In this document: piece by piece, positions 1 through 32,000 of the stretch | How positions within the stretch are numbered: position 1 is the stretch's first letter | How the letters are laid out: every line of letters begins with the position of its first letter | Source: Erysipelotrichaceae bacterium MTC7 | GTDB lineage: Bacteria; Bacillota_I; Bacilli_A; Erysipelotrichales; Erysipelotrichaceae | Assembly: GCA_001695645.1 (NCBI GenBank) | Contig: LVZN01000056.1 | Coordinates: 30,001-62,000 of the forward strand | Length of the DNA stretch: 32,000 bases | Reading direction: 5' to 3' | Notes under the pieces: generated by a model | Databases searched by the model: none | What the model saw: only the letters and a program-made list of their open reading frames with translations | What the model was told of the DNA's origin: nothing | Translations under genes and position numbers: made by a program

Positions 1-934
1 CACGTTTACGATCGTAACGTCCTGTTTGTATAAAGTCATATAGTACATTGTTGTCATTTGATGCACAAACCAATTTATGCACTGGCAATCCGACTTGTTT
101 AGCATAATAACCAGCTAGGATATTTCCAAAGTTTCCTGTTGGCACAACAAAGTTAATTTCATCACCAAGTGTGATCTCACCTTGTTCAACCAAACTTGCA
201 TATGCATAGAAGTAGTACACCATCTGTGGTAGTAAACGCCCAATGTTGATGGAATTGGCACTACTTAACTTGATGTTTTCTTTTGCTAGTTCCGCTTTAA
301 AGTTATCATCAACAAATAGTTTTTTAATTCCACTTTGTGCATCATCAAAGTTCCCTTCGATAGCACATACTTTAACGTTGTTTCCCGTTTGTGTTTTCAT
401 TTGCATTTCTTGTACTTTACTTACACCATCATTTGGATAGAACACCATGATTTTGACATGGTCCACATCTTTGAATCCTTCAAGTGCAGCTTTTCCTGTA
501 TCCCCAGATGTTGCCGTCAGAATTAAGACCTCGTAATCTGCATTGGTTTTCTTAAGTGCAGTTTTTGTTAGTTGTGGTAACATTTGTAACCCAACATCTT
601 TAAATGCACTGGTTGGTCCATTAAATAACTCTAAAACAAATCCATCCTTAAGTTTTACCAACGGTGTGACTTCTTCATTTGAAAACTTCCCGCGATATGC
701 TGCTTCCACACATGCTTGGATTTCCTCTTTTGTAAAATCAGGAAGGAATAAAGCAAATACTTCCTCTGCTATTTCATAATAGTTTTTTCCTACGATACGT
801 TTCATATCGATTTGGCGATCCTTTAAATCGCTTACCACAAATAAACCACCATCGTTACTTAACCCTTGTAAGATAGCTTTTGCAGGGCTTAAAGTGATAC
901 TTGCATCCCTAGTGCTTTCGTAATATTGATTCAT
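1..934 (-). CDS. thrC: threonine synthase (first ~311 codons; 3' end lies beyond the window start)
   Basis: Absent from the ORF track because it runs off the window. Reverse translation from ATG 934..932 gives MNQYYESTRDASITLSPAKAILQGLSNDGGLFV...ELFNGPTSAFKDVGLQMLP...LTATSGDTGKAALEGF...VPTGNFGNILAGYYAK. This is the long-form ThrC N-terminus with the PLP-lysine SAFKD motif. RBS AAGGAGAG lies 6 nt upstream, and the frame stays open to position 1. Confidence 0.9.
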   Translation of the reverse strand, partial: MNQYYESTRDASITLSPAKAILQGLSNDGGLFVVSDLKDRQIDMKRIVGKNYYEIAEEVFALFLPDFTKEEIQACVEAAYRGKFSNEEVTPLVKLKDGFVLELFNGPTSAFKDVGLQMLPQLTKTALKKTNADYEVLILTATSGDTGKAALEGFKDVDHVKIMVFYPNDGVSKVQEMQMKTQTGNNVKVCAIEGNFDDAQSGIKKLFVDDNFKAELAKENIKLSSANSINIGRLLPQMVYYFYAYASLVEQGEITLGDEINFVVPTGNFGNILAGYYAKQVGLPVHKLVCASNDNNVLYDFIQTGRYDRKR

Positions 935-966
935 ACAATTCTCTCCTTGATTTCTTTATTTTCCTA

Positions 967-975
967 TGATACAAT
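967..975 (+). promoter_or_regulatory. extended -10 promoter candidate (TGaTACAAT) for the hom-ask-asd operon
   Basis: TGATACAAT at 967..975 sits in the 93-bp divergent thrC/hom intergenic region, about 50 nt upstream of the hom ATG. No strong -35 element is present. Confidence 0.35.
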
Positions 976-1027
976 GTTTCTCAATTAAATACAAGTGTTT
1001 TTTGTACAAAGACACAGAGGGGGACAT

Positions 1028-2188
1028 ATGAAAATTGCAATCTTAGGATTTGGAACCATAGGGAGCGGTGTTCACGAGATCATCAGCACTTACAAAGCAA
1101 AAAGTTTAGCAGATGTTGAAGTTGTTAAAATCTTAGATTTACCACAAAACAAAGGCAAACTTGATCTGATTACAGACAACTTTGATGACATCTTACATGA
1201 TGCATCAATCGATTGTGTTGTAGAAACAATGGGTGGTTTACACCCTGCTTATGAATTCATCACTGCAGCAATGAAAGCAAAGAAGCATGTCGTTACGGCT
1301 AACAAAGCAGTCGTTGCTAAATATATGGAAGAATTCATTGCCCTTGCCTTAGAACATAAAGTACGTTTTCTGTTCGAAGCAAGTACAGGTGGTGGAATTC
1401 CTTGGATTGCTTCCTTAGAAAAAGCAAAACGCGTTGATGAACTTAGCGAGTTATACGGAATCTTTAATGGAACAAGTAATTACATTTTAGATGCGATGAC
1501 TAACCAAGGAAAAGATTTTGCAGAAGTCTTAAAGAAAGCACAAGAGCTTGGGTATGCAGAAGCTGACCCAAGTGCTGACATTGATGGATATGATGTACAA
1601 AATAAAGTTGTTATTTCCAGTGCTGTTGCTTACAACACGAAAATTGATATGCAGGATTTTCCTTGTTACAGCTTACGTACCATTAATAAGGTAGATATCG
1701 ATTACTTTAAAACGTTGAACAAAACCGTGAAATACATCGGTGAAGCAATGGTAAACGATGCAGGTTATGAAGCGTTCGTCATGCCAAATGCACTGACAAA
1801 TGATACAGTAGAAGCAAACGTAAACAGCAATTTCAACATTGCGACATTATATGGAGAAAGCATTGGACCATTAAAGTTCTACGGTCAAGGAGCCGGTAAA
1901 CTTCCAACAGCCAATGCTATTGTGCAAGACATTCTTGATATCAATTCTCCGATTGGTTGTTTAATTGATTTTAGTAACAAGTTAGCATATCAACCAAAAC
2001 AAGAAAACATCTTCGTTATTCGTACAGCAAATAATGTAAACATGGATGTCATTGCAAGCAAAGAAACGTTTGAAGGGCAAACGTATTACACAACAAAACC
2101 AATCGTTGCAACAACATTGGTAAATCTAGTAAAATCAATCGACGATGCAACTGCATTTGTCGCAAAAGTGGCACAATTTAAGGGGTAA
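1028..2188 (+). CDS. hom: homoserine dehydrogenase
   Basis: The ORF 995..2188 has an internal ATG at 1028 preceded by AGAGGGGGA. The N-terminus MKIAILGFGTIGSG is a Rossmann GxGxxG motif. Typical Hom motifs follow (VTANKA, EASTGGGIPWI, GYAEADPSADIDGYD). It lies in an aspartate-pathway cluster. Confidence 0.9.
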   Translation: MKIAILGFGTIGSGVHEIISTYKAKSLADVEVVKILDLPQNKGKLDLITDNFDDILHDASIDCVVETMGGLHPAYEFITAAMKAKKHVVTANKAVVAKYMEEFIALALEHKVRFLFEASTGGGIPWIASLEKAKRVDELSELYGIFNGTSNYILDAMTNQGKDFAEVLKKAQELGYAEADPSADIDGYDVQNKVVISSAVAYNTKIDMQDFPCYSLRTINKVDIDYFKTLNKTVKYIGEAMVNDAGYEAFVMPNALTNDTVEANVNSNFNIATLYGESIGPLKFYGQGAGKLPTANAIVQDILDINSPIGCLIDFSNKLAYQPKQENIFVIRTANNVNMDVIASKETFEGQTYYTTKPIVATTLVNLVKSIDDATAFVAKVAQFKG

Positions 2189-2191
2189 CAT

Positions 2192-3511
2192 ATGATTAAA
2201 ATTGTTAAATTTGGGGGGAGCAGTGTTGCCAGTGCAGCACAGTTTCAAAAAGTAAAAGGAATTATCGAAGCAGATGCAAGTCGCCGCTTTGTTGTGGTGA
2301 GTGCAAGTGGTAAAGCAAATAAGGATGATAATAAAATTACCGACTTATTGTACTTATGTCACGCACACTTAAAATACAACATTTCACCAGATCCAATTTT
2401 CAACATTATTGAAAATCGTTTCTTAGAAATCAAAGATGAATTACAGTTGCAATACGATATAAAAAAAGACTTAGATGCGTTGCGTGCAGAATTAAATAAA
2501 AACATTGATGTCGATTACTTAGTTAGTCGTGGTGAGTATTTAACTGCACTATTGATGGCAGAACATTTGGATTACCAATTTGTTGATGCAAAAGATATTG
2601 TATTCTTCAATTACGACGGAAGTATTGACTATCCAAAAATCAAACAAGCATTTGAAGACATCGTTGTGGAATTTCCAAAGTTAGTGATTCCAGGTTTCTA
2701 CGGTTCATTGCCAGACGGAACCATTCGTATTATGTCACGTGGTGGTGGAGATGTTTCTGGAAGTATTATGGCAAATGTTGTGGATGCAGATGTTTACGAA
2801 AACTGGACAGATGTTTCTGGTATCTTAACTGCTGACCCGCGAATTGTAAAAAATCCAAAGCAAATCGAAGTAATTACCTATGCTGAACTTCGTGAGTTAA
2901 GTTACATGGGAGCAAGCGTTTTACACGAGGAAGCTATCTTCCCAGTTAAACACAAAAACATTCCGATCCATATTTTAAATACCAACGATCCAACATCAAA
3001 AGGAACCATCATTGTTAACCAAGTCGATGATTCTAAAGATACAACAAGTACAATTACTGGAATTGCAGGAAAAAAAGATTTCTCAATTATTACCATTAAG
3101 AAATCTCACATGTCTACAGAAGTCGGAACCATTCGTCGTGCCTTAGATGTCATCGATAAATATGGTTTAAGTGTTGAGCATCTACCTACAGGTATCGATT
3201 CATTCTCGATTGTTTTAGAAAGTGGACCGCTAAAACCAATTCTTTACGATGTGCTTGTACAAATTAAAGAAAAATGTAAGACAAGTGATATTCACGTGAT
3301 GGACAATGTTGCTTTAATTGCAACCGTTTCACGATTTATGAAAAGTAAAACCGGAATGTCTGGACGCTTGTTTACCACATTAGGTAAAAAAGGAATCAAC
3401 ATTTCGATGATTTCACAAACAAGTGATGAAATGAATATTATTGTGGGTGTGCACAATGATGATTATGAACGTACGATTGATGCAATCTACGAAGAATTTG
3501 AGGGAGAATAA
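2192..3511 (+). CDS. aspartate kinase (monofunctional, with C-terminal ACT domains)
   Basis: The N-terminus MIKIVKFGGSSVAS is the amino-acid kinase KFGG motif. TDVSGILTADPRIV is the aspartokinase signature. The C-terminal half resembles tandem ACT domains. The start is 4 nt after the hom stop, with RBS AAGGGG. Confidence 0.9.
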   Translation: MIKIVKFGGSSVASAAQFQKVKGIIEADASRRFVVVSASGKANKDDNKITDLLYLCHAHLKYNISPDPIFNIIENRFLEIKDELQLQYDIKKDLDALRAELNKNIDVDYLVSRGEYLTALLMAEHLDYQFVDAKDIVFFNYDGSIDYPKIKQAFEDIVVEFPKLVIPGFYGSLPDGTIRIMSRGGGDVSGSIMANVVDADVYENWTDVSGILTADPRIVKNPKQIEVITYAELRELSYMGASVLHEEAIFPVKHKNIPIHILNTNDPTSKGTIIVNQVDDSKDTTSTITGIAGKKDFSIITIKKSHMSTEVGTIRRALDVIDKYGLSVEHLPTGIDSFSIVLESGPLKPILYDVLVQIKEKCKTSDIHVMDNVALIATVSRFMKSKTGMSGRLFTTLGKKGINISMISQTSDEMNIIVGVHNDDYERTIDAIYEEFEGE

Positions 3512-3513
3512 AT

Positions 3514-4524
3514 ATGAAAACATATAATGTTGCGATCCTCGGTGCCACTGGTGCGGTTGGTCAAGAAATGTTAAACGTACTTGAAGAGCGTGATTTCCCA
3601 GTTAACGAATTGCGATTGTTAGCAAGTCGTCGTAGCGTGGGCAAAGAAATGACATTTAAAGGACAAACCTATCAATTGCAAGAAGCAAATAAAGATGCTT
3701 TTACCGGCATGGATATCGTACTTGGAGCAGTTGAAAACGATGTAGCAGAAGCACTACTTCCCTATGCTGTAAAAGCCGGAGCTGTGGTCATAGATAACTC
3801 GAGTGCATTCCGCCTTGATGAAAATGTGCCACTCGTTGTACCTGAAGTAAATCCAGAAGATATTAAAAACCACAACGGTATTATTGCTAACCCAAACTGT
3901 TCAACGATTATTGCACTTGTGGCAATCAACGCACTGCATACATATGCCGGTGTAGAAAGCATTGTTGCAAGTACGTATCAAGCAGTTTCTGGTGCTGGAA
4001 ATCCTGGACAAGCGGAATTGGAAAACCAAGTAAAAGAATTACTGGAAGGAAAAGACGTTACAACTAACGTATTCCCTTACCAAATCGCCTATAACGTCAT
4101 TCCGCAAATTGGCGGCTTTGATGAAAATGGATATACAAGTGAAGAGATGAAAATGCAAAATGAAGGTCGTAAGATTTTACACCACGAAGATTTAAACGTC
4201 ACTTGTACTTGTGTCCGCGTCCCTGTTATGCGCTCACATTCAGAGTCGTTAACATTAACGTTTAACAAAGATATTGATGTTGCCAAAGCAAAAGAACTAT
4301 TGGCAAATGCAAAGGGTGTAAAGTTAGTTGATAACCCAGCAGCAAACGAATATCCAATGCCACTTGATTCAAGCAATCAAGATTTGGTCTATGTTGGACG
4401 CATTCGCAAAGACTTGACACGTGACAAAGCGTTAACGCTATGGTGTTGTGGAGATCAAGTTCGTAAAGGTGCTGCCACAAACGCAGTCCAAATTGCTATT
4501 GAATACATAAAACAAAACGCTTAG
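3514..4524 (+). CDS. asd: aspartate-semialdehyde dehydrogenase
   Basis: NVAILGATGAVGQEM is the NAD(P)-binding motif, IIANPNCSTI contains the active-site Cys, and SGAG and RVPVMRSHSESL are also present. RBS GAGGGAG precedes the start. The gene is tightly coupled to the aspartate kinase gene. Confidence 0.95.
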   Translation: MKTYNVAILGATGAVGQEMLNVLEERDFPVNELRLLASRRSVGKEMTFKGQTYQLQEANKDAFTGMDIVLGAVENDVAEALLPYAVKAGAVVIDNSSAFRLDENVPLVVPEVNPEDIKNHNGIIANPNCSTIIALVAINALHTYAGVESIVASTYQAVSGAGNPGQAELENQVKELLEGKDVTTNVFPYQIAYNVIPQIGGFDENGYTSEEMKMQNEGRKILHHEDLNVTCTCVRVPVMRSHSESLTLTFNKDIDVAKAKELLANAKGVKLVDNPAANEYPMPLDSSNQDLVYVGRIRKDLTRDKALTLWCCGDQVRKGAATNAVQIAIEYIKQNA

Positions 4525-4549
4525 ATTCTAATGAATCCAAGCGTTTTTT
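4516..4549. terminator. bidirectional rho-independent terminator between the convergent asd and surface-protein genes
   Basis: AACGCTTAGATTC-taat-GAATCCAAGCGTT forms a 13-bp stem with one mismatch. It is followed by TTTTTT and preceded by an A-run. The stem overlaps the asd stop codon. Confidence 0.7.
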
Positions 4550-4551
4550 CA

Positions 4552-6828
4552 TTACTGTTGTTTTTTATGTTTCACATATGTCATGAAACCGGCTGATGTA
4601 ACTAGTAACAATACTATCCAACCATAAACACGCTGACTATCTGCAGTTTCTGGTGGCTGTTTTTCACTTTGTTGATGATCTTGTGAATCTATAGCATCAA
4701 CTACAATTGTATCATCCTCGTTTTCAACCTGTTCAACCTTTTTCCACTGTGCATAAAGTGTAGTCGCACCATCCATTACCAAGGTATCGTTTACTTTGTA
4801 GGATAATCCACTTCCATCTTTTTGTGTATTCCAATGTACAAATTCATAGCCATCTTTACGCAAATCTCCATGTGCTAATACTTGTACATGACTTTGTTTG
4901 GCATATGGGGTATTGATATCAACTGGCACTTCACCTGCAGTATGACCATTACCATCGTACAGTACATGATACAACTGGTCTTCTTGCCAAACAGCGTAAA
5001 GCGTAATGTTTTCCTCCAAACAAGAAATTCGATTTCCTGGCGTATATTCGAAATCACCCAAAGTGTCATTTGCCTGTTTTGACCATCCGACAAACTGATA
5101 TCCGTCTCTAACAATTTGTAGATCTTGCACACCATCTAATACGGTTTTTCCTTGGTTGATACAAGAAATGTAATAGTAGGTGTGAATGCGATTATCTTGT
5201 AATGCATCTGGTTCATAGTATGCATCACCTACACTTGCTCTTAGGGCTTGCAATTGGTAGTTTCCACCATTTGCATCATATTTTACCCAGGACTGTTCAA
5301 TGGAACCAGCATCTGCAATACCAATGCGTTGGTGATTTCTTTGATCAACTTCCAATTGTTGAACCATTGGTGTCACTTCATCTGCTAGACCTTCTGGTTT
5401 AATTGGTAACGTTGGTATAATTTCACTGCTGAGACTTGCTCCAGCAACCTTAGAAGAGTGATTGCTGGTTAGCGTTGCTGGATAGTTTCCTAAGATAGCA
5501 TGTTCTTGCAGATTTGCTGCAACACCATTATCAATCCCAACATTTCCACCAAGATCGTCTAGTGGCGTTGTTTTTTGTCGAATATTGGCAAATGCTGGAT
5601 CACTTGCAACGTTTCCAACGAATAGATTGTTGCGATAGCGACCACCAGAAGTGTTTGTTGCATATCCAGATCCACCAATCGCACCAGCTGCACTTTTTGC
5701 TTGATTGTAAGCAAATGTATTATGCTCAAATGTAACGAGTGCATTTCTGCCTTGGAATAAGCCACCATTTGCATAAATCTGCACGGCTCCTCCTGAATAT
5801 GCATCATTACTTGCACCTTGTGCAACATTTCGATAGAATGTGTTGTTTTTTAGCACAATATTTTCACTCATGTTATCGTTAGTTTGAATAAGAATGGCAC
5901 CACCATCATCACCAGCGACATTATGTGCAAACGTATTGCCTTCAATGATTAAACTAGCTGCATTGACGATATTAAAAACTGCCAGTGCACCACCATCTGC
6001 TAACTTCGCTTTATCACCAGTGACGTTTTTTACCGCTTCATTATCAACAAAGTAATTATCACGAATTTGAATTGTTGCACCAGCGAGCGCTTGATTGATG
6101 CATATTGCACCACCTTCACCACCAAACGATGCATTTCCAACAGCAAGGTTCTTGTTATTTCTAAACAACGAATTCATAATCGTTAAAGTTCCTCTAAAAC
6201 TTGTTGCGGTAATCGCTGCACCTGAATAGCCAGCCATGCTTTGTGAGTTTTCCACAAATGAACACTGTTCAATGGTTACTTGCGCATCTGAAACACCCAA
6301 AAGTACTGCTCCACCATCTTGCAAATGTGTTCTACCAATAAACTCCATTTGTCTAAGCATAATTGGGGTGTTTGTAAGTATGCGAATGGCTTGTTTTTGA
6401 CTAGCCGCTGTAAAGTGTAGATTTTGAAGAATCAGCGGTTTTGCACCTTGCCCACTTATCGTCATCGTGTATTCACCAATTGCAACACCATTTCCTTCAA
6501 CAGTCACTTGTTTATCTCCAGGTTTGCTAATTGAAAAATCCGCATCAACCGTAAAGCTTTTGGCAAGCGTAATAACATCTTGATCAGAAGCATTTTGCAA
6601 TGCTTGTTGTAATTCTTGAACATTTGTAACTTCTATTGATGTTGGACTTTTTACTTGCGTATTATTTGTAAACGTACGCGCAACATCACCATTACTTATC
6701 AAATGACTTGTGATTGTAGTATCCTGCTTTGTAATCTTTGTTTCCTTTGCAAATACGGGTTGTGTTGTCGATATGATAGCTACCATAATCAACAATACAA
6801 CGCTTATTACTTTGATTCTTAGTTTCAT
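4552..6828 (-). CDS. secreted cell-surface protein: beta-helix with Pmp-type GGA[ILV]/FxxN repeats, Listeria-Bacteroides (Flg_new) repeats and a C-terminal sorting-signal-like tail
   Basis: The signal peptide is MKLRIKVISVVLLIMVAIISTTQPVFA|KE. Seven alternating GGA(I/L/V)...FxxN units are present (GGAV..SFVEN, GAAI..LFRNN, GGAI..YFVDN, GGAL..TFAHN, GGAI..TFYRN, GGAV..TFAYN, AGAI..LFVGN). Two or three YDxNGG...GYxFxGW...LYAxW repeats follow. The C-terminus reads PPETAD, then a hydrophobic helix (WIVLLLVTSAGFMTYV), then KHKKQQ. RBS GGAGGAG precedes the start. Confidence 0.85.
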   Translation of the reverse strand: MKLRIKVISVVLLIMVAIISTTQPVFAKETKITKQDTTITSHLISNGDVARTFTNNTQVKSPTSIEVTNVQELQQALQNASDQDVITLAKSFTVDADFSISKPGDKQVTVEGNGVAIGEYTMTISGQGAKPLILQNLHFTAASQKQAIRILTNTPIMLRQMEFIGRTHLQDGGAVLLGVSDAQVTIEQCSFVENSQSMAGYSGAAITATSFRGTLTIMNSLFRNNKNLAVGNASFGGEGGAICINQALAGATIQIRDNYFVDNEAVKNVTGDKAKLADGGALAVFNIVNAASLIIEGNTFAHNVAGDDGGAILIQTNDNMSENIVLKNNTFYRNVAQGASNDAYSGGAVQIYANGGLFQGRNALVTFEHNTFAYNQAKSAAGAIGGSGYATNTSGGRYRNNLFVGNVASDPAFANIRQKTTPLDDLGGNVGIDNGVAANLQEHAILGNYPATLTSNHSSKVAGASLSSEIIPTLPIKPEGLADEVTPMVQQLEVDQRNHQRIGIADAGSIEQSWVKYDANGGNYQLQALRASVGDAYYEPDALQDNRIHTYYYISCINQGKTVLDGVQDLQIVRDGYQFVGWSKQANDTLGDFEYTPGNRISCLEENITLYAVWQEDQLYHVLYDGNGHTAGEVPVDINTPYAKQSHVQVLAHGDLRKDGYEFVHWNTQKDGSGLSYKVNDTLVMDGATTLYAQWKKVEQVENEDDTIVVDAIDSQDHQQSEKQPPETADSQRVYGWIVLLLVTSAGFMTYVKHKKQQ

Positions 6829-7053
6829 GTATGACTCCTCCTTAATTATATGTCATATCTTGAATCACTCGTAATAAACACGTTTGCACATACACACGTT
6901 TTTGGATAGTTGCTGTTACACTCCTCCTTCTTGATTCATCATAACTATCTCATCACTATTGTTCTTATATATCATACACTACTATATAATTAATATAAAA
7001 TCATCAAAAGTGCTCAGAAAAATGATACCGTTTACAATCCCTTTCTTTAGACA

Positions 7054-7095
7054 TAAAAAAACGCTAGAGTCCATAGGAATCTAAGCGTTCTTTTT
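7054..7095 (-). terminator. rho-independent terminator downstream of the mini-rubredoxin gene
   Basis: The minus strand reads AACGCTTAGA..TCTAGCGTT, a stem with one bulge, followed by TTTTTTT. It starts 20 nt after the stop codon at 7115. Confidence 0.55.
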
Positions 7096-7114
7096 CATTT
7101 CAAGTCTTATTTAA

Positions 7115-7246
7115 TTATTGTTGTTCGAACATGTCTTTTCCAACACCACAGACAGGGCATACATAATCGTCTGGTTCAGCGTTGAAGTCAGGTCCATCGT
7201 ACACGTATCCACATACTGTACAAACCCAGTTTTTGTCATCTGCCAT
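7115..7246 (-). CDS. rubredoxin-like small protein (43 aa, shortened central loop)
   Basis: This ORF falls below the length cutoff of the ORF track. Translation gives [43 protein letters not shown], with two rubredoxin knuckles (CTVCGY and [12 protein letters not shown]). A strong RBS (AAGGAGGAAAAGG) lies 7 nt upstream. It has its own promoter candidate, TTGGAT (7311..7306)-18-TATAAT (7287..7282), and its own terminator. Confidence 0.75.
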
Positions 7247-7342
7247 AATAATCCTTTTCCTCCTTATATCTTACAATACAAATTATAGATGAGTTGGTAA
7301 GGATAATCCAATGAAATGCACTGAAAAGATAGCCAAAAATTC

Positions 7343-7366
7343 AAAAAGTCGCTTTTGCGACTTTTT
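7343..7366 (-). terminator. rho-independent terminator after yloV/fakA-type gene
   Basis: AAAAAGTCGC-tttt-GCGACTTTTT is a perfect 10-bp hairpin with flanking A/T runs. It sits 2 nt beyond the stop at 7369. Confidence 0.75.
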
Positions 7367-7368
7367 CT

Positions 7369-8982
7369 TTACTCAACACCAATAATGAATGAATAGACAG
7401 GTTGTCCTCCATTGCTTGCTTCCACTTCCACTCCTTTAGCTTCCGCGTAGGCAACAATCTCATCAAGTTGTTCTTGCGTTGTATCTTCCCCAGCGATAAT
7501 CGTAGCAATTTCACTTTCACCATCGATCATTAAATCGAGTAATTTACGTGTTGCTTCCATCTTATCAGGAACGGAACATACGATATCTTTTTCGTTTATT
7601 CCCATGTAGTCATTTGCTTTAATTTCAAGACCTTCAAACACAGTATCTTTGATTGCATATGTGACTTGTCCAGTTTTTACAGCCGCAATAGCATCTTTCA
7701 TTTCGGCAACATTACTATCGATATCCACTTCTGGATTGAACATTAAACAAGCACTTAATCCTTGTGGGATTGATTTTGTTGGTAAGACACGAATGTCTTG
7801 ATCTTCTAACACTTGTGCTGCTTGTTCAGCTGCTAAAATAATATTTGAGTTGTTTGGTAAGATAATAATATGTTCTGCATTCACTTGTTTAATCGCTTCA
7901 ATGAAGTCTTCGGTTGAAGGGTTCATCGTTTGACCACCAGAAATGATATGATCCACTCTAAAATCTTTAAACATTTGAGTTAAACCATCACCTGCTGCAA
8001 CAGCAATCATGGCATATTTTTTCTTTTCCTTTGGCGTTTGTGTTGATTGATCAACTAAGTGTTCATGTTGTTCTTGCATGTTTTCAATTTTCAACTTTAC
8101 AAATTCACCATAACGTTGAGCAACATTTAATGCATCTCCTGGTTTTAATGTGTGTACATGAACTTTAACAATGTCATCATCTTGAACGACAACAAGTGAG
8201 TTTCCAAGATTTTCTAAACGTGAACGAAGTTTGTTTTCATCAAACGTTTTTAATGATTGTTCATTTAAACGAACAATAAATTCTGTACAGTAACCAAATT
8301 CGTCACTTTCCATTGCTGCACCTGCAGCAACTGTTGTTTCGACTTTTTCTTTACGCTCTACTTTATTTCCATCAAGTGCTTGTAAGAATCCGTCAATGAT
8401 GTAGCATAATCCTGCTCCACCACTATCCACAACACCTACTTCTTTTAAAACAGGAAGTAAATCTGGTGTGCGTTTTAAAGAATTGTGACTTTCTTCAAGT
8501 AATTTAGCGACCACATCGCGGCAAGAAATATCCGTGTTTTCACTTGCATAAAGCAATGTGTAATCGCTTGCTTCACGAATTACAGTTAAAATTGTTCCTT
8601 CTACGGGACGCATTACCGCTTTGTATGCAACACGTGATCCATTCACAAAGGCATTTGCAAGTTTTAAACCATTTACTTCTTCTTCACCTTCTAATGATTG
8701 GTAAAGACCTCTAAAGATTTGTGAGGTAATAACCCCAGAGTTTCCTCTAGCTCCCATCAACAATCCTTTTGATAAAGCTTTAGCAACATCACTTACGCTA
8801 TTGCTATTTACTTTTAAAGCATCGTTCATTCCCGCTGTAAAAGTCATCGACATATTTGTTCCCGTATCTCCATCAGGTACTGGAAATACGTTAAGCGTAT
8901 CGACTTCTTGTTGGTGATTGGCAAGTTGGTTTGCACCACTTTCAATCATTTCTTTCAATATCTGTCCGTTTAATTTTTCCAT
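7369..8982 (-). CDS. fakA: DAK2-domain protein of the YloV/FakA family (fatty-acid kinase ATP-binding subunit type)
   Basis: MEKLNGQILKEMIESGANQLANHQQEVDTLNVFPVPDGDTGTNMSMT is the Dak2 phosphatase-domain signature (PDGDTGTNM). The ~537-aa length and its position directly downstream of an Asp23-family gene match yloU-yloV. I prefer ATG 8982 (RBS GGTGGA) over the GTG at 8991 used by the ORF track. Confidence 0.88.
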   Translation of the reverse strand: MEKLNGQILKEMIESGANQLANHQQEVDTLNVFPVPDGDTGTNMSMTFTAGMNDALKVNSNSVSDVAKALSKGLLMGARGNSGVITSQIFRGLYQSLEGEEEVNGLKLANAFVNGSRVAYKAVMRPVEGTILTVIREASDYTLLYASENTDISCRDVVAKLLEESHNSLKRTPDLLPVLKEVGVVDSGGAGLCYIIDGFLQALDGNKVERKEKVETTVAAGAAMESDEFGYCTEFIVRLNEQSLKTFDENKLRSRLENLGNSLVVVQDDDIVKVHVHTLKPGDALNVAQRYGEFVKLKIENMQEQHEHLVDQSTQTPKEKKKYAMIAVAAGDGLTQMFKDFRVDHIISGGQTMNPSTEDFIEAIKQVNAEHIIILPNNSNIILAAEQAAQVLEDQDIRVLPTKSIPQGLSACLMFNPEVDIDSNVAEMKDAIAAVKTGQVTYAIKDTVFEGLEIKANDYMGINEKDIVCSVPDKMEATRKLLDLMIDGESEIATIIAGEDTTQEQLDEIVAYAEAKGVEVEASNGGQPVYSFIIGVE

Positions 8983-8991
8983 ACATTCCAC

Positions 8992-9351
8992 CTACTGCAT
9001 AACCTTGACACCTTGAACGTATACGTTAACAGTATCAAAATCTACATCAAGGGATTTTTCCATCATATATTTAACTTTCTTTTGAACTTCAACAACTACC
9101 TCAGAGATTTTAACACCATGACTTACCACAATGTATAAATCCAATTCTAAGTGTCCATCTTTTTCGTTAACGACAACACCTTTTCCGTAGTTTTCTTTAC
9201 GTAGTAGTTCTGCTAAACCATCTTTTAATAACTTTTGTGAGGCCATCCCTACAACACCATAGCATTCTGTGGTAATTCCACCAGCTAAAGTTGTGATAGC
9301 TTCTTTGGAAATGTTAATATCTCCAAACTGCGTATTCTTTGTAATTGACAT
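8992..9351 (-). CDS. Asp23/Gls24 family envelope stress protein (YloU-like)
   Basis: GDINISKEAITTLAGGITTECYGVVGMAS...VVSHGVKISEVVVEVQKKVKYMMEKSL is typical of Asp23/DUF322. The start is ambiguous among GTG 9360, ATG 9357 and ATG 9351. I chose ATG 9351 because AGGAGTG lies 8 nt upstream. Confidence 0.85.
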   Translation of the reverse strand: MSITKNTQFGDINISKEAITTLAGGITTECYGVVGMASQKLLKDGLAELLRKENYGKGVVVNEKDGHLELDLYIVVSHGVKISEVVVEVQKKVKYMMEKSLDVDFDTVNVYVQGVKVMQ

Positions 9352-9390
9352 AATCATCACTCCTTATCATTTTTTGGAACTTCATCTATT

Positions 9391-10191
9391 CTAATCACAA
9401 TTGCTTGTAAAAACAGAGTTGCTTGACTCCTGTATATTGATACAACGAAGTTTATCATTTAACCCTTCAAGCACTTTGCGATAGTTTTTTAATAATGCCA
9501 AACCTTCATAAGACGTTCGAACAATATGACCATCACTCATAACAAGTTCTAACATATCATCGTCATACGATGTTTTATAATAGCGTATTTCCGATATTAA
9601 TGCAAGATTTTCATCATCTACTTCACGCAGCATGCTACCCAAAGCAGCACGTTGTTTTTTGTTCAAATCTTTTATGTATGGCGAACTTACTAAAGCAAGT
9701 TGGTTCTCTTTCATCTGTACGCTTTTTCCATTGGCCAATAAGACATAACTTTTTCCGTCTTCATCATAGTGTCCAATGATCTTCTCTTCTTCCACGTCAA
9801 TGTAAATAGCACCAGTAACATAATTCTTACTTACACTTACATCTTCAATGAATTCATCTTCTTTCAACTTATGTTCAATCATCATGCCTGGATGAAAGAT
9901 CATTTTCCCATCATAAGACAAACCGGCTTTTTTAAGCAGTTCTTGTTGGGTGTAAATAACATTGTTGTTTACTTTCATCACTCGTATGTTCGATAAATCA
10001 CTAACCATGTATCCAACAACCAAAGCAATGAGTAAGAAAATGAAAAAATGTTTGATTCTTTTTCTTCTAAGTTTTCGTTTCTTTCGATTTTTTAGTACGT
10101 TGTCGCGACGTATTTCCTGTTCATCTTTTGTTAAGACACGGTCAAGATCTAATGTGTCATCTAAATCTTCTAAGTGTTTTTTTCTGGCCAA
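9391..10191 (-). CDS. divIB: cell division protein DivIB/FtsQ (POTRA domain)
   Basis: It has a basic cytoplasmic N-terminus, a single TM helix (FFIFLLIALVVGYMV) and a POTRA-like segment (IRVMKVNNNVIYTQQELLKKAGL). It sits after murG-murB in a dcw-like arrangement and overlaps the murB end by 22 nt. Confidence 0.8.
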   Translation of the reverse strand: MARKKHLEDLDDTLDLDRVLTKDEQEIRRDNVLKNRKKRKLRRKRIKHFFIFLLIALVVGYMVSDLSNIRVMKVNNNVIYTQQELLKKAGLSYDGKMIFHPGMMIEHKLKEDEFIEDVSVSKNYVTGAIYIDVEEEKIIGHYDEDGKSYVLLANGKSVQMKENQLALVSSPYIKDLNKKQRAALGSMLREVDDENLALISEIRYYKTSYDDDMLELVMSDGHIVRTSYEGLALLKNYRKVLEGLNDKLRCINIQESSNSVFTSNCD

Positions 10192-11081
10192 TTGAATTTC
10201 TCAACTTCCGTATGTAGATGAACGTTAAACTTTTCGCGAACTTCACTTTGAATATGTTCAATCAAGGCTGCCACATCTTGTGCTGTTGCACGTTCATCAT
10301 TAACGATGAAATTGCAATGTTTTTCGCTGACTTTGGCACCACCGATTTGTTTTTCTCGCAAGCCACAAGCTTCAATCAATTCCCAAGCTTGATGGTTTTC
10401 TGGATTACGGAAGATACTTCCCGCACTTGGTTTCTCAAGTGGTTGACTTTCTTTACGTCGATTTCTTCTAGCATCCATTAAATCGCGTATTTCTTTTTGA
10501 TCACTTGGTGTAAGTTGTAACTGGGCAGCAATCACAACCCATGATGGATGTTCTTGAAAAATACTATGACGATACGTGTATCCAATTTCGCTTACGTCCA
10601 ACCATTCAATTTTATGATCCCGCAAGACACGTACACGTTTCACAATCTGTGACATGTCACTTTTATACGCTCCCGCATTCATCACAATTGTACCACCAAC
10701 GGTAGCTGGAATGCCACTTGCAAACTCTAAGCCTGAAAGACTTGCTTTCATCGCTTCGTTTGCTAGTAAGATAATCGAGCATCCTGCTGATACAAAACAT
10801 TTTCCGTCACTTTCAAATTCAAAATCAATAAAGTAGCGATCCAAACAGAAAATCACACCGTCATAATCGTTATCATGACAGAGTAGATTACTTCCCTTTC
10901 CAATCACTTTATAAGGCATGCCTACTTCATTGCAGGCTTCTATCATTCTTGTTAATGACAATTCATTTTTGGGATATACAAAGTATTTCGCCTTTCCACC
11001 AATCCGAAAGGTTGTATGGTTGCATAAAGGTTCATCAATACACATATCGCCATGTTTATCTAACACTTCTTCAATATTCAT
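10170..11081 (-). CDS. murB: UDP-N-acetylenolpyruvoylglucosamine reductase
   Basis: TTFRIGGKAKYFVYP, IGKGSNLL, GIPATVGGTIVMNAGAYK and SAGSIFRNP are MurB FAD-binding and catalytic motifs. RBS AGGAGAG precedes the start. Confidence 0.95.
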   Translation of the reverse strand: MNIEEVLDKHGDMCIDEPLCNHTTFRIGGKAKYFVYPKNELSLTRMIEACNEVGMPYKVIGKGSNLLCHDNDYDGVIFCLDRYFIDFEFESDGKCFVSAGCSIILLANEAMKASLSGLEFASGIPATVGGTIVMNAGAYKSDMSQIVKRVRVLRDHKIEWLDVSEIGYTYRHSIFQEHPSWVVIAAQLQLTPSDQKEIRDLMDARRNRRKESQPLEKPSAGSIFRNPENHQAWELIEACGLREKQIGGAKVSEKHCNFIVNDERATAQDVAALIEHIQSEVREKFNVHLHTEVEKFNWPEKNT

Positions 11082-11089
11082 TGGCTCTC

Positions 11090-12148
11090 CTAGATTTGTT
11101 CAATTACTTCGACAATGTTTGCACAGGCATCCTGAAACCCGTGAGCAATTGCCGCCTTTTTCATTTCATCAACAAGCACCGGCTCATTGATATACGCATC
11201 AATATCTCTTCTTAGCTCTTTTTCATCTAAGTTTTTTTCTTCTATCATAAAAGCGTAACCATCATCTACCATTGCTTTTGCATTGTAGTATTGATGATTG
11301 TTTGCAACATATGGACTTGGTATTAAAATACTTAACGTTCCGCTAGCAGCTAGTTCTGCTGCTGTTGTTGCTCCTGCTCGACAAATGACAAAATCGAATG
11401 CATCGATAATCGCCAATTGGTCAACATAATCCACCACTTTTACATTGTTAGCTTCCAGTGCCTTAGCACTTTCTACATTGTTTTTTCCAGCAACATACAA
11501 AAAGTTTACCTCTTGTATCTTTGGTAACATATCTTTTAAACGATCGGCTACACTACTACTTCCTAGTGAACCCATAACAATCAATCCCAATGGTTTACTT
11601 GTATCCATCCCAAGTGCAGCAAACGCCTGCTGATCAAAGGCATGTTTACTTGCAAGTGTTGCTCTTGGATTTCCAAGCAATAACACTTTGTTTTTAGGAA
11701 AATCTTTGCGTGCATTCTCATAACAAATAATTACGCAATCTGCATATGCACTTGCCATTTTATTTGCTTTTCCAGCAATCGAATTTTGTTCGTGCAAAAT
11801 GACTTTCTTATGAAGTTTTTTTGCTGCAATGCAAACTGGCAAACTTACATATCCACCAAAAGCCACAATCACATCTGGATTTTCTTTTTTAAGTAGTTGT
11901 TTAGCTTTGGAGATGGCACGTACACTTTGAAGTACTGCCTTAATTTTACTGAAAACACTTCCTGCAAGTCCACTGGTCTTTAAACCATAAAAAGCATACC
12001 CTTGATTTGGTATGAGCGTTGCTTCCATACGGTCTTCATTTCCAACAAATGTTACTTCGTAACCTTTGTGTTCTTTTATATAATCCGCAAGTGCGAGCGC
12101 TGGATAAATGTGTCCACCCGTTCCACCTGTCACCATGAGTATTTTCAA
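11090..12148 (-). CDS. murG: undecaprenyldiphospho-muramoylpentapeptide beta-N-acetylglucosaminyltransferase
   Basis: KILMVTGGTGGHIYPALALA is the G-loop, and ICRAGATTAAELAASG with HQYYNA form the MurG C-terminal domain. A TTG start at 12148 is supported by AGGAGTG 6 nt upstream. Confidence 0.95.
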   Translation of the reverse strand: MKILMVTGGTGGHIYPALALADYIKEHKGYEVTFVGNEDRMEATLIPNQGYAFYGLKTSGLAGSVFSKIKAVLQSVRAISKAKQLLKKENPDVIVAFGGYVSLPVCIAAKKLHKKVILHEQNSIAGKANKMASAYADCVIICYENARKDFPKNKVLLLGNPRATLASKHAFDQQAFAALGMDTSKPLGLIVMGSLGSSSVADRLKDMLPKIQEVNFLYVAGKNNVESAKALEANNVKVVDYVDQLAIIDAFDFVICRAGATTAAELAASGTLSILIPSPYVANNHQYYNAKAMVDDGYAFMIEEKNLDEKELRRDIDAYINEPVLVDEMKKAAIAHGFQDACANIVEVIEQI

Positions 12149-12208
12149 TATATCACTCCTGGAAAATATTATATCATAAAATACCCATATAAATGCATAA
12201 TAGACAAG

Positions 12209-12237
12209 AAAAAACCAGAAGCTTTCACTCCTGGTTT
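12209..12237 (-). terminator. rho-independent terminator after the sortase gene
   Basis: The minus strand reads AAACCAGGAG-tgaaag-CTTCTGGTTT followed by a U-run. It lies immediately after the stop at 12244. Confidence 0.55.
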
Positions 12238-12243
12238 CTCAAC

Positions 12244-13083
12244 TTAGATTTCGTTTGTCATCGGTAAATCACCTTTTAGTGCTTTGATGATTTTTCCATG
12301 GACAAAGTAACGGTCTTCAATATCTGTGGTATTGGTGTTCGATGGGTTTTGTCCTGACTCATATGAACAAGTATACAAGGTAATCATATGGTCCGTTGGA
12401 TTCATTTGAACACCCGTATTGATCCGACTTAAGGATTGTACATACGTCAAGTATTCTTGATAGGCATCATCATTTGCATAATCTAAACGATAACTGTCTG
12501 AATCACCTTTATCAACATAAGCACTAAACACTTCTAGCTTGTAGTTTGCCGTTGGTGTGTAGTAATAGAAGTAATGGTGTTTATCAAAGTAATCTTGTTT
12601 CATGTAATTTGCAAGTTCTGCAAACATGGTTCCATGATGTACGTTATGTCCATAAATCCACGTATTCTTTGCAGAAAGCTGTGGATCTTGACGATAATCC
12701 ATGAAGATTGCTCCTGCATAGTTATTTGTTTTGTATGCGGTATGTGTTAAGTAATACTCATTATCAGTTCCCTTAACAACCGGATAAGAAATATCCGTAT
12801 CAAGGACGACAATCCAACCGACAATATCAGGATTTACCTTTTGTAAAGCTTCAAAATCAGGTTCAAACGTATCAAGTTTTTCCTCTTCTTTTGGCACGTT
12901 AATGATTTCCTGCAATTCTGTTGTTTCTTTACTTTCTTCCCAGTTTTGTGACCAAATTTTATACAAGTTGAATCCTGCATAAATAAATACACAGATTGCT
13001 ACTATTAAAAGAAGGGTTTCAACAGCTCTACGAACCGGACCTACTTTCTTTTTTTCTTTTTTCACTCTATCTTTTCTTGCCAT
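12244..13083 (-). CDS. srtB: class B sortase
   Basis: An N-terminal TM anchor (LLLIVAICVFIYAGF) is followed by NPDIVGWIVVLDTDISYPVVKGTDNEYYLTH, IFMDYR, WIYGHNVHHGTMFAEL and TLYTCSY...DRYFVHG. These supply the class B signature and the His/Cys/Arg catalytic triad context. I prefer ATG 13083 (RBS GAGGGA) over the longer ORF-track start at 13119. Confidence 0.85.
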   Translation of the reverse strand: MARKDRVKKEKKKVGPVRRAVETLLLIVAICVFIYAGFNLYKIWSQNWEESKETTELQEIINVPKEEEKLDTFEPDFEALQKVNPDIVGWIVVLDTDISYPVVKGTDNEYYLTHTAYKTNNYAGAIFMDYRQDPQLSAKNTWIYGHNVHHGTMFAELANYMKQDYFDKHHYFYYYTPTANYKLEVFSAYVDKGDSDSYRLDYANDDAYQEYLTYVQSLSRINTGVQMNPTDHMITLYTCSYESGQNPSNTNTTDIEDRYFVHGKIIKALKGDLPMTNEI

Positions 13084-13248
13084 GTTTCCCTCACTTTTTC
13101 TACACTCTATTATAAGCAAAAATCAAATGTTGTACATGATTTTGCCATAACCCTCAAAAATCTAACAATTGCAGGCATGCTGCGCTAGAATTTCTATCAT
13201 GATTATACCAAATACTCTTTAAAATTTCATCTGTCAAATCAGGCACGC

Positions 13249-13280
13249 AAAAAAAACCGTGGTGTTTATCGTCCACGGTT
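13249..13280 (-). terminator. rho-independent terminator after pyrG
   Basis: The minus strand reads AACCGTGG-acgataaaca-CCACGGTT followed by TTTTTT. It starts 6 nt after the pyrG stop. Confidence 0.7.
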
Positions 13281-13285
13281 CAAGT

Positions 13286-14893
13286 TTACACTAAGTGTTT
13301 GTTGTTAACTGCAACTTTAATGAATTCCCTAAATAATGGATGTGCTTTGTTTGGACGCGATTTGAATTCTGGGTGATACTGTACCCCCACATGGAATTTA
13401 TTGGATTCAAATTCAACCGCTTCCACAAGTTTGTTATCAGGACTTGTTCCTGTAATGCACATACCATGTGTATTGAAACTCTCACGGTAATCATTGTTAA
13501 ATTCATAACGGTGACGGTGACGTTCACTAATGTCTGCGCTTTGGTATGCTTTTTCTAACATACTTCCTGCTTTGATGTGACAAGGGTATGCACCTAAACG
13601 CATCGTTCCCCCTTTGTTATCAACGTCGACTTGGCTCTCCATCAAATCAATGACATTGTGAGCTCCAGCAGGTGTAAATTCACTAGAGTTTGCATCTGCA
13701 TGTCCAAGTCCATAGCGAGCAAATTCGATGGAAGCGATTTGCATTCCCAAACAGATTCCAAAGTATGGAATATCATTTACTCTGGCATAGTGACAAGCTG
13801 CGATCATTCCTTCAATTCCACGACCGCCAAAACCGCCTGGTAAGATGATTCCGTCCATGCCTTCAAAGTATTTTGAACAGTTTTCATCAGTCAAGGCTTC
13901 ACTGTCGACCCATGTAATTTTTACATCAGCATCGTTTTCGTACCCACCGTGTTTTAACGCTTCAACCACTGACAAGTACGCATCGTGTAATTTTACATAC
14001 TTTCCTACCAGCGCAATGTGAACTTCCTTATTGACGTTTTTAATGCGTTTTACAAGGTTTTTCCACTCACTAACGTCTGGTTTTTTCGTTTTCAAGTGCA
14101 ATTCGCGACATACGATATCAGAAAAGTTTGCCTCTTCTAGCATCAATGGTGCTTCATATAAAACTGGCAACGTTTTGTTTTGAATCACACAGTCTTGTTT
14201 CACATTACAAAACAATGATATTTTTTGTAGGATGTTTGAATCCAAATCTTCATCTGCTCGACAAACAATAATATCTGGAGAAATTCCTAAACTTTGCAGT
14301 TGTTTTACACTGTGTTGGGTTGGTTTACTTTTATGTTCCCCACTACTTTTGATATAAGGAACCAATGTGACGTGAATGAATAGCACATTTTCACGCCCTA
14401 CTTCTAAGCCCACTTGACGAATGGCTTCTAAGAATGGTTGCGATTCAATGTCCCCTGTCGTTCCACCAATTTCAGAAATGACAATATCAGCAGCATCTTC
14501 ATCACCAACAGCATAAATAAAGTCTTTAATCTCTTGTGTGATGTGCGGAATTACTTGGACTGTGTCCCCAAGGTATTCTCCTTTACGCTCTTTATTTAAG
14601 ACGTTCCAGTACACTTTTCCACTGGTTAAGTTAGAAAAGCGGTTCAAGTCTTCGTCAATGAAACGTTCATAGTGCCCTAAGTCTAAGTCGGTTTCTGCTC
14701 CATCATCTGTTACGAAGACTTCTCCATGTTGGTAGGGTGACATCGTTCCACAATCCACATTAATGTATGGATCCATTTTTTGTGCGATAACTTTTAATCC
14801 ACGCTCTTTTAGCATGCGCCCTAAACTTGCTGCGGTAATCCCTTTACCTAATCCACTTACAACTCCACCTGTAACAAATATATACTTTCTCAT
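13286..14893 (-). CDS. pyrG: CTP synthase (glutamine-hydrolysing)
   Basis: [25 protein letters not shown] is the canonical PyrG N-terminus. GICLGMQ contains the GATase Cys, and HRHRYE is also present. The protein is full length at 535 aa. Confidence 0.97.
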
Positions 14894-14904
14894 CTTAACT
14901 CCTT

Positions 14905-15480
14905 CTAACCATACGTTTTTAATATATCTTTCGCAACTTCTTCTTTGGAGATTCTTGCATCCATCGCTTTTTTCTCAATGTAGTGATGTGCTTGCGCCTC
15001 TCCCATATTCAAATATTCCATTAGTGTGTATTTTGCACGACTAATCAATTCCAAATTCTCTACTTTTTCATGCAAACGCAGGTTTTCTTTTTCTGCGTGT
15101 GATAAGCGTTGATGTGTCGATAAACCCATACGCACCGCTTGGGTAAACATACTACGATTGAGCGGTTTTCCAATCACCATCACCCCGTGACGACTTAGTT
15201 TTTGACTGAGCTCATCTACAAGCTCGTTTTTCACCAAGAAAAGAACACCACTGGTTGTTTCTTCTGTGATACGTAACGTTAACTCATGACCAAACTCATC
15301 TGACAATGGAGCGTTGATCAACACCATATCAAATGCTTGCTTTGCAAGTACATCTTTTGCTTCTTTTGCACTTTTGACACTTTCAATTATCTTAATATCA
15401 ATGTTTGATAAAAGCTTACTTAAAGCATCTAGACTTTTATCTAAACTTGAAACGATTAAACAACTCCCCATACAATCCAC
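14905..15480 (-). CDS. ANTAR-domain RNA-binding antiterminator with a pseudo-receiver N-terminal domain
   Basis: The C-terminus [43 protein letters not shown] matches the ANTAR helix pattern after a coiled-coil linker. The N-terminus has a receiver-like fold, but the acidic pocket is replaced ([10 protein letters not shown]) and the phospho-acceptor position reads MVLINAPL (Asn, not Asp). The start is GTG 15480 or ATG 15471. Confidence 0.85.
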
Positions 15481-15488
15481 CTTTCTTC

Positions 15489-16757
15489 CTATACCAGTCT
15501 AAAGTATGGATCCAACTCGAAAGAAGCATCTTGATCTTGTAAATCCACTTCTTCTTTCTTTACGCGAATGAATGTCTCTAGTGTTTTTTCGTTAATATAT
15601 GTCCGGACAAATTGGGACTTTTCCAAATTTTCTAATGCTTCTGCTAAACTCGCAGGTAACATGTCTGGACTTGTTTTATTATCATGTAACTGCTCTTGAT
15701 GTTTCATTCCCTCTACACCAGCAAACAACAACAAAGCAAACGTGATATACGGATTGCATGCGGCATCACTGGAACGCAAGGTAATAAACGAATATTCATC
15801 ATGTTTTTCATCAACACGAATCAATTCACTTTCATTTTCTTTTGACCAGGTAATGTATTTTGGTGCTTTTTCTCGCCCCAAACGCTCATAGGAATTATGA
15901 ATTGGATTCAAGATGGCACTCATCTCGTTGATACGGTTGAGAATACCCGCAATAAAACTGCGTTGTTCCTGTAAATTTACCGCATATTCATCATCAAATA
16001 TATTTCGGTCATTCTTACGCAAGATGACTTTGATTCGCAAGCCACTTCCAGCTTCATTTGCTAAGGGACGCGGTAAAAAACTTGCGTATAAATCGTTAAC
16101 CAGAGCGATACTTTTTACCGCGTTTTTAAACGTGACAAAATTATCAGCACTGGGTAAAGCGTAGTCTTTTTGAAACATAATCACGTTTTGACCAGGCCCT
16201 TTTTCATGATAGGACATCGTCGTCTTTATCCCCATTTCACCTAGTGCCAAACACACATCACGACGGAGGTTTTCACACTTATCAAGTGGCGTCACATCCA
16301 AGTAAGATGCCGTATCGACAGGGATATTGGTTGGTTCTCCACTTTCATCATTTTGAAAGACATAAAATTCACTCTCAATTCCGATGTTTGGCGTATACCC
16401 AAAGGCCTCACATGCTTCCATTGCTTGTTTTAATAAATAGCGACCATCCCCTTCAAAGGGGCGCAAATCCACATGCTTAATATCACAAAAAAAACGAACA
16501 ACTTTCTCATGATTGCTGCGCCATGGCAGTATGGTCATGGTTTCCAAATCTGGAAACAAGAGTAAATCCGTTTTTTTGAAGTTCATAAAACCGTTAACTA
16601 TAGAAGCGTCCAAGTTAACTCCGTATGTGGTTGCCGACTCAAAGTCCTCAGCGTTGATGGAAAGATTTTTTAAGGTTCCAAAAATATCGCAAAAAGCGAG
16701 TCGCACAAATTTTACATGATGGGTTTGGATGTATTGCAAAATTTCTTGTAGCTTCAT
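15489..16757 (-). CDS. type I glutamine synthetase-like protein (422 aa) with substitutions in several catalytic motifs
   Basis: The N-terminus is a beta-grasp (VKFVRLAFCDIFGTLKNLSI) and the C-terminus is a GS catalytic-domain fold (GIESEFYVF, YHEKGPGQNVI, AGSGLR, NSYERL, NESELIRVD, ACNPYI). RBS AAGGAGAG precedes the start. See the findings for the motif substitutions. Confidence 0.85.
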   Translation of the reverse strand: MKLQEILQYIQTHHVKFVRLAFCDIFGTLKNLSINAEDFESATTYGVNLDASIVNGFMNFKKTDLLLFPDLETMTILPWRSNHEKVVRFFCDIKHVDLRPFEGDGRYLLKQAMEACEAFGYTPNIGIESEFYVFQNDESGEPTNIPVDTASYLDVTPLDKCENLRRDVCLALGEMGIKTTMSYHEKGPGQNVIMFQKDYALPSADNFVTFKNAVKSIALVNDLYASFLPRPLANEAGSGLRIKVILRKNDRNIFDDEYAVNLQEQRSFIAGILNRINEMSAILNPIHNSYERLGREKAPKYITWSKENESELIRVDEKHDEYSFITLRSSDAACNPYITFALLLFAGVEGMKHQEQLHDNKTSPDMLPASLAEALENLEKSQFVRTYINEKTLETFIRVKKEEVDLQDQDASFELDPYFRLV

Positions 16758-16790
16758 AAGTCACTCTCCTTCTACAAAATCTATTTTATG

Positions 16791-16819
16791 ATTATAGTTT
16801 ACAACTATCCTCGTGTCAA
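16791..16819 (-). promoter_or_regulatory. consensus sigma-A promoter for the GS-like/ANTAR(/pyrG) transcription unit
   Basis: The minus strand reads TTGACA (16819..16814), a 17-nt spacer, then TATAAT (16796..16791). The ATG at 16757 is about 27 nt downstream of the predicted TSS. Confidence 0.6.
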
Positions 16820-16963
16820 TGAGAAGTTTATACTCATACTATTTCTATTCTTACCACATTTTTTTCAAAAGTCAAAATCTAATACAACAAAAATTGAAAC
16901 ACCGTAGAGATTCAACTCACTCGCTATGTATTGCACATATTATAACGTTTTTTCATTTCATTC

Positions 16964-16992
16964 TTGACATATCACTGCGAATTGATTAAACT
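16964..16992 (+). promoter_or_regulatory. sigma-A promoter candidate for glnN
   Basis: TTGACA (16964..16969), a 17-nt spacer, then TAAACT (16987..16992). The predicted TSS is near 16999/17000. Confidence 0.5.
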
Positions 16993-16999
16993 CTATGTA

Positions 17000-17049
17000 A
17001 CAGCAAGGGTGCTGTAGATATATTTTTGTCTACGGCGCTCTTTTTGTTT
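17000..17049 (+). promoter_or_regulatory. glnN leader: intrinsic terminator with a competing upstream hexaloop hairpin (candidate ANTAR-responsive attenuator)
   Basis: Terminator: 17006..17020 (AGGGUGCUGUAGAUA) pairs with 17027..17041 (UGUCUACGGCGCUCU). This gives 15 bp including 4 G-U pairs, with loop UAUUUU, followed by UUUUGUUU. It ends 10 nt before the SD AGGAGGAG. Alternative hairpin: ACAGC-AAGGGU-GCUGU at 17000..17015 sequesters 10 nt of the terminator's left arm. Confidence 0.55.
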
Positions 17050-17065
17050 ATTCAGGAGGAGAAGT

Positions 17066-19165
17066 ATGAGAACTAACGTTACTGAGATTTTTGGATCGAT
17101 GGTTTTCGACGATCGTTGTATGAAGGCAAAACTGCCTAAAGACATCTACAAGAAATACAAAGCGACGATTGAAGAAGGTAAACCACTTGATCCAGAATGT
17201 GCAAACACAATTGCAACAGCAATGAAAGACTGGGCAATTGAAAACGGTGCAACGCACTACACACACTGGTTCCAACCTATGACCGGTATTACTGCCGAAA
17301 AACATGACGCCTTCATCGCACCTAGTGGTGATGGAAGTATCATTATGGAGTTTTCTGGTAAGGAGTTAATCAAGGGTGAACCGGATGCTTCAAGTTTCCC
17401 AAACGGTGGGTTGCGTGATACTTATGAAGCGCGTGGATACACAGGATGGGATCCAACATCATGTGTCTTTATTAAAGAAGGTATCTTATGTATTCCAAGT
17501 GTATTTATGTCATACAATGGTGAATCACTTGATAAAAAGACCCCACTATTAAAAACCCAAGAATTATTAAACCGTCAAGCGTTGCGTATCCTTAAACTTT
17601 TTGGTAAACAAGATGTTAAGCGTGTGAACACAACTGTCGGAGCTGAACAAGAATATTTCTTGATTGATAAAAATCTGTGGGATAAGCGGAAAGACTTAAT
17701 CTATACAGGGCGTACCCTTTACGGTGCACGTCCACCAAAAACACAAGAGCTTGATGACCACTACTTTGGTGTATTAAAACCAAAAGTTGCACGTTTCATG
17801 GATGACTTGAACGTTGAACTTTGGAAGCTTGGTGTACTTGCAAAAACGCAACATAACGAAGTTGCTCCTGCACAACATGAACTTGCGCCAATCTTTACAC
17901 TTACAAACGTGGCAACAGATCAAAACCAATTGACAATGGAAATCATGAAGAAAGTTGCCTTACGTCATGGACTTGTTTGTCTCCTTCACGAAAAACCGTT
18001 TGCTGGTATTAACGGATCAGGAAAACACAACAACTGGTCAATGGCAACAGACCAAGGTGAAAACTTATTGGAACCAGGTGCAACACCAGAAGAAAATGCA
18101 CAATTCCTATTGGTACTTGCAGCCCTAGTTAAAGCCGTTGATGAAAACCAAGATTTATTGCGCATCTCGGTTGCAAGTGCAGGAAACGATCACCGACTTG
18201 GAGCACAAGAAGCACCTCCTGCAATTATTTCAATTTTTACAGGAACGGATTTAGAATCAATCATTGAATGCATTATTGAAGATAAACCACAATGCAGTCA
18301 CAATGCAGGAAAAATCGAAATTGGTGTTGACTCTTTACCAGAATTTAAGAAAGACAATACAGACCGTAACCGAACATCACCGTTTGCCTTTACAGGAAAT
18401 AAATTCGAATTCCGTATGCTTGGTTCACAACTATCGATTTCTTGTCCAAACATCATGCTTAACACAATTGTGGCCCAGTCATTCAAAGAATTTGCAGATC
18501 GCTTAGAAAATGCAACGGACTTGCAAAAAGACTTGCACGATCTTATCAAAGAGACATTCACAAAACACAAACGTATCATCTTTAACGGAAACGGTTATGA
18601 TGAAAGTTGGGTAGTTGAAGCAAAAGCACGTGGTCTGTTAAACCTAAGAACGACATACGAAGCACTTCCACATTACATGGATAAGAAAAACGTTGAACTG
18701 TTCACTTCAAATAACATCTACACAGTCAATGAAATGAAAGCACGTATGGATGTCCTAATTGAAGAATACTCAAAAGCAATTAACATTGAAGCCGAAACAA
18801 TGGTGAACATGTCAAAGAAAAACATCATTCCTTCAGTTTTGAAATACATTAAAGATTTAAGTGAAACAGTTGCGACAAAAAAAGCAATTGCAACGGATCT
18901 TGATTGTACAGTCGAAGAAGCAATGCTTGTAAAAATCAACAAACTAATCACTACCGTATACACAAAAACGGAAGCACTAGCAGATGATATTGTCGCTGCG
19001 AATGGCATTTCAGATATTATTGAAAATGCAACATACTATGGAGAAAGCGTCTTAGCAAAAATGGTTGACCTCCGTGCTGTTGTTGACGAAATTGAACAAA
19101 ACTGTTCAAAAGAATACTGGCCATTCCCTTCTTATGGAGACTTACTTTACTCTGTAGCTGATTAG
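17066..19165 (+). CDS. glnN: glutamine synthetase, type III
   Basis: The protein is 699 aa. The N-terminus FGSMVFDDRCMKAKLPKDIYKKYKATIEEGKPLD, plus GAEQEYFLID, QHNEVAPAQHELAPIF, HEKPFAGINGSGKHNNWS and NRTSPFAFTGNKFEFR, are GSIII hallmarks. RBS AGGAGGAG precedes the start. Confidence 0.95.
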   Translation: MRTNVTEIFGSMVFDDRCMKAKLPKDIYKKYKATIEEGKPLDPECANTIATAMKDWAIENGATHYTHWFQPMTGITAEKHDAFIAPSGDGSIIMEFSGKELIKGEPDASSFPNGGLRDTYEARGYTGWDPTSCVFIKEGILCIPSVFMSYNGESLDKKTPLLKTQELLNRQALRILKLFGKQDVKRVNTTVGAEQEYFLIDKNLWDKRKDLIYTGRTLYGARPPKTQELDDHYFGVLKPKVARFMDDLNVELWKLGVLAKTQHNEVAPAQHELAPIFTLTNVATDQNQLTMEIMKKVALRHGLVCLLHEKPFAGINGSGKHNNWSMATDQGENLLEPGATPEENAQFLLVLAALVKAVDENQDLLRISVASAGNDHRLGAQEAPPAIISIFTGTDLESIIECIIEDKPQCSHNAGKIEIGVDSLPEFKKDNTDRNRTSPFAFTGNKFEFRMLGSQLSISCPNIMLNTIVAQSFKEFADRLENATDLQKDLHDLIKETFTKHKRIIFNGNGYDESWVVEAKARGLLNLRTTYEALPHYMDKKNVELFTSNNIYTVNEMKARMDVLIEEYSKAINIEAETMVNMSKKNIIPSVLKYIKDLSETVATKKAIATDLDCTVEEAMLVKINKLITTVYTKTEALADDIVAANGISDIIENATYYGESVLAKMVDLRAVVDEIEQNCSKEYWPFPSYGDLLYSVAD

Positions 19166-19171
19166 CCAAAG

Positions 19172-19202
19172 AAAAAAACTTACCTAGATGGGTAAGTTTT
19201 TT
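19172..19202. terminator. bidirectional terminator between glnN and the convergent hypothetical gene
   Basis: AAAAAAACTTACC-tagatg-GGTAAGTTTTTT is a hairpin flanked by A and T runs. Confidence 0.75.
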
Positions 19203-19923
19203 ATATGTCGATACTTACAGTCCGTTTAAAGACCAAGTTGTAATCGTTAAAATTAAAGCTCAGTGAGAAGATATAATTACCGCTTGTCACTTGGGATAAA
19301 TCAAACGTGTAATAATCTTTGATTTGTTGGTAATCTCCATCATCCTTGACAGTTTCACTTTTCACAAAACTCAATGGAATGACACCCTTTTGATTTAAGG
19401 TGTAGGAAACCATCGGTGTTCGTGGTTTTTGTTCCTTTTGCACAAAGTACATCGTTTCCATATATAGTATGTTTCCTTCCAGGCGTTGGTTGACTTGGAA
19501 GTTCAACACTTCATCAATGTAACGATACAAACGTTTCTCTAATACGCGACCATTTCCTAAAGTGACTTTTAAAGTGAATTCATTATTTCCAGTCTTTATT
19601 CCACTTTGAAATAACGGAGTTGAGAACACCGCTTGGTTGGTTACATCTTTTAACAAGGTAATATCATGAAAAATCTCAACTTTAGAGATACTTTCGTTTC
19701 CTTGGTTAACCCCCCAATGAAAAGTTAAGTCATTCGCTGAAGTTAACTTTAGTGAAAAGTTAGAAATGTTAGCAGCTTGCTCATTATCATTTCCTCCAAC
19801 ATTTGCATCCGTACTTTTGTTTGGTTCCAAAAATTGGATTAACAAAAATACAATGGAAACCAAAAGAACCGTTGCAAGAATAACAAAGACCTTATTACGT
19901 TTAATAAACTCCATGGACTTCAC
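19201..19923 (-). CDS. hypothetical membrane-anchored protein (N-terminal TM helix, ~200-aa beta-rich ectodomain)
   Basis: A 240-aa ORF with TM helix VFVILATVLLVSIVFLLIQF. I recognise no motif in the remainder. It is bounded by terminators on both sides. Confidence 0.55.
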   Translation of the reverse strand: MKSMEFIKRNKVFVILATVLLVSIVFLLIQFLEPNKSTDANVGGNDNEQAANISNFSLKLTSANDLTFHWGVNQGNESISKVEIFHDITLLKDVTNQAVFSTPLFQSGIKTGNNEFTLKVTLGNGRVLEKRLYRYIDEVLNFQVNQRLEGNILYMETMYFVQKEQKPRTPMVSYTLNQKGVIPLSFVKSETVKDDGDYQQIKDYYTFDLSQVTSGNYIFSLSFNFNDYNLVFKRTVSIDI

Positions 19924-19989
19924 ACTCCTTGTATTGATTATACCATAGATTGCCCTATTGGTTTATGCTTTCTATATCTACCGCTATGC

Positions 19990-20022
19990 AAAAAAACTTA
20001 GAACTGAACTGTTCTAAGCTTT
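19990..20022 (-). terminator. rho-independent terminator after metQ
   Basis: The minus strand reads CTTAGAAC-agttca-GTTCTAAG followed by TTTTTTT. Confidence 0.7.
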
Positions 20023-20033
20023 CTTTTGATTTA

Positions 20034-20861
20034 TTAGTCAAATGCTGGAATTACTAGATCCCCGTATTGTTTTTCAATAAAAGTTTTAACTTTTTCTGAT
20101 TCTAACGCTTTGATTAACGCTTTAATCTTTTTACTTGATTCATTGCCTTTTTTTACAGCAATGATATTTGCATACTTTAAGGCACCTTCAGAATCTTTTG
20201 TTTCCGCAACAATCAATTTCTTCTCTACTTTGTTAGTTAGTGCATAGTTTCCATTAATCACTGCGTAATCAACATCTGGTAAAGTCGCTGGGATTCCTGC
20301 TGCTTCAACTTCTTTAATTGTTACATTTTTGGGGTTATCGGTAATATCAAGTACGGTTGAATTTAAGTTGTTACTATCTTTGATTTTAATAACCCCTTTT
20401 TCTTGCAACAACAATAACGCACGATATTCATTTGATGGATCGTTTGGAATTGTAATTGTTGCCCCTTCTTTTACATCAGCAACTGAGAAGTCTGCATTTG
20501 GTTTCTTGTTATCTTTTGCATAGATTCCAAGTGGTTCAATGTGGATTTTAGCAACTGATACTAAGTCTGTTCCATTGTCTTTATTGAAACTGTCTAGGTA
20601 TGGTTGGTGTTGGAAATAGTTTGCATCAATTTCGCCATCATCAACCACTGTGTTAGGTAAAATGTAGTCATCAAATACTTTCACATCTAACGTATACCCT
20701 TCTTTTTGTAAATCATCTTTGATTTCTTCTAAAATCTCTGCATGTGGTGTTGCACTTGCAGCAACTGTAATGGTTTCTAAGTCATCACTTGCAGAATCGC
20801 TTGCACCACAACCTGCTAGTACCAACAATCCAACAACTAAACTCGTAATAATTTTTTTCAT
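20034..20861 (-). CDS. metQ: methionine ABC transporter substrate-binding lipoprotein (NlpA/MetQ family)
   Basis: The lipobox is LVLAGC|GAS. NlpA-family body motifs are present (DANYFQHQPYL, IPNDPSNEYRALLLL). It is last in the metN-metI-metQ order. Confidence 0.9.
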   Translation of the reverse strand: MKKIITSLVVGLLVLAGCGASDSASDDLETITVAASATPHAEILEEIKDDLQKEGYTLDVKVFDDYILPNTVVDDGEIDANYFQHQPYLDSFNKDNGTDLVSVAKIHIEPLGIYAKDNKKPNADFSVADVKEGATITIPNDPSNEYRALLLLQEKGVIKIKDSNNLNSTVLDITDNPKNVTIKEVEAAGIPATLPDVDYAVINGNYALTNKVEKKLIVAETKDSEGALKYANIIAVKKGNESSKKIKALIKALESEKVKTFIEKQYGDLVIPAFD

Positions 20862-20887
20862 GTTCTTATCCTCCTAATGATAAACAC

Positions 20888-21625
20888 TTAATGTGTAAGT
20901 TTTTTTGCAAAATAATTCGCACTTGATTCAATAATGACAACAATCAACAAGATAATGACCACTGTTGTCCATGTTGCATCAACTTCTTGTGATTGATATC
21001 CGTAACGAATGGCAAAAGCTCCTAAACCTCCACCACCAACTTGTCCAGCCATGGCTGTTAGTCCAAGTGCAGAAACTAACGTCATCGAAATGGAACGAAT
21101 GAGTCCGGGTATACTTTCTCTTAGGTATACTCTAGTTATGATTTGAAAGGGGGAGTCCCCCATTGAGATACTTGCCTCAATCAGCCCAGAATCAACATCT
21201 GCCAAAGCACTTTGAACCTGCCTAGCGAAGAATGGGATGATTCCAAATACCAAAGTGACAATCATTCCTAACGTTCCTGTAGCCGTTCCTACAAGCAATC
21301 TTGATAATCCCATCATTAAGGGTATCAAAATAACAAAAGGTACCGCGCGAAAGAAGTTAATAAACTTATCAAAAATGAAGTATAGTACTTTATTTTCTAA
21401 CAATCCATCCTTGTTGGTAACCGTCACGATGACTCCAACAACCAAACCCAAAACTAGGGCAATACTTCCAGAAATCAGAAGCATCCAAATGGTTTCCCAT
21501 GTTGCTTGGACCAAACCACGAATCATGATTGGATTGTTCATGAATTCCATTGGTAAGAAATTGTTGATTAACTCAATGATCTTGCCAATGATAAATTCAA
21601 CGATATGTGAGATTTGACTTCCCAT
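20888..21625 (-). CDS. metI: methionine ABC transporter permease
   Basis: It is a multi-TM protein with an EAA-like loop (IEASISMGDSPFQIITRVYLRES). Its ATG overlaps the metN stop (TAATG). Confidence 0.9.
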   Translation of the reverse strand: MGSQISHIVEFIIGKIIELINNFLPMEFMNNPIMIRGLVQATWETIWMLLISGSIALVLGLVVGVIVTVTNKDGLLENKVLYFIFDKFINFFRAVPFVILIPLMMGLSRLLVGTATGTLGMIVTLVFGIIPFFARQVQSALADVDSGLIEASISMGDSPFQIITRVYLRESIPGLIRSISMTLVSALGLTAMAGQVGGGGLGAFAIRYGYQSQEVDATWTTVVIILLIVVIIESSANYFAKKLTH

Positions 21626-22659
21626 TAGTTTAGCACCTCAACTTTCACACCTTGTTCTTTAATATAACGAACTGCTGCATTGCGATCAGTTTCACTTCCT
21701 TTTAATTTCACCACCAAGTTTCCAATTGGCGTAGAACTTAAGATTTCAACATTGGCAAAGACAATGTTAAATTCCAAGTTGAAGCGATTGACCAATTCTG
21801 ACATCATCGGTTCATCGGTGTTACTTGAACCGTAAGTTAAACGCAACATGATTTCATCATCCTCTAGTTTCACTAGTGGATTTTCTTCTTCAATCATTTC
21901 ATATATTTCATTAATCGATGTTGTCGTATTAATGAAGTTTTTTGTTGTTTGATTTTGTGGATTGCTAAAGATATCCAAGATATTTCCTTGTTCAACAACC
22001 ACACCAGCTTCCATAATCGCAACCCGATTACAGATTTGTTTCACTACAGCCATCTCATGGGTAATGATGATAATTGTGACATTTAGTTTCTCATTTACTT
22101 GTTTAAGTAATTGAAGAATGGATTGTGTTGTTTGTGGGTCAAGAGCACTTGTTGCTTCATCACAAAGTAAGATACTTGGATCATTTGCCAATGCTCTTGC
22201 AATCGCAACTCTTTGTTTTTGCCCGCCAGACAATTGACTTGGATATGCTTTGGCCTTATCTGCCAGTTCGACAAGTTCTAATAGTTCTTTAACCTTTGCC
22301 TCAATTTCTACTTTGCTTTTTCCACTACCTTTTAATGGATATGCAATGTTTTGTGCAACCGTTCTAGAGCGCATCAAATTAAAGTGTTGAAAGATCATAC
22401 CAATTTTTTTGCGTTCTTCACGTAAACTTTTTGCTGGTAGTTCTAACAAGTTTTTACCGTTCACCCATACTTCTCCGCTTGTTGGTCGTTCCAATAAGTT
22501 CACACAACGAATCAACGTACTTTTTCCAGCACCACTAAATCCAATGACACCAAAGATATCACCAGCTTCTACTTGCAAAGAAACATCTTTTACTGCATGC
22601 ACATCTTGTTCTTTTACTTGAAACGTTTTCGAGATGTGTTTTAAGACAACCTTTTCCAT
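21625..22659 (-). CDS. metN: methionine ABC transporter ATP-binding protein with C-terminal NIL domain
   Basis: Walker A is GFSGAGKST, the signature is LSGGQKQRVAIARAL and Walker B is ILLCDEATSALD. The C-terminal ~100 aa look like a NIL/ACT-like regulatory domain. Confidence 0.95.
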   Translation of the reverse strand: MEKVVLKHISKTFQVKEQDVHAVKDVSLQVEAGDIFGVIGFSGAGKSTLIRCVNLLERPTSGEVWVNGKNLLELPAKSLREERKKIGMIFQHFNLMRSRTVAQNIAYPLKGSGKSKVEIEAKVKELLELVELADKAKAYPSQLSGGQKQRVAIARALANDPSILLCDEATSALDPQTTQSILQLLKQVNEKLNVTIIIITHEMAVVKQICNRVAIMEAGVVVEQGNILDIFSNPQNQTTKNFINTTTSINEIYEMIEEENPLVKLEDDEIMLRLTYGSSNTDEPMMSELVNRFNLEFNIVFANVEILSSTPIGNLVVKLKGSETDRNAAVRYIKEQGVKVEVLN

Positions 22660-22671
22660 ATATCCTCCAAA

Positions 22672-22932
22672 TCATTAAAAAAACATTCATCCATAAGGAC
22701 GAATGTTATCGCGTTACCACCTTAATTCGTTATTGCATCACTACAACAACCTCTTCAAGTTCTATCAAACTCTAGCACGCTAACGGGTGCAACCGGTACA
22801 ATCTAAAGTAAACTCTCAACTGTACTACTCCAAGACCATATTCAAGTTCGACTCGTCATATCCCTTTTCACCAACCGGGACTCTCTATGAAGACTTTTGA
22901 TACTCTACTCTTCTTTTCATCGTATTTGTATT
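22672..22932 (-). ncRNA. T-box riboswitch leader (probable Met/AUG specifier) controlling metNIQ
   Basis: All elements are on the minus strand. The promoter is TTGACA (22967..22962)-17-TAAAAT (22944..22939). Stem I elements are AGAGAG...GGTGAAA. The specifier-loop context is TTGAAT-ATG-G...GGAGTAG, with ATG at 22839..22837. The T-box sequence AATTAAGGTGGTAACGCG lies at 22727..22710. The terminator AACATTCGTCC-ttat-GGATGAATGTT plus TTTTT lies at 22707..22677, just before the metN RBS GGAGGA. Confidence 0.8.
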
Positions 22933-23052
22933 GAGTTTATTTTATGACATAAGCATTTTCTTGTCAACAGGTTTTATAAATCTTTGACAAAACAATTTTC
23001 GAATTCATCACATTCATTGGTTTGCAACTCCATTTTATGGCATAATATACCT

Positions 23053-23814
23053 ATGATAAATTTTATTCGAAAATGGTGGCGTCGTAAGTTTTATAAAAGA
23101 CCGGTCGTCCTGTGCATTCATGGCTTTGGACATCGTCGCAGCCACGAGTATGACAATTTTAAATTATGGGGTAATGAAGATTACGAGTTTGTGACCTTCG
23201 ATATCTTTGATGATTATAATGAAGAGGATACACAAGCGGACCTCTGGATTCAACGTTGCGAACAAAAAATAGAAGAACTGTTGCGACAACATGAAGATGT
23301 GTATGTCATTGGGTTTTCCATGGGTGGTGTGCTAGCCAGTCATTTGGCAAGTAAGTATCCTGTACGAAAACTCACATTACTTGCTCCTGCCTTTGAATAC
23401 ATCAGTGCAAAAACCGTGCTTGAAGTTGTTAGCAAGTTACTAACCCAACAAAAAAATCCAACCGACATGTCCGTCAAGCATACCCAAGCATTTCGTGAGG
23501 TCGTTAGTTTATGCAAAGATGACATTGCAAGTGTTTCGTGTCCCGTCCTATTCATACATGGGGATGTCGACCCTGTGATTCCCGTACGAAGTAGTATCAA
23601 CGCATATAACAAAGTCAAACACAACGAAAAACGCTTATGTATCTTGCACGAAGGGGTGCACCGCTTGATGTTAATGGAAAACACAAACAATGAAGTATAT
23701 GAACTGTTTGATGCATTTATGCACAATCGCATCGTTACCAAAGTTCGACCACAAGCATTTGATCCATATGCAAAGCAAGAACAAGTAGAACCAGAACAAC
23801 CCATTGATAAATAA
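23053..23814 (+). CDS. alpha/beta hydrolase (esterase/lipase-type serine hydrolase)
   Basis: PVVLCIHGFGH is the oxyanion-region motif, GFSMGG is the GxSxG nucleophile elbow, FIHGDVDPVIP supplies the Asp and GVHRL the His. The start is uncertain. The ORF-track TTG at 22984 adds 23 aa with no RBS, and ATG 23053 also lacks an SD but sits 7 nt after an extended -10. Confidence 0.75.
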   Translation: MINFIRKWWRRKFYKRPVVLCIHGFGHRRSHEYDNFKLWGNEDYEFVTFDIFDDYNEEDTQADLWIQRCEQKIEELLRQHEDVYVIGFSMGGVLASHLASKYPVRKLTLLAPAFEYISAKTVLEVVSKLLTQQKNPTDMSVKHTQAFREVVSLCKDDIASVSCPVLFIHGDVDPVIPVRSSINAYNKVKHNEKRLCILHEGVHRLMLMENTNNEVYELFDAFMHNRIVTKVRPQAFDPYAKQEQVEPEQPIDK

Positions 23815-23845
23815 AACTCACATCATTTAGATGCGAGTTTTTTTT
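23813..23845. terminator. bidirectional terminator between the hydrolase and oleate hydratase genes
   Basis: AAAACTCACATC-attta-GATGCGAGTTTTTTTT forms a stem with one mismatch. Confidence 0.7.
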
Positions 23846-25618
23846 CTACAATAATTTTGCCTTTTCTAACAATTCTTCAATGTAGGTACCTTTAATTTTT
23901 TTCATAAAGTGTTTGATCAAATGTTTTTCCACAAATGGTAACTCCATGTCTGCAAGTTTACGTTTATCGGATAAGTAGTAAACTGAATTTGCTAGTTCGC
24001 GGATATCGTAAGCTGAAGCAAAGACTTCAGGAACACCACGTTCTAAATCAAGCAATTGATACACAGCTTCCATTGCCGTACGAACAGAGTATTCTGTTGT
24101 AAATACGGTGTCGCGTTCTGTATCAGCAAAGTTACCAATAAAGGCAAGGTTTGTTGAATGATTTGGCACAACTAATGGACGATCACCAGGTTTGCGAACC
24201 ATGAAATACGATGTAATAAATGGCATATACACAGGGATAGACACACAAGAGTTTGTTGCCATTGCTTCAATTTCATTTTCTGGTACACCTAAGTGATACA
24301 TCAATTCTTCCGCAATTTCTTTACCTGTACACTCTTCAACTGGTTTTTTAATGTAGTTTCCAGGGACTCCTGAATACAATGCGTATACCCAAGCAACACT
24401 TTCATTTTCCTTTTGTTCCTTAAAGTGTGGTTGACGGTGCATTGTAAATGAAAGCATCCAGTTGGAATCTTTTACGGTGATAATTCCTCCAGTTACTACT
24501 TTTCCAGAACGCATTTTACGATGTGTTAAACGTTCTAAGTATGGTTCAATGTCGAAGTTTTCAAAAGTTACTGTAGCGGAAACATACCAACTTTTTTCTG
24601 GCAAGTTATCGCAGAATGCACTTGGATTTCCAAATTCTTTACTTTGTGAAGCAAGATTTTTCCATAGTTTCCAACTTCCACCAAGTTCATGTGTAATTCG
24701 AGCAGGTGTATTGTGATCCCCTTGTGTTGAACTTTCAGTGATGGAACCATTTGTCACAAACACCAAATCGTTTTCACTAAGCACAACTTCTGTTGCCAAT
24801 CCATCTTTGGTCAGTTTTAAGATTTTCGCAGTTTTCTTATGTTCTGTGATATCCACAAGTACGTTATCGACTCTTGCATTCATTTGGAAATCAACACCAT
24901 GAGATTCTAGATAACTTAGAAGTGGTTTAACTAAAGATTCGTATTGGTTATATTTGGTGAATTTTAAAGCTGTAAAATCTGGTAATCCTTTGATATGGTG
25001 AATGAAACGCATAATGTAACGACGCATTTCAATTGCTGAATGCCATTTTTCAAATGCAAACATACTACTCCAATAGATCCAGAAATTTGAATTAAAGAAT
25101 TCATCACCAAAGACATCTTCAATTGTTTTATCTAGCAATTGGTCTTCACTTTTCATAAAGAGTTCAACAATTTCTTTTTGAGCTTGTTTAGATAAGGTAA
25201 ATTGTCCATCGTCTGCTACACGTTGTCCTCTATTTTCAATAATACGACAGTTTGATGAGTTTGGATCATCTTTATCCAACCAGTAGAATTCATCTAAAAC
25301 AGATGCATCATCAACTTCAAGTGAAGGAATGGAACGGAATAAATCCAATAGACATTCAAAGTGATTTTCCATTTCTCGACCACCGCGGACAACAAATCCA
25401 TCATGCGGAATAAACGTTCCATCAAGTGAACCACCATTAATTCCCAACTCTTCATAAATATGAATGTTGCTACCTTTCATTTGTCCATCACGAATCAAGA
25501 ATACAGCAGCAGCCAAACCGGCAAGTCCTGCACCAACAATATGTGCCGACTTATCGTCCACACCTTGTGGTTTTCTTGGTCTAGCAAATGCTTCATAATT
25601 TCCATTAGTGTATTTCAT
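23846..25618 (-). CDS. ohyA: oleate hydratase (MCRA family, FAD-dependent)
   Basis: [45 protein letters not shown] contains the GxGxxG FAD motif. The ~590-aa length and [16 protein letters not shown] are typical of MCRA-family oleate hydratases. Confidence 0.9.
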
Positions 25619-25724
25619 ATGTTTCCTCCTTGTTAGTAATCTTTGCCTAGTATTTCATTGAGAATACTTTTTGTGCAAATGATTTATGTTCCAATTATAT
25701 TTAGAGTATGATGAAAGTACAATT

Positions 25725-25744
25725 ACCAGATTTTACAATCTGGT
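25725..25744. promoter_or_regulatory. palindromic operator candidate in the ohyA/TetR divergent region
   Basis: ACCAGATT-ttac-AATCTGGT has perfect 8-bp arms. It overlaps two TACAAT -10-like hexamers, 35 nt upstream of the TetR start. Confidence 0.4.
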
Positions 25745-25778
25745 GTGTGTAAAAGTGTAGACAAATTAGAGGTGACGT

Positions 25779-26360
25779 ATGGCAAGAACGCAAATAGAAA
25801 AAGGACTGCAAACCAAACAACATATTGATGAAACATTGCAGGCGATGATGATGGAAATGCCCTATCATAAACTAACCGTGCAAGAAGTCACGAAACGATG
25901 CAACATTCATCGAAAAACATTTTATATACACTACCCATCATTGGATGATTACTTTTTTAACTTGCAAGAGGAAATCTTCACGCAACTCATGGAAGTCAAT
26001 GATCGCAACTTTAAAGATGTTGATGAAATAGATTATGAATTACTGATGCGAGTCGTTTATGAATTCATCAACTGTAAGCCGGAGTTTTATAGTTTTTTGA
26101 TGCAGACCAATTCGTATATGTTTGTTTTTGATGGAGTAAAAAAACGTTATGTCAAACATGTCAAAACCTACATCCTTGATAAATACAAAAGTGATGATCG
26201 TGTGGCACAAATTATTTCAGCTTATGTTTTAGAGAACATTATTCATTGTTATCGCATGTGGCTAGAAAGCCCCGATGATATCAGTTTTGAGGAATATCAA
26301 AAACTTACAGCCAATTTGGTGTACCACGGCTTAAAAAGCTTAAATCAAGCGCATACGTAA
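25779..26360 (+). CDS. TetR/AcrR family transcriptional regulator
   Basis: The N-terminal HTH is YHKLTVQEVTKRCNIHRKTFYIHYPSLDDYF. The protein is 193 aa and is divergent from ohyA. RBS AGAGGTGA precedes the start. Confidence 0.85.
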   Translation: MARTQIEKGLQTKQHIDETLQAMMMEMPYHKLTVQEVTKRCNIHRKTFYIHYPSLDDYFFNLQEEIFTQLMEVNDRNFKDVDEIDYELLMRVVYEFINCKPEFYSFLMQTNSYMFVFDGVKKRYVKHVKTYILDKYKSDDRVAQIISAYVLENIIHCYRMWLESPDDISFEEYQKLTANLVYHGLKSLNQAHT

Positions 26361-26396
26361 AAAATGGAAACTATCACCTGATAGTTTCCATTTCTT
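26361..26396. terminator. bidirectional terminator between the TetR gene and pncB
   Basis: AAAAATGGAAACTATCA-cc-TGATAGTTTCCATTTCTTTT has a 12-13-bp stem. Confidence 0.75.
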
Positions 26397-27878
26397 TTAT
26401 TTTTTACGTACACTTTCTAATAAACTCAATTTCAAGTCCAATAATTCTTTCGATAAATCAACATAATACTCTTGTGGATATTCAAAACGTAAGATTTCAT
26501 CCCACATCGTTTCTCGACTTGATTTAGCAAACAAACGAATCTCTTCTAAACTTGGGCAATCGTAAACCAATTGTCCATTTTCAATAATTGGGATTAACAA
26601 ACGTTCCACGCGATATGTTCCCTTTTCAATGGTTTTAAATTTCCAAACATCTTGCGGGTGATAAATCACCAAGTCATCATCTTCTGTTACAACTTCATGC
26701 GACAAGGTCATCAAATCAGCAATCGCTTTACCATTTTCTGTACTGTAAATACGATAAAGTTCTTTTTTTCCTGGGTTGGTTAGTTTAATGGCATTATCTG
26801 ATACTTTAATTTTTGGTGTATATGTTCCATCTTCCATTTTGATGGAACTTAATTTATACACACCACCAAAAACTGGAGAACTTTTTGAACAGATCAAATT
26901 CTCTCCAACACCAAATATATCAATTTTTGCATCTTGATCAATAAGCGATTTGATGATGTATTCATCAAACGAGTTCGATGCGATAATCTTCGTATCTTGC
27001 ATGCCTTCGGCATCAAGTTTCTCACGAATCCGTTTTGATAAGTACGCAATATCCCCACTATCAATTCGCACACTTTGTAAGTAATAACCTTGTGGCAATA
27101 AGATTTCTTTATGAACGCGAATTGCATTGAGCAATCCACTGTTTAATGTATCGTATGTGTCTAACAATAATGAAGTTTCTGTTGGAAAGTGTTTTGCATA
27201 TGCAGCAAATGCATCATATTCACTTGGATAGCTTTGAATAAAACTGTGTGCCATCGTTCCCGAAACTGGCATGTGGAACATATGTCCAGCTTTCGTGTTA
27301 CTTGTACCAAATACACCACCGATATAGGCGGCTCTAGCTCCGTAGTTAGCTGCATCAAAGTTGTGTGCACGGCGTGCTCCAAATTCAAGCACACTACGCC
27401 CCTTACTCGCTCTAACAACACGATTGGCTTTTGTTGCAATCAAACTTTGGTGGTTACAGCAAAGCAACAGTGCCGTTTCCACGAGTTGTGCTTCAATAAT
27501 TGGTGCTTCTACTCGAATGATTGGTTCATTTGGAAACACAACAGTTCCTTCTTTCACAGCATATACATTTCCTGTGAAAATAAAATGACGCAAGTAATCT
27601 AAGAACGCTTCATCAAAACGTCCCAGTCCTTGTAGATAAAAAATATCTTCTTCGTTAAAATGCAAGTTTTGAATGTATCCAATCAATTCTTCTAAACCAG
27701 CAAAGATGGCAAATCCACCATCATCTGGATTCTTCCGGTAAAAATAATCAAAAGTTACAACCTGGTTTTGACGTCCTTCACTAAAGTACACTTGTGACAT
27801 GGTCAATTCATAAAAATCCATCACCAACGATAAATTTCTTGGGTCACGTAAATCAAATTTTAAATCATATGTTTTCAT
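26397..27878 (-). CDS. pncB: nicotinate phosphoribosyltransferase
   Basis: LVMDFYELTMSQVYF, LEFGARRAH and GTMAHSFIQSY are NAPRTase family motifs. The protein is 493 aa, and its start is 1 nt after the pncA stop. Confidence 0.9.
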   Translation of the reverse strand: MKTYDLKFDLRDPRNLSLVMDFYELTMSQVYFSEGRQNQVVTFDYFYRKNPDDGGFAIFAGLEELIGYIQNLHFNEEDIFYLQGLGRFDEAFLDYLRHFIFTGNVYAVKEGTVVFPNEPIIRVEAPIIEAQLVETALLLCCNHQSLIATKANRVVRASKGRSVLEFGARRAHNFDAANYGARAAYIGGVFGTSNTKAGHMFHMPVSGTMAHSFIQSYPSEYDAFAAYAKHFPTETSLLLDTYDTLNSGLLNAIRVHKEILLPQGYYLQSVRIDSGDIAYLSKRIREKLDAEGMQDTKIIASNSFDEYIIKSLIDQDAKIDIFGVGENLICSKSSPVFGGVYKLSSIKMEDGTYTPKIKVSDNAIKLTNPGKKELYRIYSTENGKAIADLMTLSHEVVTEDDDLVIYHPQDVWKFKTIEKGTYRVERLLIPIIENGQLVYDCPSLEEIRLFAKSSRETMWDEILRFEYPQEYYVDLSKELLDLKLSLLESVRKK

Positions 27879-27879
27879 C

Positions 27880-28494
27880 TTAATTCTCCATTATAACAAC
27901 TTGGATTCCATTACGAATCATTAAATCACAAGCGATTTGATTTTCTGTATCGCGATCATGCACACCAGGTATATCAAAAGTTTCAATCATATTCACTGGT
28001 ACAATGACACGCTTTAAATTCATATTTGCTTCATTGAAAAACGTTTGTAAGCTTAATGCAAAATGTAAAATGCAAATATCGCTACAACAGCCGACAATGA
28101 CAAAATCATCGTAATTAGCAAGTAGTTCAGGCAAACGATCTTGAAACTCTTTTGCTATAAATGTATTGGTACTATTCTTGTGAATGATGTGATTTGCATA
28201 CATCTCCAATTCTTTTATTACTTTACTTTCATCGGTATTTTCAACGCAATGAATCGGATAACTTTCAAATTCGCGAGCATCTAAGTTATGCGAGTCACAA
28301 ACAAAGCTACAGTCTTTTGCTTTCTTTAACAAGTCAGCGATTGGTTGACTTATATCCATAATGCCAGAATCACTCAATGCTCCCTCTTTGATAAATCCGT
28401 TAATCATATCGACGACAAACACATATGGTCGATGCAATTCAAACAAGGTTGTCTTTGCTAACGTCTCCATTGTCACTAGTTTCAAATTTGCCAT
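27880..28494 (-). CDS. pncA: isochorismatase-family hydrolase, probable nicotinamidase
   Basis: It has an isochorismatase fold (FVVDMINGF, VIVGCCSDICILHFAL with the catalytic Cys). It is translationally coupled to pncB, so the nicotinamidase call rests on context. Confidence 0.75.
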   Translation of the reverse strand: MANLKLVTMETLAKTTLFELHRPYVFVVDMINGFIKEGALSDSGIMDISQPIADLLKKAKDCSFVCDSHNLDAREFESYPIHCVENTDESKVIKELEMYANHIIHKNSTNTFIAKEFQDRLPELLANYDDFVIVGCCSDICILHFALSLQTFFNEANMNLKRVIVPVNMIETFDIPGVHDRDTENQIACDLMIRNGIQVVIMEN

Positions 28495-28622
28495 AACGTT
28501 CCATCCTTTACTTTATGATTACTATTATACACCAAACTGTGAACTTTACCTGAAAAATGTCATCAGCACTTGTATTATTCTTTAACAAGAATATAATATA
28601 TCTTAATACAAATGAGGTATCT

Positions 28623-29030
28623 ATGAATAATCTAAAATACAAATTATATCGATTCATGCAAGGACGTTATGGAAATGACCAACTAAATATTTTCCTACTC
28701 GTGTTTTCTTTGTTGTTTAATATCATTATGAATATCTTTGTGGGACGAGGAACAATCATAACCATTGTAACCCTTGTACCGTTGGCTATTTTTTGGTTTC
28801 GATTCTTTTCACGCAAGGTGTATCGTCGTCGCTTAGAAAACAATAAATTTTTAAGCCTTTGGTACAAAATCCGTGCTCCTTTCAAACGCACAAAACGCAA
28901 GTTTGAAGATAAAAGTCACAAATATTACAAGTGTCCAAAATGTAAACAAGTTGTTCGGGTACCTAGTGGAAAAGGTAAAATTGAGATTACTTGCCCTAAA
29001 TGTAAAACAAAATTTACAAAACGTACATAG
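28623..29030 (+). CDS. small membrane protein with C-terminal zinc ribbon
   Basis: I prefer ATG 28623 (RBS AATGAGG) over the ORF-track start at 28557. Two TM helices are followed by a basic linker and CPKC...CPKC. The promoter candidate is TTGTAT-16-TATAAT (28570..28597). Confidence 0.6.
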   Translation: MNNLKYKLYRFMQGRYGNDQLNIFLLVFSLLFNIIMNIFVGRGTIITIVTLVPLAIFWFRFFSRKVYRRRLENNKFLSLWYKIRAPFKRTKRKFEDKSHKYYKCPKCKQVVRVPSGKGKIEITCPKCKTKFTKRT

Positions 29031-29044
29031 TTATATATAAAGTA

Positions 29045-29071
29045 AAAGATTGGAAAACTCCAATCTTTTTT
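29045..29071 (+). terminator. rho-independent terminator after the zinc-ribbon gene
   Basis: AAAGATTGGA-aaac-TCCAATCTTT followed by TTT. Confidence 0.75.
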
Positions 29072-29138
29072 CGTATTTGCACAGCATGTGAAATTCACTA
29101 GGATAACTTTATTATTTCACGATCATACTGCACATAAT

Positions 29139-29224
29139 AAAAAAAAGCCCATGCAGGCTTTTGTTAATTAGGATGTAAAACAAGGTAGGAAGATAGGAAA
29201 GGGATATTTAACCTCGTTTTACTT
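29139..29224 (-). ncRNA. candidate ~85-nt small RNA with a CU-rich (anti-SD-like) loop
   Basis: All elements are on the minus strand. The promoter is TTTACA (29258..29253)-17-TATAAT (29235..29230). An 11-bp stem GUAAAACGAGG/CCUUGUUUUAC encloses the loop UUAAAUAUCCCUUUCCUAUCUUCCUA. A terminator follows: AAGCC-ugcaug-GGCUU plus a U-run (29160..29139). No ORF is present. Confidence 0.4.
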
Positions 29225-29319
29225 AGTTTATTATAGCAATCCAAATCATCTTTGTAAATATTTTTTTACATTAATTATGTTTCATTTGATTCTTCATCAT
29301 GATTTATGTCAATAAATAG

Positions 29320-29526
29320 AAAAAAACAACCATCCATTATGATGATTGTTTCTCAGCTTGAGTAAACGTTCTTCCCAAAAACGTATGTCAAATTCAATGT
29401 TTAGGGGTTAACAAGGAATTTTAGACAAAAACTCAAGATACCCTACTTTTATAGTAGGAAAATACAATATTACTTTGTTCACCCTTCCCTGGTGAACGTT
29501 TTCATTGGATAACCTTTCCTATCCTG
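29320..29526 (-). ncRNA. candidate ~205-nt structured RNA (or short-ORF transcript) of unknown function
   Basis: All elements are on the minus strand. The promoter is TTGACA (29559..29554)-16-TATTAT (29537..29532). Hairpins include GUUCACC-agggaag-GGUGAAC, CCUACU-auaaa-AGUAGG and a long-range CUUGAGU/ACUCAAG pairing. The terminator AAACAAUCAUC-auaaug-GAUGGUUGUUU plus U7 lies at 29351..29320. The only SD-led ORF is 8 codons (29505..29479). Confidence 0.35.
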
Positions 29527-29607
29527 TCTCTATAATACTATAGATAAACATATTGTCAAGCATAACCTATAAATAAGGTATGAATTAATTTATAAGTAAA
29601 AGATTAT

Positions 29608-30333
29608 CTAAATATAGATAATCTCTAAATGACCAAGTGAAACTTGACCAATAATTGTTAATTTCGGCAAACTATAGTCTCTTTCATGGAAGGTTTCATC
29701 CACACCACCCAAACTAGATGTCACATCCACTTGCGTATTCCATTCTCTAGGTATGTAAAGTTTCATCTCTCCAAGGGAAACATCAAGTTTAATCGTAGCT
29801 CCTGCTGGATCTAATTTTGCTTGTTGTAAGTATAATTGAAGTGTTCCAAGACTTACGTCAGCAGTGATTTGTTTTAAACTTTGTGAATGTATATATTGAA
29901 CACTTCCAGAAAGTGATGATGAAATTCGAATAATATTTTCGTCATGGCTGCTTTCTTTACTTGCATCCATGTGTTTTGAACTGTTGCGATATTGTATGTG
30001 ATTGTAACGATATGAGCTATTTTTGAACAATATCGATAAACCGATACTAACAAATGCACCTGCTCCCATTAGTGGCCAAAAACCAACGACATTATCAAAT
30101 TCTAAATAACTTCTGTTGATCCAGAAAGCTAAGCATAGTGGCATCACAATTAAAAACCAATTACGATACTTCACATTACTCACTGCAACGACTAGCAACA
30201 ATACCGTAAAAATCATATGTGTTAAATTGATTGATAAATCAAACATTGGTGCAAGCACAATAAATAATCCTAACCCTATAAACAACAATCCCCATAACCA
30301 ATTTGTTTTCTTATTCATAATAACTCCTTTCAT
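29608..30333 (-). CDS. LiaF-like/DUF2154-type membrane protein (4 TM helices plus C-terminal beta-rich domain), putative partner of the LytTR regulator
   Basis: TM helices include WLWGLLFIGLGLFIVLAPMF. The C-terminus VSLGTLQLYL...VSLGEMKLYIPREW...SSLGGVDE...VSLGHLEIIYI shows the repeated motifs typical of the LiaF C-terminal domain. It overlaps the upstream LytTR gene by 23 nt. Confidence 0.75.
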   Translation of the reverse strand: MKGVIMNKKTNWLWGLLFIGLGLFIVLAPMFDLSINLTHMIFTVLLLVVAVSNVKYRNWFLIVMPLCLAFWINRSYLEFDNVVGFWPLMGAGAFVSIGLSILFKNSSYRYNHIQYRNSSKHMDASKESSHDENIIRISSSLSGSVQYIHSQSLKQITADVSLGTLQLYLQQAKLDPAGATIKLDVSLGEMKLYIPREWNTQVDVTSSLGGVDETFHERDYSLPKLTIIGQVSLGHLEIIYI

Positions 30334-30772
30334 GAAGTCGTAACTTCAATTCTTTATAGTACATTCGTGAAACGTACACCTCTTTTACACTGTTCATAAA
30401 CCGAACCAAACTACTGCTCGTAATATTTTTTTGCAAAGACATAATCTTTGATAGGTTGATAATCGTTGATTTACTCACTCGCATAAAACTGTCAGGCAAT
30501 TCCTTCTCCAGTTCATACAAGCGAAGTTTCACAACGTATGCATCATTTTTTGTATGTGCATACACACCATCAGTAGATGTTTCAAAAAACAAGATTTGCT
30601 CGACCGGTACAAACAATTCTTCTTCATCTTTATACAGGACCAGACGTTTTACACCTTTGAGCCGATTTTGGATGAATTTTTGAATATCTTTGACTTCTTT
30701 TGTTATATCTTTTGTTTTTATAATGATCTCTTCATCATTTTCATCTTCGATTAACTCAATATGTATCTTCAT
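30311..30772 (-). CDS. stand-alone LytTR-family DNA-binding regulator (no receiver domain)
   Basis: The protein is 153 aa. FVPVEQILFFETSTDGVYAHTKNDAYVVKLRLYELEKELPDSFMRVSKSTIINLSKI matches the LytTR domain pattern. RBS AAGGAGAA precedes the start. Confidence 0.85.
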   Translation of the reverse strand: MKIHIELIEDENDEEIIIKTKDITKEVKDIQKFIQNRLKGVKRLVLYKDEEELFVPVEQILFFETSTDGVYAHTKNDAYVVKLRLYELEKELPDSFMRVSKSTIINLSKIMSLQKNITSSSLVRFMNSVKEVYVSRMYYKELKLRLHERSYYE

Positions 30773-30828
30773 GTCATTCTCCTTACCTGTATTATACTAG
30801 ACATCAAATAAAAATATACGTTTTACTG

Positions 30829-30855
30829 CTAAGTGGTTTATTTTCTTAACTAAGT
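30829..30855 (-). promoter_or_regulatory. 21-bp-spaced direct repeats (cACTTAG) upstream of a -35-less promoter: candidate LytTR binding site
   Basis: The minus strand reads caACTTAGttaagaaaataaaccACTTAGcagtaaaacg, followed by a poor -35 (GTATAT), a 17-nt spacer, then TATAAT (30796..30791). The first repeat, TTAGTTAAG, resembles LytTR-type (AgrA/ComE-like) 9-mers. Confidence 0.3.
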
Positions 30856-30923
30856 TGCATATTTTTCGATACATGATGACATTATTTCTTTCACTTCCAT
30901 GCAAATCTACTTTTAGAAAAGAA

Positions 30924-30953
30924 CAAAAAAAGCTCTTTTACAAGAGCTTTTAT
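30924..30953 (-). terminator. rho-independent terminator after tRNA-His
   Basis: The minus strand reads AAAAGCTCTT-gtaa-AAGAGCTTTT followed by TTT. It starts 9 nt after the tRNA 3' end. Confidence 0.75.
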
Positions 30954-30961
30954 GCTTTATA

Positions 30962-31038
30962 TGGGGCGACCGAAGGGATTTGAACCCTCGCATGACGGGA
31001 CCACAACCCGCTGTGTTAACCGCTTCACCACGACCGCC
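30962..31038 (-). tRNA. tRNA-His (anticodon GUG) with encoded G-1 and CCA
   Basis: The minus strand reads GGCGGTCGTGGTGAAGCGGTTAACACAGCGGGTTGTGGTCCCGTCATGCGAGGGTTCAAATCCCTTCGGTCGCCCCA. The anticodon loop is UUGUGGU. The extra 5' G pairs with C73, the T-loop is GGTTCAAATCC, and the length is 77 nt. Confidence 0.9.
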
Positions 31039-31059
31039 ATATTTCAGTAAGCATTACCT

Positions 31060-31088
31060 ATTATAAACAAAAAGTTGATGTTTGTAAA
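31060..31088 (-). promoter_or_regulatory. sigma-A promoter for tRNA-His
   Basis: The minus strand reads TTTACA (31088..31083)-17-TATAAT (31065..31060). The predicted TSS is about 15 nt upstream of the mature 5' end. Confidence 0.55.
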
Positions 31089-31121
31089 TAGGTATTGCTC
31101 ACTATTTTAAAGAAGTTTACT

Positions 31122-31793
31122 TTATTCTGGATTTACAGGTGCAACCTCTGGCGTTGTAACTGCAGAAATCTCGATTTCTACGTAATCTCCATCTTTTTCT
31201 TTCACGTTTAATACACGTCCAACAAAACCAGTTACTTGTTCGTGTTCTTTTTGATAAACACTTAAGCGTGCACTGTCTTCATCATTGATGGTACCAATAA
31301 GCGTTCCATTGTCTAAAGAAACATTTGTTCCATCAACTAGAATTTTTGAACCAATTGCGATTGTATTATATGCATCTGGAATCTCTGTTTCAACCTCAGT
31401 TGTTAGTACGATACGTTTACGTAAGCTTGCACTATCGTCAACTTTTTGGCGAATGACATTCACTTTATCTTTGAAGTTGATGTTTGTCTTAAATTCAATG
31501 CGTTCGTCAATCGACTTCAATGCACTAATTGAACCCATAGCAGTTAAGATGAAGAACAACGTAATAAATAAAATGACAATCCCTAAAAAGATACTTACCG
31601 TAAATGCATAAATAGTTAATACTGCAAAAGCTACTGCAATTGCTAACTCAATGAAAAAACTCTTTTTTAATTGTTCAGCGCTTTTCCATTCCGTTCCAAT
31701 TTTTACTTTTTGCTCTGCGACTTCCCAGTCACCGTTCTTTTTTTCTTCTACGATTTTTTCTGTTTCTTTAATCTCGTTTTTTTCTTTCATCAT
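31122..31793 (-). CDS. hypothetical membrane protein (two TM helices, C-terminal soluble domain)
   Basis: A 223-aa ORF with a charged N-terminus and TM helices FFIELAIAVAFAVLTIYAF and IFLGIVILFITLFFILTAMG. I recognise no motif. The promoter is TTGTAA (31847..31842)-17-TATAAT (31824..31819), with RBS GGGAG. Confidence 0.55.
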   Translation of the reverse strand: MMKEKNEIKETEKIVEEKKNGDWEVAEQKVKIGTEWKSAEQLKKSFFIELAIAVAFAVLTIYAFTVSIFLGIVILFITLFFILTAMGSISALKSIDERIEFKTNINFKDKVNVIRQKVDDSASLRKRIVLTTEVETEIPDAYNTIAIGSKILVDGTNVSLDNGTLIGTINDEDSARLSVYQKEHEQVTGFVGRVLNVKEKDGDYVEIEISAVTTPEVAPVNPE

Positions 31794-31927
31794 GTAACTC
31801 CCGATTCTAACAATAGTTATTATACTAAGTAAACTTTATTTTTACAATGACAAAACCCGAACTTCAACTAAAGTTCATTTCTTATGCAAAAAGAGAAACC
31901 GATGGAATTTAACCACCGGTTATCTTA

Positions 31928-32000
31928 TTATGCTTCTTTCGCTTTTCTAGCTTTCTCGATGATTTGGTCCTTCATTGCATTAGGAATCTCATCATAGCGA
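31928..32000 (-). CDS. 3' end of an unidentified CDS entering from beyond the window end
   Basis: The minus-strand frame reads ...RYDEIPNAMKDQIIEKARKAKEA* with TAA at 31930..31928. A hairpin AACCGGTGG-ttaaatt-CCATCGGTT plus a U-rich tail (~31915..31885) follows. There is too little sequence to name the product. Confidence 0.4.
   Translation of the reverse strand, partial: RYDEIPNAMKDQIIEKARKAKEA

Follow-up and report, generated by a model that had tools for sequence, protein, structure and literature searches.

Why would a bacterium keep a full-length glutamine synthetase (GS) gene that has lost its catalytic metal- and ATP-binding residues, and why next to a gene for an ANTAR antiterminator? 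The question is raised by a gene at positions 15489 to 16757 (minus strand) of the window, i.e., the whole 32-kb stretch of DNA analyzed. We give a probability of roughly 55% to the following answer: the 422-aa product descends from the clostridial-type GSI-alpha of glnA-nitR operons, is catalytically dead, and acts as the metabolite-sensing partner of the adjacent ANTAR protein, the two jointly controlling read-through into a neighboring type III GS gene (glnN), with 2-oxoglutarate as the favored ligand.

The gene has an ATG start and a ribosome-binding site (AAGGAG), and its product matches both Pfam GS domains, Gln-synt_N (E = 1e-22) and Gln-synt_C (E = 2e-73). An AF2 monomer model (pLDDT, 85.7; pTM, 0.90) superimposes on Methanosarcina mazei GS with a TM-score of 0.93, so the domain architecture and fold of GS are predicted to be intact. 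The score against the NCBIfam GlnA equivalog (TIGR00653), on the other hand, is 298.6 bits, which is under the cutoff of 429.15.

To locate the changes, we used HMMER alignments to M. mazei and Bacillus subtilis GS as well as MAFFT alignments (residues are numbered as in B. subtilis GS). An earlier note on this DNA, aligned by eye, had described a GS-I paralogue with several catalytic motifs replaced, and the two alignment methods agree with that description throughout. GxExEF is kept (GIESEFYVF), as is the Asp of FDGSS (LDASI), while HHEVAxGQxEI reads YHEKGPGQNVI, NGSGxH reads EAGSGLR, NRSxxIRIP reads NESELIRVD, and RxExR reads FITLR. E132, E134, E189, R298, R321, and R335 are unchanged. The replacements correspond to E196V, H245R, E333T, R316E, and R331F, to which the alignments add the flap residue E304 (now K), N240A, N247K, S249I, and H187Y. 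Three independent alignments thus place the protein without three of the six metal ligands (E132, E134, E189, E196, H245, and E333); phosphate-binding R316 and R331 and the flap Glu are also gone, and R335 stays. By its metal ligands, catalytic arginines, and flap Glu, the protein falls outside GlnA, and it very probably does not function as a GS. The expectation in the earlier note that normal glutamine synthesis would be unlikely is supported by these same losses.

The losses are shared by nine relatives in a clade of Breznakia/Erysipelotrichaceae. At the changed catalytic positions, 108 intact sister sequences show 100% conservation, and 9/9 members of the query clade have replacements. There are 151 positions with at least 95% conservation in the sisters; 18 are switched in the clade, about 12 of these in catalytic motifs, and 98 are still present in all nine members. 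Judged from this distribution, the replacement of catalytic motifs in the query clade is more than chance. The reading frame is full length in nine clusters with 51 to 86% identity, and comparison with the Breznakia blatticola orthologue gives a dN/dS of 0.067 for the GS-like gene (ANTAR, 0.052; GSIII, 0.035; PyrG, 0.018), a value that indicates purifying selection. A decaying pseudogene was rejected because of this dN/dS value and because the switched positions are concentrated in catalytic motifs.

The GS-like gene stands at the head of what is probably a three-gene operon. Its sigma-70 promoter (TTGACA-17-TATAAT; positions 16819 to 16791, minus strand) matches the consensus at 12/12 positions, in agreement with the earlier note, and is followed by a leader of about 30 nt with no attenuator. 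Directly downstream, as also noted earlier, lies a REC-ANTAR gene (positions 14905 to 15471, minus strand; 188 aa). The gap of 8 nt given for the two genes is right when measured to an alternative GTG start at 15480; the ATG at 15471, favored by the ribosome-binding site and by the orthologue calls (188 aa), gives a gap of 17 nt. The CTP synthase gene pyrG (positions 13286 to 14893, minus strand) begins 11 nt past the ANTAR stop codon with no terminator in between, which makes it the probable third gene. Such short gaps, together with GS activity supplied by GSIII, would suit a relic retained for operon architecture, i.e., a functionless protein whose reading frame provides the promoter or translational coupling on which ANTAR and pyrG rely. 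This reading is hard to credit: the dN/dS of the gene is close to that of ANTAR, the frame has stayed full length in all nine clusters, the 98 positions persist in every clade member, and the fold is predicted confidently.

The ANTAR protein itself appears to lack the usual input. At the positions equivalent to CheY D12, D13, D57, and T87, its receiver domain has S, S, N, and V, and across the ANTAR family (n = 90), the D12 equivalent is Asp in 0/90, the D57 equivalent is Asn in 74/90, and the T87 equivalent is Val. Going by these residues, the receiver domain cannot be phosphorylated. No histidine kinase gene was found in the 32-kb window, and a histidine kinase was ruled out as the ANTAR input on both counts. 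We propose that the ANTAR protein needs a protein partner instead. The logic of AmiC-AmiR, to which the earlier note had likened the pair, seems reasonable in view of the linkage to ANTAR and a receiver without a phospho-acceptor pocket.

A partnership with the GS-like protein is supported by gene order. The degenerate clade is absent from the genome-scan matches listed, and its loci were therefore taken by exact-protein look-ups; the GS-like gene is followed by ANTAR in 7/7 distinct loci. In the wider family, GS-I is followed by ANTAR in 78/80 loci of species-representative genomes (among the matches listed), and a reverse search with the ANTAR protein found a GS-like gene directly upstream in 62/65 evaluable metagenome loci. 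The linkage proposed in the earlier note is thereby borne out, but it is not peculiar to degenerate genes: pairing with ANTAR defines a whole GSI-alpha subfamily of the clostridial glnA-nitR type, in which, as in the window, GSI-alpha is directly followed by REC-ANTAR on the same strand. The subfamily is spread over Clostridia, Erysipelotrichia, spirochaetes, and gut metagenomes. Such tight linkage could also reflect coregulation alone.

Most subfamily members, including intact ones with about 49% identity to the query, retain all catalytic residues. Core catalytic residues are replaced in 22/93 loci of the genome-derived alignment (among the matches listed), falling in some 10 dispersed lineages, and in 19/53 genes of an independent metagenome sample. 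From these alignments, the loss of catalytic residues is a repeated event within the subfamily, affecting about 20 to 35% of loci, and which residues are lost varies between lineages. This variation bears on the idea that the GS-like protein still catalyzes a reaction, though of another kind (for instance, as a one-metal or gamma-glutamyl-X ligase), and that ANTAR adjacency marks only a shared nitrogen-regulated operon. Certain GS-like families catalyze with other substrates, the query retains E132, E134, and E189, and it has a weak NCBIfam match to gamma-glutamylputrescine synthetase (204.8 against a cutoff of 650). A single new chemistry is not, however, suggested by losses that differ by lineage; the query is missing three metal ligands, two phosphate-binding arginines, and N247 and S249 of the ATP site, and the nitrogen attenuator has been lost from the GS-like operon in the query clade. 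We therefore regard an altered enzyme as highly unlikely.

What the subfamily does retain is a binding site for 2-oxoglutarate. The pocket is structurally defined in M. mazei GS (F24, R26, R87, R172, R173, and S189; PMC11957540) and in Methanothermococcus thermolithotrophicus GS (F18, R20, R88, R174, R175, and S191, with a small residue at position 34; PMC10799026). The query equivalents are F17, R19, S33, R80, R165, R166, and S182, of which S33 occupies the blocker position; the query thus carries the residues of a 2-oxoglutarate-regulated GSI-alpha, with no blocker at the positions of B. subtilis Y20 and E36. Four pocket positions are invariant in 88/88 family members, and the small residue is likewise present in 88/88. 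The position of R87 (query R80) is Arg in 87/88, and that of R26 (query R19) is Arg in 79/88 and Lys in 6. The pocket is kept in all 19 degenerate sequences except for one Arg-to-Lys change and in 51/53 metagenome genes. By this pattern of conservation, catalysis is dispensable in the subfamily and the 2-oxoglutarate pocket is not. Four pocket residues (R22, R169, R170, and S186) also occur in B. subtilis GS, which is nevertheless 2-oxoglutarate insensitive and has Y20, E36, and T83 at three discriminating positions. The ligand argument consequently rests on these three positions, which are permissive in 87 to 88 of 88 family sequences, and on invariance.

The earlier note had named Gln, Glu, or a nucleotide as the ligand and had not considered 2-oxoglutarate. 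The nucleotide part is unlikely to hold, given the loss of R316, R331, N247, and S249. The amino acid part leads to a different sensor, in which the dead GS reports glutamine or glutamate through its remnant active site and the 2-oxoglutarate pocket is conserved merely for oligomer stability. E134, G241, R298, and R335, which contact the amino acid substrate (Mg/glutamate residue list in PMC10799026), are invariant in 80/80 genome-scan loci (among the matches listed) and in the dead members of the query clade, and R245 and K304 could stand in for the metal charges. Against this, R62, which B. subtilis and Methermicoccus shengliensis GS need to lock in glutamine (PMC10799026), is Asn, Asp, or Gly across the family; the position of the flap Glu varies or has Lys; the query no longer has H245, E304, and N240 in its glutamate site; and the discriminating positions are permissive almost throughout. 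We consider glutamine or glutamate sensing unlikely, though worth keeping in mind, and take 2-oxoglutarate as the best candidate ligand on residue conservation.

A plausible target for the pair lies on the opposite strand. As the earlier note had it, a complete type III GS is encoded about 300 bp away: glnN (positions 17066 to 19165, plus strand; 699 aa), full length and with intact catalytic motifs, starts 308 bp from the GS-like gene and is presumed from its sequence to be both the working GS enzyme and the regulated gene. A promoter-like site (TTGACA-17-TAAACT; positions 16964 to 16992, plus strand) places the transcript start just 5′ of a putative antiterminator hairpin, ACAGC[AAGGGU]GCUGU (positions 17000 to 17015, plus strand). 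An intrinsic terminator follows (positions 17005 to 17052, plus strand), with a 16-bp stem, a U-tract, and a predicted folding energy of −27.5 kcal/mol (z = −7.1). The terminator uses the hairpin's loop and 3′ arm as its own 5′ arm, so that only one of the two structures can form at a time, and the hexaloop, with A1 and G4, is a candidate ANTAR binding site.

The hairpin and overlapping terminator are conserved in front of glnN at every related locus, with a leader loop consensus of AARGGY and covariation at four of the five stem pairs. For statistical comparison, we used 58 hairpin sites that had been picked without use of the 5′ arm. Stem cells were paired in 92% of cases versus 68% in shuffles, and the covariation score was 0.689 versus 0.256; the observed values were reached by 0/500 shuffles. 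A strict pattern gave 72 sites versus 4 in the reversed-sequence control. In sister genomes, the element also precedes GS-I/GOGAT operons and amtB, so that terminator-type leaders stand before nitrogen assimilation genes, as in glnA-nitR modules. The glnN leader has the features described for ANTAR targets, i.e., a stem of at least 3 bp with an A1/G4 hexaloop (Ramesh et al. 2012, PMC3369931) and a hairpin exclusive with an intrinsic terminator. Three degenerate-clade members have a weakened stem of 3 to 4 bp. The tandem dual-hexaloop arrangement (PMC3369931) was not seen: a second A..G.. hexaloop hairpin was found in none of 17 inspected leaders, where the promoter lies 5 to 20 nt upstream of the hairpin and leaves no room for a 5′ partner. 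Rfam searches assigned no family to the leader element and yielded only chance-level matches, both for the whole window at the gathering threshold and for the intergenic region in E-value mode. From structure and covariation, it is plausible that the glnN leader hairpin is an ANTAR target.

Catalytic loss, a kept pocket, and a constant ANTAR neighbor together suggest that the GS-like protein is probably a nitrogen status sensor controlling the adjacent GSIII. The operon, with its strong promoter and lack of an attenuator, would be expressed constitutively. The GS-like oligomer would read nitrogen status through the intersubunit 2-oxoglutarate pocket, and its remnant amino acid site (E134, R298, R335, and G241) may add to sensing. 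Ligand-dependent changes in conformation or assembly would capture or release the pseudo-receiver ANTAR dimer, much as in AmiC-AmiR and NasS-NasT. In the glnN transcript, free or activated ANTAR would then bind the 5′-end hairpin with its AARGGY hexaloop and block the overlapping terminator, both of which are conserved RNA structures, allowing GSIII synthesis. The expected direction is that high 2-oxoglutarate (nitrogen limitation) leads to glnN read-through.

The dead GS might instead act directly on GSIII or a PII/Amt protein or serve as a nonsensing, constitutive scaffold or chaperone for ANTAR. GS proteins do bind many regulators (GlnK, sP26, TnrA, and GlnR; PMC10651883, PMC11800386), and GSIII is syntenic at many family loci. 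GSIII is nevertheless missing from the 5-kb flanks of many others, while ANTAR is present in 78/80 (among the matches listed), and an invariant metabolite pocket speaks for sensing and against a nonsensing scaffold. We find these options improbable. The sensor reading could also be extended: the whole GSI-alpha subfamily may serve an orphan ANTAR protein with a pseudo-receiver as its receptor for 2-oxoglutarate, in a termination-level nitrogen pathway that needs neither PII nor a histidine kinase. The catalytic site would then have been discarded independently at least 10 times because sensing, not catalysis, is selected, and the window gene would be a pure receptor. We would wager slightly against this extension.

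To our knowledge, little is understood of nitrogen status sensing in Clostridia and related anaerobes of the gut. Knowledge of NitR-type ANTAR proteins dates back to the 1990s, yet we know of no input signal for them, nor of partners for the large class of pseudo-receiver ANTAR proteins. With the adjacent GS as its sensor, this class would gain both a signal and a receptor, and 2-oxoglutarate sensing by GS would widen from the activation of archaeal enzymes to bacterial gene control. Repeated loss of catalysis with a retained pocket would be a natural experiment that separates what GS does as a moonlighting protein from what it does as an enzyme, and many "glutamine synthetase" annotations in gut metagenomes would be nonenzymes.

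Loss of catalysis in a GS-I fold has a parallel in vertebrate lengsin (PDB 2j9i), a catalytically inactive GS-like structural protein of the lens. Lengsin is a weak match to the query (E = 1e-4) and, like it, keeps the fold and has lost active-site residues, but it is unrelated in lineage and role and has no link to gene regulation. The best matches in sequence and structure are the archaeal GSI-alpha enzymes M. mazei GlnA1 (PDB 8s59) and M. thermolithotrophicus GS (PDB 8ooq), which have all 2-oxoglutarate-coordinating residues and the stacking Phe in common with the query and lack the Bacillus blocking residues. In the archaeal proteins, 2-oxoglutarate turns on the activity of a working enzyme, whereas in the query catalysis is gone and the proposed output is control of an RNA-binding protein.

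The feedback-inhibited GS of B. subtilis (structures 4s0r and 7tf9 are among the query's matches) is likewise a GSI-alpha nitrogen sensor that controls a gene regulator by protein contact (PMC6316151), as proposed here. The analogy, which the earlier note had also drawn, is weak in its details. Bacillus GS is active, holds its glutamine signal through R62 and the E304 flap (PMC10799026), and has the MerR-type DNA binders TnrA and GlnR as partners; the query has Asn and Lys at these two positions, and its partner would be an RNA-binding ANTAR protein.

Closer in regulatory logic are AmiC-AmiR of Pseudomonas aeruginosa and NasS-NasT of Paracoccus, in which the ANTAR protein has a nonphosphorylatable, receiver-like domain (PMC3369931, PMC3369936, PMC3795266), as the window ANTAR appears to have. 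In both, the gene for a small-molecule-binding partner is adjacent and a hairpin competes with the leader terminator; the window GS is the candidate for that partner. The AmiC and NasS partners have a periplasmic-binding-protein fold, whereas the candidate here has the fold of a dodecameric enzyme, and its leader RNA has one hexaloop compared with the two recognized by characterized ANTAR dimers.

The nearest relatives in gene order are the clostridial glnA-nitR clusters, i.e., GlnA/NitR of Clostridium saccharobutylicum NCP262 and, in Clostridium thermocellum, the type I-alpha GS Clo1313_2031 with the REC-ANTAR protein Clo1313_2030, with GOGAT and GSIII genes nearby. They share with the window the order GSI-alpha then REC-ANTAR, adjoining nitrogen assimilation genes, and antitermination of GS/GOGAT genes (PMC6316151, PMC4676874, PMC9888227). 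As cited in PMC6316151, the GS/GOGAT genes of C. saccharobutylicum are under the control of a NitR-type ANTAR protein. The genes of C. thermocellum cluster Clo1313_2030-2038 are arranged in the same way (PMC4676874, PMC9888227), and one related locus reproduces the gene order of this cluster. By the title of Rydzak 2017 (cited in PMC9888227), deletion of the type I GS in C. thermocellum is said to "deregulate nitrogen metabolism." This phenotype could be purely metabolic; a sensing GS would also account for it, which would be relevant to engineering. In the literature searched, a sensing role for GS or a GS-NitR contact is not described; searches for a GS-ANTAR sensor, a GS pseudoenzyme regulator, and a NitR partner returned nothing relevant, and a 2025 review of GS regulation does not mention ANTAR, pseudoenzymes, or clostridia. 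In the glnA-nitR clusters, GS is treated as a working enzyme; the window GS, in contrast, is without catalytic residues, and its operon has lost its own attenuator and become joined to pyrG.

The GS-like gene (15489..16757, minus strand) encodes 422 aa behind an AAGGAG ribosome-binding site 8 nt 5′ of its ATG. Its product matches the Pfam domains Gln-synt_N (E = 1e-22) and Gln-synt_C (E = 2e-73) and scores 298.6 bits against the curated GlnA equivalog, well under the cutoff of 429.15. The identical protein is annotated in Erysipelotrichaceae bacterium MTC7 as "hypothetical protein A4S06_04330," and the nearest relative, at 86% identity, is from Breznakia blatticola. Directly 3′ on the same strand lies the REC+ANTAR gene, whose start is most likely ATG 15471; a mechanical ORF list begins 9 nt upstream at GTG 15480 (191 aa), and the ATG has AAAGGTGG in front of it and gives 188 aa, in agreement with orthologue gene calls. 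The glutamine-dependent CTP synthase gene pyrG (13286-14893, minus strand) follows 11 nt past the ANTAR gene, with no terminator between them in the window; it also directly follows the ANTAR gene in many family loci. The consensus promoter that the earlier note placed ahead of the GS-like and ANTAR genes is a 12/12 sigma-70 match at 16819..16791 (minus strand), leaving a leader of only ~30 nt. The nearby type III synthetase, GSIII, was likewise correctly described as complete: it lies 308 bp away on the opposite strand, and its 699 aa align over their whole length with GlnN of B. fragilis (structure 3o6x), and every motif is intact.

Between the divergent promoters, 16863-16900 (plus strand) gives a weak match to the CRISPR direct repeat RF01320 (25.7 bits versus a gathering score of 37; E = 0.005), which is single copy and without an array and is therefore probably due to chance. 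At 19201-19923 (minus strand) is a gene for a protein of 240 aa that has a hydrophobic segment at its N terminus and no Pfam match, and a counterpart of 237 to 238 aa, also without a Pfam match, stands beside GSIII in Breznakia and the related loci L001-L003, L093, and L094. A T-box leader (22692-22929, minus strand; 124 bits, above the gathering score) lies ahead of ORFs 21625-22659, 20888-21625, and 20034-20861, a methionine ABC transporter operon of the metNIQ type. A hom-lysC-asd aspartate-pathway cluster (995-4524, plus strand), an MCRA-family protein of the oleate hydratase type (23846-25618, minus strand), and a nicotinate phosphoribosyltransferase paired with a nicotinamidase-like isochorismatase (26397-28494, minus strand) are not obviously nitrogen regulatory. 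No PII gene was found within the 32-kb window.

Comparative evidence gives good support to the partnership with ANTAR proposed in the earlier note. In the degenerate clade, the GS-like gene is followed by ANTAR in 7/7 distinct loci, with a divergent GSIII nearby, and pyrG comes next in five of the seven. The catalytically intact relatives (~49% identity, 437 to 441 aa, mostly Clostridia), annotated as "glutamine synthetase family protein," share this arrangement; in one of them, L006, the order is GSIII | GOGAT genes, GS-I, ANTAR, as in C. thermocellum Clo1313_2038..2030 (PMC4676874, PMC9888227). Scanning a single genome for each species gave at least 80 loci (41 to 49% identity) from Clostridia, Erysipelotrichales, spirochaetes, and Endomicrobia, and among the matches listed an ANTAR ORF lies directly 3′ in 78/80. 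Of the remaining two, one contig stops at the gene; the other, L077, truly lacks ANTAR, its degenerate GS-like gene (4947-6212) being followed by two tandem genes for 148-aa membrane proteins. When metagenome contigs were searched in reverse with an alignment of ANTAR proteins, a GS-like gene lay directly 5′ in 62 of 65 evaluable loci, a count that excludes 15 contigs too short for judging. In the three true exceptions (L137, L153, and L174), the ANTAR neighbors are GOGAT, a PurC-like gene, and NfeD/flotillin genes. By this conservation of gene order, pairing with ANTAR defines a whole GSI-alpha subfamily, not the query alone.

The replacement of canonical GSI motifs, claimed earlier from inspection by eye, was upheld by two MAFFT alignments and by HMMER alignments against GS of M. 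mazei and of B. subtilis, all in agreement. In B. subtilis numbering, the protein retains E132, E134, E189, G241, R298, R321, R335, and the Asp of FDGSS. Three of the six metal ligands are replaced (E196V, H245R, and E333T), as are R316 (R316E), R331 (R331F), and the flap residue E304 (E304K), along with N240A, N247K, S249I, and H187Y. The catalytic losses are common to all nine protein clusters of the clade (51 to 86% identity), and the same positions are invariant in the 108 intact sister sequences. Of 151 positions conserved in at least 95% of sisters, 98 are retained in 9/9 clade members and 18 are switched, ~12 of these in catalytic motifs. Against B. blatticola orthologues, dN/dS is 0.067 for the GS-like gene, 0.052 for ANTAR, 0.035 for GSIII, and 0.018 for PyrG, at a dS near saturation (~1.1 to 2.3). 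An AF2 model is confident (pLDDT, 85.7; pTM, 0.90), and its TM-scores to GSI-alpha structures, those of M. mazei and B. subtilis among them, are ~0.9. A decaying gene is ruled out by the low dN/dS, the retained conserved positions, and the confident fold; together with the clade-wide conservation pattern, these make a maintained, folded pseudoenzyme a well-supported reading of the sequence.

Catalytic losses in other ANTAR-linked GS-I lineages appear to be independent. In a genome-derived alignment of 93 loci (the 80 listed species loci, the window, and 12 loci fetched earlier), 22 carry replacements at one or more of 11 core catalytic residues, mostly at three to five, in patterns that vary by lineage; on a neighbor-joining tree they form about ten separate lineages beside intact sisters. 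An independent metagenome sample has 19 of 53 complete genes affected, 18 with at least three changes, in at least nine distinct patterns. Among the 80 listed scan loci, E134, R298, and R335 are invariant and G241 is kept in 79; these residues contact the amino acid substrate (Mg/glutamate residue list in PMC10799026). Differing losses occur in L010, L047, L050, L051, L053, L054/L059, L063, L077, L082, L091, and a subset of the metagenome loci L101-L169, with patterns such as E132A/E333K/R321T or E134S/E189I, and ANTAR-linked degenerate genes include human-gut and bioreactor contigs. Given such varied losses, many database "glutamine synthetases" may be nonenzymes.

As known from structures of two archaeal GSI-alpha enzymes, the allosteric 2-oxoglutarate pocket is formed by F24, R26, R87, R172, R173, and S189 in the M. 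mazei GlnA1 structure (PMC11957540) and by F18, R20, R88, R174, R175, and S191, with a small residue at 34, in M. thermolithotrophicus GS (PMC10799026). At the equivalent sites the query has F17, R19, R80, R165, R166, and S182, and its blocker position is occupied by S33. Over 88 family sequences, the stacking Phe, the Arg-Arg pair, the pocket Ser, and a small blocker residue (Ser/Ala/Thr) are each present in 88, the PWR-loop Arg is present in 87, and the R26 position is Arg in 79 and Lys in 6 more. The pocket is retained in 19/19 catalytically degenerate sequences, bar one Arg-to-Lys change, and in 51/53 genes of the metagenome sample. Two synthetases that do not respond to 2-oxoglutarate differ here: B. 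subtilis GS has Tyr, Glu, and Thr at three discriminating positions, and M. shengliensis GS has several pocket residues substituted (PMC10799026). The conserved function would thus be ligand sensing at an inter-subunit pocket, with 2-oxoglutarate as the leading candidate. The earlier note had favored Gln, Glu, or nucleotide; a Bacillus-like glutamine logic is not supported, as family members have Asn, Asp, or Gly in place of the R62 that glutamine lock-in needs and vary at the flap Glu, nor is nucleotide binding, given the loss of R316, R331, N247, and S249. Judged by these residues, 2-oxoglutarate emerges as the better candidate, and Gln or Glu may contribute by way of what is left of the active site.

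Ninety family ANTAR proteins were aligned to CheY. The D12 equivalent is S/T/C/A/R/G and never Asp, D13 is Asp in only 3, D57 is Asn in 74, and T87 is Val in 69; K109 is retained in 84. No histidine kinase gene was found within the 32-kb window. On these residues, the family's ANTAR protein cannot be a normal response regulator and belongs with the pseudo-receivers, for which Ramesh et al. suggested control by a modulator protein, on the pattern of AmiC and AmiR (PMC3369931).

The likely output of the pair would be the leader terminator ahead of GSIII. Just 3′ of the glnN promoter (TTGACA-17-TAAACT, plus strand, upstream of 17000), the transcript starts with a hairpin (17000-17015, ACAGC[AAGGGU]GCUGU), whose loop and 3′ arm double as the 5′ arm of a terminator (17005-17052; 16-bp stem, then a U-tract; −27.5 kcal/mol, z = −7.1). 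The 16-nt sequence occurs once per related locus, always 5′ of glnN. The hexaloop has the A1 and G4 required for ANTAR recognition (PMC3369931); only one such hairpin is present, at the extreme 5′ end, whereas the canonical ANTAR target has two. An Rfam search gave no family for the element. A search fixing only the loop, the closing C-G pair, and 3′-side complementarity to the downstream terminator found 72 sites, versus 4 in a reversed-sequence control. The 5′ arm was left unconstrained, and over the 58 unique sites it base-pairs to the opposite arm in 92.1% of cells versus 68.1% in shuffles (slid controls, 23 to 50%), with a covariation score of 0.689 versus 0.256; 0/500 shuffles matched either value, and compensatory changes occur in four of the five stem pairs. 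The stem is cut to 3 to 4 bp in three clade members. Sister genomes carry this hairpin-terminator element ahead of GS-I/GOGAT operons and of amtB, and two of them (L042, ~3169, plus strand; L084, ~3322, minus strand) have it ahead of pyrG, which suggests that pyrG is in, or coupled to, this nitrogen regulon. The GS-like/ANTAR operon of the degenerate clade has no hexaloop-terminator leader, which fits a gene pair that has turned into a constitutively expressed regulator.

We propose that in the GS-like/ANTAR pair a sensor derived from GS is the partner that controls the ANTAR antiterminator, a reading whose implications reach the whole GS-like/ANTAR family; all mechanistic steps past sequence conservation are ones that we infer. 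In the searchable literature, including a 2025 review of GS regulation, we found no catalytically dead GS retained as an ANTAR partner, no near-obligate reciprocal GS-ANTAR linkage, no recurrent catalytic loss with a kept 2-oxoglutarate pocket, and no single-hexaloop leader. By the title of the study by Rydzak et al., deletion of the type I GS in C. thermocellum reportedly deregulates nitrogen metabolism, an effect that is possibly purely metabolic. Already known are Bacillus GS as a sensor for transcription factors, activation of GS by 2-oxoglutarate in methanogens, and ANTAR control of nitrogen genes, with the clostridial glnA-nitR cluster (PMC6316151, PMC3369931, PMC4676874).

Follow-up and report, generated by a model that had tools for sequence, protein, structure and literature searches.

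The window analysed here, a 32,000-nucleotide stretch of the genome of Erysipelotrichaceae bacterium MTC7, is predicted to encode two neighbouring non-coding RNAs on its minus strand, an sRNA of about 85 nt that presents a C/U-rich loop and a purine-rich RNA whose repeated sites are complementary to that loop. The sRNA (29223-29139) is most likely one member of a new family of trans-acting sibling sRNAs of Breznakia, an insect-gut genus of the Erysipelotrichaceae. Taken together with its partner, designated RNA-U or GA-RNA, it fairly likely belongs to a system in which a family of sibling sRNAs is countered by a sponge RNA with multiple sites and for which neither Hfq nor CsrA would be needed. 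Promoter, terminator, fold, copy number, stem covariation, loop constancy and, in four genomes, complementarity to the partner were all computed. The predicted pairing of the sRNA family with a syntenic multi-site partner RNA would be more informative than the sRNA alone.

The sRNA gene is situated in an intergenic gap of 577 bp (29031-29607) between a zinc-ribbon gene and a LiaF-like gene (Table 1). An earlier note, made from the letters of the window alone, had proposed a near-consensus minus-strand promoter in this gap, and such a promoter is indeed present, matching 11 of the 12 consensus positions and including the TG of an extended -10 element. The GC hairpin and U-run that had been proposed to end the RNA about 85 nt later are likewise found. 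The 11-bp stem described between them is also there; addition of a closing U-A pair extends it to 12 bp, one of which is G-U, and shortens the loop from the 26 nt originally given to 24 nt. A short linker separates the stem-loop from the terminator. In the minimum-energy fold of a 92-nt stretch (-22.2 kcal/mol, z = -4.5) the entire loop is left unpaired, and none of 200 shuffles folded as well.

The view that no plausible ORF is present was borne out as well, as only ORFs of 26-27 aa overlap the sRNA and, in the alignment of copies, indels in the 5' part of the loop disrupt their frame from one copy to another. A coding reading was rejected, the overlapping small ORFs having neither a conserved frame nor conserved spacing. 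The Rfam check proposed for the region revealed no described family. At the gathering threshold, a scan of the whole window assigned neither the sRNA nor RNA-U to a family, and at E values up to 10 the region 28950-29700 returned noise only (ctRNA_pT181 at 20.7 bits against a threshold of 56, and snoRNAs). The covariance model of LhrC (RF00616) gave no match at either of these two settings, and no curated Rfam model of RsaE/RoxS, csRNA or other described Firmicute C-rich sRNAs matches the sRNA. Elsewhere in the window, Rfam recognised a T-box leader (124 bits) and a tRNA gene (22692-22929 and 30965-31037, both on the minus strand), which are unrelated to the sRNA. With its own promoter, an intrinsic terminator, no ORF and conservation across copies, the element has the features of a base-pairing sRNA with a C/U-rich seed; as the earlier note had supposed, an independent RNA of about 85 nt, with the unpaired C/U-rich loop as its functional part, is very probably encoded here, as predicted from the sequence.

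Table 1. Features of the sRNA gene, its predicted partner RNA and the flanking genes, in window coordinates.
Feature	Position	Strand	Remarks
Zinc-ribbon gene	28557-29030	+	Name supported by Pfam
Predicted sRNA, ~85 nt	29139..29223	-	Ends taken from promoter and terminator
sRNA intrinsic terminator	29139..29162	-	Stem 29162-29143, then U-run to 29139
sRNA 5' stem-loop	29175..29222	-	Arms 29222-29211 and 29186-29175
sRNA loop, 24 nt, UAAAUAUCCCUUUCCUAUCUUCCU	29210-29187	-	C/U-rich
sRNA loop core UCCCUUUCCUAUCUUCC	29188..29204	-	Presumed pairing seed; identical in most copies
sRNA promoter, sigma-A-type	29230..29258	-	-35 TTTACA 29258-29253, 17-nt spacer, extended -10 TGcTATAAT (TATAAT 29235-29230)
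RNA-U (GA-RNA), ~208 nt, predicted non-coding	29319..29526	-	From promoter, terminator and fold
RNA-U terminator	29354-29321	-	Predicted
RNA-U site 3, UGGGAAGA	29377-29370	-	-10.1 kcal/mol
RNA-U site 2, AGGGAAGGG	29490-29482	-	Across loop of first long hairpin, -14.7 kcal/mol
RNA-U site 1, AGGAUAGGAAAGG	29525-29513	-	Extreme 5' end, 13 contiguous pairs, -19.5 kcal/mol
RNA-U promoter	29532..29559	-	TTGACA-16-TATTAT, 11/12 consensus positions, conserved in B. blatticola
LiaF-like gene	29608-30333	-	Name supported by Pfam

A covariance model (R1), built from an alignment of 18 distinct sRNA copies, identified 19 copies in total, namely two in the present genome (G000), five in Breznakia sp. PF5-3 (G001), two in B. 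blatticola (G002), eight in B. pachnodae (G003) and one in each of two genomes of neighbouring genera (G074 and G115). The copy in the window is matched at 29169-29223 (contig C56, 59169-59223) with 79.7 bits (E = 5.9e-13), and the second copy of the same genome is located at C12:85975-86027. In BLAST comparisons with the related genomes, several matches per genome were obtained, confined to the stem-loop part. Searches with R1 through 149 genomes of the family and 148 of the order returned nothing outside Breznakia, G074 and G115. Among 185,579 species genomes, the exact 19-mer ATATCCCTTTCCTATCTTC, which spans most of the loop and overlaps its core, is restricted to Breznakia (B. pachnodae, B. 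blatticola, B. sp. PF5-3 and one MAG), the three further matches outside the genus being attributed to chance, without stem and promoter. A metagenome scan with the 17-mer core gave at least 80 loci, none of the listed ones fitting R1, and all were regarded as chance.

Most of the 19 copies are preceded by a TTGACA or TTTACA element and a TATAAT-like element, with the promoter ending 6-9 nt before the stem, and a terminator of its own (a hairpin and U-run after the stem) could be read in 18 of them. No shared operator was visible by eye upstream of these promoters. The flanks of the copies are unrelated to one another, and the element is therefore not a mobile repeat.

Conservation of the stem by compensatory changes in relatives, which the earlier note had put forward as a check, proved strongly positive. 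Over the 18 copies, standard pairs account for 98.6% of the stem cells and both sides have changed in seven of the 12 pairs (examples being GUAAAACGAGG/CCUUGUUUUAC, GUAAAGUGAAG/CUUCACUUUAC and ACAAAGUAAGG/CCUUACUUUGU), a degree of pairing reached by none of 500 shuffles; when the 3' partners were slid by 1-3 columns as a control, only 39-51% remained paired. Nine stem G-U cells would become C-A mismatches on the opposite strand, and the minus strand is therefore the RNA strand. The pyrimidine loop, of 17-22 nt, is nearly constant across the copies, with a core that is unchanged in most of them, and in the G115 copy this core is kept on an entirely different stem (GCAAAGUAUAGU/ACUAUACUUUGC). 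Since the stem covaries and the loop is constant, the stem is selected for pairing and the loop for sequence. A conserved unpaired stretch carried on a covarying structure is, as judged from the alignment, the signature of a presented seed.

The earlier note had gone further and read the loop as a mimic of the 16S anti-Shine-Dalgarno (SD) sequence. What stands of this claim is that the loop is rich in C and U and, by its composition, complementary to SD sequences; what does not stand is any specificity. The 16S rRNA of the present genome ends in GGAUCACCUCCUUUCUA and its genes mostly use AAGGAGG, whereas the loop is devoid of CCUCC. When 2358 ORFs were called crudely and loop duplexes were scored against 2344 translation-initiation regions, the mean was -10.3 kcal/mol, as compared to -7.3 kcal/mol for intragenic windows. 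On the same 2344 regions, 36 shuffled loops of the same composition gave means of -8.8 to -11.0 kcal/mol, and the number of regions at or below -18 kcal/mol was 54 for the real loop and 6-81 for the shuffled ones. As shuffled loops pair equally well, general SD complementarity is an effect of composition, and the general anti-SD hypothesis was rejected as a specific property. Any mRNA regulon of the sRNA is a candidate only, as shuffled loops match the overall affinity of the real one for initiation regions.

The best predicted target in the present genome is the start of a prophage regulator (C78:21252), where about 21 nt (UAGGAAGGUAGGAAGAGGGGAUA) would be paired at -30.4 kcal/mol, a modest excess over the minima of the shuffled loops (mean -23.7, sd 1.9, best -28.5 kcal/mol). 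The gene (C78:21228-21842) encodes a protein of 196 aa with a sigma-70 region-4-like domain and lies within a prophage spanning about 15-45 kb of the contig; its start region has the 14-mer UAGGAAGGUAGGAA in common with the partner RNA of B. blatticola. No close orthologue of this strain-specific regulator was found in the other genomes. It therefore cannot explain the conservation of the loop throughout the family and was rejected as a family-wide target, being retained as a low-confidence candidate of the present genome, by way of which the sRNA may be tied to prophage late-gene control. The next-ranked predicted targets of the same genome display no common theme. A search for one long conserved mRNA target yielded no site with complementarity of at least 16/18 nt shared by the other genomes.

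Further candidate targets, all of low confidence, would be the starts of an Spx/ArsC-like gene (conserved in B. blatticola), of a TatD-like gene (conserved in G074) and of a P-type ATPase gene of B. blatticola, the three gene names being our own readings, together with the 5' end of the roughly 300-nt leader that precedes a duplicated secreted protein (C12:90925). The start of the Spx/ArsC-like gene (C1:224880-224916; GUAGGGAAAAGGAAAGGAGUAAUAGGAAGAUAUG) contains four short loop-complementary sites and is partly conserved in B. blatticola (C17:10653). The leader (C12:90925-91222) is structured (z = -2.9), follows a TTGACA-17-TATTAT promoter and begins with GUAGGAAGUAGGGAAGG, which is complementary to the sRNA loop; it precedes a signal-peptide protein of 371 aa without Pfam domain and has a copy on C1 at about 96.7 kb. 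No Rfam family was found in the C12/C1 leader or in two other candidate-target regions. One antisense match to the loop (-30.7 kcal/mol) lies on contig C2 of the present genome, the viewed stretches of which have a G+C content clearly above the genome average of 37%, a foreign element or contamination being possible.

RNA-U, the gene of which directly adjoins that of the sRNA in the window, is strongly structured (z = -3.7 to -4.2), and several of the GA sites of the partner RNA are located in hairpin loops. Its B. blatticola orthologue is 80% identical and contains four sites of 13, 9, 15 and 10 nt. Measured against dinucleotide-preserving shuffles, loop-complementary sites are in excess in both (P ~0.006 for RNA-U, <0.0005 for B. 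blatticola), and RNA-U ranks 6th to 23rd genome-wide for clustered sites when all 220-nt windows are considered. A tiny ORF of 6-8 codons can be read within it (29482-29505, minus strand; MKTFTREG here, MFTREG in B. blatticola). Neither its start position nor its SD-like spacing is conserved, it overlaps the GUUCACC/GGUGAAC hairpin, and it is probably not translated. In the neighbouring segment (29608-30772, minus strand), the gene of a receiver-less LytTR regulator (153 aa) overlaps that of the LiaF-like membrane protein (241 aa), and this module may control the partner RNA.

In all four Breznakia genomes, the partner element follows immediately downstream of the single LiaF-like orthologue, whose protein ends in ...IEIIYI or ...VDIIYI, and is carried on the same strand. 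PF5-3 possesses eight exact GGAAG-N2-GGAAAGG units within 180 nt and about 15 predicted sites in the full element, and B. pachnodae has a purine-rich non-coding region of about 650-850 nt with about 22 predicted sites and no ORF of at least 50 aa. The Tandem Repeats Finder consensus of the B. pachnodae array, read on the opposite strand, is CCTTTCCTATCTTCCTAAA, which is the sRNA loop itself; the repeat consensus is thus the exact complement of the loop. Sites of the GA-RNA take the form GGAAG-N2-3-GGAAAGG, and most array units form 14 bp with the loop around a single bulged nucleotide, with energies of -19 to -27 kcal/mol. A 5' module is also common to RNA-U and the arrays and consists of a hairpin GUyCACC...GGUGrAy, an A-rich linker and a hairpin UUCCUACU...UAGGG. 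The gene convergent to the arrays encodes, by our own reading of the translated sequence, a DnaQ-like exonuclease, and in PF5-3 an orthologous sRNA copy is found about 1 kb beyond the array, past this convergent gene.

The mean window energy of the real loop against the real arrays was -12.3 kcal/mol in PF5-3 and -11.8 kcal/mol in B. pachnodae, compared to -9.3 and -8.6 kcal/mol for shuffled arrays and -8.5 and -7.8 kcal/mol for shuffled loops. Windows at or below -20 made up 8.5% and 14.6%, respectively, with the real sequences, 1.3% with shuffled arrays and 0.1% with shuffled loops. The complementarity between loop and array is sequence-specific and exceeds what composition provides, although shuffled purine-rich arrays still pair with the real loop (9-18 sites), such that the signal is in part compositional. 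A second predicted non-coding RNA that carries seed-complementary sites, above chance and conserved with the sRNA, as would be looked for in a sponge pair, is thereby found.

The purine strand is likely to be the transcript of the arrays, because the promoter and terminator of RNA-U are clear in that orientation, because the arrays end in a hairpin and U-run facing the convergent gene, and because the extended -10 promoters predicted in B. pachnodae lie on that strand. The array terminators are bidirectional, and the strand call therefore rests on synteny and on the predicted B. pachnodae promoters; the PF5-3 array yielded no sigma-70-like promoter. Searches of G074 and G115 with two motif patterns found no array. 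A type III toxin-antitoxin repeat RNA was considered and rejected, given that the arrays end at a terminator facing a convergent gene and no toxin gene follows on the same strand; in this window, it is the sRNA gene that comes after the partner RNA. Sites and sRNA genes number 3 and 2 in the present genome, 4 and 2 in B. blatticola, about 15 and 5 in PF5-3 and about 22 and 8 in B. pachnodae. The apparent rise of site number with sRNA gene number, in four related genomes, is suggestive only.

CsrA (PF02599) was not found in the four Breznakia genomes or in G115, the E. coli, B. subtilis and T. maritima controls being positive, and Hfq was not found in the same five genomes, the control genomes having scored. 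CsrB-like and Hfq-dependent models were rejected on these grounds. With no CsrA found, GA-RNA is unlikely to be a protein sponge of the CsrB type, and the action of the sRNA is probably independent of Hfq. Given that hairpin loops hold several of the GA sites, pairing by loop-loop contacts is plausible.

In the mechanism proposed, each sRNA copy would be transcribed from its own strong sigma-A promoter, starting at the base of the 12-bp stem that presents the constant pyrimidine loop as the pairing seed, and would be ended by its own terminator. GA-RNA, encoded downstream of the LytTR/LiaF-like pair and bearing from 3 to about 22 sites, would act as the sequence-specific partner of this seed and, as a multi-site sponge, would titrate the sibling sRNAs and set the level of free loop. 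The loop left free would block the translation of mRNAs by pairing with their purine-rich 5' ends and ribosome-binding regions. From the features computed, we infer the expression of both RNAs, their pairing in vivo, the direction of control (GA-RNA as sponge or as target) and the identity of the mRNA targets. A more elaborate version is offered tentatively, as a possibility. It envisages an RNA-only stoichiometric circuit in which 2-8 siblings share one constant loop and face a single tandem-array sponge, the number of sites (3 to ~22) having co-evolved with the number of sRNA genes and loop-loop pairing taking place without Hfq. Such a circuit may be connected both with the neighbouring LytTR/LiaF-like module, of the envelope or peptide-signalling kind, and with the control of prophage late genes.

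The roles could also be reversed, with GA-RNA as the effector, for instance a decoy that would capture a protein binding GGA or purines or, through its SD-like repeats, the 30S subunit, and with the sRNAs as its antagonists having no mRNA regulon of their own. An affinity of the loop for initiation regions that does not go beyond composition would suit this arrangement, as would the facts that no sequence-specific partner other than GA-RNA was found throughout the four Breznakia genomes, that the GA units resemble SD-like words (GGAAAGG, AAGGAAG) and that GA-RNA adjoins a LytTR/LiaF-like signalling module. CsrA, the known reader of GGA repeats, was however not found in the five genomes, and the GA units are without GGAGG, which is canonical in this genome because the 16S end is CCUCCUUUCU. 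The sRNA is also present in G074 and G115, in which the motifs tried revealed no array, and strong, dispersed sRNA promoters combined with strict loop constancy are typical of seeds with multiple targets. Reversed roles are on this balance unlikely.

The constant loop might alternatively be the binding site of a protein, for instance a cold-shock, S1 or KH-type reader of pyrimidine tracts, with RNA pairing being incidental. Invariance over at least 17 nt is indeed stricter than most pairing seeds need, and the other genomes yielded no extended mRNA target that is conserved. Such a reading is quite improbable nonetheless, as it leaves unexplained both a syntenic partner with up to about 22 exact-complement repeats and a complementarity above both shuffle controls, and no candidate protein was identified. 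That hairpin and arrays are non-functional repeats, i.e., remnants of mobile or recombination-prone sequence, is suggested by the multi-copy nature of the element, the variable length of the array and the restriction to one genus and its neighbours, but is to be held highly improbable. The copies have unrelated flanks, and nearly all of them are equipped with a promoter and terminator of their own; the stems keep their pairing through compensatory changes, with G-U on one strand only; the loop is far more strongly constrained than the stem, and the position of the partner RNA is kept in four genomes.

The Erysipelotrichaceae are a common gut family, and no description of a regulatory RNA in Breznakia or other members of the family was found in the literature. 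Both C-rich-seed sRNAs and sponge RNAs are already known as such. A tandem-array sponge with up to about 22 sites for sibling sRNAs was not among the bacterial cases found in the literature, and neither was a site number that tracks sRNA copy number without Hfq or CsrA being found. If true, the arrangement would parallel in bacteria the multi-site microRNA sponges known from eukaryotes, and the system could show the co-evolution of sRNA dosage and sponge capacity. As B. blatticola and B. pachnodae are represented in culture collections by their type strains, the prediction is directly testable.

Among the systems already described, the LhrC1-5 sRNAs of Listeria monocytogenes are encoded in multiple copies and pair with ribosome-binding sites by UCCC motifs located in a loop, a linker and the terminator loop (PMC4132741). 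Both are multi-copy siblings of about 100 nt from a low-GC Firmicute with a 5' stem-loop that displays a CU-rich UCCC loop, followed by a linker with a further C-rich word (ACCCU, in 11 of the 19 copies here) and an intrinsic terminator, and the LhrC motif pairs with G-rich sequence at ribosome-binding sites, as is proposed for the present loop. In the present family, UCCC occurs in the loop of the Breznakia-type copies and ACCCU in the 11 linkers, neither having been seen in the terminator loops. Whereas LhrC relies on three short redundant motifs, one long constant loop of 17-22 nt is found here; the promoters appear to be constitutive sigma-A promoters rather than LisR-dependent ones, the copies are dispersed instead of clustered, and a dedicated partner RNA with tandem sites is not described for LhrC in PMC4132741.

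For the predicted sponge, the nearest parallels are RosA, which acts on RoxS and FsrA in B. subtilis, and RsaI, which acts on RsaE, RsaG and RsaD in S. aureus, where G-rich regions sequester the C-rich regions of the sRNAs (PMC8216469). In these cases, as is proposed here, a stand-alone G-rich sRNA pairs with the C-rich regions of trans-acting sRNAs and so neutralises the seed directed at ribosome-binding sites. They differ in that RosA has three G-rich regions and RsaI two, as against 3-4 sites in two of the present species and about 15 and about 22 in two others, in that the partner is here genetically linked to one sRNA copy, and in that there is no sequence similarity. QrrX with Qrr1-4 in Vibrio (PMC9732341) and CrfA with SisA-D in Caulobacter (PMC12559287) offer precedents for one sponge that addresses a sibling family by way of its conserved seed. 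Both are Hfq-dependent, whereas Hfq was not found here, and CrfA has a single mapped site (G49-C63; PMC12559287), in contrast to the many repeated sites described above, which seem to scale with the number of sRNA genes. GA-RNA is moreover reminiscent of CsrB/RsmZ in being rich in repeats and in having numerous units that contain GGA, in part located in hairpin loops; its repeats nevertheless match the sRNA loop and not the CsrA consensus, and no CsrA gene was found in the five genomes. By analogy, the C-rich-seed sRNAs of the Firmicutes and their sponges would be the functionally closest systems, and the present one would be set apart from what is known by four differences, namely the long constant loop, the apparent absence of Hfq, the linkage of sponge and sRNA and, above all, the organisation of the sponge as a tandem array.
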